The notes under the pieces are model-generated. The model was not told the origin of the DNA and searched no databases. It was given only the letters and a program-made list of their open reading frames with translations. Positions 1 to 64,000 of a stretch of DNA of 64,000 nucleotides are shown here, in pieces (the first letter of the stretch is position 1; each line of letters begins with the position of its first letter). A program made the position numbers and the translations under genes. Source of the DNA: an uncultured Gammaproteobacteria bacterium (GTDB lineage: Bacteria; Patescibacteriota; Microgenomatia; Woykebacterales; RBG-16-39-9b); NCBI GenBank assembly GCA_964367355.1, contig CAYIWY010000004.1, forward strand, positions 35,976 to 99,975. The letters run 5' to 3'.

Positions 1-127
1 GTCTTTAAGGGGAAACTGGAAGCCTGAATTAAAAAAGACCCAAAGTTATTTTGGGAACTGCGAAATAGGTGAAGTTTTACCGATCCACAACTCTTCGGGG
101 ATTCGTGATCAAGAACAAATTTCACAA

Positions 128-508
128 ATGCAGGAGAATTTAAAAGTCGGTCAAGATATCTTAGAAAAAGATCAGCTACCAAATATTAAGCTAGTAGTTG
201 CTCCGAATCAGAAACTGCTACTCTTTGATGGTCACCACTCCCTCTTGAGTTATTTTAGTCACGGTAAGAGATTCATGCGTGAGATACCATATATAATAAT
301 TAGTTCAGAGAACTACAGGGAGGTTTCAAGTGAAGAAATCAGCTATTTTTTCCCCGAGAATAGTCGCGAAGAGATCATGAAAGATTGGAAAAGATTTACA
401 GTTAACTGGCAGGCAAATGTGGGTGAACAGCTTGAAGTTCGTAAGGTTTATTCGATTGCAGACTTAGCTAGCGAGCTTAGCAAAAGAAACAAAGGTGCGG
501 TAGAGTAG
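128..508 (+). CDS. hypothetical protein
   Basis: 126-aa ORF with no recognisable motif. Its 3' end overlaps the end of the convergent methyltransferase gene. Confidence 0.3.
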   Translation: MQENLKVGQDILEKDQLPNIKLVVAPNQKLLLFDGHHSLLSYFSHGKRFMREIPYIIISSENYREVSSEEISYFFPENSREEIMKDWKRFTVNWQANVGEQLEVRKVYSIADLASELSKRNKGAVE

Positions 509-1312
509 GAGACCTTTAGGATTGCGGCGAAGTTTTCGCTCCAAATCTTCCCGAACATCTTGATTTTGCTCGGCTTCAAACTTGGCAGGTAAGTAAAAGA
601 GATTGTAGTAAGCTTGGTCAAACTCTGCAAAACCAAAACTTTTCAATTTATCTTTATAACCAATCGGATCTTCCAGTTTCATCGTCTTTTCTTTGTCCAA
701 AACATGATCCGGGTTTTTCAAAACTGAAGTAATTAGCTCATCGGCTTTTTTTATCTCCTCTTTTGGTAATCCGACAGGTTCAAGAATATTTTCAAGTATA
801 GCAGAGACACTCCAGCGATCCATGCCAAAAATATCAAAATAAAGATTGTAGTGTGACGCGATCAAAAATCCGCCTGGTTTCAAGACTTTTTTAATTTCCG
901 CAAAAACAGTATGTTCCTCTTCTTTTGAAATATACGGTAAAACACCGTTGAGTATTATAATTTCAAATTTTTCGTTCAATTTGGACAGTTCTTGCAATGA
1001 AAGATGATGATAAACATCAGGAAGATTTTCTTCCTCGGCCTTCTTTTTTGAAGTTTTTATCATTCCTTGTGAGTAATCACAGGCAACCACGTCCCAACCT
1101 TCTTTTTGCAAAGTTCTGGTCATTAGTCCCGGACCGCAACCAGCGTCTAATATTTTAGTTTTTTCTTGGGTTTTTAGAAAATCAAGAATTAATTCGTAAC
1201 GAAAACTATTGGCCGGATAAAGTTTATGCTTGCGGTGGAAAGAAGTTTCCTCGTATTCATGAGAAACGCTATCCCAAAGTTCTGCTCTCGTGGATGTAAA
1301 CTTTTTTGACAT
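464..1312 (-). CDS. class I SAM-dependent methyltransferase
   Basis: 282 aa. Motif I ILDAGCGPGLMT is followed by a Rossmann-like pattern. Confidence 0.75.
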   Translation of the reverse strand: MSKKFTSTRAELWDSVSHEYEETSFHRKHKLYPANSFRYELILDFLKTQEKTKILDAGCGPGLMTRTLQKEGWDVVACDYSQGMIKTSKKKAEEENLPDVYHHLSLQELSKLNEKFEIIILNGVLPYISKEEEHTVFAEIKKVLKPGGFLIASHYNLYFDIFGMDRWSVSAILENILEPVGLPKEEIKKADELITSVLKNPDHVLDKEKTMKLEDPIGYKDKLKSFGFAEFDQAYYNLFYLPAKFEAEQNQDVREDLERKLRRNPKGLLLYRTFVSFAKLAS

Positions 1313-1342
1313 GAGGGTTATTATACTACAACTTGACCTTGC

Positions 1343-1371
1343 TTGCTTGGTTTTGTATAATAATTCACATT
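1343..1371 (+). promoter_or_regulatory. sigma70-like promoter TTGACC-N17-TATAAT
   Basis: Near-consensus -35 and -10 hexamers with 17-nt spacing, seen directly in the sequence. Confidence 0.5.
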
Positions 1372-1377
1372 GTTTGG

Positions 1378-1790
1378 CGCTGACCCCCTAAAATGGGTCA
1401 CAAGATTCTGAAGGAGCAGTGTTTTGCTTGTCGCGCAACCCCAGAGAGTGGTGTAAAGCAGTCGCTACAAACGTTTCGAGTTGCCTTGAAACTCAGAAGA
1501 GATGTTGACACTGCAAAAATGGAAGGGAGAGCCCTACCGCTTCTGAACGGTATCAAACACGATCACAACTACTTGAATCACGAGTCGATGGTTTGTGATG
1601 AGAGTTTGGTCGTGGTTCGAAGAATTGGTTGTAACTATATAACCTGCAACCTCGTCCTGCTCATGTTCGATAAGTAGCGGTTTAGACCCTAAGGCTACAT
1701 GCAAAAGTTCGCAAAAGTAATGTCCTGGGTGGTTTTGGTTTTTTGCCTTGACCACCCCTTTTCTTTTCCAATTTGTACTAGTTTGATATA
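1378..1790 (+). ncRNA. candidate non-coding transcript of unknown identity
   Basis: Lies between a strong promoter and a GGGUGGUU...ACCACCC hairpin followed by a U-rich tract (about 1745-1790). The ORF 1393..1677 has no Shine-Dalgarno sequence and a non-protein-like composition. Confidence 0.25.
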
Positions 1791-1831
1791 ATAAGCGTAA
1801 GAATGTAGCAATTCCAAGAAGGAGGCAGGGA

Positions 1832-2200
1832 TTGGTTTTGGCAATAGCGAGTCGAGTAAGGAGAATGTTACCCACACGGGCAGCGGTGCTAGTCAGGAAG
1901 CAAAGTTTTCGTGATGCAGTCATTCTGACAGCTCGCGCTGTACTAGAAGATGGTTATCGAAAACTTGTTCCACTCCAGTCCAAGGGTTACACGCAGAACC
2001 TCACGGAGGCGAAAGCGAAGGTTGTTAAACACAATCGCCATTACTCGCTGAAGGAACAGCTGATTTTTCAGGAAGCTGCTCGTTTAATTCTCCAGGAGGT
2101 GACCGAGTTCCACAACCTTGAGGTTTTTGGAAACGTTACAGATCAACCAAAAGAGGGTCAGAGGCTTGTTCAGCTTTTTATTCGTCAGAAAAGGTCGTAG
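1832..2200 (+). CDS. hypothetical basic protein
   Basis: AAGGAGG sits 6 nt upstream of a TTG start. 122 aa, and higher GC than its flanks. Confidence 0.45.
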   Translation: MVLAIASRVRRMLPTRAAVLVRKQSFRDAVILTARAVLEDGYRKLVPLQSKGYTQNLTEAKAKVVKHNRHYSLKEQLIFQEAARLILQEVTEFHNLEVFGNVTDQPKEGQRLVQLFIRQKRS

Positions 2201-2242
2201 TTAGAGGCACGTTGATCGATTTTCGATTAGCGTGCTTTTTCT

Positions 2243-2674
2243 TTAGGAGTTTGTTGGCGGGAGATTGGTTCTGGGGTGGTGTTTACGTTTAAAGTGCAAT
2301 TGGGCTAAAGATTTTTCGAGTTCGGCGGCAGTACGGGCAAATTCCTCGCCACTCAGCGTATGGCTTTGCTTCATAGCTTCTTCTGCGCGTTTTTTGGCTT
2401 CCTCAATTTTCTTCTCATCTAGATTGTCTGAAGTTTCGGCAAGATCAGTCAGAATCGATATTGTTTGGCCGGTGACTTCGACAAAACCAGAACCAGTGAC
2501 GAAATGTGAGACTTTATTGTTCTTCTTTATTGTCAGCTCTCCAGGTTTAACTTGAGTTATCAACGGAATGTGGTGAGGAAGTACTGTAATTTCGCCGTCT
2601 GAGGTTGGCAAAGACACTTGGTCAATTTCATCACTAAACACTATTTTTTCTGGAGTAACCAATTCTAGCTTCAT
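2243..2674 (-). CDS. atpC: F1F0 ATP synthase subunit epsilon
   Basis: N-terminal beta-sandwich (MKLELVTPEKIVFSDEI...VLPHHIPLIT) followed by a C-terminal helical hairpin. Confidence 0.85.
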   Translation of the reverse strand: MKLELVTPEKIVFSDEIDQVSLPTSDGEITVLPHHIPLITQVKPGELTIKKNNKVSHFVTGSGFVEVTGQTISILTDLAETSDNLDEKKIEEAKKRAEEAMKQSHTLSGEEFARTAAELEKSLAQLHFKRKHHPRTNLPPTNS

Positions 2675-2780
2675 GCGGTTAATTATAATCTGTACTGGGT
2701 GCTAGAGCAAGTTGCAACTAAGTGTTTGCATTATAACGATAACGTTGACAGAAGAATACTTTTTTGTTTAATATTGTAAA

Positions 2781-4112
2781 GTGCAAACAAAACATGCCCG
2801 ACTACTATTTGTGCTTTCAATTTTCCTTCTGAGTTTGGTCGTGGTCGATTTTGTTAGAATCTCAAAAAATAATTCAATCACCAACTCTACCCAAAAAAGT
2901 GTACCTAATCTTGTCGCTAAAGTAGACGAAATCGGTCAAGTCCTGAACGAAACCTCAAACACCACCAATTACTACAAATTTTATCTCAAAGATCAGACTG
3001 GGGTAGCAATCACATCCCAAAGTGTTGATGCGTCTTTAATAAAAGGGGCCACGATAACAGTTTCCAACAAATCCACATTTACTTGTGGCGATACCGGTAG
3101 CAACTATTCATTTGCTGAAGTAGATGGGCTTTACAAGTTGATTTGTAACTCAGCTGCCTCAATGAACATCAAAATCACAAAAAATGGTTACAGTACCAAA
3201 AATGCAACACTCGCGTATTATCAAGGCGAAATTCCAACAATTTATCTGAGCCGCTATGTGGCTCCACCACCAACACCATCAGCGCCACCGGAAACAATTA
3301 AGACGATCACTTTACCGTCTGTGTTCAAAGAAGTAGGTAGTGAAACAACTGATTTGACCAAGATTACTGATCCAGCTAAGGTTGATAACCTTGTCCTAGA
3401 TGCCAAGACTGCTTCAATCAAATATTCGCAATCAGTTGACCTCTCGTCTACCGAGACTAAGGATAAATTTAAGGAATTAGATAAATATGTAAAAATTGAA
3501 CAAGTTGGGAAGGTAGCTGTTGATTCGACAAACCTTCCGGTTCTCAACAAAAAAGCGACAATAACAATGAAATCTTTAGGTTATGTCAAAACCCCAAAAA
3601 TTTTGGTAGATGGGAAAGAAGATAAATCTGTCGTTTCCAATATTAAATACAAAGATGGGGTGCTTACTTTTGACGTCACCCATTTTTCAACCTTCACGGC
3701 TGCACCAACTGTTGGGATCAATGAACCAGCCAATAATTTTGAAACCAACAACAAAACTGTAACTCTCAAAGGGACAGTTTCAGATCCAACAGCTTCTGTT
3801 TCCGCGAAACTGAACAACAAAAATCTGGGAAAATTGAAAATTGCCACCAGCGGAGCGTTTCAAAAAGATATTGATCTCGAGGAAGGTTTAAACAAAATTG
3901 TTGTCTCAGCTCTTGGAGCTAATTTGGCAACAGCGTCTGCATCAGTTTCAGGTACTTTACTAACGAATGTTAGTAGTCTGATAAATCCGTTAAACCTTCT
4001 ACTGGCATTTCTTGGGATTTTGGCAATTGCAATAATTGTTTGGACATTCAAACATCTCAAGAAAAATATGGACAAAAAAGTAGCTGCAAACAACAAACCA
4101 CCGATTCAGTAA
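2781..4112 (+). CDS. membrane-anchored surface protein
   Basis: GTG start. N-terminal signal/TM, a PPPTPSAPP linker, repeated beta-rich segments, and a C-terminal TM anchor with a basic tail. Confidence 0.55.
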   Translation: MQTKHARLLFVLSIFLLSLVVVDFVRISKNNSITNSTQKSVPNLVAKVDEIGQVLNETSNTTNYYKFYLKDQTGVAITSQSVDASLIKGATITVSNKSTFTCGDTGSNYSFAEVDGLYKLICNSAASMNIKITKNGYSTKNATLAYYQGEIPTIYLSRYVAPPPTPSAPPETIKTITLPSVFKEVGSETTDLTKITDPAKVDNLVLDAKTASIKYSQSVDLSSTETKDKFKELDKYVKIEQVGKVAVDSTNLPVLNKKATITMKSLGYVKTPKILVDGKEDKSVVSNIKYKDGVLTFDVTHFSTFTAAPTVGINEPANNFETNNKTVTLKGTVSDPTASVSAKLNNKNLGKLKIATSGAFQKDIDLEEGLNKIVVSALGANLATASASVSGTLLTNVSSLINPLNLLLAFLGILAIAIIVWTFKHLKKNMDKKVAANNKPPIQ

Positions 4113-4277
4113 GCAAACCTATTTTTTAACTTCTTCGATTTGACCCTTCATGAGTCACTACGTTCTATGCGTGTGCTATTTCTTCGTCACCTCAGAAATA
4201 TCACCTAGCATATAACGCGCTAATTGAAGTTTTGAAAAACTGGATATTTTATTGTCTGCGCGCGATGCATGCTTGGA

Positions 4278-5669
<1,392 letters not shown>

Positions 5670-5745
5670 TCACGCGAGAGTCTTTCAGAAACCTGTGATT
5701 TCTGAATTACGAAGCGGGTTATAACTTGTACTACTTTTCCTTTGT

Positions 5746-6138
5746 TCATTTTAAAAAACCTCCATTTATTAATATCGGCATTACGTGAGTTTTAACGTGG
5801 GAGCCTAACTCTAAAGTTGAATCAGTACTATACCAGATTGCTTCTTCGATTTCTTTACCATCGGGTTTTATATTCTCACCGATATTTGCCGAAAAAATAT
5901 AAGTGTCCCACTCTTCCAGAGTTTCCGGGTTTTTGTAAAGATAGTTGGCAACAAGCTTAATTGATGAGTCATCAACTTCAGTACTCAGTTCTTCCATAAC
6001 TTCACGAGTTAAGGTATCTTTAGTCGTTTCGCCTTCTTCCCCCCGACCTCCTGGAAGTTTGTAAACTGTTTCATCGACCTTCCGAACAAGAAGAACTTTA
6101 TTATCTTTTATGTGTGTTAAGTAACTTCGTCGTTTCAT
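5746..6138 (-). CDS. NUDIX hydrolase
   Basis: Nudix box GGRGEEGETTKDTLTREVMEELS. It sits 2 nt downstream of atpG on the same strand. Confidence 0.85.
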   Translation of the reverse strand: MKRRSYLTHIKDNKVLLVRKVDETVYKLPGGRGEEGETTKDTLTREVMEELSTEVDDSSIKLVANYLYKNPETLEEWDTYIFSANIGENIKPDGKEIEEAIWYSTDSTLELGSHVKTHVMPILINGGFLK

Positions 6139-6139
6139 A

Positions 6140-6997
6140 TTAATTTAATGCTATCGCTGCTGTAGAGATATCCAAAATTTCATTGGTAATATTGGCTTGT
6201 CTTACTTGGTTATAAGCGAGAGTCAGATCATCGACCAATTCAGAAGCATTATCCGAAGCATTTTTCATGGCCACCATTCGAGCCGAGTGTTCACTAGCCG
6301 AAGAATCTAAAAGAATTTGGTATATTTCCATCAATATATAATGTGGCAAAATAGCTTCCAAAACCAAGTCGGCACTTGGTTCAAAGAGATATTCATCAAC
6401 AGTCAAATCAGAGCTGTCAGAAAGTTTATTTATTATTTCTAGATCAATTATCGGAAAAAGTTGGCGAATAATTGCCTCTTGTTTCAGAGTTGAGTGAAAC
6501 TGGGTGTAGATCACGTGAATTTTATCAAATTCGTTACTTAAAAAAGCTTCGGTTAGAAAACGGGTAATTGTCCCAGCAAATTCCAAGGTTGGTTTGTCTA
6601 AAAGTTCAAAATCAGCTGCTAGTGGTTTGGCAGAGCGGCTGACAAAAACCTGGCCTTTTTTACCAAGTGTAATAAATGAAACATTTCCAGTTACGTCAAG
6701 AGATTTTTTGAAAAGATTAGAATTTAATGAACCACACAAACCGCGGTTGGTAGTAATCAACAGTATTCCTTGTTTTTCGTTTTTTTCTCGAGAAAGTAAA
6801 GGGTGAGAAGTCAAATCAATTTTAGTTGAAATATGTTGCAACACGTCATTCATCAAGGCCGAGTAGCGTCGCCCTTTAGTTGCTTGATCTTGGGCGCGGC
6901 GCATTTTTGCAGCTGAAACCATCTCCATGGCTTTGGTCACCTTGGAAGTATTTTTAATGGATTTAATTCTTTGTCTTAGTTCTTTAGTTCCTGCCAT
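6140..6997 (-). CDS. atpG: F1F0 ATP synthase subunit gamma
   Basis: N-terminal MAGTKELRQRIKSIKNTSKVTKAMEMVSAAKMRRAQ and conserved C-terminal helix. Confidence 0.9.
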   Translation of the reverse strand: MAGTKELRQRIKSIKNTSKVTKAMEMVSAAKMRRAQDQATKGRRYSALMNDVLQHISTKIDLTSHPLLSREKNEKQGILLITTNRGLCGSLNSNLFKKSLDVTGNVSFITLGKKGQVFVSRSAKPLAADFELLDKPTLEFAGTITRFLTEAFLSNEFDKIHVIYTQFHSTLKQEAIIRQLFPIIDLEIINKLSDSSDLTVDEYLFEPSADLVLEAILPHYILMEIYQILLDSSASEHSARMVAMKNASDNASELVDDLTLAYNQVRQANITNEILDISTAAIALN

Positions 6998-7000
6998 AAG

Positions 7001-8497
7001 TTACGCCTTAAATGATTTTTTGAAATCAACTGTAAATTTCTCTAACTCTTTTGTAATTTTCTCGGTTAAAACTTTCTCGTCCTTAATTTGTTTGAGTAGA
7101 TTTTTGCCTTTGGTGATTAAACTATCCAGGTATTTCTCCTGGAAAGAGCTGAGATTTTCAATTGCGATATCGTCTAGAAAACCATTAGTAACGGCCCAAA
7201 TTAAAACCACTTGCTGCTCGACTGGGATTGGGTTGTATTGGGGTTGTTTGAGAATTTCGACAATTCTACGACCGCGGTCAAGTTGGTTTTTTGTCGCTTC
7301 GTCTAGGTCTGAACCAAACTGGGCGAAAGCTTCGAGGCTGCGGAACTGTGCCAAATCAAGCCGCAGAGTTCCGGCAACAGATTTCATTGCCTTGATTTGG
7401 GCTGATCCTCCAACCCTGGAAACCGAGAGACCAACGTTGACAGCCGGGCGATTGCCTGCGTTAAACATATCCGATTCCAAGTAAATTTGTCCGTCGGTGA
7501 TAGAGATTACATTGGTTGGGATATAAGCTGAGACATCTCCGGCTTGAGTTTCGATAATTGGAAGAGCTGTCAAAGAACCGCCGCCATTATCCTTACTTAA
7601 ACGAGCTGCGCGTTCGAGTAGGCGAGAGTGGAGGTAAAAAATATCACCTGGGTAAGCTTCTCGACCAGAAGGTCGACGCAAAAGCAGGGAAATTTGACGG
7701 TAAGCCCAAGCGTGTTTTGAGAGATCGTCATAAATTGCTAAAGCATCTCTGCCTTGTTCCATAAAATACTCACCGATAGCACAGCCTGCATAGGGCGCTA
7801 GAAATTGCAATGATGCTGAATCCGAGGCTGAAGCTGCAACAACGATTGTATGATTCATTGCCCCATATTTTTCTAGAGTGTCGATGATTTGGGCAATTTT
7901 TGAAGTTTTTTGTCCGATAGCTACATAGATACAAATTACGCCGGAATCTTTTTGGTTAATGATTGTGTCAATGGTGATAGCTGTTTTACCAGTCCCCCGA
8001 TCACCAATGATCAACTCTCGTTGTCCACGCCCAATTGGAATCATACTATCAATTGCTTTAATACCGGTCTGTAGTGGGGTATTAACCGATTGTCTAGTAA
8101 TTACACCCGGAGCAATTTTCTCAATCGGATTGTCTTTGGTAGCTTTAAGTGGACCTTTTCCATCAATTGGGTTACCAAGCGGATCGACGACTCGACCGAT
8201 TAAACTTTCCCCAACTGGTATTGATAGAATTTTCCCGGTTGTTTCAACTTGATCACCTTCCTTTAGAATTTTGTAATCACCAAAAACAACAATACCAACT
8301 TGATCTTCTTCTAAGTTAAGTGCTAAACCAAAAAGTTCATAGGGAAGTTTGACTAGTTCGTTATAAGCAACTTCAGATAGACCTTCAACTTTGATAACTC
8401 CGTCCCCAATTTCAATTATTTTACCGACATTCTTTTTTGTCGTTGTTGTTTTTAATGATTCAATTTCCTTTTTAATTGTTTCTGCTAGTTTACTCAT
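7001..8497 (-). CDS. atpA: F1F0 ATP synthase subunit alpha
   Basis: Walker [11 protein letters not shown]; 498 aa. Confidence 0.95.
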
Positions 8498-8869
8498 TGG
8501 TTAATTACGCCTTTCAATTGTTCTAAATTACTCAAAACCGAGTCTTCCCAGACAAAGTCTCCGTTGCGAACTTTTAAACCTCCGATAAGGTCTTTATCTT
8601 CTTTTACTTGTGCTTCTAATTGCTTCCCGAGTAATTTTTCAAAATCGGTCTTTATTTTTGAAGTTGTGCCCTTATCTAGTTCGAAGGCCGATTCAATATA
8701 AAGTTGACTTTGTTTTTCGTTTTTCAATATCATTTTTTCCAAACTTTGCAGTATTGCTAGGGCATTAGCTGAACCATCTTTTCTTAGAACCTGGAAAATA
8801 TTTTCCAATTCTTTTGTCTGACCGTCTGTTTCTGTGTAGATTAACTTGGTTAGCTTTTTAACCTGATTT

Positions 8870-8877
<8 letters not shown>
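8494..8877 (-). CDS. atpH: F1F0 ATP synthase subunit delta (OSCP), short form
   Basis: Placed between atpF and atpA, helical, 127 aa. Called from operon context plus weak OSCP-like pattern. Confidence 0.65.
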
Positions 8878-10353
<1,476 letters not shown>

Positions 10354-10803
10354 TTATCTGATTCTTTCAACAGCGTCAAATTTGATGTAATAAAGTTCAA
10401 TTGGGATATTCGGAAACTGAATATTTAGGAGTTGCTCAGCTTTTTCGAGTGATTTGACGTGATCTGCTCGGCTATTATTTTCCCCAAAAGCTCCACAATC
10501 CTCGTGGTCCATAATTAAAATCTTTTTTGGTTTATGAAGACGATTTGAAACTTCAATTGCATCAAATAATTGGTGAATACTTTTTGATGCGCCGGGGAAA
10601 GCAAGCAAATCATATTTATCTTTTAATCCAGCATCCTCTTTAAATTTTCGTGACTGAGTTACAAAGCGATAATCGATACATCGGATTATCAGAGCTTCAA
10701 TTTTTTCTGCGTGTAAATTTGACATAACAGCTGACAATGATAGCAAACTTGAGTCAACCTGACAAGACTCCTGCAAAATGTGTAAAATAGTTATATGATC
10801 CAT
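10354..10803 (-). CDS. beta-class carbonic anhydrase-like protein (Cab type)
   Basis: CIDYR (CxDxR) and HEDCGA (HxxC) lie about 57 residues apart, the spacing of the beta-CA zinc ligands. Its stop is immediately adjacent to the atpB start. The true start may be the internal MSNLHAEK. Confidence 0.6.
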   Translation of the reverse strand: MDHITILHILQESCQVDSSLLSLSAVMSNLHAEKIEALIIRCIDYRFVTQSRKFKEDAGLKDKYDLLAFPGASKSIHQLFDAIEVSNRLHKPKKILIMDHEDCGAFGENNSRADHVKSLEKAEQLLNIQFPNIPIELYYIKFDAVERIR

Positions 10804-12387
10804 CTGCCAAAACCGCTACGACCAGTTGTCCTTGTAATTCTTGATGGTTGGGGTATTGCTGCTGAAAATACTGGAAATGCTATCAGCCGAGCAAATAAGC
10901 CATTTTTCAATTCAATAAATGTGAGTTATCCGCACACACAACTTAATGCTTCAGGTGAATCTGTTGGCTTACCAAAAGGAGAAGCCGGGAACAGTGAAGT
11001 GGGACATTTGAATATTGGAGCTGGAAAGATAGTTTACCAAGATTTACCGAGGATCAATGGGGCAATTGCTGATGGAACATTTTTAAATAACGAAGTTTTC
11101 AAAAGAGCGTTTCAACAGGTGACAGATAACAATTCTGCCCTTCATTTAATGGGCTTAGTCGGGACCGGTGGTGTTCATTCAAGTGTAGAACATTTGTACG
11201 CCCTTCTTTGGGCGGCAAAAGAGAGTGGTGTTAGCAAGGTTTTTTTACACCTTTTTACTGATGGTCGGGACTCTTCACCAACGAGTGGTTTGCAACTAAT
11301 TCAGGAAATTCAGTACAAAATTGCAGCGATCGGAATTGGCAGAATCGCCTCGATAATGGGTCGTTATTGGTCTATGGACCGTGACAGGCGCTGGGAGCGA
11401 ATTTCTCGAGCTTACAGAGCGCTTGTTTTTGGAGAAGGTGCTCAAGCTATCGACCCAAGAGCAGTGGTGGAAACATCATATCAAAAAAATATTACCGACG
11501 AATTTATCGAGCCAACATTAATTCGATTTAACGACAACAGCTTTGGAACGATAAAGAATAACGATAGTGTGATTTTCTTTAATTTTCGCTCCGACAGAGC
11601 TCGGCAACTAACCCATGCGTTTGTATTGCCAAATTTCACTGATTTCAATCGCGGAGAGCAGTTAAAAAATCTCAACTTTGTGTCAATGGCAGAGTATGAA
11701 AAAGGTTTGCCAGTGGAAGTAGCATTTACTCATCAGGAGATCGACCAGCCACTTTCAAAGGTAGTTAGCGACCATCTTTTGAAGCAGCTACATATTGGAG
11801 AAAGTGAGAAGTATGCCCACGTTACTTATTTTATTAATGGTGGTCGAGAGGATCCGTTCCCATTGGAGGATCGGGTTCATATACCTTCCCCTAAAATACC
11901 AACCTATGATTTAAAACCGGAAATGAGTGCTGTCGAAATTACTGATTATGTTGTCAATAAATTACGTTCAAGTATGTATGAATTTTACATTGTCAATTTT
12001 GCAAATTCTGATATGGTTGCGCATACTGGTTCTATTAGTGCAACAATTAAAGCCGTTGAAGTAGTCGATCAATGTTTGAAAAGAATTGCGGAAGCGACTT
12101 TAGCTAAGGGTGGGGCAATGGTAGTGACGGCAGATCACGGTAACGCGGAAACAATGCTCAACCTTTCGACTGGGGGCGTTGACACAGAGCACTCAACCAA
12201 CCCCGTACCTCTGATTGTTGTGGCTAAGGAATTTCAACATTCTTCTACGTTGCAATTTCCGTCAGGTGTTTTAGCCGATGTTGCTCCAACAGTTTTAGCT
12301 CTGATGGGAATTACTAAACCAGGAACGATGATGGGTCAGGATTTACTTGGAATAAAAATTCTCAATAATTCTTTTGAAGCTGAGTAG
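10795..12387 (+). CDS. gpmI: 2,3-bisphosphoglycerate-independent phosphoglycerate mutase
   Basis: N-terminal VLVILDGWG, SEVGHLNIGAG, and a metalloenzyme C-terminal domain containing TADHGN. Confidence 0.9.
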   Translation: MIHLPKPLRPVVLVILDGWGIAAENTGNAISRANKPFFNSINVSYPHTQLNASGESVGLPKGEAGNSEVGHLNIGAGKIVYQDLPRINGAIADGTFLNNEVFKRAFQQVTDNNSALHLMGLVGTGGVHSSVEHLYALLWAAKESGVSKVFLHLFTDGRDSSPTSGLQLIQEIQYKIAAIGIGRIASIMGRYWSMDRDRRWERISRAYRALVFGEGAQAIDPRAVVETSYQKNITDEFIEPTLIRFNDNSFGTIKNNDSVIFFNFRSDRARQLTHAFVLPNFTDFNRGEQLKNLNFVSMAEYEKGLPVEVAFTHQEIDQPLSKVVSDHLLKQLHIGESEKYAHVTYFINGGREDPFPLEDRVHIPSPKIPTYDLKPEMSAVEITDYVVNKLRSSMYEFYIVNFANSDMVAHTGSISATIKAVEVVDQCLKRIAEATLAKGGAMVVTADHGNAETMLNLSTGGVDTEHSTNPVPLIVVAKEFQHSSTLQFPSGVLADVAPTVLALMGITKPGTMMGQDLLGIKILNNSFEAE

Positions 12388-12522
12388 CAAATAATACTGT
12401 TTTTAGTTTTCAGTGTCTGACACTAAAAATTATTAACGCTTCAATCTATTGATAAATTGAAACGCAAATTAAAGAAGCAAAAGAAAAACGACCCCGGAAA
12501 AATTTCGAGGGTCGTCTGTTGT

Positions 12523-12972
12523 TTAAGCGCAGAGAACTTCCTTGATTTTTGCGCTGTTTTTTGGGATCCAGGCCTGATGCTTTTGCCAACCAGCCAAACT
12601 ACCGTACGTCATGATTTTGATGTAGTACATCGTCTTCGACTCGTAAAGAATGTCGGCGACGCGATAAGTCGCTAGGGCGTCACTGACTTCGTATAGAAGT
12701 TGCCTTTTCGGTTCGCGTGAACGATTGAGAAAGGACAACAAACGCTGGATCAGTGACTTTGAAACCGTGATTTCATCGAAACTGACATTGGCGTCGACCA
12801 ATTCCCGGCGGAAGATTCGCTCACCTTTATTGTCATGAACAGCAAAATGTGCGTCGGTTCCGTATGACTCGAAAGAAATACGCGAATGCTGTTCGTTACG
12901 TACATCCTGCTGGTCCCAAACTTGATCCATTGCCTTAAGGCCTGATCCAAGATTCAGAAAGAACGTCTTCAC
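12523..12972 (-). CDS. hypothetical protein
   Basis: CAGGAGGT site followed by a GTG start (MKTFFLNLG...). Higher GC than the surroundings, no recognised motif. Confidence 0.4.
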   Translation of the reverse strand: MKTFFLNLGSGLKAMDQVWDQQDVRNEQHSRISFESYGTDAHFAVHDNKGERIFRRELVDANVSFDEITVSKSLIQRLLSFLNRSREPKRQLLYEVSDALATYRVADILYESKTMYYIKIMTYGSLAGWQKHQAWIPKNSAKIKEVLCA

Positions 12973-13095
12973 ATTTACCTCCTGTGACTTCACGACCGGT
13001 TCTGAAATTGTACAAATTTTAACACAATAAAGAAGAAAAGTCAATACTATAAGCCGCTTCGCGTCTTGCGTCCAGAAAATGCTGGACTAAGGTTA

Positions 13096-13767
13096 TTAAT
13101 TGAGGACAATTGTGAACTCGCCTTTGTGGGATTTACCGGTTAACTGTTTTCTAACCTCATTAATCGAACCTGTTAAAACTGTTTCATGGATTTTGGTTAA
13201 TTCGCGTTGAACTGAAACTTGAGATTCCGGAAAGACTTTTGATAATTCTTCAAGTAGTTTATCAACCCGATGGGGGGATTCATAGAAAATAATACTGGTT
13301 GGCAGTTTATTTTTAATTTCAACTAAAGTTTCTAATAACTTTTCTCGTTTGCCGGAAGTTTTTGGCTGGTAGCCAACAAAAAGAAATTTGTCTGTCGGCA
13401 GGCCTGAAATCGACATCGCCGCAATCGCGGAGGCGGGTCCGGGAATTGTTTTTACATCAATACCTTCTTCACGAGCTGCTCGAACTAACTTAAAACCAGG
13501 ATCAGAGATTAGCGGTGTTCCGGCGTCAGAAATTAAAGCAATGTTTTCACCATTTTTTAACCTTTGAATTATTTCTGGGATACGGGTTAGCTCGTTGTAT
13601 TCGTGAAATGACAACAAGGGTTTTTTTATCTTATAATTATGGAGAAGTTGGCCAGAATGTCTGGTATCTTCACACAAGATTAAGTCGACTTCTTTTAGAG
13701 TTTCAAGTGCTCGAAGAGTAATGTCTTTAATATTTCCAATTGGTGTAGCAACAATGTACAAAGCCAT
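13096..13767 (-). CDS. rsmI: 16S rRNA (cytidine1402-2'-O)-methyltransferase
   Basis: MALYIVATPIGN...LILCEDTRHSGQLL, the tetrapyrrole-methylase fold typical of RsmI. Confidence 0.85.
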   Translation of the reverse strand: MALYIVATPIGNIKDITLRALETLKEVDLILCEDTRHSGQLLHNYKIKKPLLSFHEYNELTRIPEIIQRLKNGENIALISDAGTPLISDPGFKLVRAAREEGIDVKTIPGPASAIAAMSISGLPTDKFLFVGYQPKTSGKREKLLETLVEIKNKLPTSIIFYESPHRVDKLLEELSKVFPESQVSVQRELTKIHETVLTGSINEVRKQLTGKSHKGEFTIVLN

Positions 13768-13773
13768 AAGATT

Positions 13774-13815
13774 GAATCAAGAATCAAGAATCAAGAATCA
13801 AGAATCAAGAATATA
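13774..13815. repeat. tandem heptamer (GAATCAA)x5 plus a degenerate sixth copy, abutting the -10 TATAAT
   Basis: Perfect heptamer tandem array in the divergent rsmI / response-regulator intergenic region, read directly from the sequence. Confidence 0.9.
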
Positions 13816-13834
13816 ATTGTGCTATTATACTCGT

Positions 13835-14206
13835 ATGGACTCCCAAAAGAAAATTTTAATGGTTGAAGATGACGAATTTATCCGTGAGCTTTATCAAAGA
13901 CAGTTGGAACAGGCTGGATTCAATATCCAGTCGACTGCTTCAGGCCAAGAGGGTTTAGACTTACTTGATAAAAATGACTATGATTTGTTAATGTTGGATT
14001 TGAATATCCCGGATGTTTCTGGGTTTCAAATTTTAGAGCATCTCCAAAAAAACCCAAAAGAGAGTATGCAAATATTGATTTTGAGTAATGTTGCTCAAGA
14101 TGAATATATTCAGAAGGGTATAGATATGGGTGCCCAAGCTTTTGTAATTAAAAGTACTTACACCCCGAGTCAAGTTGTGTCTCAGGTTAAAGATCTCTTA
14201 GGCTAA
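13835..14206 (+). CDS. single-domain response regulator (CheY-like receiver)
   Basis: KKILMVEDDEF...LLMLDLNIPDVSGF...KSTYTP. Start chosen at MDSQ; the ORF track begins at 13817. Confidence 0.75.
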   Translation: MDSQKKILMVEDDEFIRELYQRQLEQAGFNIQSTASGQEGLDLLDKNDYDLLMLDLNIPDVSGFQILEHLQKNPKESMQILILSNVAQDEYIQKGIDMGAQAFVIKSTYTPSQVVSQVKDLLG

Positions 14207-14209
14207 AAA

Positions 14210-15580
14210 CTACAGGAATAAAGAAACGATAGTTGCTACTCCAACTAAACCCATTGCAATCGTTACAATCCAACCAAAGGTTGTTATCAGTGGGTGATTT
14301 TTTCTTTGTCCCATAATTTTTTCATTACTACTAATTAACACAATTAAAATCAGAATAATTGGCGCAACTAATCCGTTGGCCACTGCTGAAAAAATCAATG
14401 CTTTTATCGGATCGATATTCAGAAAATTTATCAACAAACCGACTCCCATGGCAATTATAATTACACCATAGAAAGCCGTGGCGTCAGAGAGTTTTCGATA
14501 GAGACCCTGACGTAGTTTTAAGCTTTCAGAGAAGGCGTATGAAGCTGAACCGGCTAAGATTGGTACTGCGAGCAAACCAACACCGATGACACCGACTGCA
14601 AAGAGTAGGTAAGCTTGATCGCCGGCGATAGGTTTAAGAGCCGAAGCGGCATCCGCAGCAGTACCTATGTTAGTGACTCCTTTCGAAAAAAGTGTTGCTG
14701 CGGTAGTTAAAATTATAAAAAACATAACCATATTTGATAAAAACATTCCCGACCAGACGTCGATCCGCATCCGTTTAATTTGTTGATCAGAGGTTTCTTG
14801 GCGCATTTCCAGGTTAGTTTTACCAGCTAATATTTCCTCTTCAACTTCTTGAGACGTTTGCCAAAAGAAAAGATAAGGTGAAATAGTTGTACCCAAAATA
14901 CCGCAAATCAAAAAGATCTGTTCCTTGGAAAAAGTTAAAGAAGGAATTACCGCTTGTCGTAAAATCACTCCCCAGTCTAGACCTTTAATTAGAAATGCTG
15001 CAATTACGTAAGACAACAAAACAAAAGCCAGCCATTTAAGATACCGAGCGTATTTTTCGTAGGTAGAAAAAATTTGCAAAACTAAGCAAAGAATCGTAAA
15101 TCCTAGAACAAGCAACCCAAAGTTAAAGTTTGGAACCAAAAGTTGAGTTACTTTGGCCATGGCCCCTAAATCTGCACCAATGTTTAAGGTATTAGCGAAA
15201 AAAAGTAGTCCTGTGCAACCATAAAGAACCCATTTAGGAAAATTAAGACGGATATTGGCCGCCAGTCCGCGACCTGTAACAATACCAATACGAGCACACA
15301 TTTCCTGAACTAAAGCCATTAAGGGAAAGGTGAGAGGGGCTAACCAAAGTAGTTGAAAACCGTACTTCGCACCAGCTTGAGAATACGTTGCGATTCCTGA
15401 TGGGTCATCGTCTGCTGCACCAGTGGTTAAACCAGGACCGAGCATTTTCCAGTAGGCCTTGGCTTTTTTTACTGGTTCTTGGTTAGCAATTTTTTCGCCG
15501 AGTTGTCCCGCAGCATCAATAGCTTTCTCAACTGCCACAGCGGGCGCTTCGGCTACTTTTTCGGCAATTTCTTCAGGCAT
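14210..15580 (-). CDS. mntH: Nramp-family divalent metal (Mn2+/Fe2+) transporter
   Basis: GPGLTTGAADDDPSGIATYSQAGA motif; 456 aa polytopic membrane protein. Confidence 0.9.
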   Translation of the reverse strand: MPEEIAEKVAEAPAVAVEKAIDAAGQLGEKIANQEPVKKAKAYWKMLGPGLTTGAADDDPSGIATYSQAGAKYGFQLLWLAPLTFPLMALVQEMCARIGIVTGRGLAANIRLNFPKWVLYGCTGLLFFANTLNIGADLGAMAKVTQLLVPNFNFGLLVLGFTILCLVLQIFSTYEKYARYLKWLAFVLLSYVIAAFLIKGLDWGVILRQAVIPSLTFSKEQIFLICGILGTTISPYLFFWQTSQEVEEEILAGKTNLEMRQETSDQQIKRMRIDVWSGMFLSNMVMFFIILTTAATLFSKGVTNIGTAADAASALKPIAGDQAYLLFAVGVIGVGLLAVPILAGSASYAFSESLKLRQGLYRKLSDATAFYGVIIIAMGVGLLINFLNIDPIKALIFSAVANGLVAPIILILIVLISSNEKIMGQRKNHPLITTFGWIVTIAMGLVGVATIVSLFL

Positions 15581-15660
15581 TTTTAGTTTTCCTAAACGTA
15601 AGCAATAATATTATTGCTTAATTTAAGATTAGCCTAAATAAGGGATCAGAAGCAAGTTTT

Positions 15661-16281
15661 TTAGTGGTATTTGCGAATAACTCCGGTGACTTTGCCCTGA
15701 ATTTTGATATCCCCACGAACAATTATCGGGTTCATTGAGGAATTAGCAGGCTCAAGTCTGATATGATCGGCTTCCTTGTAGTAGCGTTTTAGTGTTGTGA
15801 AATTATCGTTTAAAAGTGCCACGACAATCTCTCCGTTGTTAGCCGTTTCACTTTGTTCGATTAAGACATAATCCCCATCGAGTATGGCAGCTTCAATCAT
15901 TGATTCTCCCTTGACTTGTAAAACGTAACTTCTACGATTACCAATCATGTCCTCTGGTACCGTGATAGTTGCAGTTGGGTCGGCGATAGCTTCAATCGGT
16001 TGACCGGCCGCGATTTTCCCCATTATCGGTACCTCAACTCCTGACGGAATCCAACCCATAATTTTTTGATCGACTATTTCCAGTCCTCGCCTAGCGCCCT
16101 CTGTTTTTTTCAGTACTCCCTTATCGATTAAATTCTGAATATGTTCATGGGCTGTTGCAGGGGAACGTAGACCCAGGCCATCACAAATTTCAGCTAGTGT
16201 CGGGGCATAACCCCTTTTTTGCATGTATTGGGAAATAAATTCTAGCAAGTCTCTTTGTCGGCGGTAAACAATCGGTGGCAT
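15661..16281 (-). CDS. lexA: LexA repressor (S24 peptidase)
   Basis: N-terminal winged helix-turn-helix, catalytic GESM serine motif, and the conserved Lys in LKRYYK. Confidence 0.9.
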   Translation of the reverse strand: MPPIVYRRQRDLLEFISQYMQKRGYAPTLAEICDGLGLRSPATAHEHIQNLIDKGVLKKTEGARRGLEIVDQKIMGWIPSGVEVPIMGKIAAGQPIEAIADPTATITVPEDMIGNRRSYVLQVKGESMIEAAILDGDYVLIEQSETANNGEIVVALLNDNFTTLKRYYKEADHIRLEPANSSMNPIIVRGDIKIQGKVTGVIRKYH

Positions 16282-16439
16282 AGTTTCTCCTTTTTCGCAA
16301 CCAGGGGAATTTATTTGGTTAATTTCTGGTTAAATTATTGCTTATTTTTCGGCTCTTGGCAACTGGGACATTGTAGAACCTATTACAAAGTTTCTATATC
16401 AACTTACAGATCCTTGCGCACTCGTGTTAAAATAATATT

Positions 16440-17035
16440 TACCTAAGGAGATGGGCACACCTGGAAACTTTGCGCTGTTGAGTCCAGTTAGGTTATTGGG
16501 GGGGGTGATGCTTTCAGACAGTCGGGAACAGCGGGCTGTTACGAAACCGTAATCTACACGGTTCTGAATAGATGTAGTGGTCCCCCTTTTTTGAGATCAA
16601 ACCTGTTTTGGCTATTCGCTGTATCGGCCGGGGGCGAGTGCCTTATGAAGAGCAGGTGGGTCTGGAGAGAGACCGGGTGAGTTTGGGTGCGCGAAGGTGG
16701 CCTTGATGGAAAAATCACTCAGCCCACCCGGTCTTAGATCCTTTGGCTCAACCTGAAACCTTTACTACCCTCTAGGTTTCAGTGAAAGCAATGGCAGGAG
16801 AGGAAACGCTTTGGCGAAAAGGAAATGATGCGTGCATCGACCTTTTTCCGGGGAAGATAATGACGGTACCTGGATCTCTCCTGCCTTCTTTTGCGCGCTT
16901 CCTGAATTGTCGAGACACTTGATGACCCAAGTTGGCTCCGATTTGGGTTGTTGCTTGCCGCAGTTAATGATTTTGAAAGGCTTTGGTCTCCTTTCACTTT
17001 CAAACTCTTAACTGCGGCATCCTTTTTTAACTTCC
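16440..17035 (+). ncRNA. GC-rich structured non-coding region (one or two candidate ncRNAs, unassigned)
   Basis: A G7...C5+U6 bracketed element at 16490-16595. Perfect hairpin CUGAAACC...GGUUUCAG. Long-range 10-bp pair GGCAGGAGAG (16792) / CUCUCCUGCC (16878). Terminal 11-bp stem GCCGCAGUUAA / UUAACUGCGGC followed by a U tract at about 17030. Confidence 0.3.
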
Positions 17036-17069
17036 TTTATTCAAATTTTTGGTTTAGAATTGCTTTCCT

Positions 17070-19082
17070 ATGGATAGATTTAAATTGAACCTACCCTTTC
17101 AACCAACGGGTGATCAACCAAACGCAATTGAAAAATTGGTAGCTGGTTTGAAAAAAGGCTATAAGCACCAGACCCTACTCGGCGCGACTGGAACAGGCAA
17201 AACTTTTACGGTTGCCAATATCGTCAATCAAATTAACAAACCGACCTTAGTGTTGGCACACAACAAGACTTTAGCGGCTCAGCTTGCTAGCGAATACCGT
17301 GAATTTTTCCCGGAAAATTCTGTCGAGTATTTTGTTTCTTATTATGATTACTATCAGCCAGAAGCTTACGTTCCCAAGATTGATTTATATATAGAAAAAG
17401 ACTCAAGCATAAATGAAGAGATCGATCGCTTGCGGTTAGCAGCGACTAAAGCACTGATGACACGAAGTGATGTTTTGATTGTTGCTAGCGTTTCTTGTAT
17501 CTACAACCTCGGTTCCCCGGTAAACTACAAAAATAGTCTCGTTAATCTTAAAGTTAGCGATAAAGTAGTTCTCAAAGATATTTTCCGCTCCCTGAATGAA
17601 ATTCAATACGAGCGCAATGATTTTGAATTGAAGCGAGCGACTTTCAGAGTTAAAGGCGATGTTGTGGAAATCTATCCAGCCTACGAAGAGTTTTCTTTAA
17701 GAGTAAATTTACTCGGAGACACGATTGAAAAAATTGAAAAAATTAATCCAACTTCAGGTGAGAAGGACAGCGAACTCTCAGAAATTAGTATTTTTCCAGC
17801 CCGGCACTATGTTATGCCGGAACGAGATTTGAAAAGTCCGCTTTCTGAAATTAAGAATGATCTACGAACTCGCCTCAAAGAGTTAAGAGATCAAAATTTA
17901 TTAGTTGAAGCCCAAAGGTTGGAAAGCCGTACTCTTTATGATCTGGAAATGATTGAGCAGCTTGGTTATTGCACAGGGGTGGAGAATTATTCGCGTTATT
18001 TTGATGGTCGCAAAAGAGGAGACCCACCATTTACCTTGCTTGATTATTTTCCCAAAGATTTTCTTTTGATTGTTGATGAGTCGCATATGACACTGCCGCA
18101 AATTCGCGGTATGTGGCATGGTGAAAAAGCCAGAAAAACAATGCTAGTTGATCATGGTTTTCGCTTGCCGTCGGCTTTTGACAACCGACCGCTAAATTTT
18201 GAAGAATTTTCCCGCCACATTAACCAAGTTGTCTATACTAGCGCCACTCCAACTGATTATGAAATTTCGATGTCAGAACAGGTGGTTGAGCAGATTATCC
18301 GCCCGACCGGGATAGTCGATCCGGAAATTGAAATACGAAAAACTGAAGGCCAGATCCCAGATTTGATCGAAGAAATAAAGATTCGAGTTAAGAAATCAGA
18401 AAGAATTCTTGTCACAACTTTGACCAAAAGAATGGCGGAAGAATTGACGGAATATCTAAAAGAAAAAGATATCAAGGTAATGTATATTCATTTTGAAGTT
18501 GAAACCATGGAGCGAGTTAAAATTCTAGCTGACTTACGGCGGGGAATTTACGATGTTTTGATTGGTGTTAACCTGTTGCGTGAAGGCCTCGATTTGCCAG
18601 AAGTTTCACTAGTGGCGATCATGGACGCCGACAAAGAGGGTTTTTTACGCAGCCGTACTTCTTTAATTCAAACTACCGGGCGAGCGGCCCGTCGGGTTAA
18701 TAGCCGAGTTATTATGTACGCTGATAAAATTACCGGATCGATGCAAGCCGCGATCGACGAAACTGACCGACGACGGGAAATACAAGTTGCTTATAACAAG
18801 AAACACAATATTACCGCCAAAACAATTGAAAAAACAATTCATGATATCTCTGAACGGCTAGCTGAAATACAACCAGAAGCAACAACGGTCGAAGAACTTG
18901 ATTTTACAAAAATTCCACAGTCCGAAGTTAAAAAGTTAAACAAGGAATTAGAAACAGAAATGAAAATTGCCGCGGAAAACCTAGACTTTGAACGGGCAGC
19001 TCTGCTGCGGGATCAGATTATTGAACTGCGGAATAGTGACTTGAAAATTCCCGAGACGATTACTCCGGATAAAGTTAAATAA
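17070..19082 (+). CDS. uvrB: excinuclease ABC subunit B
   Basis: GATGTGKTFT Walker A, helicase motifs, and a C-terminal UVR domain. Confidence 0.95.
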   Translation: MDRFKLNLPFQPTGDQPNAIEKLVAGLKKGYKHQTLLGATGTGKTFTVANIVNQINKPTLVLAHNKTLAAQLASEYREFFPENSVEYFVSYYDYYQPEAYVPKIDLYIEKDSSINEEIDRLRLAATKALMTRSDVLIVASVSCIYNLGSPVNYKNSLVNLKVSDKVVLKDIFRSLNEIQYERNDFELKRATFRVKGDVVEIYPAYEEFSLRVNLLGDTIEKIEKINPTSGEKDSELSEISIFPARHYVMPERDLKSPLSEIKNDLRTRLKELRDQNLLVEAQRLESRTLYDLEMIEQLGYCTGVENYSRYFDGRKRGDPPFTLLDYFPKDFLLIVDESHMTLPQIRGMWHGEKARKTMLVDHGFRLPSAFDNRPLNFEEFSRHINQVVYTSATPTDYEISMSEQVVEQIIRPTGIVDPEIEIRKTEGQIPDLIEEIKIRVKKSERILVTTLTKRMAEELTEYLKEKDIKVMYIHFEVETMERVKILADLRRGIYDVLIGVNLLREGLDLPEVSLVAIMDADKEGFLRSRTSLIQTTGRAARRVNSRVIMYADKITGSMQAAIDETDRRREIQVAYNKKHNITAKTIEKTIHDISERLAEIQPEATTVEELDFTKIPQSEVKKLNKELETEMKIAAENLDFERAALLRDQIIELRNSDLKIPETITPDKVK

Positions 19083-19312
19083 ATTTCCTTCTCGTTACTT
19101 TTTAGAAAAGTAACCAAAACTTTCACCTTGCAGCGTAAGCTAAAGAAATTCAAGTCGCTCGTATACGTCGACAACTCGCCTTAAGAAAGTCTCAAACACG
19201 TCCGACTTAATATCTCACTTTGTTGAATTTCTTTCATACGCTTACTTGCAACGGTGAGTTAAGACTGATTAAAAAAGAGAAAGCCTAACTTGGGGTGCAG
19301 CAAGTTAGGCTT

Positions 19313-19351
<39 letters not shown>

Positions 19352-19789
19352 ATTGCAGATGCGGAACGAGTACGCTACTTCTTCCAACCCATCTTCACTG
19401 TGCACCCTACTCGAATTTGGGTTTGAAAGCATGGCGGGGGAGTACTAGAATTGTGCGCGCACACCCCTCTAGAATTTGCGTTGTCTGGGACGCAAACCTG
19501 CCGTACTCTCCCCATTGGCAGCTTTTTTGAGGGTTTGACTAGTGAACGACTCACATATTCCGATTTTGTCGGAACGTTTTTTTTGTCACTAGCGAGGGAA
19601 CCCTGCCTGACCTCTCACCACAACACTCCACCGCAACCAACTTAATCAATCACGGCAAAACAAACAACAAAGTTATAGGGGAGGTGCCAAGAACCACGGG
19701 AACCCGGTACCCTGTCCAAGTGTCATAAACCCGGCAAATCCGAAGTTCACCAGGCGCTGACTTTTGCCGCATCTCTCCCCAGAGGGCAC

Positions 19790-20060
19790 AATTCAAGTGT
19801 TTGCAATATACCGTATTGTGGCCAGAAAGTCAAGTTTGGGGAAAAAGAAGGCTCTCGCAGAGGGTGCGTACGAGAGCAGCGATGGCCAAAGGGAGGTGTT
19901 CGTGGTTCCTTCTGGCAAGTGAGCTCTACCTTAAGCTTGACTAGCACCGTTAAGTTCAAGGGGAAATAATCATCTGGGGTGAGAGACAAAAGTTTCATCG
20001 CCCACCCCTTGATGTCCACAAACACTGAAATTCAAAAGCCCCCGCCTGCCTGAGAAAATC
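19790..20060 (+). ncRNA. rnpB: candidate RNase P RNA-like structured RNA
   Basis: Recalled type-A landmarks appear in order: GAAAGUC, AGGGUGCGUACGAGAGCAGCGAUGGCC (cf. ACAGAGAGCAAACCGCCGAUGGCC), CAAGGGGAAAUAAU (cf. CAAGGCCAAAUAGG) and UGUCCACAAACACUGAAAUUCA (cf. GUCCACGACAGAACCCGGCUUA). A long-range 8-bp pair AGUGUUUG (19795) / CAAACACU (20020) is also present. Not confirmed by covariance search. Confidence 0.35.
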
Positions 20061-20200
20061 AGTGTTGCAACCAAATTTAACTCTCTCCAAAGCAATTGAG
20101 TGTAGCAAGTGAAAATTTTTCCGTCAACAAGGGAGCGGCTCGACTCTTGTTTAATCTTGATTTTTTCGATATAATCTTTCGGTAATTTTGTGGAATATTT

Positions 20201-23032
20201 ATGAAAGATAAAATAATAATTCGCGGTGCCTCCGAACATAATCTAAAAAATATTAATCTCGAAATACCCAAAAATTCCCTAGTTGTATTCACTGGCATAT
20301 CCGGGAGTGGAAAAAGCTCCCTTGCTTTTGACACAATCTATGCGGAAGGGCAAAGACGTTATGTCGAGTCGCTTTCAGCTTACGCTCGGCAATTTCTGGG
20401 GTTGATGGAAAAGCCAGATGTTGACCAAATTGAAGGCCTTTCGCCAGCAATTTCAATTGATCAAAAAACAGCTTCAAAAAATCCCCGTTCTACGGTCGGA
20501 ACTATTACTGAAGTTTATGATTACATGCGGCTTTTGTGGGCAAGAGTCGGTGTGCCGCATTGTTCGATCGACGGTAAAGCAATTAAGGCCCAAACGGTTC
20601 AGGAAATTGTCGACCAAATTCAAAACGAAATAAAGGAAAGCAAAAAAGAAAAACTATCGTTTATTCTTGCTCCGATAATTAAAAGTCGAAAAGGAATCTA
20701 TGAGGAAGTCTTCCGCGATTTGAAGAAAAAAGGCTTTGCTAGAGTACGAGTTGATAAAAAGATTTATGAATTGGACGAGACGCCAAGTTTAGATCGTTAT
20801 AAAATTCATGACATCGAAGTTGTCATTGACCGTCTTGCAGACCTGGTCGATGACCAAAGGGTAACGGAATCAGTCGAAACCGCTTTGCGCTTTGGTGAAG
20901 GTTTGGTTACTCTAGCGACCGAGGAGGGGGTTGATAAAACTTTTTCTGAAAAATTTGCTTGCCCGGAACACGGGCTTTCGTTGCCAGAGTTGGAACCAAG
21001 AACATTTTCCTTCAATAGCCCGCAGGGAGCTTGTCAGACCTGTGGGGGCTTGGGCGTAAAGCTAACAGTTGATCAAGATTTGGTAATACCAAATAAAAAC
21101 CTTTCAATTACAGAAGGGGCGATCCATCCTTGGAGTCGAATGATCTCGCATGATTCTTGGTCATCACGCAGACTGGACGCACTCGCTGTGCATCTGAACT
21201 TTTCACTTTCATCACCAATAAAAGATTTATCCAAAGAAGTGTTAGATATAATTCTTAACGGAAGTACAGAGGAAACGTTTCGGGTTTCAGGTCGCAATCG
21301 GTTTGGTCGGTCAATAACCTTTGATACTAGTTTTGAGGGTGTTGTCTCGGAATTGCTCAGACGCCATCGTGAAAGTGACAGTGATTGGGTCCGGAGGGAA
21401 ATCGAAAAATATATGCGCGAGGAAGTTTGCGATAATTGCAACGGCAATCGTCTCCGCAGTGATGTTCTCTACATCACGGTAGCTAACAAGTCTATTGTTG
21501 AGGTTGCAAACTATCCAGTAAGCACGGCTGCAAATTGGTTTTCGAAACTTTCGCTAAATTCAAGGGACCAACTAATCGCCAAGCAAATTCTCAAAGAAAT
21601 AAACAGCCGGCTGCGGTTTTTAATGGACGTTGGTTTGAATTATTTGACGATCAATCGTGCCAGTGCAACTCTTTCTGGTGGAGAAGCCCAAAGAATTCGT
21701 TTGGCCAGCCAAATTGGTTCTGGGTTGTCGGGGGTACTTTATGTTCTCGATGAACCAACAATCGGACTTCATCCAAAAGACAATGACAAGTTGATAAAGA
21801 CGCTTTTGGATTTGCGTGACCTAGGAAATACGGTGATTGTTGTCGAGCATGATCGGGAAGTTATGCTAGCCGCTGATTATCTGGTTGACATTGGTCCTGG
21901 CGCAGGGGAACACGGCGGCAGAATAATTGCTCGTGGGACTCCCTCGGAAGTAATTGCCGATCCTAACTCTCTGACCGGGCAATATTTAGCTAACAAAAGA
22001 AAAATCGGGGAAATTAAAACAAAAAGAGTCGTGAATGAAAATGTTTTGAAAATAGTTGGCGCAAGTCAGCATAACTTGAAAAACATTGATGTCGAAATTC
22101 CCCTAAGTAAGTTTGTTGCTGTCACTGGAGTTTCGGGAAGTGGTAAATCGACTCTGGTTGAAGATATTTTGAAAAAAGCACTTTCTGCTAAATTTTATCG
22201 TTCCAAAGAAAAACCAGGTGTTCATAAAGAAATTATTGGAACCGAACATATCGACAAGGTAATTGATATCGATCAGTCCCCAATTGGTCGGACTCCGCGA
22301 AGTAATCCGGCCACGTATACCGGAGCCTTTACCAATATTCGGGAGCTTTTTTCCTCCACTCCTGATGCTAAGGCGAGAGGTTACAACGCTGGACGATTTT
22401 CTTTTAACGTCAAAGGTGGGCGTTGTGAGACCTGTGAGGGTGATGGAGTAATAAAAATCGAGATGCAGTTTTTACCGGATGTCTACGTAACTTGTGAAAC
22501 CTGTTTGGGTAAACGTTACAACCGAGAAGCTTTGGAAATATTCTACAAAGGGAAAAATATTGCCGATATATTAGATATGACAATTGCCGAAGCAACAGAG
22601 TTCTTTGATAAAATTCCGTCAATCAACGCTAAATTTAAGACATTACTTGAAGTAGGTTTGGGTTATATGCGTCTTGGGCAAGCAGCGACAACCCTTTCGG
22701 GTGGGGAAGCGCAAGGAATTAAACTTGCTGCCGAGTTGTCAAAAAGAAGTTCTGGGAAAACGCTTTATATTCTAGATGAGCCGACCACTGGTTTACATTT
22801 TGCCGATATTGATAATTTGCTCTCGGTGCTGCATCGATTAGTGGAGATTGGTAATACAGTTTTAATAATTGAGCACAATTTGGATGTAATAAAGAGCGCT
22901 GATTACATTATCGATCTTGGTCCCGAAGGTGGGGAAAAAGGTGGTTACTTGGTCGCCGCCGGAACGATCAAAGAAATTATCGCCAATAAAAAAAGTACTA
23001 CCGGAGAATATCTTGCTAAGATGAAACTTTAG
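20201..23032 (+). CDS. uvrA: excinuclease ABC subunit A
   Basis: Two ABC ATPase modules (GISGSGKSSL and GVSGSGKSTL) plus zinc-finger cysteine pairs. Confidence 0.95.
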   Translation: MKDKIIIRGASEHNLKNINLEIPKNSLVVFTGISGSGKSSLAFDTIYAEGQRRYVESLSAYARQFLGLMEKPDVDQIEGLSPAISIDQKTASKNPRSTVGTITEVYDYMRLLWARVGVPHCSIDGKAIKAQTVQEIVDQIQNEIKESKKEKLSFILAPIIKSRKGIYEEVFRDLKKKGFARVRVDKKIYELDETPSLDRYKIHDIEVVIDRLADLVDDQRVTESVETALRFGEGLVTLATEEGVDKTFSEKFACPEHGLSLPELEPRTFSFNSPQGACQTCGGLGVKLTVDQDLVIPNKNLSITEGAIHPWSRMISHDSWSSRRLDALAVHLNFSLSSPIKDLSKEVLDIILNGSTEETFRVSGRNRFGRSITFDTSFEGVVSELLRRHRESDSDWVRREIEKYMREEVCDNCNGNRLRSDVLYITVANKSIVEVANYPVSTAANWFSKLSLNSRDQLIAKQILKEINSRLRFLMDVGLNYLTINRASATLSGGEAQRIRLASQIGSGLSGVLYVLDEPTIGLHPKDNDKLIKTLLDLRDLGNTVIVVEHDREVMLAADYLVDIGPGAGEHGGRIIARGTPSEVIADPNSLTGQYLANKRKIGEIKTKRVVNENVLKIVGASQHNLKNIDVEIPLSKFVAVTGVSGSGKSTLVEDILKKALSAKFYRSKEKPGVHKEIIGTEHIDKVIDIDQSPIGRTPRSNPATYTGAFTNIRELFSSTPDAKARGYNAGRFSFNVKGGRCETCEGDGVIKIEMQFLPDVYVTCETCLGKRYNREALEIFYKGKNIADILDMTIAEATEFFDKIPSINAKFKTLLEVGLGYMRLGQAATTLSGGEAQGIKLAAELSKRSSGKTLYILDEPTTGLHFADIDNLLSVLHRLVEIGNTVLIIEHNLDVIKSADYIIDLGPEGGEKGGYLVAAGTIKEIIANKKSTTGEYLAKMKL

Positions 23033-23034
23033 AA

Positions 23035-23085
23035 AAAGAAAAGCACAACCAGAGTGGCCGTGCTTTGTTGATCCCGCTCGTTATT
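23035..23085. terminator. hairpin repeat R1 (AAAAGCACAACC...GGCCGTGCTTTGTTGATC)
   Basis: First of four about 50-nt copies (R1-R4). The hairpin folds best as minus-strand RNA and is flanked by A/T runs. This copy directly follows the uvrA stop. Confidence 0.55.
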
Positions 23086-23700
23086 CGTTTCAGCAAGGAC
23101 CAATACAATGACTTCCGGCTCCTTTTAACCGCTTAGCATTTTGCACTCGACGAGCTCTTGCCCTCTCCTTCAACTCTTTGTCAGCTCTCTTCAACCTGAC
23201 CTCAAGAGGTTCCTTGTCCGCTTCAGGTTTCTTCTGCACTTTTCCTCCAGTACTTTGGCTTCTTCAGATCACAAAAACCGTCTGCTTACTGTTCCGGCGA
23301 GGGGCTCGAGATACTTTCCTTCTGGCTGCTCGCTGTTCTTCAACTAATCTTCGCTCAGATTCCCGAATGATTCGATCAATCTTGTCTGGGTTTGCATGCG
23401 AGTTACGATACTTGATCTGTAATCGTTCAGTCGCATTACCTGCCCCCTATGGAAACTTTAAGAAGAATCTATGTGCTGCCCTAACAGTGCGCTCTTGAAC
23501 TCGTCTCCAGTAAGTGTGTCGAGCAGATACGCGTTCTGCTGTGTTCTTACCTTGAGCCAGCTCCGAAGGTCTTTTGTCACCAACTTTAGATTGCCAACAA
23601 TTGACCCAAACAGGTTCTGTAAAAGACATTTTCTCTCCTCGCCTTCTTTTACTTCTTCTCTTGTGTTGATTACCTGCATTTTACTTTCTGGAGTAGCCAA
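23074..23700 (-). pseudogene. frameshifted remnant of a charged, helical protein gene (higher GC)
   Basis: The minus strand yields protein-like segments in three frames (MQVINTREEVKEGEE..., RRLVEEQRAARRKVSRAPRR..., KVQKKPEADKEPLEVRLKRADKELKERARARRVQNAKRLKG). No tyrosine-recombinase motifs were recognised. Confidence 0.25.
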
Positions 23701-23760
23701 AATGCAAACAGCGAATTCTTAAGCTATGCCACTTTTTGGAGTAACCAAAATGCAAACAGC
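23674..23760 (-). promoter_or_regulatory. two tandem copies of a conserved minus-strand promoter (TTGCAT-N18-TAAAAT/TGGCAT)
   Basis: The 22-mer GCTGTTTGCATTTTGGYTACTC occurs here twice and again at 29927-29967. Confidence 0.45.
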
Positions 23761-23836
23761 TAATTTTCAAGATACTTGAGTAACGCTGTGCTACTTTTTG
23801 AAGAAAAATTAAGCAACTGAAAAATTTAAAAAAAAG

Positions 23837-23893
23837 AAAAGCACAACCAAGATTGGTCATGCTTTGTTGATCTCACTCGCTATTTGGTTGTTG
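23837..23893. terminator. hairpin repeat R2
   Basis: Matches R1, R3 and R4. Sits at the 3' end of the minus-strand gene 23894..24112. Confidence 0.55.
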
Positions 23894-24112
23894 TCACATA
23901 TCACCGATCCTAAAGGCTCTGGCAAGCAGGTAAGTTGCAATGCTAAAGAACCCTAATCCGGCTGGAATAAACCCTCCGGCGTACTCTGGTCTGGTCACAG
24001 CCGAAAAAACAAACACGGCAGCTACAACAAAAAACCCGATGGACGGAAAGACTAAAGCTAGCCAACGTTTGTTGACGTTGGTCTCAATTGGAGTCTGTCG
24101 ACATGACCTCAT
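23894..24112 (-). CDS. small two-TM membrane protein (72 aa)
   Basis: GGAGGT site followed by an ATG start; preceded by the conserved GUAGCCGAAAGG 5'UTR motif. Confidence 0.5.
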   Translation of the reverse strand: MRSCRQTPIETNVNKRWLALVFPSIGFFVVAAVFVFSAVTRPEYAGGFIPAGLGFFSIATYLLARAFRIGDM

Positions 24113-24135
24113 TTAATCTACCTCCGGCCTTTCGG

Positions 24136-24336
24136 CTACTTCTTCCGACTACTCGAAACAAGTTCGTACTTAACCCCCGACTTGTCGAGAGCTTCCAGGT
24201 GGGCATCTCCGATAAGGCATACGCCAGCATTGAACCACATTGGTGCTTCTGTGGCAAAGATGACCTCTTTTGCCCTCGAGTATTCCTCGGGTTCGAATCG
24301 AACTCTGGGGCATTCGACCCCTTCTACTCTTGGCAC
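24136..24336 (-). CDS. small hypothetical protein (66 aa)
   Basis: GGAGGAGG site followed by a GTG start. Preceded by a second copy of the GTAGCCAAAAGG-type 5'UTR motif, upstream of the 72-aa membrane protein. Confidence 0.4.
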   Translation of the reverse strand: MPRVEGVECPRVRFEPEEYSRAKEVIFATEAPMWFNAGVCLIGDAHLEALDKSGVKYELVSSSRKK

Positions 24337-24562
24337 TATTTCCTCCTCCAGCCTTTTGGCTACCTTTTTCGCCTTACTTCAATCTTCTTCATCTGGTTCC
24401 AAACAAATTGGATTGTACAAAGTGCAAGAAAGGTGAAAACTCCTCCTAGCACTGGCGTGCCGACATACAAATACCACTGTTCCCAGACTGGCATTAAACC
24501 TCCAACTACCTTCCATCCAATTATTGATGATTACCTTGCATTGTACTTTCAAAAAACCAATT

Positions 24563-24592
24563 TTGCAATTTGTTTGCCCATGCAGCGTATAA
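24563..24592 (+). promoter_or_regulatory. repeated promoter module copy 1 (TTGCAA-N19-TATAAT within TTTGYYYRYRCAGCGTATAAT)
   Basis: The 15-nt core CAGCGTATAAT with upstream TTTGC is shared with copies at about 25811-25840 and 30002-30032. Confidence 0.5.
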
Positions 24593-24616
24593 TAGCTGTA
24601 ACTGAGAGGTTTAGAG

Positions 24617-24820
24617 ATGGAGGTAGAAATGGCAGAGGAGTCCATTGCAGAGCAAAAGTATCAGGCCGCTCGGCGAATCCGATCTATTCTTGGGGTAGTA
24701 GATGACTTCTTCGTTGAACCGACTAAGGATCGCGAAGAGTTAGCACTTCAGCAGCTCGAACAGCTCCCCGAGCGTCTGCGTTCGTACGGTGAGCTGTGCA
24801 GAAAGAGTGAGAAGAGTTAA
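24617..24820 (+). CDS. small acidic helical protein
   Basis: GGAGG site before the ATG. Protein-like composition (MAEESIAEQKYQAARRIRSILGVVDDFFVEP...). Confidence 0.5.
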   Translation: MEVEMAEESIAEQKYQAARRIRSILGVVDDFFVEPTKDREELALQQLEQLPERLRSYGELCRKSEKS

Positions 24821-24849
24821 GCAGTTGACGAAAACCAAGGAGGGTGTTT

Positions 24850-24960
24850 ATGCTATTACTGAGTTCTGGAGATTTGGGTGCCACCTTAGTTGGTATTGTC
24901 TGCGTAGGATTGCTGCTATTCGGTACTCTTGCTCTTGTTATACTGACTAAACACGGATAA
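24850..24960 (+). CDS. 36-aa single-TM peptide (MLLLSSGDLGATLVGIVCVGLLLFGTLALVILTKHG)
   Basis: AAGGAGGGTGTTT site then ATG. It shares this RBS-plus-start context with the 25892 gene. Too short for the ORF track. Confidence 0.4.
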   Translation: MLLLSSGDLGATLVGIVCVGLLLFGTLALVILTKHG

Positions 24961-24977
24961 ACCAAGGAAACATCCCA

Positions 24978-25004
24978 CAAAGGGAAAGAATGCACTCTTA
25001 CCCT
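24978..25004 (+). terminator. repeated terminator module copy 1 (CAAAGGGAAAGAATGCACTCTTACCCT), degenerate
   Basis: Related to the near-perfect hairpin AAAGGGAAAGAATGAACTCTTTCCCTTTC+T-run at 26678-26715. Confidence 0.4.
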
Positions 25005-25204
25005 ACATACCAACGGCTTTCTTCTTCGAGAGAGCCGTTTTCCTTTTTAGTCAACTCTCTGCCAAATAAGCAAGTCAATAGGGTTTAAAGAGATTTATCG
25101 GTTCTAACGATCCAAAAGTAAAATTTTTCTGTGTTAAATGCTTGGAAGTTGACAATACTTGTTGAATTGGTTAAAATACGTCAAGAATCACTACGGAAAG
25201 CGCC

Positions 25205-25741
25205 TCATAAGGTTTTGTCCTTACGAGGTTCTTTCTTTTTATACTCCACTTTATTTTTTAAATCTGAGGCAAATCCCAAGTATTCTGAAGGAAATCCTTT
25301 AAGAAGTGCAGAATATTTTCTCTGGTTTGGTATAAGAATTTTCTCTAGTTTTTTCCGTTTAACGAGATAGTCTACAAGGCAGTAGAAATCACCGTCCCCA
25401 GTGATAATAACCGCCTTATCATAATTACCAAAATCGATCATCGCTTGCAGTACCAATTCTGCGTCACAATTGCCCTTGGTTTTTCCATCTTTATATCTCA
25501 GAACTGGTTTAAAAATAAGAATGTAGCCTTTTTCCTGAAGCGATTTGTATAAATCGGCATTTTCTTCTATGTACCCTAGAAATAAATACGCTTTATCGAC
25601 AAGATACTTATCTGCCAGGTATTTACGAAACCGTAGATAATCAAGTTTCCAACCCAACTCTCTTACCGAAAGGTTTAGGTTTTGACTGTCTATGAAAGCG
25701 AAATTTTTAGACTTTTGTTTCGGGTTTCTGGTTTTTAGCAT
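25205..25741 (-). CDS. NYN / LabA-like domain protein (predicted RNase)
   Basis: FIDSQNL...NCDAELVLQAMID...AVIITGDGDFYCLVDYL, the typical NYN-domain pattern. Confidence 0.75.
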   Translation of the reverse strand: MLKTRNPKQKSKNFAFIDSQNLNLSVRELGWKLDYLRFRKYLADKYLVDKAYLFLGYIEENADLYKSLQEKGYILIFKPVLRYKDGKTKGNCDAELVLQAMIDFGNYDKAVIITGDGDFYCLVDYLVKRKKLEKILIPNQRKYSALLKGFPSEYLGFASDLKNKVEYKKKEPRKDKTL

Positions 25742-25810
25742 TGTTTAGTAATTTTAGCACAAGAGAAAGACCAAGATTTATAGGGAATAACTAAGTAACT
25801 TTGAGAAACC

Positions 25811-25840
25811 TGTAATTTATTTGCTATTGCAGCGTATAAT
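25811..25840 (+). promoter_or_regulatory. repeated promoter module copy 2
   Basis: TTTATTTGCTATTGCAGCGTATAAT. Confidence 0.5.
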
Positions 25841-25891
25841 GGTTGCAACAAGAAGAGATGGAAGTTGGCTTAAAGCCAAGGAGGGTGTCAG

Positions 25892-26104
25892 ATGTTACTG
25901 GCAAGTGGAATCCTATTGATTGCAGTGTGGATGGTGTTTGAGTGGCACTATGGATGGGGCCGAGGACGGGTAGCTCCGCGTGCGTTTGATCTTCGCCAAA
26001 AGTATGGTGATAGGGCCTTGCTATTCCTAATCCCACTGCGATTAGCGATGACAGCAACAGCGGTTGTAGGATTGATCCTCGTTGTCAAATATTTCGGCAA
26101 GTAG
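25892..26104 (+). CDS. small two-TM membrane protein (70 aa)
   Basis: CCAAGGAGGGTGT site and an MLLAS start, paralogous in context to the 24850 peptide. Confidence 0.5.
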   Translation: MLLASGILLIAVWMVFEWHYGWGRGRVAPRAFDLRQKYGDRALLFLIPLRLAMTATAVVGLILVVKYFGK

Positions 26105-26209
26105 TAACTTCTGTCGGTGTCGAAAGACTTAACGTGCGTCCGTTAATCGCACCTTTTGCAGCTCATCGAAAACGAAGGACTGTAGCTGGCGAAAGCCAAG
26201 GGGGAGAGG

Positions 26210-26635
26210 ATGGTCGATCAAGATTCTGTAATCCAATCGATTCGTGATTGGGTGGGACAGCATCGAGCGGTTGCGGAAACTGAAGCGGATTCAATTCTCA
26301 AATCTCTGCAGGAGTTTTGCGAGCAGGTTCTGCAAACTGAGCAAGAAGCTGAGATTTCATTCTCGGCAATTGAGGAAGGTAGGATCCACATACGTGTGAT
26401 GCTTACCTGGCCAGGGATGGACATGTTCGATGCCGATCATTCAACGAGAATGAGGTGGGTCGGGCAATCGTTCAGCATAGTCGAACAAGATAGAGATATC
26501 CACCCTTATCTTGGTTACGTACAAAATGAGTGGAGAGTTGGGTCAACCTTCGCAGACTACACCAAGAGTCACCTTGATTTCCTGGATGCCGAAGAAAATA
26601 AAATTGGGGAGTATGAGTTTATTGGGGTTTGGTAA
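26210..26635 (+). CDS. hypothetical protein (141 aa)
   Basis: GGGGGAGAGG site before the ATG. Protein-like, with higher GC than the surroundings. Confidence 0.5.
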   Translation: MVDQDSVIQSIRDWVGQHRAVAETEADSILKSLQEFCEQVLQTEQEAEISFSAIEEGRIHIRVMLTWPGMDMFDADHSTRMRWVGQSFSIVEQDRDIHPYLGYVQNEWRVGSTFADYTKSHLDFLDAEENKIGEYEFIGVW

Positions 26636-26677
26636 AATGCTAAGCTCCATAACCTAGTGCAATTAGGTAAACAGACA

Positions 26678-26715
26678 ACAAAGGGAAAGAATGAACTCTT
26701 TCCCTTTCTTCTTTT
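26678..26715 (+). terminator. repeated terminator module copy 2 (near-perfect hairpin + T-run)
   Basis: AAAGGGAAAGAATGAACTCTTTCCCTTTCTTCTTTTC. Confidence 0.6.
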
Positions 26716-26818
26716 CTTTTTGTAAACCGTTGCAAATCGCCTACTAATCGACTATAATACGGCTAGTATTACATCGTCTTGTATCGCAAGCGATATAATT
26801 CGACTATACATATATACC

Positions 26819-27859
26819 ATGTTTAAACCTCGCTATACTATTACTGATCGGCTGCTGGCTAATATTAAAAGGATCAATTCTTTGGTAAGCGAACTCAATA
26901 ATAAGCGCTTTCCCTCTGTAGTTTTACTTGAGTTAGAGAGAACTGCTAGAGAAGTTTCTTCCTATGCTTCAACCAGCATTGAAGGTAACCCGCTTCCGTT
27001 AACTGAAGTCAAAAAGATCCTTAAGTCAAAACCTATTTCATTGCGCGATAGTGAAAAAGAAGTCCTCAACTATAACCAAGCTCTTAGGGAATTAAACAGT
27101 GAACTCGATAAGGGAGAAATTCGGCTTTCTTTGAGTCTTGTTTTAGATATTCAAAAACAAGTAACTGAAGGTTTACTGCCTTCTTTTGAATCAGGGCAGC
27201 TGCGCGAAAAGGCGGTAGTTGTCAATGATCCAAGAACTGGTCAGGTTGTTTATTTGCCTCCTGATGCAGCTGAGGTAAAACCGTTAATGGAAGAACTAGT
27301 CGAATTCATTAGTAACAGGACTCAAATCGATCCACTTATTCTGGCTGGTATATTTCACAAACAAATGGTAATTATCCACCCGTTCATGGATGGCAATGGC
27401 AGAACAACACGCCTAGTTACCAAAGTACTGCTGGCAGCCATGGGTTTGAATACCTTTAACCTCTTTAGTTTTGAAAACTACTATAACCAAAATGTCACCA
27501 AATACTTCCAAACAGTGGGGGAGTCTGGAAATTATTATGAACTAGTTGAAAAAATAGATTTTACTCATTGGTTGGAATATTTCACCGAAGGAATTATTGA
27601 TGAACTTCTTCGGGTCGAAAAACTGTTACCTAAGACCGCTATAAGTCCGGAAACTCAGTTAAAACCACATCACTTGAAACTCATCGGGTCTATCCAAGAA
27701 AAGGGATTTATCTCCGACCGAGACTATGCAGAGCTGGTCAAGCGTGCTAAGGCAACGAGAACCCAGGATTTTAAGAAGCTCCAAGAACTAGGCTTAATTG
27801 AGCGCAAAGGCAAGGGCAAGGCAACTTATTATATCTTGAAGGGAGAAAGTAAAATTTGA
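26819..27859 (+). CDS. Fic/Doc family protein
   Basis: Canonical Fic motif HPFMDGNGRTTR; 346 aa. Confidence 0.9.
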   Translation: MFKPRYTITDRLLANIKRINSLVSELNNKRFPSVVLLELERTAREVSSYASTSIEGNPLPLTEVKKILKSKPISLRDSEKEVLNYNQALRELNSELDKGEIRLSLSLVLDIQKQVTEGLLPSFESGQLREKAVVVNDPRTGQVVYLPPDAAEVKPLMEELVEFISNRTQIDPLILAGIFHKQMVIIHPFMDGNGRTTRLVTKVLLAAMGLNTFNLFSFENYYNQNVTKYFQTVGESGNYYELVEKIDFTHWLEYFTEGIIDELLRVEKLLPKTAISPETQLKPHHLKLIGSIQEKGFISDRDYAELVKRAKATRTQDFKKLQELGLIERKGKGKATYYILKGESKI

Positions 27860-28061
27860 GGATTTATACCTAAAAGGATGAGATGCCTTATAAGCTTGTT
27901 TTGTCCTAGCTTAGCCAAACAGATGAATGGGAACACTAGAAACAACCTATAACGGACTTATCACTCATCAAATATAGATATTAACAATTTTGTCACATAT
28001 AAGCAACCTTCAAGCGTGTTTAAACGAGAAAAAGGAAAATAACTTTTGATATAATCCAGTT

Positions 28062-28352
28062 ATGATGAACGAGCCTTCTAAAAGAATGGGGATAATTTTT
28101 GGGTTTTTGGCTCTAGGAATAGCTATCTTATCCTTAGCCTTTATTATTCCAAATACACTTTATTTATTGAAAGTGGGATTTACCATTCAAAACATTTTAA
28201 CTGGAAAACTACCAGAGAATTACGTTACTGGAGATGGATCAACTTTTAATGCTGTTGAGACAGTAATGTGGGTCGGGGGAGTTTTAACCATTCTTTTTTG
28301 TCTAATTTCTACTATTTTATTATTTAAATCCCAAAAGGTTGTAAGGAACTAG
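28062..28352 (+). CDS. small membrane protein (96 aa, 2-3 TM)
   Basis: Hydrophobic segments and its own TATAAT upstream. Confidence 0.45.
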   Translation: MMNEPSKRMGIIFGFLALGIAILSLAFIIPNTLYLLKVGFTIQNILTGKLPENYVTGDGSTFNAVETVMWVGGVLTILFCLISTILLFKSQKVVRN

Positions 28353-28397
28353 TTACAAAGCTAGCTTTTTGTTGGACAATAGTACTTTATAGAAAGA

Positions 28398-28453
28398 GCG
28401 AAGCACGGCCAAGTTGGTCGTGCTTTGTTGATCTCACTCGCTATCGGTTGTTG
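28398..28453. terminator. hairpin repeat R3
   Basis: GCACGGCCAAGTTGGTCGTGC hairpin plus the TTTGTTGATCTCACTCGCTAT tail. Overlaps the 3' end of the 28441..28641 gene. Confidence 0.55.
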
Positions 28454-28641
28454 TTTATCACTGGCTTGGTCTTCGCCTGATCGGTGTCCTTGTCTGAGTT
28501 GCCGCCTTGGGTCAGATATGCTGGTGTTAGAACTTCTCTAAGCTGTCCGATTGGAAGACTATCGATACAGCTGGACCACAGCCTTGGATGGAGATCGCGA
28601 TTCATCCAAAGGTACAACCGCTCAGTTGCGTTACTCTTCAT
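28441..28641 (-). CDS. small hypothetical protein (66 aa)
   Basis: AGGAGAGGAAATA site then ATG, placed immediately after the stop of the 61-aa membrane protein. Confidence 0.4.
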   Translation of the reverse strand: MKSNATERLYLWMNRDLHPRLWSSCIDSLPIGQLREVLTPAYLTQGGNSDKDTDQAKTKPVINNNR

Positions 28642-28655
28642 TATTTCCTCTCCTC

Positions 28656-28841
28656 TTACTCCAGTAAAGTTGCTCTCATACCCCATGCAATTAAAGGGGC
28701 GCCGACAACCATAGCAACTACAGCGAACATCAATCCCACTTCACGTCTTTTTTCGAATCTGACGGTTGCAACCGCAGCCAGACAGATAAAAATTCCCACG
28801 ACCAACGCCAAAGATCCAAGTAGTTTAAGTAGAAGCTCCAA
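28656..28841 (-). CDS. small two-TM membrane protein (61 aa)
   Basis: GGAGGA site followed by a TTG start; preceded by the conserved GUAGCCGAAAGGCGAGGAGG 5'UTR motif. Confidence 0.45.
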   Translation of the reverse strand: MELLLKLLGSLALVVGIFICLAAVATVRFEKRREVGLMFAVVAMVVGAPLIAWGMRATLLE

Positions 28842-28903
28842 TTGATCCTCCTCGCCTTTCGGCTACTTCCGTCCCGTTTGATTATCAATATTATACAACA
28901 TTC

Positions 28904-29281
28904 TTGCTGCTGAGAGGTATAATTATTAAAACAAGAAAAACCGGAGCAATGAAACTTCCAAATTCGGAACAGGCCATCGTTCCTGAAAAGAAATTAACAG
29001 AATATTTACTATCTGAGACTCATGCGGTGGGAAAATTTAAAGCCAGGTTTTTCCGCCGGTTGGGTTTTGACTTGACAAATGCTAGTCTTTTGCAGAAAGA
29101 AATTATGAACCTGGTTCAAGTACAAGACGTAGAGAATATTATACCATCAAATTATGGTACCAAATATATCGTGAAAGGTGCTATCAAGACACCTATTGGT
29201 GAAAGTGTTAGAATAAAAACGGTCTGGATCATTGAGAAAAACCAGACACAACCAATTTTTATTACGGCTTATCCTGTCTAG
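28904..29281 (+). CDS. DUF6883-like protein (putative toxin-like partner of DUF4926)
   Basis: EKKLTEYLLSETHAVGKFKARFFRRLGF pattern recalled for this family, immediately upstream of a DUF4926 gene. Family assignment is from memory. Confidence 0.5.
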   Translation: MLLRGIIIKTRKTGAMKLPNSEQAIVPEKKLTEYLLSETHAVGKFKARFFRRLGFDLTNASLLQKEIMNLVQVQDVENIIPSNYGTKYIVKGAIKTPIGESVRIKTVWIIEKNQTQPIFITAYPV

Positions 29282-29295
29282 GCGAAAAGGAGTAT

Positions 29296-29529
29296 ATGTT
29301 TAAAGAATTAGATACTGTGGTTTTCACTCATAATATTGATAATTACGGCCTTGAGAAAGGCGATATTGGTACAATTGTTCATACTTATGGTGCTGAAAGA
29401 GCTGTGGAAGTTGAGGTGGTGAGAGCTGACGGTAGGACTGTTGCGGTACTTACATTGGAGCCTAATGACATACGTAATATAACAAGGGACGAAATTCTTA
29501 AGGTGAGAGAATTTGCTACCAGTAATTAA
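29296..29529 (+). CDS. DUF4926 domain protein
   Basis: LDTVVFTHNIDNYGLEKGDIGTIVHTY...VEVVRADGRTVAVLTLEPNDIR, a typical DUF4926 sequence. Confidence 0.65.
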   Translation: MFKELDTVVFTHNIDNYGLEKGDIGTIVHTYGAERAVEVEVVRADGRTVAVLTLEPNDIRNITRDEILKVREFATSN

Positions 29530-29651
29530 TTTCCTAATAATGATACCTCTAATCATTTATCAAGGTTCCACTAGCCTTTAACTACTTTGGTTATTAACTG
29601 AATTTTTAATTTTAAGAAAATAATTTAGTAACTAAAGAAATTTAAAAAAAA

Positions 29652-29700
29652 GGAAAAGCACAACCAGATTGGCCATGCTTTGTGTTGATCTCGCTCACGA
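29652..29700. terminator. hairpin repeat R4
   Basis: AAAAGCACAACCAGATTGGCCATGCTTTGTGTTGATCTCGCTC, at the 3' end of the 29739..29879 minus-strand gene. Confidence 0.5.
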
Positions 29701-29738
29701 TTCAGCTGTGAAAGGTTTTTGTTGACCTTTTCGACTAA

Positions 29739-29879
29739 TCATTTGATCTTCGCTTCTCTCACCGAACGTGGTATTCGTCTTTGCGCCTTAACTTTCTTGA
29801 GAAAGGGCTTAACTACTTCCTCAACCCCTTTCTGCACCGAACGTCGAATTTCATCTGGACTAGGTGGCGGATTCGACAT
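29739..29879 (-). CDS. 46-aa basic small protein (MSNPPPSPDEIRRSVQKGVEEVVKPFLKKVKAQRRIPRSVREAKIK)
   Basis: GGAGG site then ATG, preceded by the third copy of the GTAGYCGAAAGG 5'UTR motif and the conserved minus-strand promoter. Too short for the ORF track. Confidence 0.35.
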   Translation of the reverse strand: MSNPPPSPDEIRRSVQKGVEEVVKPFLKKVKAQRRIPRSVREAKIK

Positions 29880-29926
29880 TACCCTTAACCTCCTAAACCT
29901 TTCGACTACTTCCTTTATCGTTATTG

Positions 29927-29967
29927 CCTACATTTTACTTTTTGAGTAACCAAAATGCAAACAGCTA
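29927..29967 (-). promoter_or_regulatory. conserved minus-strand promoter copy 3 (TTGCAT-N17-TAAAAT)
   Basis: GCTGTTTGCATTTTGGTTACTCAAAAAGTAAAAT. Confidence 0.45.
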
Positions 29968-30001
29968 CTTTTCTAAAAATAATTAAGCGACTCTAAGGAA
30001 C

Positions 30002-30032
30002 TTGCAGTTTATTTGCTGCCACAGCGTATAAT
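30002..30032 (+). promoter_or_regulatory. repeated promoter module copy 3
   Basis: TTGCAG-N19-TATAAT within TTTATTTGCTGCCACAGCGTATAAT. Confidence 0.5.
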
Positions 30033-30378
30033 TCAAATAATCAGAGATCAAAAGACGAGAGGAGGTCGAAGCGTGGAGGTTTATTTCCCAGTTATTATCG
30101 AGACTCTGGAAGCTAATGATGGTTTGGTACTTGTAACTTCCTTTGTTGCAGGAAAACCATGGACATTCTGGACCAAAGCAGAAAGTGTGGTTCTGGACTG
30201 TCAGCCACTGGTAAAAGACGTGTTAACAAGAGGTTACAGCGGTTGGGTTAAAGGAACGATCCATTCCCAGAAACTAGGCTTTACTTTTGTTGAAGTAGGG
30301 GATTTTCTAATCCCTGTGTTGCAAGACCTATTGAGAGAGAACCTCGACTTCAAAGTAAACAAGAGGACCGAAGGTTAG
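30013..30378 (+). CDS. hypothetical protein (about 105-121 aa)
   Basis: GAGAGGAGG site then a GTG at about 30073 gives the likely start. Followed by an AAGGGCGACC...GCCGTCCTTTTCTTTTTT terminator. Confidence 0.45.
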   Translation: MLPQRIIQIIRDQKTRGGRSVEVYFPVIIETLEANDGLVLVTSFVAGKPWTFWTKAESVVLDCQPLVKDVLTRGYSGWVKGTIHSQKLGFTFVEVGDFLIPVLQDLLRENLDFKVNKRTEG

Positions 30379-30500
30379 AAAGAACAAGGCATTAACAAGG
30401 GCGACCAATAGGCCGTCCTTTTCTTTTTTAAAACTATTGCAAATTTGGAAAAATCATTTTATAGTATTGCTGTCAGTTTTAGTTACAGACTAATACACAC

Positions 30501-32582
30501 ATGTCTCCAAGATTCAAATCAAAACGTGAAACATTCAAGATTTCAGAAAACAGTAAAGATTTGCAATTAGATTTTCAAAAAAATTATTCCAAGACTAATT
30601 TTTTGGTTGAGTTGATGCATAAATTAAACGCCGCCAAGAGTGAGGATCATTTACTTAAGTTGACTGCTGAGGCTTGTTTTAAAATTTTTGATATTGACGG
30701 TATTGCTGTCTTTTTCCCAGATAAGGAAAAAAAATTTCTTGTGGCGAAAATCATTCAAGGAATAGAAAAAAATCGGTTAATTAAAGCACAGAGGCTAGTA
30801 CTCTTCAAAAAAATGCCGCTTGAAGCTAACTATTCAGTTGCAAAGGCCTATATTAGTAAGAAGATTGCTATAGTCCAAAGTACCTTAACGCCCTCTTTAA
30901 AGAAGGTTGGCATAAAAACCGTAATTGCACTACCAATGGTGGTGAACAATGAATCGCTAGGTGTATTAGCCTTGGGTTTTGGGAGAAAAGCTGCTCCTAA
31001 TGAAAGCGACCAGCGAACCGGAGAGATGTTGGCAACCCACCTCGCAACTAGTATTTACAATTTAACATTAGTTTCCTCACTTAAAACTCAAAATGAATGG
31101 TTACAGATCGTCCAAGAGAATATCAGGGAAGGTTTTTCGTTGATTGGGCCGGATGATGTAATTTATTACACCAACAAAACTGTAGCTAAACTATTCGGGA
31201 CTAAGGGAAATATAGTGGGAATGAAACGTGACGAAATTGTTAAACATTGGAACAAATTACACCGCTTCCGAGTTGAGCGGTTTTTCGAAAGTAGTGATTT
31301 AAAAAAAGTGATTTTTGAAAAAAAAGAGCCTTTTCTTGGCGGCTTAATGAAAGTTTATTCAAACCCGCCAAGGTTTGTTGAAGCAAACTATTATCCTGTA
31401 ATGCAAAACAAAAAATTATTAGGTATGGCCGCTTCTTATCGTGACGTGACCAAGGAAAAAAAGCAAGAGGTAGTACTTGAGGAACAAATGCAAATCCTAG
31501 AGACTGAAAAGGAACGTTTTGAAGCGATTGTCAGTAATGTTGAAGAGGGTATTTGTCTAGTCGACAGCAGTTTGCGAATTTTGCATATGAATAGTGCTTG
31601 CGAAAATACATCTGGGTGGGGTTTAGAGGAAGCAAGGGGTGAGTATTACTATAAAGTTTTTCGTTGCCACACAAAATTAGGGCTTTACTATCCGGACTTT
31701 TCCCCGATTGAGAAGGTTTTGATTACCAAAGAGCCGACAGTTTACGAAGAGTATTTACAACACAACCGTGAGGGTGACGAGTTTTGGGTTGGAGTTAGTG
31801 CTTCTCCCATTTTGAATTCGCTTGGAGAAGTGAGCGAAATAGTTTTGGTAATTCGTGACATATCTTCTCTGAAAGAGGTTGAGAAAGCAAAAAGTGAATT
31901 TGTTTCAATTGCTTCTCACGAGCTACGGACCCCACTAACGGTTGTTAACGGCTACCTTTCCTTACTTCGAGATGGCGATCTTGGGGATTTTACTACACAA
32001 GAGTCCCGCACTCGTTTGGGTGAAATTTTGGAAAAAGTCTCCAATGAAACTACTCGATTGACTCATTTAGTGAGTGATCTACTGAATGTTTCCCGAATTG
32101 AGGAAAATCGAATTGTTCTTAATAGAAAAAGTCAGGAGTTAACAGGTGTAATTGAAAATGTTGTTGAAGAAATGAGAATAGGAGCTATGAGGAAAAAAAT
32201 AAAGCTTTATTACAAAAAAGCTCAAGGTGAGCAAATTTATGCAAACTTTGATTTTGATAAAATTTGTCAAGTGATTATAAATTTAATTGATAATTCAATG
32301 AAATTTACACCAGGAGGAGGAGAAATAATTATTAATTCATGGCAAGAAGACAGTCGTGTTTTTGTTGAAGTAGCGGACAACGGAAGCGGAATACCTCACA
32401 AACTTTTACCGGTTGTCTTTGAAAAGTTTCAACAAGTACCCGGTAGTTATCTGAAGGAAAATCGGGGAACAGGACTGGGGCTTTTTATCGTTAAGTCGCT
32501 TGTAGATCTTCATGGCGGTGACATTAATATTGAGTCAGAAGTCGGGAAAGGTACAAAAGTTACTTTTAGTGTTCCAACTTAA
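30501..32582 (+). CDS. sensor histidine kinase with GAF/PAS-like input domains
   Basis: H-box FVSIASHELRTPLTVVNGY and HATPase_c motifs (NLIDNSMKF, GTGLGL). Confidence 0.85.
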   Translation: MSPRFKSKRETFKISENSKDLQLDFQKNYSKTNFLVELMHKLNAAKSEDHLLKLTAEACFKIFDIDGIAVFFPDKEKKFLVAKIIQGIEKNRLIKAQRLVLFKKMPLEANYSVAKAYISKKIAIVQSTLTPSLKKVGIKTVIALPMVVNNESLGVLALGFGRKAAPNESDQRTGEMLATHLATSIYNLTLVSSLKTQNEWLQIVQENIREGFSLIGPDDVIYYTNKTVAKLFGTKGNIVGMKRDEIVKHWNKLHRFRVERFFESSDLKKVIFEKKEPFLGGLMKVYSNPPRFVEANYYPVMQNKKLLGMAASYRDVTKEKKQEVVLEEQMQILETEKERFEAIVSNVEEGICLVDSSLRILHMNSACENTSGWGLEEARGEYYYKVFRCHTKLGLYYPDFSPIEKVLITKEPTVYEEYLQHNREGDEFWVGVSASPILNSLGEVSEIVLVIRDISSLKEVEKAKSEFVSIASHELRTPLTVVNGYLSLLRDGDLGDFTTQESRTRLGEILEKVSNETTRLTHLVSDLLNVSRIEENRIVLNRKSQELTGVIENVVEEMRIGAMRKKIKLYYKKAQGEQIYANFDFDKICQVIINLIDNSMKFTPGGGEIIINSWQEDSRVFVEVADNGSGIPHKLLPVVFEKFQQVPGSYLKENRGTGLGLFIVKSLVDLHGGDINIESEVGKGTKVTFSVPT

Positions 32583-32626
32583 GTTTGCAACAGGGACTTA
32601 TACTTGGTAAAATCTCTTAGCTACAT

Positions 32627-33007
32627 ATGAACGACACTCTTAAAGTTTTACTAATCGAAGATGAAAAAGAGGTGGCTGAACTCTACCGCTTGAAACTAAG
32701 TCTTGATGGCTACAACGTTTTTGTTGCAGCAGATGGGGAGAGTGGTTTGAAGAAAGCGATTGAGGAAAAACCAGACCTAGTTTTTTTGGATATCAAAATG
32801 CCTGGTATGGATGGTTTTGAGGTTTTGAAACATTTACGCAAAAACGATGTTACAAAAAAGATTCCAATTGTAATTCTTTCCAATTTTGACGAGCAAGAAA
32901 TGATCGAGAAGAGCTTAGCGTTGGGGGCTAATGAATATTTGATAAAATCACAGTTCAATCCTAGTGAACTATCCGCCAAAACCAAAAACTGGTTTAAAAA
33001 AGAGTAA
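32627..33007 (+). CDS. single-domain response regulator (receiver)
   Basis: VLLIEDE...LVFLDIKMPGMDGF...KSQFNP. Confidence 0.85.
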   Translation: MNDTLKVLLIEDEKEVAELYRLKLSLDGYNVFVAADGESGLKKAIEEKPDLVFLDIKMPGMDGFEVLKHLRKNDVTKKIPIVILSNFDEQEMIEKSLALGANEYLIKSQFNPSELSAKTKNWFKKE

Positions 33008-33019
33008 GTTATCAAAATA

Positions 33020-34921
33020 ATGAAAGCTAAATTCTTAAAAATAGTTTCTGCGCTGCTATTTTTTTCTGTTCTTTTAACACCAGTGTCTTTGATCCCAAAA
33101 GCACAGGCAGCCTCACAATTTTCAGTTAGTTTAGATTATTCTTTTACTTTTCAAGACAATGGAGTAGCGAATGTCAGCCAAAAGGTTACGAGCAAAAATT
33201 TAACTAAGGATTATTTCACACAAAAATATAGTACTACCATACACAACAAAAACGTCACCAATGTTTCCGGTTCGGACGGTTCGGGAAGTATTGCTGTAAC
33301 TAGCGAAGTTGTTAACGAGTCCACGGTTATAACTGCAGTACTGAAGCAGGAAGTAGTAGGTTTAAATGAATCGGTAACTTTCACTATCAACTATTCGACT
33401 GATTCATTTGCGATCAAACGGGGAAAAATTTGGGATGTTTCAATACCGCAAATAGAGACCAGTGAAAATGTTGCCAGCTATCAGGTCACAATTTCTGTGC
33501 CAGATAGTTTTGGAAAGTTGGTCAAAATCGCGCCGAATTCAGTTTCGCAAAGTGAGGCTGAGGGACACAAATCCTACGTTTTCACAAAGAATAGTTTAAA
33601 TAATTCCCGGATTGGCGCTTCTTTTGGAGATTATCAACAGTTTAAATTTACCTTGAAGTATCGTTATAAAAACACCAAGGTTTATGCCGTTAAAGCGACA
33701 ATTGCACTTCCTCCGGATACTGAATACCAGGCTTTATATTACAAAGATATTGATCCGCGACCCGTCGAACTTCGGACAGATTTTGATGGAAACTATCTGG
33801 CTGATTACATTATCAAACCTGGAAAAAAACTTGAGGTTATAGCAAGTGGGGATGTGAAAATCATCGATTCCAACACTCCGCTGCAAAAACCAAAAACTTG
33901 GACTGAAACAGATTTGGAAAAATTTACTAAAAGCGACAAGTATATTGAGGTAGACAATCGGCAAATTCAAAAGAAAGCTAAGGAATTAAAAAATATTGAT
34001 GAAATATATAACTTTGTTGTTTCAGCAGTCAAATACGATTTTACCCGCCTAGAAACCAATAAATACAATCGTCGCGGCGCACTAGCAACAATTAACCAAC
34101 CAGATAAATCTATCTGTGTTGACTTCGCTGATCTTTTTGTCGCACTAGCTCGGGCTAAAGGAATCCCTGCTCGCGGTTTGGTTGGTTATGGCTATTCGGA
34201 CGACACAAGCAAAAGACCAACTAAAATCGAAGGTTTGGTAAACTCAACCGTTTTACACGCTTGGGCGGAATACTATGATAAAAGCCAAAAGCGTTGGATC
34301 CAGGTCGATCCGACTTGGGGTTCGACTACAGGCGGAGTGGACTATTTTAACAGAATTGACACCAACCACTTTGTTTTCGTGATCAACGGCGTTTCCAGTA
34401 CTTTACCGATTCCAGCGGGTGGTTACAAAACTTCAGTCAATCAAACCGATGATGTCAGCGTAAAATTCTCCGATGAGAAGTTGTTTGAGAGCGCTATGCC
34501 AGATATTAGTTTGTCGCTTGAACAAATTGTTTCTGGATTCCCGGCAACAAGTAAACTTAAAATAACTAATAATTACGGTCGAGCTCTTTTTAATGCTGTC
34601 ATTGAAATCGAGAGCAGCAAAACCTTAAAGCTAATCAAGCCAAATAAAGTAACTATTGGAATCCTCCTACCTTTTGCGTCAAACTCTTACGATATTAAAC
34701 TAAGAAGTGATTCATTATTGGACAATCAAGTGGAAAATATTAAACTTAAATTTAGTGCCGTTGGTGATAAGGGTGAAACAGAAAAAAGACTGGCCAAGGA
34801 ACTGAAAATTAAGCCCTTTTTTAGTTTTCAAATCCCGCAAATAATGCTTTTGATTTTTTTAATCATTACTTTGACTTCTTGGGTTCATCACTTTCAAGTT
34901 AAACGCAAGCTTAAGGCTTGA
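33020..34921 (+). CDS. secreted transglutaminase-like cysteine protease family protein with C-terminal TM anchor
   Basis: Signal peptide, then the Cys-His-Asp core (ICVDFADLF, HAWAEYYD, QVDPTWG), then a C-terminal TM segment. Confidence 0.75.
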   Translation: MKAKFLKIVSALLFFSVLLTPVSLIPKAQAASQFSVSLDYSFTFQDNGVANVSQKVTSKNLTKDYFTQKYSTTIHNKNVTNVSGSDGSGSIAVTSEVVNESTVITAVLKQEVVGLNESVTFTINYSTDSFAIKRGKIWDVSIPQIETSENVASYQVTISVPDSFGKLVKIAPNSVSQSEAEGHKSYVFTKNSLNNSRIGASFGDYQQFKFTLKYRYKNTKVYAVKATIALPPDTEYQALYYKDIDPRPVELRTDFDGNYLADYIIKPGKKLEVIASGDVKIIDSNTPLQKPKTWTETDLEKFTKSDKYIEVDNRQIQKKAKELKNIDEIYNFVVSAVKYDFTRLETNKYNRRGALATINQPDKSICVDFADLFVALARAKGIPARGLVGYGYSDDTSKRPTKIEGLVNSTVLHAWAEYYDKSQKRWIQVDPTWGSTTGGVDYFNRIDTNHFVFVINGVSSTLPIPAGGYKTSVNQTDDVSVKFSDEKLFESAMPDISLSLEQIVSGFPATSKLKITNNYGRALFNAVIEIESSKTLKLIKPNKVTIGILLPFASNSYDIKLRSDSLLDNQVENIKLKFSAVGDKGETEKRLAKELKIKPFFSFQIPQIMLLIFLIITLTSWVHHFQVKRKLKA

Positions 34922-34950
34922 TACCCCTGACCTCGTGGTAAAATAGCCAC

Positions 34951-36207
34951 ATGAATTTGAATTTAAAAAAATTACCCTCAAATCCTGGTGTTTACCTTTT
35001 CAAAGATAAATTCGGAAAAATAATCTATGTCGGAAAAGCGATAAATCTAAAAAGTCGCGTGGGGAGTTATTTTCAAAAAAATCTCCAAAATGAGAAATCA
35101 AGAATTCTGGTTTCAGAGATAGTTGGGCTTGAAACCATTCGAGTACAGTCAGAAATCGAAGCGCTTTTGTTGGAAGTAAAACTAATTAAAAAATTTCAAC
35201 CCCAATTTAACGCTCAATTAAAGGACGACAAGGATTATCTTTATATTCTAGTTACTAAGGAGAAATACCCGGCGGTTATTACCGGAAGGAAGCAGGATTT
35301 AGGTAAGGCGAAACCTTATTTTGGTCCTTTCCCCAGTGCCAATGCAGCGAGAATAACCCTCAAAACCTTGAGAAGAATTTTACCGTTTCGGATCAATTGC
35401 ACACCGTTACAAAACAGAGCTTGTTTAGGTTATCATATTGGACTATGTCCAGGGGTGTGTGCTGGGAAAATTTCGGTTCAAGAATACGCAAAAATTATTA
35501 CTAGGATTAAAAAATTCCTGAACGGGGACAGTCAGCAGCTAATTTTTGAACTAGAGGGGGAAGTTAAAAAGCTTTCAAAAGAACTAGAATTTGAAAAAGC
35601 AGCCTTGATTCAGAACAAAATAAATTCAATCAAACATATTACTCAAAAAGTCGAATCAGTCGAAAAATACCTTAGCGGCCCTTCAATTTTGGAGTCAAAG
35701 TATCAATCCCAACTTGAGGGCTTAAAAAATGCACTTGATTTGAATAAAATACCAGAAAGAATCGAATGCTATGATATTTCCAATATTTCTGGTACCAGTT
35801 CTACCGGTTCGATGGTGGTTTTAACAGAAGGTCAGGTAACAAAGAGTGAATATCGCCGCTTTAAAATAAAAAAAGTTAAAGGTATAAATGATCCGGCAAT
35901 GATGAAAGAAGTTTTGGAGAGAAGATTTAGAAATAAATGGCAAAAGCCAGATTTGATAATTGTTGATGGTGGTAAACAACAGCTTTCAGCCGGATTGGAC
36001 GTACTAAATAAGTTTAATCTGCAAATTCCAATCTTTGGTTTAGCCAAAAAACTTGAGGAAATTTATATACCTGGTAAAAAGACCACCATCAGATTTAAGC
36101 CCAATTCACCAGCTCTTTTTTTGCTGCAACGTATTCGTGATGAAGCTCATCGGTTTGCAATAGGCTACCATCGACTCTTGCGCAGCAAAAGTTTTTTGCA
36201 AAAGTAG
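34951..36207 (+). CDS. uvrC: excinuclease ABC subunit C, shortened form lacking the C-terminal HhH region
   Basis: GIY-YIG domain (GVYLFKD...IIYVGKAINLKSRV), UVR motif, and RNase H-like endonuclease core ending in DEAHRFAIGYHR. 418 aa. Confidence 0.8.
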   Translation: MNLNLKKLPSNPGVYLFKDKFGKIIYVGKAINLKSRVGSYFQKNLQNEKSRILVSEIVGLETIRVQSEIEALLLEVKLIKKFQPQFNAQLKDDKDYLYILVTKEKYPAVITGRKQDLGKAKPYFGPFPSANAARITLKTLRRILPFRINCTPLQNRACLGYHIGLCPGVCAGKISVQEYAKIITRIKKFLNGDSQQLIFELEGEVKKLSKELEFEKAALIQNKINSIKHITQKVESVEKYLSGPSILESKYQSQLEGLKNALDLNKIPERIECYDISNISGTSSTGSMVVLTEGQVTKSEYRRFKIKKVKGINDPAMMKEVLERRFRNKWQKPDLIIVDGGKQQLSAGLDVLNKFNLQIPIFGLAKKLEEIYIPGKKTTIRFKPNSPALFLLQRIRDEAHRFAIGYHRLLRSKSFLQK

Positions 36208-36250
36208 TTTTGACTCTTCTTTTTTTTGCTGTTAGAATTTAGCTTAAAGT

Positions 36251-36652
36251 ATGAAAAAATATGCCCGCTCAATTGTAACCTCGCTACTAGCCTTTGGATT
36301 AGTTGCTTATTTTTATCCTGGTTTTAGTTATCACAACAACTATTACACACTTTTGTTAGCTGGGGGAATTTTTGCACTTTTGACAATTTTTGTTAAGCCA
36401 ATTTTAAAACTATTGTCCCTACCGTTTAATCTAATCACCTTTGGTCTGTTTAGTTTTTTCATAAATATAATTATTCTTTACAGCATTAGTTATTTTGTCC
36501 ATGATTTCAAAATAGTTGGCTTTCATTTTCCAGGCTTAACTTTGAGCGGTTTCTTCCTCCCGGCTTATGATCTGAATCAGTTAGTCTCAGCTTTGGTTGC
36601 TAGTGTTATCATCGGAATGTTCTCAACCTTTCTTCACTGGATTTTCAAATAA
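36251..36652 (+). CDS. membrane protein, phage-holin-4_2 (YvlD-like) family
   Basis: Four TM helices with the family's typical pattern. Called from architecture. Confidence 0.5.
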   Translation: MKKYARSIVTSLLAFGLVAYFYPGFSYHNNYYTLLLAGGIFALLTIFVKPILKLLSLPFNLITFGLFSFFINIIILYSISYFVHDFKIVGFHFPGLTLSGFFLPAYDLNQLVSALVASVIIGMFSTFLHWIFK

Positions 36653-36694
36653 GTTGCCTTATCCTGAGGGTGTGTGCTAATATATCCACTGTTT

Positions 36695-36922
36695 ATGATA
36701 GAAAAAATACTTTTAGTCGCCCAAGTAATAGTCGCCGTCGCACTGGTAACAACCATCATTCTCCAACAAAAAGGTAGTGGTGTGGGTGGGGTTTTTGGCG
36801 GGGGATCTGCAGTTTACAGAAGTCGTCGGGGAGCAGAAAAAATTATGCATTACGCAACTATAGTTTGTGCAATTCTTCTTGGTGTAATTTCACTTACCCT
36901 CGTTCTCTACGCTGCCAGATAG
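36695..36922 (+). CDS. secG: preprotein translocase subunit SecG
   Basis: ILQQKGSGVGGVFGGGS motif flanked by TM helices. Start chosen at the internal Met. Confidence 0.8.
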   Translation: MIEKILLVAQVIVAVALVTTIILQQKGSGVGGVFGGGSAVYRSRRGAEKIMHYATIVCAILLGVISLTLVLYAAR

Positions 36923-36950
36923 TTTTTACATACTTGCTATTAAGTATTTT

Positions 36951-38546
36951 ATGGCAAAAAAGTTTCGTTTTTTTTATCGCCTTACTTTCGCTCTAATTAA
37001 AAAAGAGTGGAAAAAGATTTCTCTTGTTTTGCTTTCTTTTAGCGTAATTTTAATTTTTCTGGTCTTTTTTAGCCAATTTGTACTGAGCGCAATTGCCAAT
37101 ACAACCGGCAAGGTAATCAAACCCTTATATGTAGAAGCCTTAGTCGGCAAACCAACGACTTTTAACCCATTGTTTAGTAAGACTGAAGCTGAAAAAGAGA
37201 TCAACAGTTTAGTTTTTCGCGGCTTGATAAAAATTTCTCCTGAGGGTTTGCCGGTTGGCGACCTGGCTGAAAAATATGAAATCAAGAATGACACTGAGTA
37301 CACATTTTATCTGAAAAAAGATGTCCGTTGGCAAGATGGTGCTAAATTTACTGCTGATGACGTGGTTTATACAATCCAAACTGGCCAAAATTCACTCTAC
37401 AATTCCGAAATTGAGGACACCTTTAGGGATGTTTCTGTAAATAAAAAGGACGATTATACGGTTGTCTTTCAACTGCAGGAAGCCTTCTCCCCGTTTTTAT
37501 CCGCGTTGACTGTTGGAATAATTCCGCGACACATAAAATTAACTGATTATCGTCCGATTGGAACAGGAGACTTTCGATTTGTGGAAATTAAAGATGGGCA
37601 TTCAATTTTGGAAGGAAATAAAGCTAGGATTAAATTTCAATACTATCCAACCACACAAACCGCAGAAACCGCAGTCAAACTTAGTCAAGTTCATGGTTTA
37701 CCAAATTATGGTTCTTTAGGGAACACCTTTAAGGGATGGTCGAATTTTCAAGTAAAAATCTCAACCTTAGCTTACCAAGAGGTTATGGCTTTTTTTAATC
37801 TAAAAGATGAGGTTTTGAAGGAAAAACTCGTTCGTCAAGCACTTTCCTTTGCAACACCAAAAGAAGAAATTTTGAATAATTCATTTGGAAAAAAAGGCAC
37901 AATTGCCTTTAATTCTCTTCCCAACCTCCCAACTTTTCAAAATAAAGCAGTGGAAAAATACCCTTACAATCTTGAAAAGAGCAGCACAATGTTAAACAAT
38001 GCTGGTTGGATTTTAAAAGACGACTTTCGTTACAAGGATAACAAAAAATTGACTCTGACTATAACAACGATTGATAATCCGGAGTTTGAGGATTCGGCGG
38101 TCAAAATGCGAAATTCTTTTCGAAAAGTTGGTGTCGATGCTGAGGTAATTATTGTTTCTGGATCAGAGCTGACAACTAAAATTGTTCCAAATCGTGATTT
38201 TTCGATACTATTAACTTCTCAGCTTTTAGACCCCGATCCTGACCAGTATGTTTTGTGGCACACAACACAAACAAAAGAATCCAATGTATCTGGAATTGCG
38301 ACTGCCAAGATCGATAAGTTGCTGGAAGACGGTCGAAAAACTGCTGACCAGAAAGTACGGTCCGAAAAGTACCAAGAGTTTACGCGAATACTCCTTGATG
38401 AAGAGCCGGCTATTTTTCTTTATTACCCTCGCTACGTCTGGTTGGTATCAAAGAGAATTCAAAATATCGACTTAAAGAATTTTCGAAGTTCTGCAGATAG
38501 GTTTCAAAGTATTGATAGGTGGGTTATTAATAAACCACTACTTTAG
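36951..38546 (+). CDS. ABC transporter substrate-binding protein, family 5 (peptide/nickel type)
   Basis: N-terminal TM anchor and the SBP_bac_5 pattern (EIKNDTEYTFYLKKDVRWQDGAKFTADDVVYT). Confidence 0.8.
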   Translation: MAKKFRFFYRLTFALIKKEWKKISLVLLSFSVILIFLVFFSQFVLSAIANTTGKVIKPLYVEALVGKPTTFNPLFSKTEAEKEINSLVFRGLIKISPEGLPVGDLAEKYEIKNDTEYTFYLKKDVRWQDGAKFTADDVVYTIQTGQNSLYNSEIEDTFRDVSVNKKDDYTVVFQLQEAFSPFLSALTVGIIPRHIKLTDYRPIGTGDFRFVEIKDGHSILEGNKARIKFQYYPTTQTAETAVKLSQVHGLPNYGSLGNTFKGWSNFQVKISTLAYQEVMAFFNLKDEVLKEKLVRQALSFATPKEEILNNSFGKKGTIAFNSLPNLPTFQNKAVEKYPYNLEKSSTMLNNAGWILKDDFRYKDNKKLTLTITTIDNPEFEDSAVKMRNSFRKVGVDAEVIIVSGSELTTKIVPNRDFSILLTSQLLDPDPDQYVLWHTTQTKESNVSGIATAKIDKLLEDGRKTADQKVRSEKYQEFTRILLDEEPAIFLYYPRYVWLVSKRIQNIDLKNFRSSADRFQSIDRWVINKPLL

Positions 38547-38860
38547 TAGGAAAAAGACCACGAAGTGCAAAGTGCCAAACAAGTTGTTTGTGCAAATGTT
38601 ATTCGTGGTCTCTTAGGTTGAACTTTCTAACGCTACTTTCCTTTTCTACGTCAGCCAATCTCCCTTTTAGTAAGCTTTAAACCTACAAGATTGTCTGACG
38701 TAGAAACAGTTCATCCGTTTCGTCTAAAGTCTACGTAAGACCACTTGTTAAAGCTCACTGTCCCTTTCAGGACACTAGTAGCGTTTGTGACGCAGGTGCT
38801 TTATAGCACAAAAAAGGCCGATAGTCAATTGTTTAGCTAGATGATATAATGAATTAATAC

Positions 38861-38936
38861 GCGCCCATAGCTCAGCGGATAGAGCAGGACGGTTCTAACG
38901 TCAAGGTCGGGGGTTCGAATCCCTCTGGGCGCGCCA
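38861..38936 (+). tRNA. tRNA-Arg (anticodon TCT)
   Basis: Cloverleaf folded by hand. Anticodon loop GTTCTAA, T-loop GGTTCGAATCC, encoded CCA. A TATAAT lies 10 nt upstream. Confidence 0.85.
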
Positions 38937-38983
38937 ACTACAAAAATTAAAGGACAGCCAAATAATTTAGCTGTCCTTGTTGT

Positions 38984-40123
38984 TTAGATTGTAAATCGAT
39001 CCTCAAGTGTATTAGCACCGGGCATGGAAAGTACTTCCGCATTTGCTGCTTTTACTCTCGGGTCGTCCAAATCTGGGGTGACACCGATGAAAAATTGGGC
39101 AACACCGGATGGGAGTATTGTCTGGGCCATTGTGGTCGTTTTGTCGACCTCGTGTTTGTCGAAACAACCAAGAACCTGAGCCAGTAATCCAACGATGTTT
39201 TCCGGCTCTGAAAATTCAAAACCAACCGCACCGCCGTTTAAGTCCCCGAGAACCCGGACAAGCCAGTCACTGATTGCAAGAACTTTATCCAAGGTTTCCT
39301 TTTCGATCATCTCCCGGGAACGCTTCATCTCCGCTGCAATTTGAGCAGTGTTTCCGTTCTTTATCATTTGCGATAAATCAGCAAAAACATCTGCTAAAGT
39401 ATCTACCAATTTGGGTCCGTCAGGATGGCTGGTAATGATTTCCGATACCACGTCCTGCTGACCTAGACTGCGGATTGCTCCAAAAGCTTGAAGTTTGGCA
39501 GGTGCGCCAGCAACCTTAAGCATCTGAGTTACATCGATGTTGGATCTTTGCCAGACCATACCGACTGCGACTGCCAATATCATTGGCAAGAGTTGTGACC
39601 CTTTAGTGAGAGCGTCGTGTTCCGCAATCGTTCTTTCGGCCAATTTTGCCTTTTTGGCCTCAAGCAGGTTAACCATCCAGGTTTTCCACCTAGGATTTAG
39701 CAATTCCTGTGGGAAACCAAAGACGATTGATTGTCCGTGTAATGACCGCACATTTGGCGCGATCATAAAATGGACAAAACCGGTGTCCACCCTAAACACT
39801 TTTAAGGTTTGCCACTCTAGTACGTTCCCGATTGGGAAATCGCGCACCTGCTGGATTGAGCTTCCATGCAACCATAAAGTATTGGGACAGGCATGGACGA
39901 CTAAACGTCGCATCGTGGGGGCAACATCTGCTAGCGGTAGGATCGAAAAAATGACAACGTCGGATTTGGCAATAACTTCTGCATTGCTCAAACCATCCGG
40001 GTCACTAATGTCTGATCCAATTACTTCAAGACCTGCTTCTCTGAACAGGGGCTCGTAAATGTTTCGAGCCATCTTTCCTTGATTACCGATGATTCCAACA
40101 ACTTTGGCAGGAAACATCCCCAA
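38984..40123 (-). CDS. prephenate/arogenate dehydrogenase-like NAD(P)-binding oxidoreductase
   Basis: N-terminal Rossmann GIIGNQGKMA and a TyrA-like C-terminal domain. Noticeably higher GC than its neighbours. Confidence 0.5.
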   Translation of the reverse strand: MGMFPAKVVGIIGNQGKMARNIYEPLFREAGLEVIGSDISDPDGLSNAEVIAKSDVVIFSILPLADVAPTMRRLVVHACPNTLWLHGSSIQQVRDFPIGNVLEWQTLKVFRVDTGFVHFMIAPNVRSLHGQSIVFGFPQELLNPRWKTWMVNLLEAKKAKLAERTIAEHDALTKGSQLLPMILAVAVGMVWQRSNIDVTQMLKVAGAPAKLQAFGAIRSLGQQDVVSEIITSHPDGPKLVDTLADVFADLSQMIKNGNTAQIAAEMKRSREMIEKETLDKVLAISDWLVRVLGDLNGGAVGFEFSEPENIVGLLAQVLGCFDKHEVDKTTTMAQTILPSGVAQFFIGVTPDLDDPRVKAANAEVLSMPGANTLEDRFTI

Positions 40124-40217
40124 ACCTCCTTCTTTCTTAGAATGTGTGGGGAGTATAACAGGATTTTTGACCTAAGTCAAAGCTATAGGGTAATAGTTTT
40201 TACAGGCGAAATATATT

Positions 40218-40293
40218 TGGTGAGCGACCTGGGACTCGAACCCAGAACCGATTGCTTAAGAGGCAATTGCTCTACCGATTGAGCTAGTCGCCC
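40218..40293 (-). tRNA. tRNA-Lys (anticodon CTT)
   Basis: The reverse complement folds as a cloverleaf with anticodon loop CTCTTAA and encoded CCA. A GC-rich perfect hairpin CCCGCCCGC...GCGGGCGGG lies immediately on its 5' side. Confidence 0.85.
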
Positions 40294-40356
40294 CCGCCCG
40301 CCAAGCAAGGCTAGCTTGCTAGGCGTTGCGGGCGGGCACGAAGCCCACCCACCAAG

Positions 40357-40602
40357 TTAAGTTTTTGATATTCTACTTTTTAAAAATCTCCTACCAAAGC
40401 CTGTTTTAAAATATTTCTCTCGTTTTATAGCATCATTCTGAACAAGACACGCTTCGTAATAAACTAGTTTCAAGGGCCGTCGATCTTTAGTTGAAGGAAC
40501 AAAACCGTGACTATGTTCTTCAAATCTTTCCTTCAGGTTACTTGTAAAGCCAATATAGAATTTACTATCTTTTTGACTTAGTAAAACGTACGTGAAGTAC
40601 AT
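40357..40602 (-). CDS. stand-alone GIY-YIG nuclease domain protein
   Basis: YFTYVLLSQKDSKFYIGFTSNLKERFEEH; 81 aa. Confidence 0.8.
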   Translation of the reverse strand: MYFTYVLLSQKDSKFYIGFTSNLKERFEEHSHGFVPSTKDRRPLKLVYYEACLVQNDAIKREKYFKTGFGRRFLKSRISKT

Positions 40603-40690
40603 CTGACCCTCATATTACCATTTTAAAGCTAATTTTTCAATTAATCTTTGTTGTTTCTTATGTTTTCAAAATATATTACACTGTTATTTC

Positions 40691-41614
40691 ATGGAAAATG
40701 TTTTGGAAGTTAAAAATTTAGTTAAAAATTTTGGCGACTTTCGAGCAGTTAACAATATTTCTTTTTCGGTACCAAAAGGGAAGATTATTGGTTTACTCGG
40801 TCCCAATGGGGCGGGGAAGACAACAACGATTCACATGCTGCTTGGAGTAACGAGTCAAACTTCCGGCAAAGTAGCATTTTTTGGTCAGAACTATGCTATA
40901 AATCGTTCGGAAATACTTCAGAAAGTTGGCTACGTTTCAGCTTTCAATACTCTTCAGGGCAGAATTTCTGTCTGGGAAAATCTTAATGTTTTCGCCCATT
41001 TATACGGCATTAAAAACCCAAAGGAAAAAATCGCGCAGCTTGTTGACTACTTTGAAATTAAAGATTTGTTAAACCAAAGGTATTGGGATCTTTCTTCGGG
41101 ACAGAAGACCCGCGTTAATTTAATTAAAGCTTTTATCAACGAACCAGAATTAGTTTTGATGGATGAACCGACTGCCAGCCTAGATCCGGATATTGCTGAT
41201 AAAACAATTACTTTCATTGAGGAAAAACGTAAGTCCAAAAATACTTCAATTCTTTATACCAGCCACGATATGGAAGAGGTGACAAGAATTTGCGATGAGG
41301 TTATTTTTCTTGATCACGGTAAAATCTTTGCACAAGACACGCCACTCGGTTTAACTAAGAAAATCGAATTCGCCACTTTAAATCTGACTTTCGACGGCGA
41401 AAAAGCAAAAGTTGAAGAGTTTCTAAAAAAAGAAAAAGAAGAGTTTGAATTCACCCATACTTATTCGGTGACGATTAAAACTAAGGAAAAAAGGATTCCA
41501 AAACTAATTTTTGGTCTCTCTGAAGAGGATATTTGGATTACTGATATTGAGGTTAAAAAGCCAACACTAGAAGATGTGTTTTTAAAGATTGCCAGGGGTA
41601 AAAATGAATCTTAG
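40691..41614 (+). CDS. ABC transporter ATP-binding protein
   Basis: Walker A GPNGAGKTTT, signature LSSGQKTR, Walker B LVLMDEP. Confidence 0.9.
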   Translation: MENVLEVKNLVKNFGDFRAVNNISFSVPKGKIIGLLGPNGAGKTTTIHMLLGVTSQTSGKVAFFGQNYAINRSEILQKVGYVSAFNTLQGRISVWENLNVFAHLYGIKNPKEKIAQLVDYFEIKDLLNQRYWDLSSGQKTRVNLIKAFINEPELVLMDEPTASLDPDIADKTITFIEEKRKSKNTSILYTSHDMEEVTRICDEVIFLDHGKIFAQDTPLGLTKKIEFATLNLTFDGEKAKVEEFLKKEKEEFEFTHTYSVTIKTKEKRIPKLIFGLSEEDIWITDIEVKKPTLEDVFLKIARGKNES

Positions 41615-42392
41615 ACGAATTTACGCAGTTTTGCTGCAGGAACTCTATATCACCAAACATTCACTTGAAGTGATGATTGATCTATTTTTCTTTTCAACGA
41701 TCACAATCATAGGATTTGGATTGACTTCAGTATTTCTTACCGGGAAGATCGATGGGGCTTCGGCATATTACCTAATACTTGGTTTATTACTTTGGGAGAT
41801 TGTTCGGGTTGATCAGTATTCAATTTCGGTTGGAGCTTTGTGGAATATCTGGTCACGTAACCTAAGCAATATGTTTGTTTCCCCGCTTTCAATGGCAGAA
41901 TATATTGGCGCTTTAATGTTTTCCGCGATTATTAAAAGTAGCTTGGTTTTTGTTTTGCTATCGATTTTGACCGCAATATTGTTTAAATTTAATATTTTTA
42001 ATCTTGGGGTAGTCAACCTTTTATTATTCTTTATAAATTTGACTCTGTTTTCTTGGACAATTGGTTTGCTGCTTTTAGGTTTAATATTTCTCTACGGTAC
42101 CAGAATACAAGCTCTGGCCTGGGGTTTGATTTTTCTTTTTCAACCACTTGTGGCGACCTTTTTTCCGGTTACGGTCTTACCAAAATTTATTCAACCGCTT
42201 TCATATGCCCTGCCTCCAACCTATGTTTTTGAGGCAGCACGGGTTGCGATTGAGAGCAGAGGGGTTAACTGGACTTACTTTGGAATTTCTTTTACCGAAA
42301 ACCTCGTGTATCTACTCCTAGGCCTTTTACTTTTTAGGGTGATGTACAACAAATCCAAAGCCACCGGCCAATTCGTCCGCAACGAAGGCTAA
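41604..42392 (+). CDS. ABC-2 type transporter permease
   Basis: Six predicted TM segments. Its start overlaps the end of the ATPase gene. Confidence 0.75.
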   Translation: MNLRRIYAVLLQELYITKHSLEVMIDLFFFSTITIIGFGLTSVFLTGKIDGASAYYLILGLLLWEIVRVDQYSISVGALWNIWSRNLSNMFVSPLSMAEYIGALMFSAIIKSSLVFVLLSILTAILFKFNIFNLGVVNLLLFFINLTLFSWTIGLLLLGLIFLYGTRIQALAWGLIFLFQPLVATFFPVTVLPKFIQPLSYALPPTYVFEAARVAIESRGVNWTYFGISFTENLVYLLLGLLLFRVMYNKSKATGQFVRNEG

Positions 42393-42430
42393 ACCCATAG
42401 TATTGACTTTTGGACATAAATACCCTATAA
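42391..42430 (+). promoter_or_regulatory. promoter with shared upstream 19-mer AAACCCATAGTATTGACTT (TTGACT-N17-TATAAT)
   Basis: The same 19-mer plus -35 recurs at 45480-45520 (TTGACT-N17-TATACT). Confidence 0.5.
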
Positions 42431-42440
42431 TAATAGGGTG

Positions 42441-42635
42441 ATGGTACTTCAAGTTCTAGGCACAACTCTAATTAAATTTTCAATACTCCTAGTGATAGGA
42501 GGAATTTTGGTGCTTGGTTTAAATCTAAAAGTGCCTATGAAAACGACTCAGGGGACTAGCTTTCAATCTCAAGCTACGGTTTTAACACTAGATTGTAATG
42601 CCGAAGGCCTTTGTGAACTTACTCTGCAAAAATGA
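42441..42635 (+). CDS. small exported/membrane peptide with two Cys (DCNAEGLCELTL)
   Basis: N-terminal hydrophobic helix, polar Cys-containing tail. Placed directly downstream of the ABC-2 exporter pair. Confidence 0.4.
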   Translation: MVLQVLGTTLIKFSILLVIGGILVLGLNLKVPMKTTQGTSFQSQATVLTLDCNAEGLCELTLQK

Positions 42636-42738
42636 ACCTCCGAGGGTTAAAACCCTCGGTTTCATCTCTAGAGTTTCGTTTTCTTCGACCTTCATCCGTG
42701 GATTAAGAATCCACGGTTTTCGGTACGCGAAAATAAAT
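42633..42738 (+). repeat. 100-nt dual-hairpin repeat, copy 1 (CCGAGGGTTAAAACCCTCGG ... CCGTGGATTAAGAATCCACGG)
   Basis: Near-identical to 61706-61811. It begins at the TGA stop codon, and each hairpin is followed by T runs. Confidence 0.85.
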
Positions 42739-42792
42739 ACAGAAATAACTAGTACCTTGACAAATACTCTAGGATATGTTATATAATTACTG

Positions 42793-43029
42793 ATGTATAG
42801 AGAGATACACCAAAGGCAATACTGGAAGAAAAAAGCCTTAGCAGGCTTGTACCTGATTTTTATACTCGCCACCGTCGGCGAGATTTTTTTAACCTTAAAT
42901 CACCTTAAAGAAGCCAGAATTAAAAATATTGAAGTCGAAGAAAGTGTAACTATACCAATCCATCTACCTGAAAGCACTCATTACGAATTCATTCGAATAG
43001 AAAGACTACAAAGGTACAAAGAAAACTAG
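42793..43029 (+). CDS. small membrane protein (78 aa)
   Basis: One TM helix; weak call. Confidence 0.3.
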   Translation: MYREIHQRQYWKKKALAGLYLIFILATVGEIFLTLNHLKEARIKNIEVEESVTIPIHLPESTHYEFIRIERLQRYKEN

Positions 43030-45395
43030 GCCGCCGCGGTTCCGCTTTGTAGGGGATTAGTTGCAGTAGGCGTGAAATGTCCTTTACTCGGGTAGCTCAG
43101 CAGTGCTGTTTTTAGAACCTCATCCATTGTTTCGACAAACACAAAATTTAGATCAGCTCTGGTTTTTTCCGGTATCTCCTCTAGATCCTTTTGATTTCTT
43201 ACAGGTAAGATAACGGTCTTTAAGCCCGCACGATGAGCTGCAAGTACTTTTTCCTTAACTCCACCAATCTCGAGAACTCTACCTAGCAAAGTAATCTCTC
43301 CGGTCATACAGACCTCTTTGCGAACTGCAATTTTACTAATGGCACTCATCAGAGAAGTTGCCATTGCAGTTCCGGCACTCGGCCCATCTTTAGGAATCGC
43401 ACCAGAGGGGACATGCAGGTGAATATCGTATTTTTGCGATATATTTTCTTTGATTCCAAACTCGACAAGCTTCGAACGAACGAAGGAAAGTGCCGCTTGG
43501 GCTGATTCTTTCATCACGTCTCCAAGATGACCGGTTAATATTAGAGTGCCTTTACCTGGCATAAGAGTTGTTTCAATGTTGAGTACCTCACCACCGGCTT
43601 CGGTCCAAGCAAGGCCGGTCGAAACCCCAACCTCGTCGCGTTTACCGACAGTCCAAGGTTCAAATTTTTCCGGACCTAAATATTTATTCACCTGGTCGGC
43701 AGTAACAACTTCTTTCTTGGTTTTTTCTTCGACAATTTCCCGCGCAACCTTTCGGCAGATAGCAGATAGTTCACGCTCCAAACTTCGCACACCAGCTTCA
43801 CGAGTATATTTTGTGATAATTTTTAATAAAGCTTCATCCCTAACTTCCAATTTCTTTTGAGTTAAACCGTGATTTTCCACCTGTTTTGGTAAGAGATAAT
43901 CTTTGGCGATATGCAATTTTTCCTCTTCAGTGTAGCCGGGGAAATCAATAATTTCCATCCGGTCTCGTAAAGCGGGAGGAATAGTCTCAAGATTATTGGC
44001 GGTTGTAATAAAAACAACATCCGAGAGATCAAAAGGCACTTCAAGGTAATGGTCACTAAAATCTTTATTTTGTTCTGGATCAAGGGCTTCAAGTAGCGCA
44101 GATGATGGATCACCACGGTAGTCAAACCCAAGTTTATCAATTTCATCAAGCATAAAGACTGGGTTTTTGGTTTCAGCATTCTTAATCGCTTGTATTACTC
44201 TTCCCGGTAGTGCGCCAACGTAGGTGCGACGGTGGCCACGAATTTCCGCTTCGTCCCGGATACCACCGAGAGAAACTTTAACGAATTTTCGGTCCATAGC
44301 CCTGGCGATTGAACGTCCGATTGAAGTTTTTCCGACTCCCGGAGGTCCGTAAAAACAGAGGATTGGACCTTTAAGTTTACCAGTGAGTTTTTTTACGGCT
44401 AGGTATTCAAGAATTCTTTCCTTGACTTTTTTTAGGCCGTAGTGATCTTGATTAAGAATTTCTTCTGCTTTTTTAACGTCGATTTTACTCTCACTACTTT
44501 TGTTCCAGGGAAGATCGACTAACAGATCAAGATACGTTCTAATGTAAGAAACCTCAGGAGAAAAAGGTGGAACTCTTTTCAGACGGTCCAGCTCTTTTAA
44601 TGCTTTAGATTCGGTTTCTGGACTCATACCGGAGGCTTTAATTTTCTTTTCGAGTTCAGCGTATTCTTCTTTTTCCTCCTTAACCCCAAGTTCCTTTTCG
44701 ATGGTTCTAAGTTGTTCACGCAGGAAAGCTTCTTTAGCATTTTTGCCGATCTCTTCGGCTGTTTGGTCTTGGATTTTGCGGGCAGTACCTAAAATAGACA
44801 GTTCATTTGAAAGTTGTTTTTCAATAGTCTTAATTCGTTTTTTAATATCATCTGTTTCCAGCAGAGCTTGTTTTTCAGAAGATTTGGTATCCAAATTGGC
44901 AATTATTATATCGAGTATCTGAGTCGGGGAGGAGAAATCTGTTAAAAGTTGCAAAACGTCCATCGGAACAGGTTTGCCAAAGGAAATTAGTTTTCTAAAC
45001 TGGTCGATAATTGGTTTAATAAAAATTTTTAAATTTTCTGGTTCAATTGTCTGCTCCTCAATCTCGTCAACTTCGACTTTGAAAAAAGGAGACTCCTGGA
45101 CAAAAGTTCTGATTTTGGCCTTTGTTTCACCGCTGACTTGGATATTGATCAAACCGTCAGGAAGTCTTTGAGTTCGAATTACTTTAGCAATCGTGCCGAC
45201 TAAATAAAGTTGCTCGGCTGTTGGGCTATCAACGTCTTTGTTTTTCTGCATCGTCAGAAAAACTCTTTTTTCATCGGCCAAAGCTTCTTCTAAAGCCGCA
45301 ACCGACTGTTCTCGTTTTAATGAAATAGGAATAGTACTACCGGGGAAGATAACTACGTCTCGAACTGCGATTAAGGGTAAAATATTTTTGTCCAT
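43026..45395 (-). CDS. lon: ATP-dependent Lon protease
   Basis: Lon N-domain, AAA+ module GPPGVGKTS, and proteolytic serine in PKDGPSAGTAMATSL. Confidence 0.95.
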   Translation of the reverse strand: MDKNILPLIAVRDVVIFPGSTIPISLKREQSVAALEEALADEKRVFLTMQKNKDVDSPTAEQLYLVGTIAKVIRTQRLPDGLINIQVSGETKAKIRTFVQESPFFKVEVDEIEEQTIEPENLKIFIKPIIDQFRKLISFGKPVPMDVLQLLTDFSSPTQILDIIIANLDTKSSEKQALLETDDIKKRIKTIEKQLSNELSILGTARKIQDQTAEEIGKNAKEAFLREQLRTIEKELGVKEEKEEYAELEKKIKASGMSPETESKALKELDRLKRVPPFSPEVSYIRTYLDLLVDLPWNKSSESKIDVKKAEEILNQDHYGLKKVKERILEYLAVKKLTGKLKGPILCFYGPPGVGKTSIGRSIARAMDRKFVKVSLGGIRDEAEIRGHRRTYVGALPGRVIQAIKNAETKNPVFMLDEIDKLGFDYRGDPSSALLEALDPEQNKDFSDHYLEVPFDLSDVVFITTANNLETIPPALRDRMEIIDFPGYTEEEKLHIAKDYLLPKQVENHGLTQKKLEVRDEALLKIITKYTREAGVRSLERELSAICRKVAREIVEEKTKKEVVTADQVNKYLGPEKFEPWTVGKRDEVGVSTGLAWTEAGGEVLNIETTLMPGKGTLILTGHLGDVMKESAQAALSFVRSKLVEFGIKENISQKYDIHLHVPSGAIPKDGPSAGTAMATSLMSAISKIAVRKEVCMTGEITLLGRVLEIGGVKEKVLAAHRAGLKTVILPVRNQKDLEEIPEKTRADLNFVFVETMDEVLKTALLSYPSKGHFTPTATNPLQSGTAAA

Positions 45396-45437
45396 ATATC
45401 TTTTTCAAAATCTTTAGAAATTGAATAATATCGTAAC

Positions 45438-45464
45438 TTAGCAACACTGTCAAGTGACTGCTAA
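45438..45464. promoter_or_regulatory. CIRCE-like inverted repeat TTAGCAACA-N9-GACTGCTAA upstream of lon
   Basis: 27-nt element resembling the HrcA operator TTAGCACTC-N9-GAGTGCTAA. The right arm matches 8/9, the left arm 6/9. Confidence 0.3.
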
Positions 45465-45591
45465 GAATTTTACCAACTAAAACCCATAGTATTGACTTCC
45501 TGGTCAATTTCAGCTATACTCTCGCAATAAGCAGGCCAAAATAGTCTACTGTTAGCCTAGTACAAAACCAGTAAAGAAAGGGAGAAACTAA

Positions 45592-46107
45592 ATGAAAGGT
45601 GTATTAGCTTTTGTGGCCGTCGTTCTGCTAGCATTCTCGATCGGTCTTACCGTTGGGTGTGTTGCCCAGAACATTTCGGTAAACAACGATGTTAACGCTT
45701 GGCTCACGCGAGCTCAAGTGGCAGCGGACATCGAGGATATGATGATCTACCTGGATCGGGCTGAGCAAGGTCTGGACGACCGAAACATGAATTCTGGTCA
45801 CTCAGGAGTGGTCATCAAAAACGCGGCCAACGACTTCACTTTGATCCGACAGAACATCGATCGGATCCAGGAGCGAGCCGGTCAGCTTTCTAAGACTCCA
45901 GTCGAGCAACGAGGTGGTGACGCCGCCTACCAACAAGGGCTTGACGATCTCCGTGGTACTCTCCGCGAATTGAGTGTACCCGCAGAAGGCTATTACTGGC
46001 GTCACGACGGACTTCTCTACCTAATCAGTGTTTGGTTCGTGTGGGCACTGCTCGTGGTGGTGGCCATTATCGCGGGCTACGTCATATTTTTTAGAGACAG
46101 CTACTGA
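45592..46107 (+). CDS. membrane-anchored hypothetical protein (N- and C-terminal TM)
   Basis: 171 aa, higher GC, driven by the shared AAACCCATAGTATTGACTT promoter. Confidence 0.5.
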   Translation: MKGVLAFVAVVLLAFSIGLTVGCVAQNISVNNDVNAWLTRAQVAADIEDMMIYLDRAEQGLDDRNMNSGHSGVVIKNAANDFTLIRQNIDRIQERAGQLSKTPVEQRGGDAAYQQGLDDLRGTLRELSVPAEGYYWRHDGLLYLISVWFVWALLVVVAIIAGYVIFFRDSY

Positions 46108-46261
46108 CGAAGCCGTTCGCTACTAACAGAGAGGAACTCCTTTGGGGTTGTGGTGAGTGAAAGTAACCACCTGTAAAGCAATTTACAGCCATTTTCCCCT
46201 AAGCAAATCTCTCAAGAGGTTTCCTTAGGACAAGTAACTCCGAATTAATTCGGAGTTTTTT

Positions 46262-46370
46262 GTTGGCTGAAATGGATAATCTGAGGCTAAAAAGCTATGG
46301 GGGGACAACGAGATTGAGATAGAACCCTTACTAGACAGTATGATCCTACTATTTAATCAACTAAGAGGTA
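46262..46370. repeat. tRNA-His-derived repeat, copy L (contains a degenerate tRNA-His 3' end ATGGGGGGACAACGAGATTGAGATAGAACCC)
   Basis: Aligns to 47038-47133 and 47985-48035 and to the authentic tRNA-His 3' end TGGGGGGGAGTATGGGACTTGAACCC. Confidence 0.6.
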
Positions 46371-46476
46371 CAAACTTAGTTCTGTAAGGTTAGTTTTTGT
46401 TGGTAGAAAGTTTCAAAATACTCGACCAGAGCAAAGCCACCCTTCAGCAAGCTTTTGATTATGCTACAATTTCCTT

Positions 46477-46710
46477 GTGATTAAATTTACTGAGCACGTA
46501 GAAACTAGACTTGAAGAAAGAAATATTACTAAGGAACAAATTGGTGAAGCCATCGGAAGTCCAGACGTTGTTTTACCAGCAAGGGCAAATCGTTCGATTG
46601 CAATTAAGAAGTTTGAAAATAATTTTCTCAAAGTAGTGTTTATTAAAGATCAAGGTGATATAATCGTGATCACTACTCACTGGATTAGTAAATTGAAACT
46701 TAAGGAGTAA
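46477..46710 (+). CDS. DUF4258 family toxin-like protein
   Basis: FTEHVETRLEERNITKEQIGEAIGSPD...IAIKKF...VVF pattern; paired with a DUF2283 gene. Confidence 0.6.
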   Translation: MIKFTEHVETRLEERNITKEQIGEAIGSPDVVLPARANRSIAIKKFENNFLKVVFIKDQGDIIVITTHWISKLKLKE

Positions 46711-46712
46711 AT

Positions 46713-46940
46713 ATGAACGTTCGTTACGACCCAAAAGCTGATGCAGCTTACATTTATTTAACTGAAAATAAAGGTAGTTCCTCTAATAGTAAAACTAAAG
46801 TGGCTGAGACCAAGGAACTTTCGGATGAAATTTTTGTGGACTACGACAGCGAAGGCCGCCCACTTGGCATTGAAATAATTGGTGTTAAAGATAGAGTACC
46901 CTCTAAAACCCTTCATTTTTTTGAAACCCAAACACGCTAG
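46713..46940 (+). CDS. DUF2283 family protein (antitoxin-like partner)
   Basis: MNVRYDPKADAAYIYL...FVDYDSEGRPLGIEII, the DUF2283 signature. Confidence 0.65.
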   Translation: MNVRYDPKADAAYIYLTENKGSSSNSKTKVAETKELSDEIFVDYDSEGRPLGIEIIGVKDRVPSKTLHFFETQTR

Positions 46941-47133
46941 TTTTTTTAGGCCACGAAGTGGTCGCAGAATGCTTTAGCGATCATTAGATTTCTTAATCGC
47001 AGAGAGCAAAGCGAACTATTGGTTAAAATTGGTTATTATGAGGCTAAAAATCTATAGTGGGACAACGCTCTTGAGATAGAACCCTTACTAAACAGTATAG
47101 TCTTACTATTTAATCAATTAAGATATTCAAACG
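46936..47133. repeat. tRNA-locus-derived repeat, copy M (CCACGAAGTGGTCGCAG ... TTGGTTAAAATTGG ... ATAGTGGGACAACGCTCTTGAGATAGAACCC ...)
   Basis: Its 5' part matches 47896-47990. Its 3' part matches copy L, including the degenerate tRNA-His 3' end. Confidence 0.6.
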
Positions 47134-47166
47134 TAATTCTTTAAAGTTTGGTATAATTGTTTCAAC

Positions 47167-47463
47167 ATGAAAACTGAAACTATCGATATAGACCAAATTA
47201 AAGAAAAGGTTTTGCCAATACTCAAAGAGGTAGGTGTCACTCGCAGTTCTATCTTTGGTTCTTTTGCTGCAGGTGAAAACACTAAGGACAGTGATATCGA
47301 TATTCTGATTGAGCCGCCTGAAAGTATGACGTTATTTGGTTTTGCTGGTCTAAAGTTGGAGTTGGAAGAAGCACTCGGTCGGGAAGTTGATTTGGTAGAG
47401 TATTCTGCTATTAAACCTCGTATTAAACAGCAATTACTAAGTACTCAAATTCCCATTCTATGA
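47167..47463 (+). CDS. nucleotidyltransferase (MNT/MntA-type antitoxin)
   Basis: GSFAAGENTKDSDIDILIE: a minimal nucleotidyltransferase fold with the GS...DxD motif. Confidence 0.85.
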   Translation: MKTETIDIDQIKEKVLPILKEVGVTRSSIFGSFAAGENTKDSDIDILIEPPESMTLFGFAGLKLELEEALGREVDLVEYSAIKPRIKQQLLSTQIPIL

Positions 47464-47813
47464 AAGAAGAAAAAAGAGACATGGGTCTTTATCTGGAAGA
47501 TGTTTTTGAAAGTATTAAGCAGATACAAGAATATACTGATGGTATTGAAGAGGATGAGTTTTATACTAATCAGTTAATCCAAGACGCAGTGGCGAGAAGA
47601 TTTGCAATTATTGGCGAGGGAGTTAAACACGTTCCTGAGTATTATCGAGAAAAACACCCGGAAACTAATTGGAAAAGTATTGCTGGTATGCGTGACATTC
47701 TTGTCCACGAATATTTTGAAGTCAATCTCAAAAGAATTTGGAATACAATTCAAGAAGAACTATCCACTTTTAAAGAGCAGATTAAGAACTTACCCGAAAT
47801 GTCTAATAGTTAA
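47460..47813 (+). CDS. HEPN-domain toxin (HepT/DUF86)
   Basis: Rx4HxY motif in MRDILVHEY. Overlaps the MNT gene by 4 nt. Confidence 0.85.
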   Translation: MKEEKRDMGLYLEDVFESIKQIQEYTDGIEEDEFYTNQLIQDAVARRFAIIGEGVKHVPEYYREKHPETNWKSIAGMRDILVHEYFEVNLKRIWNTIQEELSTFKEQIKNLPEMSNS

Positions 47814-47895
47814 GCAACTACTTAAAAACCTCCCACACTTAAGTAAATCTTGAATAAAGGTTTTCTTAGGACAAGTAACTAGCTGAAAGGCTAGT

Positions 47896-48035
47896 TTTTT
47901 TAGTCCACGAAGTGGTCGCAGAACGCTTTATCGATCATTAGATTTCTTAACCGCAGAGAGCAAAGCGAACTATTGGCTAAAATGGTTAAATCTGAGGCTA
48001 AAAAACGATGGGGGGAGCTTGGTATCAAAAAGGGT
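47896..48035. repeat. tRNA-locus-derived repeat, copy R, abutting tRNA-His
   Basis: CCACGAAGTGGTCGCAGAACGCTTTATCGATCATTAGATTTCTTAACCGCAGAGAGCAAAGCGAACTATTGGCTAAAATGG... reads directly into the tRNA-His 3' end. Confidence 0.6.
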
Positions 48036-48036
48036 A

Positions 48037-48113
48037 CTGGGGGGGAGTATGGGACTTGAACCCATGACATGTAGTTCCACAAACTACCGCTCTACCAACT
48101 GAGCTAACTCCCC
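48037..48113 (-). tRNA. tRNA-His (anticodon GTG) with encoded G-1 and CCA
   Basis: Reverse complement folds as GGGGAGT/ACTCCCC acceptor, anticodon loop TTGTGGA, an extra 5' G pairing with discriminator C. Confidence 0.85.
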
Positions 48114-48119
48114 CACGAA

Positions 48120-48196
48120 GTGGCGCGCCTGAAGGGACTCGAACCCCCAACACCCAGTTCCGAAGACTGGTGCTCTATCCAATTGAGCTACAGGCG
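48120..48196 (-). tRNA. tRNA-Arg (anticodon TCG)
   Basis: Reverse complement GCGCCTGTAGCTCAATTGGATAGAGCACCAGTCTTCGGAACTGG...TTCGAGTCCC...CAGGCGCGCCA. Confidence 0.85.
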
Positions 48197-48331
48197 CTTG
48201 CAGTAGGTGTATTTTAACAAATTTAACCTAAAATTGATAGTTCTGTGGTGGTTTTGAAGCGGGCGCGTAAATTATGTGAAACTAATCTTAGCTCATTTTG
48301 ATAGGTTGATAAAATTGCACGAAGCGTTAAT

Positions 48332-48604
48332 CTATTTGTACAACTGGCTATGTGTTCCTAAAGCTTCGAAAGTAATAATTATTGTACCTAATTTATCTGT
48401 GCTTTCACTATAAAGAGCTCTCCAGTCACCAGTAATATTAATACTTCGGTAGTCTTTTAATTTTCCTTTTAACAAATGGTTATTGAGCAGGGGATCAAGA
48501 GGGTTCTGTAGGAAAAGTTTTATTCTTTCTTGAAAAGCTAATTTTATCTTTGGTTCCGTCCTGACGTATAGCTTAGAAAACTTTCTGCTGAATTTAATTT
48601 TCAT
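48332..48604 (-). CDS. RelE/ParE family toxin
   Basis: LKGKLKDYRSINITGDWRALY, the RelE/ParE fold signature. Confidence 0.7.
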   Translation of the reverse strand: MKIKFSRKFSKLYVRTEPKIKLAFQERIKLFLQNPLDPLLNNHLLKGKLKDYRSINITGDWRALYSESTDKLGTIIITFEALGTHSQLYK

Positions 48605-48887
48605 TACTTGTTGATCTATTTAACCAAGTAATGGCGTCGTCAGCATTATCGAATTGAGGGGATACCTTCCCCTTCTCGATGTCTTCTTTTGATTCTTTGA
48701 GAACTGTTAGGAGATACTCAGTTGGAAGCTCATCAGAAACACTGAAACTAACGCTCTTAGTTTTGATAAGTTGCTTTAAATAGGCATTAATCAAAGAACT
48801 AAGACTAAAACCTAACTCATCAGCCACTTCCTTGGCTTTTGTTTTGGTTTCTGGATTGGTTTTAATATTAATTACACTAGAATTCAT
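48594..48887 (-). CDS. RelB/DinJ-type antitoxin
   Basis: INIKTNPETKTKAKEVADELGFSLSSLINAYLKQLI. Overlaps the toxin gene by 11 nt. Confidence 0.65.
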   Translation of the reverse strand: MNSSVINIKTNPETKTKAKEVADELGFSLSSLINAYLKQLIKTKSVSFSVSDELPTEYLLTVLKESKEDIEKGKVSPQFDNADDAITWLNRSTSNEN

Positions 48888-49029
48888 ATAGATAAAGTAT
48901 ACATATTGTATACACTTTTGTCAATAAATTAAATTGTAGAAGACTTTTATAAAGAGGATAATCTGCTAATATTTGGAGCGGGTGAGGGGAAGAATAACCA
49001 TTTGCTATGCAAAAGTTGAGCCCTCGAAA

Positions 49030-49104
49030 TGGAGCGGCGGACCAGATTCGAACTGGCGACCTTCTCCTTGGAAGGGAGACATTCTACCGCTGAACTACCG
49101 CCGC
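49030..49104 (-). tRNA. tRNA-Gly (anticodon TCC)
   Basis: Reverse complement GCGGCGGTAGTTCAGCGGTAGAATGTCTCCCTTCCAAGGAGAAGGTCGCCAGTTCGAATCTGGTCCGCCGCTCCA. Confidence 0.85.
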
Positions 49105-49111
49105 TTAATTT

Positions 49112-49160
49112 ATTAACCCCTTGGAAGGGAGATGTTGTACCATTCAACCACACCCGCGTG
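49112..49160 (-). pseudogene. tRNA-Gly (TCC) 5'-half fragment
   Basis: GCGGGTGTGGTTGAATGGTACAACATCTCCCTTCCAAGGGG reproduces the acceptor 5' strand, D-arm and anticodon arm, then breaks off 7 nt upstream of the intact gene. Confidence 0.5.
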
Positions 49161-49266
49161 TGGTTTTTGTGATTATAACTCGCAAGAGTTACAAGAGCGA
49201 GATGTAATCGATGCGATTATAACATTTTCCAACCTGAAATTACAGAAAATTTAAAAAAGGAGACAA

Positions 49267-49845
49267 TTAATTGTTTGAGGGAGCAGCTGCAGCTTGGGTG
49301 ATTTCGGAAAGCAAGACACCCTCCACGATTAAACCTTTTGGTGCAAATTCCACTTCGAGTTGATCTTTAATCTTTTTTTCAGCCTCGTGTCGAACCGAAG
49401 AATTAATTTGTTGAAAGGTGAATTCGGATAGTGAAGTGCGAATACGGCTGCGACAAACCGGACGGACAATTTTTGAAACAAAGCGATCGCCAATATTTTC
49501 CCAAAGACTAACCACCTGATCGCGGTTAATTCGAACCAAGACTGTTCCTTGAACAGATATGTTAATACCGTCATTGGTCGTGGCGTTGATTGGATCGTCA
49601 CCAAGAACTTCTGGGTTTTGGTCAGTATTGAAGCCTGTTCGTATCCCGTATTCTAGAGTTTGGGCGTTAAAAAGTTTTGCTTTTTGCAGGAACGGAAGTT
49701 TAAAATGGAGCCCTGGCCCCCAAGTGTGACGCAAAACGCCGCGCAGACGGTCATAAACACAGGCGACCTGCCCGGGTTGGACATCGACAAAAAACCCGCC
49801 GGCGACTTCATCAACAAAAAATCCAACTACAAGTTTATCGAACAT
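49267..49845 (-). CDS. SPFH/Band-7 (prohibitin-like) domain protein
   Basis: GQVACVYDRLRGVLRHTWGPGLHFKLPFLQKAKLFNAQTLEY. Confidence 0.75.
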   Translation of the reverse strand: MFDKLVVGFFVDEVAGGFFVDVQPGQVACVYDRLRGVLRHTWGPGLHFKLPFLQKAKLFNAQTLEYGIRTGFNTDQNPEVLGDDPINATTNDGINISVQGTVLVRINRDQVVSLWENIGDRFVSKIVRPVCRSRIRTSLSEFTFQQINSSVRHEAEKKIKDQLEVEFAPKGLIVEGVLLSEITQAAAAPSNN

Positions 49846-50563
49846 TTTCTTCTTTTGGTCTTCCAGATCGACCGAGAGTAAACATTAAACGAATTCCGAG
49901 ACTAAAAAGTATTGAGACAATTAAAAATATCGCTTTGGTCGCTGGAAGTATTATTAATAGTATAAAAGTGAAGATAGGCAAAAGCAAGGGATACCATCGT
50001 TCCGAGAAGGTTGCTTCCGGAATATTCTTCTTTACTTCATACTCCCAAATTTGTTCTATAAAAAGCAAAACAGCCGCGATTGTACAGAGGATAAGATTAA
50101 AGGGTTTGGAAATATCAAAGCCGAAAAATTGATGGTAAACATTGCCAACTGGTGCGGTAACAAAACTGTAAAGCTTATCGTATCCTGAAGGAGTAATACC
50201 ATTTTGGACAATCTGAAAAAGAACTAAAAGAAAAATTATTTGTCCAAATAGAGAAAGTATCTCGGAAATTGGATTAATACCTTTTTCCCGGAGAAGAGCG
50301 GTGGTTTTTTCTCGTTTTTCTTTAGCCAGAAAGTGAGAGTCCTCCTCGATCGCTCTAACTTGCGAAGCTATTTCTTCAAGTAAGCTATCGGTTTTATAGC
50401 CTTTTAAGGTTAAGGGGAGAAAAATTAATCTGACAATAATCGCTAGCATTACGATAGCCCAACCTAAATTGGGACCAGGAGAAAAATTGTAAAGAGCGAT
50501 TACCAGATTATAAATTGGTTGGTAAAGAATTATGTTGTAGAGGTTGCCGAAAAGTTCAAGCAT
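49835..50563 (-). CDS. yidC: membrane protein insertase YidC (short Gram-positive type)
   Basis: YQPIYNLV...GWAIVMLAIIVRLIFLPLTLK and five TM helices. Confidence 0.85.
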   Translation of the reverse strand: MLELFGNLYNIILYQPIYNLVIALYNFSPGPNLGWAIVMLAIIVRLIFLPLTLKGYKTDSLLEEIASQVRAIEEDSHFLAKEKREKTTALLREKGINPISEILSLFGQIIFLLVLFQIVQNGITPSGYDKLYSFVTAPVGNVYHQFFGFDISKPFNLILCTIAAVLLFIEQIWEYEVKKNIPEATFSERWYPLLLPIFTFILLIILPATKAIFLIVSILFSLGIRLMFTLGRSGRPKEENVR

Positions 50564-50736
50564 TAGTTAAAATCAATTGTACTAGATTTGTAACAATCAA
50601 GCAAAGAAGCAGCCACTTCCTTTTTAACTTATTTTGTGTTATATTCCCCAATAGTTTTGGGAGAGTCTTATTTGTGTAATTTGAAATCAAAAATACTGTT
50701 AGTTAAGCAAAGACTCGTTTCCAAAAGGGTCTTTTT

Positions 50737-51153
50737 TTGTTTAAAATGGCAAAAATACTTTTGGTCGGTTCAGACCCTTCGATTACCGATATGTACGTTA
50801 AGGTACTCGAAACGAACGGGTTTGATAGCATAATTGAAAATACAGCCAAAGATGGGCTTGACCGTTTGTCAGATGAGTTTTTTCCGGCAACCATAGTTTT
50901 TCTGCCACGGGAGGAAAGCCTTTGGTTTCTAATTAAACTTAGAGCTTTTCATAGTGTTAAGGTTTCTTCGATTCCAGTTTTGGCCGTTGCTGATGAGTCC
51001 AGTGAAAATTTCATTGAATTTATTGAAAGTGGTGCCACCAAAGTTATTTCCAAATTCCCAACCAGCGGTGATAAAATCGTAACTGAACTTAGGAATATAT
51101 TAAATATTCCAAGAATGCGTCCAAACAATGAAGCAAACCAGTTCAAGAATTGA
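50737..51153 (+). CDS. receiver-like domain protein lacking the phospho-acceptor Asp (pseudo-receiver)
   Basis: CheY-like fold pattern (ILLVGSD...VLAVAD...TKVISK), but the D54-equivalent region reads IVFLPREE. Confidence 0.5.
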   Translation: MFKMAKILLVGSDPSITDMYVKVLETNGFDSIIENTAKDGLDRLSDEFFPATIVFLPREESLWFLIKLRAFHSVKVSSIPVLAVADESSENFIEFIESGATKVISKFPTSGDKIVTELRNILNIPRMRPNNEANQFKN

Positions 51154-51487
51154 AAGTTTTAAATATGCCGGTGATGGTTTAAAACATGCTTTTTATACCC
51201 AGGCAAATTTTCAGATTCAACTTACCTGTGGAATAGTTGTTTTGGTATTCGCGTTTGTTTTTAAGTTCAATCGTTTCGAATGGCTGATTTTGATAATTAC
51301 AGTTGGATTAGTTTTAATAGCTGAACTCCTTAATACTGTAATCGAAGTAGTGGTAGACCTGGCGGTTCAGGAAAAGCTGATTCCTGAGGCAAAAATTGCT
51401 AAGGATGTTTCCGCTGCGGCTGTACTTTTGACTAGTATAATTTCCGTTGTTGTTGGGATAATCCTCTTTTGGCCACACCTCTTCTAA
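51128..51487 (+). CDS. dgkA: diacylglycerol kinase / undecaprenol kinase family
   Basis: AELLNTVIEVVVDL...AKDVSAAAVLL pattern with three TM helices. Confidence 0.8.
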   Translation: MKQTSSRIESFKYAGDGLKHAFYTQANFQIQLTCGIVVLVFAFVFKFNRFEWLILIITVGLVLIAELLNTVIEVVVDLAVQEKLIPEAKIAKDVSAAAVLLTSIISVVVGIILFWPHLF

Positions 51488-52470
51488 TCAGCAAACATTT
51501 CAGTAAACATTTTTCCGTATTTAACTGTATCGTAAACCCCAATTCCAACTCGAGTATATTTAGTTGAAATCATTGATTTTAAATGATTGGGAGAACGCAG
51601 GAAACCTTCGTGAGCTGTAATTGCGTCTGGAGCGAAAGATAGGTTCTCGGCTAAGGAATTAAAAATTAAATTTTCAGCAAGTGCTCGATCGTAAGGACTT
51701 TTTCCCTTCGGGTCAATGTGACCGAAGTAGCTCTCATCGATCATGGCCTTTGAGTGGTCGCGGGCGATTTTTGTTATCAGATGGTCTGATTGAAGCTGCG
51801 GTAAATTTTTTTCAACTCGAGTTTGATTTAAGGCGATAAAAAGTTGTTTTTCCGAGTCTGTGTCTAAAATAGCTTTGTGGTCAGGAATCGATAAACGCAC
51901 GAAACTATCGCTGTCTTGTTTTGTCGAGGTAATGGAAATAATACCTTCCCGAATTGAGCGTGAAAAAGCTTGTTCTAGCGGAACATTAAAGCGAGTTGTA
52001 AAGGGCAGTAGATTGCCGACAATTTTTGAGGACGTCAGGGCCGTTTTTACGCTGGTTGGTATTGGTAAGACGATTATGACAGTAGAAATAAAGGAAATTA
52101 TCAAGAAACTAGAAAACAAATTTGGGACAAGTCCCAAGTAGCGGTTAAATCTTGAAAGAATTAAGGTCATTGGTAGTTTTTTGAAAAAATCATTAAAAAA
52201 AGCACTAAAGAGAACCTCGACAAAGATAAAGATGAAGATAAAAGAAATTAAATTTACCAACTCTGACCTAAATCCAATATAAACAAGTATGAAAGATAGT
52301 AGTGGGAAAAGAGAAATAGAACTAACTAAGGAAATTGAAAAACCCAAAAATTCAAAAAACTGTGCTAAAAAACCGCGTTTAAAAACAAACGCAGCATAAA
52401 TAACAACGAATAAAATAATTCCTAAATCTACCCAATTAAAACCCATTAGCATTTCGAATCTTAGTTCCAT
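51484..52470 (-). CDS. CvpA-family membrane domain fused to a YkwD-like CAP/SCP extracellular domain
   Basis: N-terminal MGFNWVDLGIILFVVIYAAFVFKRGF (CvpA-like, four TM). C-terminal SPYDRALAENL...AENLSF...FLRSPNHLKSMI...RVGIGV, the CAP-domain pattern. Confidence 0.7.
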   Translation of the reverse strand: MELRFEMLMGFNWVDLGIILFVVIYAAFVFKRGFLAQFFEFLGFSISLVSSISLFPLLSFILVYIGFRSELVNLISFIFIFIFVEVLFSAFFNDFFKKLPMTLILSRFNRYLGLVPNLFSSFLIISFISTVIIVLPIPTSVKTALTSSKIVGNLLPFTTRFNVPLEQAFSRSIREGIISITSTKQDSDSFVRLSIPDHKAILDTDSEKQLFIALNQTRVEKNLPQLQSDHLITKIARDHSKAMIDESYFGHIDPKGKSPYDRALAENLIFNSLAENLSFAPDAITAHEGFLRSPNHLKSMISTKYTRVGIGVYDTVKYGKMFTEMFAD

Positions 52471-52568
52471 CCCCAGGGCAAAGTAATTACGTTAGTAGAA
52501 GCAAGAACTGCGATGATTGCTATTACTAAGGCTGTTAAAGCAATATAAAGCGTTGTGTTTTTTGACAA
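52461..52568 (-). CDS. 35-aa hydrophobic peptide (MSKNTTLYIALTALVIAIIAVLASTNVITLPWGWN), TTG start
   Basis: AAGGAGGTGA site. The stop overlaps the ATG of the CvpA-CAP gene (ATGGAACTAA). Paralogous to the peptide at 52600..52707. Confidence 0.45.
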   Translation of the reverse strand: MSKNTTLYIALTALVIAIIAVLASTNVITLPWGWN

Positions 52569-52599
52569 TTAAATCACCTCCTTATAATTTAAGCTAAAA

Positions 52600-52707
52600 T
52601 TAGTTAAATCCCCAAGGTAAAGTTATCACGTTCGTTGAAGCAAGCACAGCAACAACAGCTACTACTAATGCGATAAGTGCGACCCAGAGGGCCGTGTTTT
52701 TAGGCAT
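52600..52707 (-). CDS. 35-aa hydrophobic peptide (MPKNTALWVALIALVVAVVAVLASTNVITLPWGFN)
   Basis: CAAGGAGGTGACA site then ATG. About 70% identical to the downstream paralog. Confidence 0.45.
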   Translation of the reverse strand: MPKNTALWVALIALVVAVVAVLASTNVITLPWGFN

Positions 52708-52795
52708 ATTTAAATTGTCACCTCCTTGAGAAAATTAATGAGTTGTTGGGTAGTCATTTGCGATAGATAAATTGTCCTATTCTTTGGTAATTTTG

Positions 52796-54262
52796 TCAAA
52801 CTGAAGAGTCTCCTTTTGGTAAACTGACAAAAAAAGTAGAGCCTTGATTGGTTTTTGATTCAAACCAAATCTTACCTCCGTGAGTCTCAGCAATAACACG
52901 CGATAGATACAAACCTAAACCTAAACCTTGATAATCGTATTGTAAAAGATCAGTGGCCCGATGAAATTTCTTAAACACTAATGGAATTTCCTTTTCGGAT
53001 ATGCCAATACCAGTATCTTTTACACTAACGACAAAATTGTTCTTATCCTCTTCAATAGCTAATGTGACTGAACCGCTGTCCTTGTTAAATTTAATCGCGT
53101 TTTCAACAAGGTTGTTAAACAAAAGTTTTAATCTAGTGCTATCTCCGTTAATAAAATAGTTTTCTGCCGGGGAAACAAAATGGAGTGAAACTTTTTTTGC
53201 CAAAGCCGCAGGTGAATAAAGAGAAATAACCTGATTGATTATTGAAGCTAGATCTAGCTTTGACTCGGTAGAAATTTTTTTATCGGTTTCCAGAGACACA
53301 ATACTTAAAAATTCCTCCACCAGACTTTCAAGTTTTGAAACTGCGACTGAAATAGCCTTGTACTTATCCTTGTAAGGTTTTGTTGCTTTTGGATCTGCAA
53401 TTAACTGGCTAGTGTAGCCTTTTAGAATAGTTAAAGGCGTACGAAGGTTATGGGAAGCAATGATAATAAACTCGTCCTTAAGCCTATCCAAATCCTTTAG
53501 GTCTTCAATATTTTTTTGTAGGGAGCTGGCCATATTGTTTACCGATCCTGCTAAAGTTTCAAGCTCATCACCGGTAACTACAGATATTCTTTCGTTTAGT
53601 TTACCTTTGCTAACTAGTATGGCACCTGAGACAATCTTCTCGATTGGGGAAACAATTAAACGGTTGACTGTAAATAATACAATCAAAGTTGACAATATTG
53701 CGACTAAAAAACTAGTACCCAGTACAATCGCAATTGTGTAAACAAGACTTTCACGAATGCTATCGTAATTTAAGAAAAAACGAAATGAATATGGGTGTGC
53801 CCCAAAATCGTCAAAGAAAGGTTCAATAATCACGGTTACTTCACCAAGACTGTTTTTGAATTCACTGTGTGTGTCGGAATTAACCGCATTTATTGTTTCT
53901 AGTTCAGTAATTTTTCTATCAGAATTACTCGGGGTAGCGGAGTCATAAAGTACGACTGCATTAACGTCAATTATTTGGAAACTTCGTACACTTTTTTCAA
54001 GCTCTAGTGTTTTTTCAGTTATTTCTCTCATTTTGATATCACCCGAGTCAAAATAGGTTTCGTAAGCACTAGCTAGCGGTTTGACCGAAAGACTAGTAAA
54101 ACCCCGTGCCGAATTTAGGAGGGCCTGTCTTTGGTCGCTTAATTGGTAGGTAATAAATACTATTGAGATCAGGGCGGCCAGAAGAAATAAAATAGAAAGT
54201 AGTAAGATAAGAAACTTTACTTTAAGTGATTTTTTAGCAAATCTGAACATGGGCAGGCTCAT
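52796..54262 (-). CDS. membrane sensor histidine kinase
   Basis: Two TM helices flanking an extracytoplasmic loop, H-box IIASHNLRTPLTILKGY, and HATPase_c motifs. Confidence 0.85.
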   Translation of the reverse strand: MSLPMFRFAKKSLKVKFLILLLSILFLLAALISIVFITYQLSDQRQALLNSARGFTSLSVKPLASAYETYFDSGDIKMREITEKTLELEKSVRSFQIIDVNAVVLYDSATPSNSDRKITELETINAVNSDTHSEFKNSLGEVTVIIEPFFDDFGAHPYSFRFFLNYDSIRESLVYTIAIVLGTSFLVAILSTLIVLFTVNRLIVSPIEKIVSGAILVSKGKLNERISVVTGDELETLAGSVNNMASSLQKNIEDLKDLDRLKDEFIIIASHNLRTPLTILKGYTSQLIADPKATKPYKDKYKAISVAVSKLESLVEEFLSIVSLETDKKISTESKLDLASIINQVISLYSPAALAKKVSLHFVSPAENYFINGDSTRLKLLFNNLVENAIKFNKDSGSVTLAIEEDKNNFVVSVKDTGIGISEKEIPLVFKKFHRATDLLQYDYQGLGLGLYLSRVIAETHGGKIWFESKTNQGSTFFVSLPKGDSSV

Positions 54263-54279
54263 GATTTAATAGGGATACT

Positions 54280-56007
54280 TTAGTAGCTTTTGTTTCGGAT
54301 TTCTCGACCGGTTACTGACTCAAGTATGAAGTCAGCTAAAGCATTTGTTGAAAAGTCGTAATTGTTGCGAAGTACAAATGTATTAGTTATAGAGTAAAGA
54401 GGGACAACAGGAACATCAGCAACAATTTCTTCAACTAAGCTTTCGAGTAGTTTTTTCCTTTCGGTTGGAACAAAACTTTTGTTTATCTTGTCAATTTCTT
54501 GATCGACTTTTGAATTCGAATAACTTAGAAGATTGGAATCTGCCTCTGTGCGGAAAATGCCGTCAATGTATTCTCCACCGTCATTAGCCGTCGGACCTGC
54601 AATAAAGGCTGCTGCTTTTCCGGAAAACAGATCTTTGACTAGTGAACCGAAGGTTTCAACGGTTATAACGCTTGTTTTAATATCGGAGTCTGCTAGTTCT
54701 GCAGAAACAGCCTTAGCAACCTCTTCACGGTCGGCTGTAGTATAAATATCGAACTCAAGATTTGCTGAATTGGCATCTTTAAGTAGTGCCTTTGCCTTGA
54801 CTGTGTCCTTAACACTGTCTTGAATTTCGCTGTTGTAGCCGACAATTGATTTAGTAATGAATTGGTTGGCTTTTTTTCCAGAGACGGATGCGACTTTGAT
54901 GACATTGTTATTATCGATAGAAAGTTTAACTGCTTCTCTTACGTTTTTTTGTAACAAAGGGTTTGGCTTACCATTCAATTTTGTGGCAGCAAAATTGATC
55001 AATAACATGACAACTCTAGGTTCGTCTTCCTGGCGGATTTGAAATTCATCCCCCAAATTTGTTTGCTTTGTTTCTACCCGTGCATAGTCAATTTCCTTAT
55101 TTTTTAACGCTTTAAGCATGTCGTCGTCAGTTTCATAAACGATAAATTTAGCCGTCTTAAGCTTTGGTTTTTCACCCCAGTAGCCATCAAACCGCTCAAC
55201 TTCAGCTTTTTTATCTTTTGTGAAACGCACGATTTTAAACGGGCCGGTTCCGGAAACCTTATCCAAACCATCGCGTTCAATTTGCTTTTTGGAAAGAATG
55301 TAAACGTCAGTAATACGATTTAGTAATATTGGGTCCGGTTTACTTGTAATTATATCCACGGTTTTGTCGTCAATTATTCTTATTTCTTTAATTGTTGAAA
55401 CTGAGTTTGTTGAGGGCCAAGATTTTTCTTCATTGTCGGCGTTTTCTAAGACCTGGTCAAATGAGTATTTAACATCATCAACCGTTAGTATGTCCCCAGA
55501 CTGGAATTTAATTCCAGTACGAATGGTGAACCGCCAGGTTGAAGTATCCGGGTTAGTCCATTTGGTTGCAATTGCGGGAACGATACTCGATCCTCGAACC
55601 TTAGTCAGAGCTTCAAATACCGCGTCATTAAAATTATTAGCGTCAACTGTGGGTGGATTTGAACTTGTTGGATATATTCCTGACAATGTTGTCCATCCTA
55701 AGTTAATTTGTTCAGTTTCCAATCCAGTCACGACCCTGGCTTCTTTGGGTTTTTCCTTAAGGAAAAAGATATAAGCCAGGAAAGCCCCAATAGATAGAAT
55801 TAGAAGAAAAATAATAATTTTTGAGAAATTTCCAAAAGAAAAATTTGCTTTTTGAGGATTAATTGTGCTCACTTGAGCGCTGGCTGATGTTTGTTCTTCA
55901 GGCATTGTTATAATTATAGCAAATTTTGAAAATGTAAAGCAATGGACACAAATTTCCGATACGGAGGGTTTGCCAACGCAGGGGACGGTAGACAAAAAAG
56001 CGTACAA
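54280..56007 (-). CDS. ABC transporter substrate-binding protein, family 5 (peptide/nickel type), membrane-anchored
   Basis: SBP_bac_5 architecture. The real start is probably the internal MPEEQTSAS, just before the TM anchor. Confidence 0.8.
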   Translation of the reverse strand: MYAFLSTVPCVGKPSVSEICVHCFTFSKFAIIITMPEEQTSASAQVSTINPQKANFSFGNFSKIIIFLLILSIGAFLAYIFFLKEKPKEARVVTGLETEQINLGWTTLSGIYPTSSNPPTVDANNFNDAVFEALTKVRGSSIVPAIATKWTNPDTSTWRFTIRTGIKFQSGDILTVDDVKYSFDQVLENADNEEKSWPSTNSVSTIKEIRIIDDKTVDIITSKPDPILLNRITDVYILSKKQIERDGLDKVSGTGPFKIVRFTKDKKAEVERFDGYWGEKPKLKTAKFIVYETDDDMLKALKNKEIDYARVETKQTNLGDEFQIRQEDEPRVVMLLINFAATKLNGKPNPLLQKNVREAVKLSIDNNNVIKVASVSGKKANQFITKSIVGYNSEIQDSVKDTVKAKALLKDANSANLEFDIYTTADREEVAKAVSAELADSDIKTSVITVETFGSLVKDLFSGKAAAFIAGPTANDGGEYIDGIFRTEADSNLLSYSNSKVDQEIDKINKSFVPTERKKLLESLVEEIVADVPVVPLYSITNTFVLRNNYDFSTNALADFILESVTGREIRNKSY

Positions 56008-56040
56008 AAAAACCTCGCGCGAAGCGAGGCTTTTTGTAAT
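55996..56040 (-). terminator. rho-independent terminator after the csp gene
   Basis: CCTCGCTTCGCGCGAGG hairpin followed by TTTTTTT on the minus strand. Confidence 0.7.
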
Positions 56041-56056
56041 GCATTGTTTGACCTAA

Positions 56057-56254
56057 TTAGGCAAGTTTTACATTCTTTGCACTTGGGCCTTTTTGACCAT
56101 CAACAACATCAAATGTAACTGATGCGCCGACTTCGAGAGCGTCAAAAGAAACATCGATTAAATCGTTAGAGTGGAAGAAAAGATCTTTGGTTTCTCCTTC
56201 TCGAGAAATAAATCCAAAGCCTTTTTCTGTTTTTGTTTTAATTGTTCCGTCCAT
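56057..56254 (-). CDS. cold-shock protein (CspA family)
   Basis: KGFGFI RNP1 motif, FFHSNDL; 65 aa; long 5'UTR. Confidence 0.9.
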   Translation of the reverse strand: MDGTIKTKTEKGFGFISREGETKDLFFHSNDLIDVSFDALEVGASVTFDVVDGQKGPSAKNVKLA

Positions 56255-56405
56255 AGTTTTATTGTGTAGATTTTTTATTAAAAGCTACTAATACCTCCTT
56301 TCATTTTTGATTATACTCTATTTGCTACTAATTAGCTAATTGAGACTAATTGGCACTGTTATTTTGCAGACAACACACCCAATTTTTCGTACCTCGGAAA
56401 TAGCA

Positions 56406-56535
56406 GGATTCTCACGTAGGTTCGAGTCAACTCCAGAAACTAAAAAAGAAACTTGAGATGGACCCAACTGACTTCTTCTGGCTGCCAGACTAAGTCGCTT
56501 CGCGCCTTGCGACCACTTCGTGGGCTAAGGATTCG
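56406..56535. repeat. 130-nt direct repeat copy 1, containing a copy of the tRNA-Gln 3' end TGGCTGCCAGACTA
   Basis: Segments X (GGATTCTCACGTAGGTTCGA...), T (TGGCTGCCAGACTA) and Y (AGTCGCTTCGCGCCTTGCGACCACTTCGTGGGCTAA) align to 58446-58583. Confidence 0.85.
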
Positions 56536-56750
56536 AAAATCTAATCTTGTCTATGACAAACCAGAAAGTATGTTCGAAGTTTCAAACACACTTTCTGGCT
56601 GGCGAAGTTGCCCGCAGGTGGAACCTCATTGAACCTAGTCTCCACAATACCTACGAAAAACTAATGAATCTGGGTTTTATCTTCCACAACGGACAAGTCA
56701 CTAAAATACTACAAGAAAAAAGAGAATAAAAATGATTTAAAAATAACTCC

Positions 56751-58397
56751 TTGAAATTCTTTCTTTTAGTTGTAATAATATTACAAATGCCTGAAAGTTC
56801 ACCCATTTCTACACCTGTAGTAGAAAATTTTAACACATCCTTATCACAAACAGTTAAAACTCCAACGAAACCACGAAAGCCGATCCTTATTATATTGGTC
56901 TTAATATTATTATTTGTGGGTGCGGCAGTTTTTGCATTCATTTGGAATCAGAGGGGAGATCAGTTAAGAGTGCTTGATAATGGAAACTCGTCTCTTCTAA
57001 AAGACCGAGTGTTTGTACGCTACGAGGAAAATGGTGCGTACGAGAAAGACTCTAGTACAGGTGAGGTTAAAAAAATAACAGATGCTAAAGGTAATGTTAA
57101 CAGCATTCGCAAAAAGACGTTTGAAATAACTTTGGAAAAAAATGGCACAAAGCATCCCGTAATCCTAGACGATAAAACTATAGAGTTTGGTGCAACTACG
57201 GACAATAAACTTTATTCGATATCATGCAGTGTTGCGGAAGATGGAATGGTAGGTGCAGATAACGCTAGTTTTACAGTCCAGTTCTATGACCAAGATGGCA
57301 ATAAAACTAAACAAGCAAATTGGAAAGAACAGGATACAACGAGACCTGCTGATTTAGGAAATGACTGCCAGAGCAACTATTTTAGTATTCGCTCAAATCG
57401 GGTTGATTTTGCTGCACGTAACTACGGGCGTGAATTAGTTGATGATCTTAACTACAAGCTTGTCTTTGTTAAGAATGATGGTTCAAAACAAGATGTGGAT
57501 ATTGAGACTACGGCAGACATCAATATTCCATTGGGTCCAACCCCAGATAAAAAATTATTTCTCTACAATCGAATTAGTGCGAAAAGATTGCCCGATGGCT
57601 GTGGTGGTCCGATAACTGAGTTACCGTACAAGGTAGTAGACTTTTCAGGTCCAATTAACGAGCTGCATGCTGTCGATCTCTTGGCTAAAAAAGACACTCT
57701 CATCGGAACAGAGAAATCCTTTTCCGCGACAGATCATCAGATTAATTTAAGCCACAGAGGTGATTTTTCAAAAGATAGCGCTAGGTATTACCTAGTTGAT
57801 GTAGGATCTGTCGGCCACGGTGGCTGTTCTGATGGTAATATTGTACCAATACGTATACCTTATATTGATCTTAAAACTAACAAATTAGAAACAATTTCTT
57901 CACCTGATGGGAAAGAGTACTCCAACTATTGTTTCAATGAAAATGTAAATTACATTTTAGAATCTGGGGTTGTAGATGACTATGACGATGCAACTCCAGC
58001 CAAAACTCCAGCAGCACCTACAGTTTTAAATATCATGAATAGCACTGTTTACCAAGATAACAATCTTACTGATGGATTTGGCTGTGAAAGTTGGCTGCCA
58101 AACACTTTTATGAAGTTAGATACAACTGCCGACGAAACAGAAGAAGAACACACTTATTCCCTTCTTGGTTTCAGCACCTTCGATCCAGCTACTAAAGCTA
58201 TTCAGAAAACTACCTTGAAAACGCCTGTATTGTACAAGTCGGTGTTATTCCTTAAGGGTAGTTTTATCTCTAGTATTCAAAAAACTGGTGCTGCTAATGT
58301 TGGCTATATTAATAGAGATAGGGTGGAAAAGACTGTCCTATTCAACGCCAAAACCGGAGAAATCCAGGAAGTAGATTACGCGCAACTTGTGTTGTGA
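56751..58397 (+). CDS. large secreted/membrane-anchored hypothetical protein (Cys/Asp-rich, beta-rich)
   Basis: 548-aa ORF with an N-terminal TM (PILIILVLILLFVGAAVFAFIW). The start is ambiguous between TTG 56751 and ATG 56787. Confidence 0.6.
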   Translation: MKFFLLVVIILQMPESSPISTPVVENFNTSLSQTVKTPTKPRKPILIILVLILLFVGAAVFAFIWNQRGDQLRVLDNGNSSLLKDRVFVRYEENGAYEKDSSTGEVKKITDAKGNVNSIRKKTFEITLEKNGTKHPVILDDKTIEFGATTDNKLYSISCSVAEDGMVGADNASFTVQFYDQDGNKTKQANWKEQDTTRPADLGNDCQSNYFSIRSNRVDFAARNYGRELVDDLNYKLVFVKNDGSKQDVDIETTADINIPLGPTPDKKLFLYNRISAKRLPDGCGGPITELPYKVVDFSGPINELHAVDLLAKKDTLIGTEKSFSATDHQINLSHRGDFSKDSARYYLVDVGSVGHGGCSDGNIVPIRIPYIDLKTNKLETISSPDGKEYSNYCFNENVNYILESGVVDDYDDATPAKTPAAPTVLNIMNSTVYQDNNLTDGFGCESWLPNTFMKLDTTADETEEEHTYSLLGFSTFDPATKAIQKTTLKTPVLYKSVLFLKGSFISSIQKTGAANVGYINRDRVEKTVLFNAKTGEIQEVDYAQLVL

Positions 58398-58445
58398 TCC
58401 TGTTATTAAAACTCCTAAATTGTTCCGAAAAACCCCACTATTTTT

Positions 58446-58583
58446 TGGCTGCCAGACTAAGTCGCTTCGCGCCTTGCGACCACTTCGTGGGCTAAGGATT
58501 CTCACGTAGGTTCGAATCAGCTCTAGAAACTAGAAAAAGACACTTGAGATAAACTCAATTGCCTTTTTCTGGCTGCCAGACTA
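58446..58583. repeat. 130-nt direct repeat copy 2 (T-Y-X-T order), running into tRNA-Gln
   Basis: See copy 1. The final T segment is the genuine 3' end of tRNA-Gln. Confidence 0.85.
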
Positions 58584-58643
58584 GGATTCGAACCTAGATA
58601 ACGGGATCCAAATTCCCGTGTCCTACCATTAGACGATCTGGCA
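58570..58643 (-). tRNA. tRNA-Gln (anticodon TTG), U1-A72
   Basis: Reverse complement TGCCAGATCGTCTAATGGTAGGACACGGGAATTTGGATCCCGTTATCTAGGTTCGAATCCTAGTCTGGCAGCCA. Confidence 0.85.
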
Positions 58644-58722
58644 ACGCGTGCTCAGTATAGCATTTTAGGCTTAGAGAATCCAGATAATTTCTGTAACCTC
58701 TTTTTAAGACTATTTCCTTGAC

Positions 58723-59649
58723 TTGAAGCTTAATTCTAGGCTAGACTTGAATAAAGAAAGCAAAAAAACTGTGGAAGAAAATCCTAAGCTTAATTCAGTT
58801 CCGCCAACAACAGAAGCCTACAACCGAGCGATTCGGGAATTGACGCATGCCAACTTGCGTTTGCATCAATTGGATAAGGCAAAGGATGAGTTTATTTCCA
58901 TCGCCAGCCACGAACTACGCAACCCGATGGCAATTATTAAAGGGACCATTAGTATGATTTTGGCGGGGGATGATGGTGAAATTAACCCCGAGGTTAAGAA
59001 TGATTTGAGGGATGTAATGGTTGTAGTTGCTCGCCAAATTAGAATGGTTAATGAACTACTCGATATTTCCCGAATTGAAGCAGGGGTAATCTATTTTAAT
59101 TTACTTTCCGAGCTTGATCTTGTGAATTTAGCGCATTTGCTTGAGGCTTCACTGAATTTGGTTGCCGATCAGAATAGTGTTAAAATAGTTGTTGTACCTA
59201 GTCCAAATATTCCCAAAATTCAAGGTGATCAGGACAAAATTTCCCAAGTATTGATTAATTTAGTTTCCAATGCCTTAAAATTTACAAATAACGGATCAAT
59301 CACAGTTAGCTTCAAAAAAGCTGGTGATTTTGTTGTAACTTCGGTAACCGATACTGGATCTGGAATGCCGGAAGAAAAAAAGGAGGAATTATTTAAAAAA
59401 TTTACCAAACCAGCTGATCCAACGGTAGCGACTATGTCAACTGGAAGCGGGTTGGGACTTTATATTTCGAAAAAATTTGTCGAGCACTTAGGTGGTAAAC
59501 TTTGGCTTGAAAGAAGTGAACCTGGAAAAGGTTCGACCTTTTGCTTTTCAATGCCAATTACTGGGAGCACTTCAGCCAAAGAGGTAGAGGATGATATTGC
59601 GGTGTTACAAAATCTTAAGCAAGTTTATTTTAAAACTAAAGGAGGATAG
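58723..59649 (+). CDS. soluble histidine kinase (DHp + CA only)
   Basis: H-box FISIASHELRNPMAIIKGTI, N box LINLVSNALKF, G boxes DTGSGM and GSGLGL. No TM helix. Confidence 0.8.
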   Translation: MKLNSRLDLNKESKKTVEENPKLNSVPPTTEAYNRAIRELTHANLRLHQLDKAKDEFISIASHELRNPMAIIKGTISMILAGDDGEINPEVKNDLRDVMVVVARQIRMVNELLDISRIEAGVIYFNLLSELDLVNLAHLLEASLNLVADQNSVKIVVVPSPNIPKIQGDQDKISQVLINLVSNALKFTNNGSITVSFKKAGDFVVTSVTDTGSGMPEEKKEELFKKFTKPADPTVATMSTGSGLGLYISKKFVEHLGGKLWLERSEPGKGSTFCFSMPITGSTSAKEVEDDIAVLQNLKQVYFKTKGG

Positions 59650-59653
59650 CAAA

Positions 59654-60022
59654 ATGAGTAAAGTCGTTTTAGTTGAAGATGATGAGCTGTTTGTAAAAAT
59701 GTATCAGAAGAAATTTGTCCGTGAGGGTATTGATCTGGATGTTGCTTTTAACGGTGAAGACGGTTTTAACAAAATAAAGGAATTAAAACCTGATATTGTA
59801 ATTTTGGATTTAATGATGCCAAAAATGGGTGGTGTGGAGGTTTTACGTAAGCTTAGTGCAGATTCAGATTTGAAAGACATACCGGTGATTGTGATGACAA
59901 ATCTTAATGCTGGTTCCGAAGAAGTCAACGAAGCAATGAGTTTAGGAGTAAAGGAAACCGTCTTAAAAACCGATGTAACACCAGAACAAATTGTTGGCAT
60001 TGTCAGAAAATATCTAACATAG
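59654..60022 (+). CDS. single-domain response regulator (receiver)
   Basis: KVVLVEDDELF...IVILDLMMPKMGG...KTDVTP. Start chosen at MSKV, downstream of the ORF-track start. Confidence 0.8.
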   Translation: MSKVVLVEDDELFVKMYQKKFVREGIDLDVAFNGEDGFNKIKELKPDIVILDLMMPKMGGVEVLRKLSADSDLKDIPVIVMTNLNAGSEEVNEAMSLGVKETVLKTDVTPEQIVGIVRKYLT

Positions 60023-61708
60023 ATGAAATTATCAAATCAAGAAATAAAAGATTCAGTTGTTAAATCTGGTTTTGTTACTAACGAGGATTTGAAACAAGCT
60101 GAAAAAATAGCCCACGATCAAAACCGCTCATTGGTTGAAATTTTGATTGAACGGGGAATTTTGGTTGAGAAATTTTTAGGTCAAATTTTAGCTGAAACAT
60201 TAAACTATCCTTACGTAGATTTGCGTAACAAGATTATCCCGGATGAGATTCTAAACTTAATTGATGAAAAATTTGCCAGCGAACACCGAATCCTCGTTTT
60301 TGATAAGCACGATAAGACCTTATCTCTGGCAATGGAAAATCCGGATGATATCGAAATCGTCGAGTTTATCAAAAAGAAAACTAACTTTTTGGTGGAAGTG
60401 TTTTTCAGTTTGCCGGCGGTTATGGATGAAGGTTTGGATCAATACCGCAAAGATATTCAACTCGATTTTGAAAAATCTATTTCGAAACATATTTCGCAGG
60501 CGGAAAAAATGGCAATTCTGGGGGCGGCGGATTTACCGGTTGTCAAAATACTAGACGCTCTGCTTGATTACGCGGCCAGTGAACAAGCGTCTGATTTGCA
60601 TATTGAAAACGTCGGTGACCGTCTGGTGGTGCGCTTTCGGATTGACGGTAAGCTCAAAGACGTACTCGATTTACCCGACAAAATCCAATCTGGTCTAATA
60701 ACCAGAATAAAAATTCTAGCAAATCTACGTACCGACGAGCATCGCATACCCCAAGACGGGCGTTTTCGTTTTAGACATCGGGTTGACGAAATTTCTGTCA
60801 GGGTTTCGATATTGCCGACGTTCCATGGAGAGGACGCTGTCTTGAGATTGCTTTCCTCGGCGGCTCGTCCCAAAACCCTTGAAGGTTTGGGATTAACAGG
60901 GTCCAATTTGCAAAAAATTGAAGCAGAATTAAAAAAACCACACGGCATGATTCTTTCGACTGGTCCGACCGGTAGTGGAAAAACAACAACTTTGTACAAC
61001 ATTTTGACAATTTTAAATACGGCCGAAGTTAACATTTGTACAATTGAAGATCCAATTGAGTATGGTTTGGCTCGGGTTAACCAAACGCAAGTTAATCCTG
61101 CGGCTGGGTTAACTTTTGCCAATGGGCTGCGGTCAATACTGCGACATGATCCTGACATTATTCTAGTCGGTGAAATTCGTGATCAAGAAACTGCCGAAAT
61201 TGCTATTCACTCCGCTTTAACCGGACATCTGGTACTTTCGTCACTACACACAAACGATGCTATCGGGGCAATCCCAAGATTAATCGATCTTGGAGCGCAG
61301 GCGTATTTGATTGGTTCTAGTTTAAGTTTGGTTATCGCTCAAAGGCTAGTTTCGCGCAATTGTCAAAGTTGTTTGGTTGTCGAGGAGATAAAACCGGATA
61401 TGCTCAAGTTACTGAAAACCGAATTTGGTACGGAAACCCCAGAGAATTTCCTGAAAGAAGCAAAACAGCATCGTGGTAAAGGCTGCAAAGTCTGCAACAA
61501 TGAAGGTTTTCACGGTCGAATCGGTATTTTTGAAGTGCTAGACATTAGTGAAAAAATCAAAGAGCTTATTTATACTAAAGCGCCAGTTAACGAAATTGAA
61601 GCAGAGGCAAAAAGAGAAGGTTTCAGCCGGATGTTTATCGATGGCTTAGCCAAAGTGCAAGCTGGCCAGACAACGATCGAGGAAGTTTTCGGAGCGGTCA
61701 GAGAATGA
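60023..61708 (+). CDS. pilB: type IV pilus assembly ATPase PilB (GspE family)
   Basis: N-terminal GSPII domain, Walker A LSTGPTGSGKTTTLY, Asp/His boxes, and a tetracysteine motif (CQSC...CKVC). Confidence 0.9.
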   Translation: MKLSNQEIKDSVVKSGFVTNEDLKQAEKIAHDQNRSLVEILIERGILVEKFLGQILAETLNYPYVDLRNKIIPDEILNLIDEKFASEHRILVFDKHDKTLSLAMENPDDIEIVEFIKKKTNFLVEVFFSLPAVMDEGLDQYRKDIQLDFEKSISKHISQAEKMAILGAADLPVVKILDALLDYAASEQASDLHIENVGDRLVVRFRIDGKLKDVLDLPDKIQSGLITRIKILANLRTDEHRIPQDGRFRFRHRVDEISVRVSILPTFHGEDAVLRLLSSAARPKTLEGLGLTGSNLQKIEAELKKPHGMILSTGPTGSGKTTTLYNILTILNTAEVNICTIEDPIEYGLARVNQTQVNPAAGLTFANGLRSILRHDPDIILVGEIRDQETAEIAIHSALTGHLVLSSLHTNDAIGAIPRLIDLGAQAYLIGSSLSLVIAQRLVSRNCQSCLVVEEIKPDMLKLLKTEFGTETPENFLKEAKQHRGKGCKVCNNEGFHGRIGIFEVLDISEKIKELIYTKAPVNEIEAEAKREGFSRMFIDGLAKVQAGQTTIEEVFGAVRE

Positions 61709-61811
61709 ACCTCCGAGGGTTAAAACCCTCGGTTTCATCTCTAAAGTTTCGTTTTCTTCGGTCTTCATCCGTGGATTAAGAATCCACGGTTTTAGGCACG
61801 CGAAAATAAAA
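61706..61811 (+). repeat. 100-nt dual-hairpin repeat, copy 2, between pilB and pilC
   Basis: Near-identical to 42633-42738 and again begins at the TGA stop codon. Confidence 0.85.
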
Positions 61812-61812
61812 T

Positions 61813-62895
61813 ATGAAACTGCCCACCTTTTTTTCAAATTCAAAAAATATCAAGCTAACAGATGCGGATAATTTATTTATTTTGGAAAGTCTTTCCGCAA
61901 TGCTGTCTTCTGGTATTCCCATAAGCGAAGCTCTAAGCTCAATTGACGAAGACACAAATAGCAAAAAAACCAAGCAGGTGGTACGGACAATTAATGAAGA
62001 AATCAGTAGTGGAAAATCGCTTTCCGAAAGCTTTGGACGTTTTCCTGAAAGTTTCGATCCGGTTTTTTTAAGCATTGTCAAATCTGGCGAAGCAAGTGGC
62101 AAGCTTGATTCTGTTTTACAAAACGCCTCTAAAAATTTGAAAAAAAATATTGAAACAAAAGGGAACATAAAATCAGCTCTGCTGTATCCAGTAATAATAA
62201 TCGGTGTTTTGTTTTTGGTTGCTTTCTTGGTTTTTGGTTACTCGCTACCGAAAGTCGCTAAGGTCTTTTTTGATTTACATTTAAAATTGCCAGCGTACTC
62301 CACGTTTGTTTTAAAAATGGCACTTTGGTTTGGGGATAATAAAATGACCATTGTGACAATCTCGGTTTTTATTGTTTTTTTGTTTTATTTACTTCTCAAG
62401 TTCAAAAAAATTAAGAGTTTTCTCTTTCGTATTCTTTTTAGCTTGCCAATTATCTCAAATATTGTGCGCCTCAAGGACTTTTCAAGTTTTACCCAAACAA
62501 CTGGACTACTTTTAAATGCTGGAGTACCGATTATTAATGCTTTTGAAATTTCGAAAAACGTTGTAGTTTCAGAAAAATTACGAAATGACTTAACACGAGT
62601 TATTACCGAATTAACTGAAGGTTCAACTCTGTCGAAAAGCATGAAAACAGCTTCAAAAAGTTTTCCTTCTCTTTTGCGTCGGGTGGTAAGTGTTGGAGAG
62701 GAAAGTGGGAAGCTAGATCAATCTTTAGCGGATATCTCAGAATATTATGAGCATAAATTTACTGAGGTTATTAAAAATTTAACTGTGATTATCGAACCAG
62801 TTTTGATCATTTTTATCGCGGTTTTAGTGGCGTTAGTCTTGGTTAGCGTTATTTTACCTATCTATCAAGGTATCGGTACTATCAACCGACAATAG
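61813..62895 (+). CDS. pilC: type IV pilus platform protein PilC (GspF family)
   Basis: Two GspF repeats and three TM helices; 360 aa. Confidence 0.85.
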   Translation: MKLPTFFSNSKNIKLTDADNLFILESLSAMLSSGIPISEALSSIDEDTNSKKTKQVVRTINEEISSGKSLSESFGRFPESFDPVFLSIVKSGEASGKLDSVLQNASKNLKKNIETKGNIKSALLYPVIIIGVLFLVAFLVFGYSLPKVAKVFFDLHLKLPAYSTFVLKMALWFGDNKMTIVTISVFIVFLFYLLLKFKKIKSFLFRILFSLPIISNIVRLKDFSSFTQTTGLLLNAGVPIINAFEISKNVVVSEKLRNDLTRVITELTEGSTLSKSMKTASKSFPSLLRRVVSVGEESGKLDQSLADISEYYEHKFTEVIKNLTVIIEPVLIIFIAVLVALVLVSVILPIYQGIGTINRQ

Positions 62896-62896
62896 T

Positions 62897-63418
62897 ATGG
62901 AAAAACAACCTGCCGGTTTAGAAAACGGCTTTTCTTTGATTGAAATTCTTTTGGTAATATCCCTAATGGTGATAATTTTATCTTTGGCCACACCTAATCT
63001 TTTTAATCCTTTGGGGCAAGAAAAAGTAAATAGCTTGGCAAGCGATATTACGATAAACTTAAAAGATGCTCAGATTAAGGCCATGCATTCAGAAACCTTA
63101 GGTCAAGCCGCAACAAGTGAGTTTGGTGTTCATTTTAGTGCAAGTAGCTATACTATTTTTAGAGGAACAGTTTTTAACCCAGCTGATACCAATAATTTTT
63201 CAGTAGCGCTAACAAATGGTTTATCAATTAGCCAAAATTTACCGTGTTTGTCTAGTCCCAATGACTGTAACAATATTGTCTTTTCAAAATTGTCGGGAGA
63301 AGTGCAAAATTTCGACCAAACAAAAAATAGCCTTTGTCTGACAGATACCTTAAATAATAGAATTTTACTTACCACTAATTTTCTTGGAGTTATAAATGCG
63401 CAAACTGACGCTTGTTAA
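62897..63418 (+). CDS. prepilin-type N-terminal cleavage/methylation domain protein (pilin/pseudopilin)
   Basis: Class III signal ...GLENG|FSLIEILLVISLMVIILSLA. Confidence 0.7.
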   Translation: MEKQPAGLENGFSLIEILLVISLMVIILSLATPNLFNPLGQEKVNSLASDITINLKDAQIKAMHSETLGQAATSEFGVHFSASSYTIFRGTVFNPADTNNFSVALTNGLSISQNLPCLSSPNDCNNIVFSKLSGEVQNFDQTKNSLCLTDTLNNRILLTTNFLGVINAQTDAC

Positions 63419-64000
63419 TAATCAAGGACAAGCATTACTTGAGTTAATTCTGGCAATTTCGATCGCGAGTTTTTTCTTAACTACTTTTGTTGTTGGAATT
63501 ATTTCCGTTCGGGAGGCATTTAACCATTCCAGCATTAGTGCAGAAGCTAAATTGCTACTTCAAAAAGAAGTCGAGGCTCTGCGTTCAATTAAAGAAACGA
63601 GTTGGAACAGTTTTTCTTTGCCAGGAACTTATCATGTCACCGCCGAAGCAGGTAACGTTTGGGGTGTAGCCCCCGGCACTGTAGTCGATAACAAGCTAAC
63701 TCACGGTTTTACTGTTGCCGATGTTTGTCGCTTACAGGCCACTTTTGCACTGGACGATTGTTCAAACCCATTATCTATTCCTGATCCAGCGACCAAAAAA
63801 ATTACTGCCACAGTCAGTTGGTCTTTTCTGGGAAACGAGTCGATCAGTTCGAACCTATATTTGACGAGAAATTACAATAATTCTGTCTGGACACAAACGA
63901 CCCAAGCTGATTTTAATGCTGGGACAAAAACAAATACACAAGTTGTCAATAACGCCGGTGGGGAAGTAGAGCTGACTCAATCCTCCTCAACTGCCGATTA
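63396..64000 (+). CDS. prepilin-type N-terminal domain protein (second pilin-like gene), 3' end outside window
   Basis: MRKLTLVNNQG|QALLELILAISIASFFL. The frame stays open to the window end. Missing from the ORF track because there is no stop in the window. Confidence 0.6.
   Translation, partial: MRKLTLVNNQGQALLELILAISIASFFLTTFVVGIISVREAFNHSSISAEAKLLLQKEVEALRSIKETSWNSFSLPGTYHVTAEAGNVWGVAPGTVVDNKLTHGFTVADVCRLQATFALDDCSNPLSIPDPATKKITATVSWSFLGNESISSNLYLTRNYNNSVWTQTTQADFNAGTKTNTQVVNNAGGEVELTQSSSTAD

Follow-up and report, generated by a model that had tools for sequence, protein, structure and literature searches.

Two tandem 35-residue open reading frames on the minus strand of the 64-kb window (the whole stretch of DNA analyzed) are real protein-coding genes under strong purifying selection. 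Judging from their sequences, the products belong to an undescribed family of 34-36-residue bitopic membrane micro-proteins, whose role we can only infer. Their genes are part of a cassette that also encodes a family-5 binding protein (SBP), a histidine kinase (HK), and a fusion of CvpA and CAP domains (Table 1), and the distribution of this cassette is confined, as far as we found, to a narrow set of uncultured bacteria from groundwater. The sequence-only reading of this region had described two tandem paralogous peptides with a single helix and a strong Shine-Dalgarno site each, and both observations hold. The two peptides are 74% identical, and the 10-mer AAGGAGGTGA precedes each of them and occurs nowhere else on either strand of the window, with about 0.1 copies expected by chance. 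No further paralogues were detected in the window by an HMM search of its six-frame translation. The exact sequence of peptide 1 is already a called protein in the NCBI and Logan data.

Table 1. Features of the cassette and their positions in the window
Feature	Position	Strand	Description
Family-5 SBP	54280..55905	-	541 aa from MPEEQ, N-terminal TM anchor; mechanical ORF extends to 56007
Histidine kinase (HK)	52796..54262	-	488 aa; HAMP, HisKA, HATPase_c (Pfam)
Promoter-like site	52771..52799	-	TTGACA-17 nt-GACAAT, consensus match; -35 box overlaps the HK stop codon
Shine-Dalgarno site of peptide 1	52718..52727	-	AAGGAGGTGA, 1 of 2 copies in the window
Peptide 1	52600..52707	-	35-aa ORF, ATG start, paralogue type A; MPKNTALWVALIALVVAVVAVLASTNVITLPWGFN
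Shine-Dalgarno site of peptide 2	52574..52583	-	AAGGAGGTGA, 1 of 2 copies in the window
Peptide 2	52461..52568	-	35-aa ORF, TTG start, paralogue type B; MSKNTTLYIALTALVIAIIAVLASTNVITLPWGWN
CvpA-CAP fusion	51484..52452	-	322 aa from MLMGFNW; four TM helices, then extracytoplasmic YkwD-like CAP domain

Conservation and distribution of the peptides

The search for homologues of the 35-residue peptides, suggested in the sequence-only reading, did reveal relatives. In every retrieved relative with usable sequence upstream of the CvpA-CAP gene (identity 44-90%), one to four tandem peptide copies are kept there. Sources of the relatives include 0.1-um fractions of Hainich groundwater. An exhaustive profile search of 1.84 billion proteins yielded five peptide clusters, a scan of metagenomes with the peptide alignment added one locus only (L010), and a scan of genomes with CvpA-CAP produced one locus (L001). 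A word-indexed protein search with the two peptides concatenated, a single peptide being shorter than the 40-aa minimum, gave no match. Comparison of 18 peptides with Pfam and NCBIfam at E values up to 1 detected nothing beyond generic transmembrane noise of at most 13 bits, and the PHROGs, PADLOC, and PDB sequence searches gave no meaningful match; the similarity to phrog_297 (holin-type transmembrane segments, E 0.42) is sub-threshold and carries no weight. In the literature on CvpA in conjunction with CAP, small proteins, or Patescibacteria we found no description of this cassette.

Selection acts on the peptides at the protein level. The 23 copies from 10 distinct relatives and the window align without indels over positions 1-34, and their length is constant at 34-36 aa. 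The proportion of synonymous differences (pS) is 0.45-0.83 and that of nonsynonymous ones (pN) 0.05-0.25, with omega (dN/dS) of 0.04-0.19 where computable. For peptide 1 and its orthologues in L001, L005, L006, and L009, pN is 0.10-0.19 and pS 0.60-0.83; for peptide 2 and its orthologues in L001 and L007 the respective ranges are 0.05-0.07 and 0.65-0.77. Saturated synonymous sites with a held amino-acid sequence are also observed between paralogues of one genome. Copy number and the paralogue types retained differ between genomes.

Among 26 peptide sequences, K3, L22, P31, and W32 are invariant. The N-terminus MPKNT is nearly so, following the pattern MPK(N/G)T, and the conserved hydrophobic tail has the form (V/I)-I-(T/S)-(L/F)-P-W, after which the last two to four residues differ between copies. 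Within the helix, small residues occupy positions 10, 13, 17, and 20 (in 24, 23, 20, and 24 of the 26 sequences, respectively), and at the positions around this stripe they occur in none or one of the 26, except position 12 (6/26). A Fourier analysis of column entropy over the helix gave no 100-degree peak, and our description therefore uses nothing beyond the stripe seen directly in the sequences. All 26 sequences have T, A, or S at position 25, and 24 of them have A, V, I, or L at position 23; with such small or aliphatic residues in nearly all copies, signal peptidase may cleave before residue 26.

The helix itself can be compared with other membrane segments encoded by the same cassettes. 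Across five genomes the peptide TM segment is 55-66% identical, compared with 33% for the N-terminal anchor helix of the SBP, 40-54% for the CvpA helices, and 67% for the first TM helix of the HK. Thus, the peptide helix is about twice as conserved as the plain anchor helix of the same genomes, and by this measure of sequence conservation it is more than an anchor.

Organization of the cassette and its partner genes

The gene order SBP5-HK-peptides-CvpA/CAP is observed in L001, L002, L005, L007, L008, L011, L012, and the P0016 contig, and shorter contigs carry fragments consistent with it. The linkage of the peptides to CvpA-CAP, noticed initially in the window alone, is thus conserved in every relative with enough sequence and includes the HK and SBP genes. 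Other neighbors of the cassette genes across the loci encode DAGK, a pseudo-receiver, and YidC. A DNA-binding response regulator is missing from the cassette, the only nearby receiver having no phospho-acceptor Asp, as is any dedicated exporter or protease gene. Genes for RRNPP receptors or the Opp permease were found neither in the cassette nor in its flanks at any locus.

Pfam confirms the membrane HK and the family-5 SBP recognized earlier upstream of the peptides on the same strand. The SBP matches SBP_bac_5 with E 3.3e-55, and its homologues are 538-542 aa long and start with MPEE or MPTP. In five different upstream contexts, no permease or ATPase gene lies beside it. Its description as peptide-sensing in the sequence-only reading exceeds the evidence, since the nearest named or solved relatives are of the NikA/Opp5A, CntA, and DppA types, all below family cutoffs, with DppA and nickel binders nearest among the solved structures. 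Proteins of family 5 also bind nickel, haem, AI-2, and chitin oligosaccharides (PMC8050422).

The HK gene always follows the SBP gene directly, with a gap of 17 nt in the window. Two TM helices (about residues 17-37 and 175-197) flank an extracytoplasmic domain of about 135 aa, and the nearest NCBIfam models, MtrB and WalK, are both sub-cutoff. Adjacency of SBP_bac_5 and HK genes with no neighboring permease or ATPase, seen in the window, L001, L002, L005, L008, L011, and the P0016 contig, is the layout of SBP-dependent kinase pairs. Such kinases form an established class that includes the family-5 pair CBP-ChiS (PMC8050422). In CBP-ChiS, TorT-TorS, and LuxP-LuxQ, as here, the sbp gene adjoins the kinase gene, transporter genes are absent, and the extracytoplasmic domain of the kinase lies between two TM helices; CBP, like the SBP here, belongs to family 5 (PMC8050422). 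However, these systems have no small membrane peptides or CvpA-CAP, and the cassette, for its part, has no DNA-binding response regulator.

The fusion of a CvpA domain with a CAP domain, also predicted in the sequence-only reading, is supported by both profiles and a structural model. In the ORF 52470..51484, Pfam Colicin_V (PF02674) covers residues 14-152 with 39.4 bits against a cutoff of 29.3, and CAP (PF00188) covers residues 213-318 with 39.3 bits against 21.1, so that the gathering thresholds of both families are passed. The AF2 model (pLDDT 74 overall, above 85 in the CAP domain) consists of four long helices followed by a CAP fold, for which Foldseek retrieved 4ifa (E 4e-8, rmsd 1.0 A) and 4d53 (TM 0.91). 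More specific assignments are not reached: the NCBIfam YkwD model matches with E 1.9e-20, but its score of 73 is below the equivalog cutoff of 171, and the DalA model scores 23 against a cutoff of 200. The N-terminal region of MarP is matched with E 3e-7.

The ORF beginning at 52470 overlaps peptide 2. Since homologues of CvpA-CAP (41-90% identity) are 322-326 aa long, and those read begin at the equivalent of M7 in the window, the true start is probably at 52452, 18 nt further on and 8 nt after the stop of peptide 2; the longer ORF is probably not used. The sequence-only reading had proposed translational coupling through an overlap of the peptide 2 stop with the ATG of the longer ORF. The string ATGGAACTAA is present and the overlap is real, but it is not conserved: in the relatives the distance from the last peptide stop to the CvpA-CAP start is mostly 6-25 nt, with L002 (43 nt) and L005 (90 nt) outside this range, and the genes never overlap. 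Within the fusion gene, a terminator-like hairpin (52395..52372) overlaps the conserved KRGF coding motif; hairpins of this kind occur at the chance level (4 found, 4.3 expected).

The peptides and CvpA-CAP are probably expressed from one transcript initiated at the promoter-like site where the kinase gene ends. This site is the best match in the region 51000..56400 (10 of 12 positions) and is conserved in L001, L005, L007, and L009, with a similar one in L011; in L002 and L010 it is absent, and the ribosome-binding site of the first peptide abuts the HK stop. GGAGGTG-type ribosome-binding sites precede 20 of the 23 peptide copies, two of the three exceptions being at contig ends, and the sites of the peptides are the strongest in the window. 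The CvpA-CAP start has no Shine-Dalgarno site in most loci, and its translation would be much less efficient than that of the peptides.

Possible roles of the peptides

Our preferred reading, held tentatively and at somewhat less than an even chance, is that the peptides are membrane micro-proteins of N-in/C-out topology that serve the envelope module of the kinase and CvpA-CAP, each with a stripe of alanines for packing and an interfacial tail, VITLPW. The few N-terminal residues, MPK(N/G)T, which include the invariant Lys, would remain cytoplasmic, residues 6-23 would cross the membrane once as an 18-residue apolar helix, and the small-residue stripe may form a helix face suited to tight helix-helix packing. 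This would put the Trp tail at the interface of membrane and water on the outer side, where the CAP domain, the SBP, and the sensor domain of the kinase would also be located. Lys3 of the peptides and the CvpA loops KRG and KK..R..R obey the positive-inside rule, so that both the peptide tail and the CAP domain come to lie outside, judging by the sequence and the AF2 model. The peptides would stay in the membrane as abundant accessory or modulatory subunits that pack against one another or against TM helices of the kinase, CvpA-CAP, or both, and the Trp tail may touch extracytoplasmic domains. As the whole peptide is conserved, including the TM helix and the N-terminus, a membrane-resident micro-protein fits somewhat better than a processed precursor.

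Small membrane proteins of this type are known from other systems: MgrB and SafA modulate PhoQ, and AcrZ, KdpF, and CydX join larger membrane complexes. Like the peptides as predicted here, MgrB, SafA, AcrZ (the partner of AcrB), KdpF, and CydX have fewer than 50 residues, one TM helix, N-in/C-out topology, and a short functional extracytoplasmic tail; they are encoded beside, or in the operon of, the membrane machinery they serve and are typically missed by annotation. The predicted size and topology, with Lys3 inside and W8 and W32 at the two interfaces, are compatible with the MgrB/SafA type, but Pfam and NCBIfam did not assign the peptides to these families, and the likeness is one of functional analogy only. 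The peptides differ from all five proteins by the lack of sequence similarity, by one to four tandem paralogues, and by very strong ribosome-binding sites, and gene context gives them a kinase, a CvpA-CAP fusion, and an orphan family-5 SBP as partners. Varied copy number, differential retention of paralogues, and strong ribosome-binding sites are together more usual for peptides that are secreted or highly abundant, and less so for a sub-stoichiometric regulator like MgrB.

The same features would suit pheromone precursors, a role that we regard as the main alternative, though a rather unlikely one. After N-in/C-out insertion, such precursors would be cleaved by signal peptidase after residue 25 or, within the helix, by a site-2 protease of the RseP/Eep type, and a C-terminal 9-11-mer, e.g. 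NVITLPWGFN, would be captured by the SBP and reported to the kinase; CvpA-CAP might aid release or processing. In format the peptides resemble SHP, PrgQ, and ComS-type precursors, in which a short N-terminus of basic character is followed by a hydrophobic core and, at the C-terminus, by a conserved octamer with aromatic residues. The SHP/Rgg, PrgQ/iCF10, and ComS/XIP systems have precursors of 17-35 residues with a hydrophobic aromatic C-terminal 7-10-mer and also employ a family-5 binding protein (PrgZ or OppA). Further points in favor are the orphan SBP, which is closely coupled to the HK and in no context adjoins transporter genes, the agreement of positions 23 and 25 with the -3/-1 rule, tandem amplification with turnover of paralogue types under the strongest ribosome-binding sites of the window, and the variable last residues, as pherotype-determining residues might be. 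However, in the SHP, PrgQ, and ComS systems the Opp permease imports the peptide, which then reaches an RRNPP receptor in the cytoplasm (Rgg, PrgX, or PlcR), and genes for both are absent here, the SBP being paired with a membrane kinase. The supposed leader is as conserved as the supposed mature part, with MPKNT near-invariant, the alanine stripe fixed, and no indels, which is far more than expected of a disposable leader. Moreover, no DNA-binding response regulator closes the autoinduction loop, no dedicated exporter or protease is encoded in the cassette, and the SBP is nearest to the DppA/NikA types rather than to the long-peptide OppA types. We know of no family-5 SBP and kinase pair that senses a self-encoded peptide. 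A broader proposal, which appears to us unlikely, sees in the cassette a self-contained circuit of an undescribed kind for extracellular peptide sensing. In it the highly translated 35-mers, once cut, would release a hydrophobic Trp decapeptide to the anchored, transporter-less SBP, which would pass the signal to the kinase, with CvpA-CAP assisting release or turnover.

Membrane-damaging products, either bacteriocins (a leaderless or class II set whose "production" involves CvpA) or small hydrophobic toxins of a type I toxin-antitoxin system, are very improbable. The peptides are small, hydrophobic, and tandemly repeated, aureocin A70-type clusters contain up to four short peptides, and CvpA owes its name to the finding that colicin V production requires it. 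The bacteriocin-like interpretation in the sequence-only reading rests only on this historical name: the peptides have no double-glycine leader, and genes for an ABC exporter, a C39 peptidase, immunity, or modification are missing from the cassette. With a net charge of about 0 to +1 and a helix that is apolar without interruption, the peptides do not have a cationic amphipathic fold. Type I toxins are typically under tight translational repression, the opposite of a perfect exposed Shine-Dalgarno site combined with a consensus-like promoter. Being syntenic core genes under purifying selection, kept where neighboring proteins drop to 40-50% identity, the peptide genes do not resemble strain-variable accessory genes. 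Neither the peptides nor CvpA-CAP nor the SBP had a match in PADLOC, where the HK alone matches a candidate model (PDC-M43B) over its ATPase region with E 3.7e-9, and PHROGs gave no match.

Finally, it is hardly credible that the ORFs are regulatory leaders tuning CvpA-CAP, or that conservation acts at the DNA or RNA level on functionless products. Their position immediately upstream of CvpA-CAP suits a leader, and as CvpA-CAP mostly has no Shine-Dalgarno site of its own, some termination-reinitiation coupling is plausible. Yet the amino-acid sequence is held while synonymous sites are saturated (omega as above), even between paralogues of the same genome, and a leader needs neither fixed length and protein-level invariant motifs nor up to four copies with their own strong ribosome-binding sites. 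Two other identities were considered and rejected: type IV/Flp pilins, since the G/F-T-L-I-E or G-x-x-x-x-E-Y processing motif is absent (PilB and PilC genes are located 8 kb away), and a sortase signal (LPW), since the order of motif and helix is reversed.

Implications and related CvpA fusions

Annotation systematically overlooks small membrane proteins, and a defined set of partners is available for few of them. The fixed genomic partnership with SBP, HK, and CvpA-CAP provides a testable handle on the function of the CvpA family, on the cell-surface role of bacterial CAP domains, and on how genome-reduced uncultured bacteria sense their envelope or neighbors. If the peptides are membrane subunits, a well-defined family is added to the MgrB/AcrZ class; if they are ligands of the SBP-kinase pair, peptide signaling gains a new wiring. 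Should the peptide-sensing circuit prove true, it would mean quorum- or kin-sensing in ultra-small, probably episymbiotic groundwater bacteria and a peptide-handling role for the long-enigmatic CvpA family. The narrowness of the family (five clusters among 1.84 billion representatives) and the uncultured hosts limit the reach and immediate testability of these ideas.

The closest architectural parallel to the fusion is MarP/Rv3671c, where a four-helix CvpA membrane domain likewise bears an extracytoplasmic domain, which is a protease there and a CAP domain here. To our knowledge, neither MarP nor DalA has partner micro-proteins. At the domain level the CAP domain has a relationship to YkwD and a weak one to the DalA model, with all matches well below family cutoffs; DalA is a peptidoglycan-binding divisome lipoprotein (PMC10470522). 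Distant CvpA-CAP fusions (28-30% identity) have neither the peptides nor the SBP-HK pair, which means that the peptides cannot be an obligate subunit of CvpA. In none of the CvpA-CAP homologues is an additional N-terminal helix similar to a peptide fused to the protein, so that a Rosetta-stone argument finds no support; the extensions of the longer peptide-less fusions (338-349 aa) are unrelated and do not look like membrane segments. One of the distant fusions adjoins two class A PBP genes.

A peptide gene family and its cassette

Small membrane peptides of an undescribed family with a narrow distribution are encoded within a conserved four-part cassette that likewise had not been described before. 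Two paralogous tandem peptides with strong Shine-Dalgarno (SD) sites had been proposed by the sequence-only reading, with a membrane histidine kinase and a family-5 binding protein (SBP) upstream and a CvpA-CAP fusion downstream; all these elements are present, on the minus strand of the window. The peptides are 74% identical, and AAGGAGGTGA lies 5' of both, a 10-mer with no further occurrence on either strand of the 64 kb, where even GGAGG is present at few large genes. This arrangement is far beyond chance.

Features of the window and side features of related loci
Feature	Coordinates	Strand	Remarks
SBP_bac_5 protein	55905..54280	-	N-terminal membrane anchor; first in transcription order
Histidine kinase, 488 aa, membrane	54262..52796	-	HAMP, HisKA, HATPase_c; 17-nt gap after SBP
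Peptide 1	52707..52600	-	ATG start; 88-nt gap after kinase
Peptide 2	52568..52461	-	TTG start; 31 nt after peptide 1
CvpA+CAP fusion	gene end 51484	-	last in transcription order
Terminator-like hairpin and T-run	52372..52395	-	~60 nt inside CvpA-CAP
Receiver-like protein, 135 aa	50746..51153	+	overlaps start of DAGK gene
Diacylglycerol-kinase-family (DAGK) gene	51128..51487	+	convergent; 4-nt overlap of gene ends with CvpA+CAP
Second two-component pair	within 58723..62895	+	308-aa kinase without obvious membrane helices, and receiver
True single-domain receiver	59591..60022	+
PilB-like (T2SSE), type IV pilus gene	60023..61708	+	directly after two-component pair
PilC-like (T2SSF), type IV pilus gene	61813..62895	+
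DUF3800-V RNA motif (Rfam)	27876..27970	-	55.7 bits; gathering score 37.4
Two toxin-antitoxin-like pairs	47167..48887		small; among tRNA genes
Nucleotidyltransferase/HEPN-like pair	47167..47813	+
RelB/YafQ-like pair	48332..48887	-	equivalents in L006 annotated RelB and YafQ_toxin
tRNA genes	48041..48197; 49033..49104
L002, third peptide copy	5806..5913		MPKGITLVVIILVCLIVVTAVLVGTRVISLPWVWE
L011/L012, four tandem copies	6856..7398		one genome
L013, distant CvpA-CAP locus	1180..7050		28% identity; no peptides, no SBP-kinase pair

DNA was fetched for nine CvpA-CAP homologue loci (45-90% identity), two peptide matches from an exhaustive search, and one further locus each from a genome scan and a metagenome scan. 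Every fetched locus with usable upstream sequence has one to four tandem peptide copies directly upstream of CvpA-CAP: one in L005 and L010, two in the window, L001/L008, L004, L007, L009 and the P0016 contig, three in L002 and L006, and four in L011/L012. All copies are 34-36 aa long without internal indels, with the consensus MPKNTxLWxAxxALVxAVxAxLAxxxVITLPWxWx, in which K3, L22, P31 and W32 are invariant (26/26 sequences). A GGAGGTG-type ribosome-binding site precedes 20 of 23 copies, two of the three exceptions being at contig ends. Nei-Gojobori counts gave pS of 0.45-0.83, mostly saturated, versus pN of 0.05-0.25, with omega of 0.04-0.19 where computable; the same pattern separates the two paralogues of the window. 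Thus, the protein-level conservation on which the sequence-only reading had staked the peptides is clearly present, and they are real genes.

The third copy in L002 is the most divergent and the sole one with full upstream sequence but no SD site; it may be decaying, or be translated by coupling. In L011/L012 each copy has its own strong ribosome-binding site, and the tail takes the form VIS(L/F)PW(I/A)(G/W)(G)R. Here, PurN-, PurL- and PurQ-like purine-synthesis genes follow CvpA-CAP, recalling the cvpA-purF operon of E. coli.

The family is narrow in distribution. When 1.84 billion representative proteins were searched exhaustively by hmmsearch, using a two-sequence profile, five clusters emerged, all of 34-36 aa, and both clusters that can be placed sit in the cassette. 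The only genome-collection match, L001 (CAYHXX010000001.1), is near-identical to L008, a Hainich groundwater 0.1-um contig. No further copies were found elsewhere in the window, and searches of Pfam, NCBIfam, PHROGs, PADLOC and PDB with the peptides gave no match. The linkage to CvpA-CAP is conserved in all loci with usable upstream sequence, and the order SBP_bac_5, kinase, peptides, CvpA/CAP is kept on every contig of sufficient length, although the upstream context takes five different forms and the downstream one several; even the most divergent locus, in which CvpA and CAP are called as two genes, keeps it. Neither peptides nor the SBP-kinase pair adjoin the distant CvpA-CAP fusions (28-30% identity), of which one is annotated as Candidatus Curtissbacteria, so the peptides are specific to the clade where CvpA-CAP is joined to that pair. 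Gene content, the near-identity to the groundwater contig and the distant Curtissbacteria homologues suggest that L001 is from a CPR/Patescibacteria organism; the window, too, probably belongs to a genome of the Patescibacteria/CPR type, to judge by the groundwater 0.1-um sample names, the Curtissbacteria homologue and the sparse use of SD sites.

Expression signals and partner proteins

The string ATGGAACTAA, in which the stop of peptide 2 had been seen to overlap the start of the fusion gene, is present in the window; the close spacing is mostly conserved in relatives, the overlap is not. Homologues of CvpA-CAP at 41-90% identity are 322-326 aa long, and those read begin, with ML(M/L/F)GFNW, at a position that corresponds to codon 7 of the window's ORF, which makes 52452, 8 nt past the peptide 2 stop, the likely start. 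The distance in relatives is most often 6-25 nt (43 nt in L002, 90 nt in L005), usually without an SD site. A terminator-like hairpin inside the gene overlaps the conserved AAFVFKRGF codons; such hairpins occur at chance frequency in this region. The best promoter-like site of the region, TTGACA-17-GACAAT, is a consensus match that overlaps the kinase stop codon and is conserved in several relatives, and in L002 and L010, which have no such site, the ribosome-binding site of the first peptide abuts the kinase stop. Hence the peptides and CvpA-CAP look like one unit, read through from the kinase or from its own promoter. The peptides also look to be translated much more strongly than CvpA-CAP.

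In none of the cassette loci do transporter genes adjoin the SBP, which is therefore an orphan with the kinase as its partner. Kinases that depend on an SBP form an established class, in which the CBP-ChiS pair has a family-5 SBP (PMC8050422). The ligand is not readable from family membership, since the nearest models and structures (NikA/Opp5A, CntA and DppA types) are all below cutoff and the ligands of family 5 further include nickel, haem, AI-2 and chitin oligosaccharides (PMC8050422). For CvpA-CAP, the positive-inside rule and an AF2 structure model (pLDDT 74 overall, >85 for CAP) give a predicted topology of four helices with the N-terminus and the CAP domain both outside. The CAP fold matches the bacterial SCP proteins 4ifa and 4d53. 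Weak hints of a cell-envelope context come from the nearest models of the kinase (MtrB and WalK), from the resemblance of the CvpA part to the MarP membrane domain, from the distant relationship of CAP to DalA, a peptidoglycan-binding divisome lipoprotein (PMC10470522), and from a penicillin-binding-protein neighbourhood. In the latter, the L013 fusion is divergently oriented to two adjoining class A penicillin-binding-protein genes and is near a LytR_C gene, which hints at a cell-wall role.

Peptide anatomy and possible roles

The only positive charge that is constant in the peptide lies in its five-residue N-terminus. An unbroken apolar run (residues 6-23) follows, then residues 24-26, which are variable and mostly polar, and a hydrophobic tail that is conserved as (V/I)I(T/S)(L/F)PW, before two to four variable final residues. 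The 24-residue spacing of W8 and W32 is what would be expected for aromatics at both membrane interfaces. Positions 10, 13, 17 and 20 hold small residues in 20-24 of 26 sequences, and such residues hardly occur between them (position 12: 6/26), a 3-4-3 spacing that would form one helix face. No clean helical period emerged when column entropy was subjected to Fourier analysis, so only the directly visible stripe carries this argument. With other transmembrane helices of the same five genomes as internal control, identity is 55-66% for the peptide helix, versus 33% for the plain SBP anchor, 40-54% for the CvpA helices and 67% for the first kinase helix, so the peptide helix is constrained by much more than hydrophobicity.

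We tentatively favour, as a possibility somewhat short of even, membrane-resident micro-proteins acting as accessory or modulatory subunits of an envelope module. The alanine face would pack against partner helices (kinase, CvpA-CAP or other peptides), with the Trp tail exposed at the outer interface of the membrane. MgrB or SafA with PhoQ, and AcrZ, KdpF and CydX, are established small-protein systems of this kind; the likeness is analogy only, as homology to these proteins was tested and not found. The main rival, which we consider rather unlikely, has the peptides as precursors from which a hydrophobic decapeptide would be released, to be sensed by way of the SBP and kinase. The format resembles SHP, PrgQ and ComS, the family-5 SBP is an orphan, positions 23 and 25 are small or aliphatic and compatible with signal-peptidase cleavage, and the very short ectodomain would also suit an RseP/Eep-type protease; tandem amplification with paralogue-type turnover and the very strong ribosome-binding sites fit as well. 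However, the "leader" shows no less conservation than the tail, the SBP has more in common with DppA and NikA types than with OppA types for long peptides, and the cassette has no output regulator, because the receiver-like gene by DAGK lacks the phospho-acceptor Asp.

The bacteriocin or toxin role is improbable: leader, exporter, immunity gene and cationic character are all absent, and the locus behaves as a core gene. Protein-level selection makes pure leader ORFs more improbable still. Thus, of the uncharacterised signalling or bacteriocin-like module first proposed, the observation is confirmed and the interpretation is supported in part, its mechanism being inferential.

Neighbouring genes

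The receiver-like protein keeps the conserved Lys, and besides the missing Asp (CheY D57) its acidic pair D12/D13 is replaced; L005-L008 have kept this Asp-less form too. The protein seems to be a pseudo-receiver that always accompanies a gene of the diacylglycerol/undecaprenol-kinase family close to the cassette. The second two-component pair, the pilus genes, the DUF3800-V motif and the toxin-antitoxin-like pairs are listed in the table.

Follow-up and report, generated by a model that had tools for sequence, protein, structure and literature searches.

In the window, by which we mean the whole 64-kb stretch of DNA analysed here, a tandem array of short repeated modules lies downstream of an intact tRNA-Gln(UUG) gene (ARAGORN; Rfam tRNA score 61.6 bits) and begins at the last base of that gene. 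The neighbours of the array are cspA and a histidine kinase gene, and a type IV pilus operon, also encoded in the window, adjoins the locus. In order of position, the array reads flank, T''Y''X1, T1 Y1 Z*, T* and cargo gene, T2 Y2 X2, and T3 within the tRNA gene:

56365..56411, minus strand: T''Y'', a decayed unit boundary and the one farthest from the tRNA; T'' (TGCAGACAA) is a T shortened by a 5-nt deletion, and the Y-like stretch after it closes with AGGATTC
56412..56478, minus strand: X1, a diverged X copy that begins with an inverted T-arm copy and holds a decayed hairpin
56479..56492, minus strand: T1, an exact T; TAGTCTGGCAGCCA on the tRNA strand
56493..56534, minus strand: Y1; on the tRNA strand GAATCCTTAG, the CCACGAAGTGG hairpin, a TCGC...GCGA hairpin and CT, directly upstream of T1
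56535..56595, minus strand: Z*, a diverged (~70%) copy of Z, the module that follows tRNA-Gln immediately in alleles A and B
56596..56609, minus strand: T*, a decayed T, TGGCTGGCGAAGTT, 9/14
56610..56786, plus strand: region upstream of the cargo gene, with the area's best promoter-like site (TTGAAA-17-AATAAT, 56751-56779)
56787..58397, plus strand: cargo gene, 536-aa protein
58398..58445, no strand assigned: spacer from the cargo stop codon to T2, with a T-run at its end
58446..58459, minus strand: T2, again an exact T
58460..58501, minus strand: Y2, same sequence as Y1
58502..58569, minus strand: X2, with an inverted T-arm copy at 58506-58518 and a strong hairpin between an A-run and a T-run, directly after the tRNA CCA
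58570..58643, minus strand: tRNA-Gln(UUG), intact; T3 is its final 14 nt (58570-58583)

Repeats and hairpins of the tRNA-Gln array

A preliminary description of this DNA had proposed an insertion of about 2 kb flanked by direct repeats that share the segments X, T and Y in permuted order. Alignment bears out the repeats. The T segment (TGGCTGCCAGACTA on the plus strand) is the final 14 nt of tRNA-Gln(UUG) and occurs exactly at 56479, 58446 and 58570; no copy with up to 2 mismatches was found in the 64 kb beyond these three, and at least three T matches arose in 0/100 shuffles. T and Y together repeat over 59 nt at 98% identity (56476-56534 against 58443-58501), and X repeats in two parts, 56405-56447 against 58495-58537 at 91% and 56443-56492 against 58534-58583 at 86%, the X module measuring 67/68 nt with copies 86-91% identical. 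Copy 1 has the order X-T-Y and copy 2 the order T-Y-X-T, the last T being, as first described, the true end of the tRNA. Y measures 42 nt instead of the 35 nt originally given, and Y1 matches Y2, as well as the Y of alleles A and B, at 100% identity. The T-arm-like stretch noticed within X, GTAGGTTCGAATC, holds up: 58507-58518 and 58585-58596, the latter within the tRNA, show 100% complementarity, which makes the stretch an inverted copy of the tRNA-Gln T arm. Two decayed T copies, at 56365-56373 (T'') and 56596-56609 (T*), indicate that the interval of about 2 kb is part of a longer array and not the single simple insert initially envisaged.

The modules adjoining a functional tRNA (X2 and Z) are strong hairpins. 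The X2 hairpin has a minimum free energy of -23.1 kcal/mol (z -3.6) and was equalled in stability by 0/200 shuffles; that of X1 has decayed (z +0.79, no better than shuffles), X1 and X2 being ~90% identical over 49 nt and X2 98.5% identical to the X of allele B. The X2 hairpin looks like a terminator of the tRNA and, read on the opposite strand, of the convergent cargo gene, and was not flagged in a simple terminator scan. The sequence before each T copy ends in a T-run, and Y looks like a remnant of a tRNA T-loop and T-stem split by a two-hairpin insert of ~35 nt.

Several other readings of these repeats were rejected. Neither Y nor Y-T behaves as a structured RNA or tRNA-like 3' half, since folding was no better than in shuffled sequence on either strand (z +0.3 to +1.25 for Y), and neither had an Rfam match. 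Visual inspection suggested a pseudo-tRNA-Gln past T* (56596-56680), yet its alignments with the real tRNA, local and global, scored no higher than those of shuffled sequence; an Rfam search there returned nothing at E<=10, and only the ATTGAACCTAG stretch (56630-56640) aligns to the T arm. A DGR was rejected because the repeats lie between genes and the mismatches of X1 with X2 show no A-specificity, and no reverse transcriptase was found among the window ORFs tested. CRISPR and tandem-duplication readings were rejected on the sequence pattern.

The cargo gene and its family

The cargo gene is the single ORF of its unit. Its start is most likely the ATG at 56787, giving 536 aa as in database entry P0001, and not the TTG at 56751 behind the 548-aa ORF of the preliminary description; the promoter-like site ends 8 nt ahead of this ATG. 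Neither Pfam nor PHROG gave a match for a 60-aa ORF at 56547-56729. The cargo protein consists of an N-terminal tail of ~33 aa, one transmembrane helix (~residues 35-55) and an all-beta, propeller-like extracellular domain with six invariant cysteines, and is membrane-anchored at its N-terminus rather than freely secreted. A role in host interaction is speculation.

No Pfam or PHROG family matched the cargo ORF. Its own family is very small, with 12 clusters out of 1.84 billion representatives, and confined to Saccharibacteria, where the few homologues, at 40-64% identity, occupy four different genomic contexts. One of them, in L002, follows phage-type S24 repressor, Bro-N and DUF2130 genes downstream of tRNA-Glu; the tRNA-Glu genes of L002 and L003 have no tRNA-end direct repeats of at least 10 nt, and a 42-nt repeat (74%) flanking the L002 homologue was discarded as not significant, having the appearance of a terminator-type hairpin. 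The cargo region of the window shows no GC anomaly.

Strain and genome comparison

Closely related strains from the same aquifer, a groundwater site, yielded contigs with shorter arrays and no cargo gene. Three of them (L021, L022, identical to L015, and L024) contain both the cspA flank and the tRNA-Gln 3' end, only ~230-350 nt apart. Allele B (L021, L022) reads flank-T-Y'-X-T-Y-Z-T-tRNA and allele A (L024) flank-T-Y-Z-T-tRNA, and they differ by exactly one T-bounded unit (Y'+X+T, 122 nt). T''Y'' of the window is collinear with the first boundary of allele B (Ta-Y'), at an alignment score reached by 3/1000 shuffles, and Z+T aligns to 56535-56640 with a score of 25 (shuffles: mean 3.5, maximum 14, 0/1000 reaching 25). 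The window strain is collinear with allele B as far as T* and then has 1,974 nt of extra DNA (cargo, T2, Y2 and X2) before the tRNA; because T* stands where alleles A and B run on into the tRNA body, it marks the left boundary of this extra DNA. Over the three alleles, exact T occurs in six differing sequence contexts with variable neighbours. One strain, then, carries a single surface-protein gene that is absent at this site from its sister strains. The gene-less alleles still contain small T-bounded units, one or two each, and cannot count as naive sites; no naive attB (flank-T-tRNA, zero units) was seen among the alleles recovered. The ORF-less units are strikingly uniform, at 105-110 nt.

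The empty site was also sought through the downstream histidine kinase. In a GTDB scan the true relatives numbered only two, each of them rearranged on the upstream side of the kinase; when the kinase and response regulator were looked up as exact proteins, the matches came only from the same strain or from contigs that stop within the tRNA. L007 (histidine kinase 85% identical) and L008 (66%) share the downstream histidine-kinase/pilus block, with neither the gene nor tRNA-Gln there; in L007, partial tRNA copies also flank tRNA genes. The gene is therefore not core at this position, as the islet proposal required. Repeat alignment, related strains and gene context all came out in favour of that proposal.

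These comparisons bear on whether the gene is cargo at all. It could be ancestral here and have been deleted between T copies in the sister strains, a history that the native composition and the ease with which short direct repeats yield deletions would allow, and for which the decay of T* and divergence of Z* imply a suitably old cargo junction. We consider it unlikely, given that L007 and L008 share the downstream block without the gene, that homologues sit in four unrelated contexts, and that a further T-bounded unit between gene and tRNA is not predicted by a purely ancestral arrangement. A repeat-driven mis-join that placed the gene beside the tRNA during assembly is so improbable that we discount it: De Bruijn (Logan) contigs do break exactly 30 nt into the repeats (L005 spans 56505-58475, and L017-L020 end in T-Y), but the repeats, at most 59 nt at 98%, are below read length, the same arrangement is on record on contigs of 261 kb and 265 kb, and L023, from another sample, spans the left repeat into the cargo upstream region at 100% identity.

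A second array at tRNA-His

An array of the same design lies less than 12 kb away:

46217..48113, no strand assigned: tRNA-His array, with tRNA-His at 48038-48113 on the minus strand

It contains three repeat blocks (~46217-46402, 46936-47159 and 47858-48037), with repeats of 127 nt at 89% and 133 nt at 80%, and the blocks bound two cargoes, assigned from Pfam on called genes: a DUF4258+DUF2283 pair (46477-46940) and an MNT+HepT pair (47167-47813). Both pairs are of toxin-antitoxin type, a typical island cargo. Pseudo 3' ends (TGGGGGGA) occur at 46298 and 48009. Y1 is homologous to modules of this array, and a 16-mer from the hairpin core of Y occurs in it at 46951 and 47905; all four copies of the 16-mer in the 64 kb fall inside the two tRNA arrays, a count reached in 0/100 shuffles. 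The other tRNAs of the window (Arg, Lys, Arg, Gly) have no 3'-end copies. At tRNA-His the Y-like module differs in position and orientation relative to the tRNA-end copy from its counterpart at tRNA-Gln, so Y is not simply the fixed arm of one attP design.

The shared module raises the question of integron-like, hairpin-dependent cassettes, in which the two-hairpin Y would be a recombination site folded as single-stranded DNA in the manner of attC and the tRNA 3' end the primary acceptor, with the consequence that cassettes of any size, ORF-less ones included, would be captured beside tRNA genes. Such a system would account for the restriction of the Y-core 16-mer to two tRNA-linked arrays, for the TAG-hairpin-hairpin-TAG layout kept by the four module copies with one compensatory pair change, for the uniform length of the ORF-less units (~105-110 nt) and for a cassette order that varies among strains. 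We nevertheless judge it very unlikely: neither array has an integron integrase beside it, a GTTRRRY-type core is absent, Y folds no better than shuffled sequence, the cargo has a promoter-like site of its own, and with just three distinct module sequences the covariation is anecdotal.

Search for a recombinase

No recombinase was found in the cargo unit or among the 20 other window ORFs tested, which supports the earlier notion of an integrase-less islet. A 379-aa ORF between tRNA-Arg and tRNA-Lys had no Pfam or PHROG match, and no transposase (RAYT/TnpA) that might serve a REP/MITE-like Y core (~35 nt) was seen within the window. Scans of viral contigs for Y, the T-Y junction and the tRNA 3' half gave 0 matches each, and no integrase-bearing element with a Y-T-X junction appeared in viral contigs, one metagenome scan or the fetched loci.

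Set against the features of tRNA-targeting islands, the locus has insertion at the 3' part of an intact tRNA gene, direct repeats duplicating the tRNA 3' end as an att core (three exact and two decayed) and presence/absence polymorphism in alleles A and B, though one or two small units remain there; a tyrosine or serine recombinase of its own is absent from the unit and the 20 other window ORFs tested. Bounded by att-type repeats and free of recombination and transfer genes, the unit resembles a CIME, one of the cis-mobilizable elements reportedly described by Pavlovic, Bellanger et al. along with site-specific accretion in streptococcal ICEs. Features of integrons are lacking, with no intI and attI beside the array and no attC-like imperfect palindromes with RYYYAAC...GTTRRRY cores.

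An explanation that needs no site-specific recombinase is worth weighing, and we hold it to be possible, at clearly less than even odds. Homologous recombination following natural transformation would have imported or maintained the gene-bearing haplotype, with cspA/SBP as its anchor at one end and tRNA-Gln/histidine kinase at the opposite end; the T, Y, X and Z repeats would be old and passive, merely supplying homology for deletion or duplication by unequal crossing-over or slippage. Ordinary homologous recombination is clearly active at the locus, as the flanking SBP gene is mosaic between strains (74-100% identity per 100 nt). X1 and Z* depart from X and Z by ~10% and ~30%, against ~3% for the remaining flank, which fits replacement of a whole haplotype; the cargo lacks a GC anomaly, no recombinase was found, and the type IV pilus operon adjoins the locus, the type IV pilus apparatus of Saccharibacteria being linked to DNA uptake. 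Left unexplained are the origin of several exact 14-nt copies of a tRNA end, each with a T-loop remnant, and the same design at a second tRNA. The difference between alleles A and B, moreover, is bounded by only 14 nt of identity, a poor RecA substrate, with slippage possible.

Interpretation

The locus bears the marks that mobile DNA typically leaves on insertion into a tRNA gene, on a very small scale and without an integrase. The explanation we favour, with a probability of about 0.5, is that site-specific integration took place repeatedly at the 3' end of the tRNA and left integrase-less, CIME-like units; the region downstream of tRNA-Gln would then be an integration hotspot holding a tandem stack of small inserts, the 536-aa gene being the payload of one unit. 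That a recombinase gave rise to the T duplications, the order of events and present-day mobility are what we infer from the arrangement. With T as the presumed recombination core, a recombinase acting in trans, not encoded by the unit, would join the T of the tRNA with the T of an incoming circular DNA. An intact tRNA would be regenerated from the incoming copy, a new terminator hairpin (X or Z) would be set directly after CCA, and the older T with its adjacent Y module would be displaced further from the tRNA. Repeated rounds could produce tRNA / X2 Y2 T2 / cargo T* / Z* Y1 T1 / X1 Y'' T'' / flank, in which the oldest, distal boundaries (T'', T* and the X1 hairpin) would have decayed. The present units, which lack any integrase, would be CIME-like passengers or collapsed remnants, and strains could gain or lose units by recombination at T copies (14 nt) or T-Y copies (59 nt).

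A displaced X1 without its hairpin and a decayed distal T are as sequential insertion predicts. The pristine T1-Y1 amid decayed segments means that gene conversion or selection is needed as well. On the side of integration stand the T-bounded A/B indel, the differing contexts of the cargo family, the tRNA-His array and the partial tRNAs of L007; on the other side stand the failure to find a recombinase or a naive attB and the absence of a GC anomaly in the cargo. The uniform 105-110-nt ORF-less units sit awkwardly both with remnants of larger elements and with circular intermediates.

A bolder proposal, which we think quite improbable, is a previously undescribed cassette system of Saccharibacteria with its recombinase in trans, in which tRNA 3' ends would be the fixed acceptors and the ~35-nt two-hairpin module (TAG-CCACGAAGTGG-TCGC...GCGA-TAG) the mark of cassette boundaries. 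If true, it would be a functional analogue of the integron for ultra-small genomes, stocking surface proteins and toxin-antitoxin pairs beside several tRNA genes.

Saccharibacteria and other CPR bacteria have tiny genomes, and their gene exchange is little understood. Here a single natural population shows single genes added or removed beside a tRNA gene, in units bounded by tRNA ends and with no resident integrase, and the lineage-specific, surface beta-propeller-like protein is of a sort that could mediate host-cell contact. Two arrays close together and partial tRNA copies in a relative suggest that tRNA-linked micro-islands contribute generally to differences between strains of the lineage, which would parallel findings in Prochlorococcus and Dehalococcoides. 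For genetic tools in cultivated Saccharibacteria, the locus provides candidates for a neutral insertion site and for an att core.

Comparison with known systems

Integron cassette arrays likewise place a repeated structured site between small ordered cassettes, some of which have no ORF, and apparently add new ones at one fixed end, and the toxin-antitoxin cassettes of the tRNA-His array recall those of chromosomal integrons; here, by contrast, there is no IntI and no attI/attC feature, the core is a tRNA 3' end and the cargo has a promoter-like site. CIMEs, whose concept is summarised in PMC5704250 and PMC3146451, share att-type flanking direct repeats, the lack of recombination and transfer genes and a tandem placement that permits joint excision, whereas for the tRNA-Gln units no cognate ICE or IME with the same core was identified and mobility is putative.

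Closer analogues, which include integrase-less units, have been published in the Dehalococcoides ssrA islands (PMC3146451) and the Prochlorococcus tRNA islands (bioRxiv 10.1101/2020.12.28.424599). The ssrA islands, 15 of which lack an integration module, differ in targeting tmRNA rather than a tRNA, in spanning several kb to tens of kb and in carrying a serine-recombinase module (dsiB) in many copies; the tRNA-Gln array has no known recombinase, units of 0.1-1.9 kb with at most one gene, and a Saccharibacterium as host. Both nevertheless place tandem islands downstream of a small RNA gene with a direct repeat of the gene's 3' end (20 bp there, 14 bp here), in both a conserved motif without a match to the gene immediately precedes each repeat (a 15-bp motif there, Y here), and both have an inferred insertion point in the T-loop/3' region and a strain-variable number of units (PMC3146451). 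The tycheposons of Prochlorococcus have tyrosine recombinases and replication modules, neither seen here, and belong to another lineage and habitat, the present units being far smaller. They too are variable islands beside tRNA genes of a streamlined genome, with partial tRNAs flanking elements, successive integrations that displace older elements from the tRNA, scattered degenerate remnants and extra partial tRNAs, and coexisting subpopulations that differ in small gene sets (bioRxiv 10.1101/2020.12.28.424599). By analogy, the architecture of the locus matches that of the Dehalococcoides ssrA islands and Prochlorococcus tRNA islands and would be of a kind already known.

Architecture of the tRNA-Gln array

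The final 14 nt of tRNA-Gln, encoded CCA included, read TGGCTGCCAGACTA on the plus strand (segment T), and three exact copies are present in 64 kb (56479, 58446 and 58570), a count seen in 0/100 shuffles. T is duplicated together with the adjoining 42 nt (module Y) at 56476-56534 and 58443-58501 (59 nt, 98% identity), and a second module, X (67/68 nt), at 56412-56478 and 58502-58569 (86-91% identity). Alignment bears out the permuted segment order proposed in the preliminary description, X-T-Y in copy 1 and T-Y-X-T in copy 2, the terminal T being, as claimed, the tRNA's own end; the T-arm-like stretch noted in X is likewise real, an inverted copy of the tRNA-Gln T-arm lying at the start of the module (58507-58518 is complementary to tRNA-Gln 58585-58596). 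Comparison with related contigs revealed two additional, decayed copies of T:

56365-56373, decayed copy T'' (TGCAGACAA), followed by a Y-like stretch (Y'')
56596-56609, decayed copy T* (9/14 matching T), preceded by the 61-nt module Z*
56610-58445, cargo region, between T* and T2
58570-58643, minus strand, tRNA-Gln(UUG) (Rfam tRNA, 61.6 bits)

Z* is homologous to module Z downstream of tRNA-Gln in sister strains (score 25, shuffle maximum 14, 0/1000 shuffles). With T'', T* and Z* recognised, the plus-strand order becomes cspA flank / T''Y'' X1 / T1 Y1 Z* / T* cargo region / T2 Y2 X2 / T3-tRNA-Gln.

On the tRNA strand, Y precedes each T, and each T is followed by an A-run and then by X, Z or the cargo spacer. 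Y-T here consists of GAATCCTTAG, ~35 nt with two short hairpins, and TAGTCTGGCAGCCA; it is the T-loop-to-CCA segment of the tRNA, interrupted after TAG. Folding against shuffles reveals strong hairpins immediately past CCA in X2 (z -3.6) and Z (z -2.8), lost in the displaced copy X1 (z +0.8); a simple terminator scan flagged neither hairpin, and the folding energy of Y offers no advantage over shuffles. An integron-like, hairpin-dependent cassette system is very unlikely, and one anchored on tRNA ends is hardly less so; lacking IntI and attC features, the array is not an integron. A near-T sequence within the cargo ORF (TGGCTGCCAAAC, 11/12, 58092-58103, in the conserved SWLPNTF motif) is probably coincidental, since ~0.3 such matches are expected by chance per window.

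Gene-less alleles in sister strains

Scanning metagenomes for the T-Y junction and looking up the exact CspA protein identified sister contigs from the same groundwater project. A 261-kb ENA contig (L016/L025) has the window arrangement too, contig L023 is 100% identical through the left repeat and into the cargo upstream region, and Logan contigs with this arrangement (L005, corresponding to 56505-58475, and L017-L020) end 30 nt inside the repeats; that the array is a mis-assembly is scarcely credible. The insertion proposed in the preliminary description is supported by relatives, in which gene-less tRNA-Gln sites occur (L021, L022, L024), though no naive site was seen:

Allele A, one contig (L024): flank-T-Y-Z-T-tRNA-Gln
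Allele B, two independent contigs (L021, L022=L015): flank-T-Y'-X-T-Y-Z-T-tRNA-Gln

The cargo gene is absent from both, and they differ by exactly one T-bounded unit of 122 nt; T-Y is identical across all alleles. Up to T* the window strain follows allele B collinearly; an additional stretch of 1,974 nt (cargo, T2, Y2, X2) then separates it from the tRNA. An ancestral gene at tRNA-Gln, deleted in the sister strains, would also leave such alleles and is considered unlikely. Allele B has an X that matches the tRNA-proximal X2 at 98.5% identity, against only ~90% for its positional equivalent X1.

The flank in the sister strains is ~97% identical to the window yet mosaic: identity to L021 in the SBP_bac_5 gene adjoining cspA (54948-56047) varies from 74% to 100% per 100-nt window, so homologous recombination with divergent alleles must be frequent. 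Import of the whole haplotype by this route, with no site-specific step, is a less likely alternative, to be set against the T-bounded difference between alleles A and B.

The otherwise identical allele-B contigs differ in the tRNA-Gln anticodon (CTG in L021, TTG in L022), and one Logan contig (L026:1) begins just past the anticodon, as a variant bubble would produce. The population seems to be polymorphic for an anticodon switch.

The cargo gene

ATG 56787 is the most likely start of the cargo ORF, whose 536-aa product is identical to database protein P0001. The region's best promoter-like site (TTGAAA-17-AATAAT with extended TG, 56751-56779) stops 8 nt short of this ATG and no Shine-Dalgarno is visible, which suggests a leaderless or near-leaderless mRNA. 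GC content shows no anomaly. The protein has no sequence match in Pfam, PHROG or PDB, and only 7 homologues were detected in 5.8 billion clusters (12 clusters among 1.84 billion representatives by profile search), the sole one with a source name being labelled Candidatus Saccharibacteria. In the family alignment the N-terminal tail is variable, there is a single hydrophobic helix and six cysteines are invariant; AlphaFold2, from a shallow alignment, predicts a helix (residues 35-55) followed by an all-beta ectodomain (pLDDT 73.9, pTM 0.70). Among PDB structures, Foldseek ranks TolB and 6-phosphogluconolactonase-type beta-propellers highest (probability 1.0), a fold assignment that is tentative because TM is <=0.3. 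Homologues occupy four unrelated genomic contexts:

L001: between tmk and an HhH-GPD gene
L002: downstream of tRNA-Glu, after S24 repressor, Bro-N and DUF2130 genes
L003/L004: ~2.5 kb downstream of tRNA-Glu
L006: after an HD-domain gene

A search for tRNA-end repeats at the tRNA-Glu genes of L002 and L003 found none. The genes preceding the cargo homologue in L002 (5450-7892) look like a prophage-like remnant downstream of tRNA-Glu, and a second copy of the tRNA-Glu 5' half lies 125 nt upstream of the intact gene (L002:4635-4666).

A second array at tRNA-His

BLAST of the modules detected the Y core elsewhere in the window. This 16-mer, CCACGAAGTGGTCGCA, has four copies in 64 kb, two at tRNA-Gln and two adjoining tRNA-His (four in 0/100 shuffles), where an array of the same design is located:

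46217-48113, tRNA-His array (tRNA-His on the minus strand)

Two plus-strand gene pairs, DUF4258+DUF2283 and the toxin-antitoxin pair MNT+HepT, lie between three repeat blocks (127 nt at 89% and 133 nt at 80%), which contain copies of the tRNA-His 3' end (TGGGGGGA) at 46298 and 48009. Three of the only five places with G6 runs in the window fall in this array. When aligned, the four Y-type modules share the layout TAG-hairpin-hairpin-TAG, and one pair change among them is compensatory; at tRNA-His the module differs from that at tRNA-Gln both in its place and in its orientation with respect to the tRNA-end copy. A 379-aa ORF (38984-40123) between tRNA-Arg(TCT) and tRNA-Lys(CTT) has no Pfam/PHROG match, and no tRNA-end repeats were found around it.

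More distant relatives

The downstream histidine-kinase/pilus block is common to only two genomes of the GTDB species set, L007 (85% identity) and L008 (66%), and synteny with both is lost immediately upstream of the kinase. At its far end, the pilus operon has tRNA-Gln(UUG) in L008 and tRNA-Gln(CUG) in L007. Synteny onset exactly at the kinase gene (58714; 58644-58722 versus L007:9948 and L008:5862), inversion of the SBP/HK1 block relative to the pilus block in L008, and the relocated tRNA-Gln(UUG) indicate a rearrangement breakpoint at the tRNA. L007, the closest species-level relative, harbors partial copies of tRNA-Val, tRNA-Phe and tRNA-Gln beside intact genes, so tRNA genes apparently act as general sites of recombination or rearrangement in the clade:

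L007:4617-4640, 5230-5249, 19403-19421 and ~19585-19615, tRNA-derived fragments

An antisense tRNA-Gln(UUG)-like fragment also lies just downstream of tRNA-Gln(CUG) in L007.

Origin of the array and comparison with known systems

The best-supported reading of the tRNA-Gln array is that DNA integrated site-specifically, and more than once, at the tRNA 3' end (probability about 0.5). T would serve as the recombination core, incoming DNA would restore an intact tRNA and bring a new terminator, and older units would be displaced outward and then decay. Both the cargo unit and the ORF-less units of 105-110 nt are devoid of recombinase and hence represent either CIME-like passengers or collapsed remnants. 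Where strains gain or lose units today, T or T-Y may be the substrate on which a trans-acting recombinase, slippage or RecA acts. Several observations sit uneasily with integration: no recombinase was found in the unit or in the 20 window ORFs tested, nor any integrase-bearing relative of the unit in viral contigs, one metagenome scan or the related loci compared, the alleles compared include no naive site, the size of the mini-units is oddly constant, T1-Y1 lies undecayed between decayed neighbours, and the flanks show clear ordinary homologous recombination.

Without a recombinase, the array is not a self-sufficient integrative element, and we classify the locus as an integrase-less, tRNA-linked micro-island. 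Its miniature size, occurrence in Saccharibacteria and population-level polymorphism are notable, as is the sharing of one hairpin module by arrays at two different tRNAs. Its architecture matches the tandem ssrA islands of Dehalococcoides, where 20-bp repeats copying the ssrA 3' end, each adjoined by a conserved motif, delimit the islands; 15 of these islands lack integration modules and were interpreted as cis-mobilizable elements (PMC3146451). It also matches the tRNA islands and tycheposons of Prochlorococcus, where older elements are driven inward by each new integration and the islands are strewn with remnants and partial tRNAs (bioRxiv 10.1101/2020.12.28.424599).
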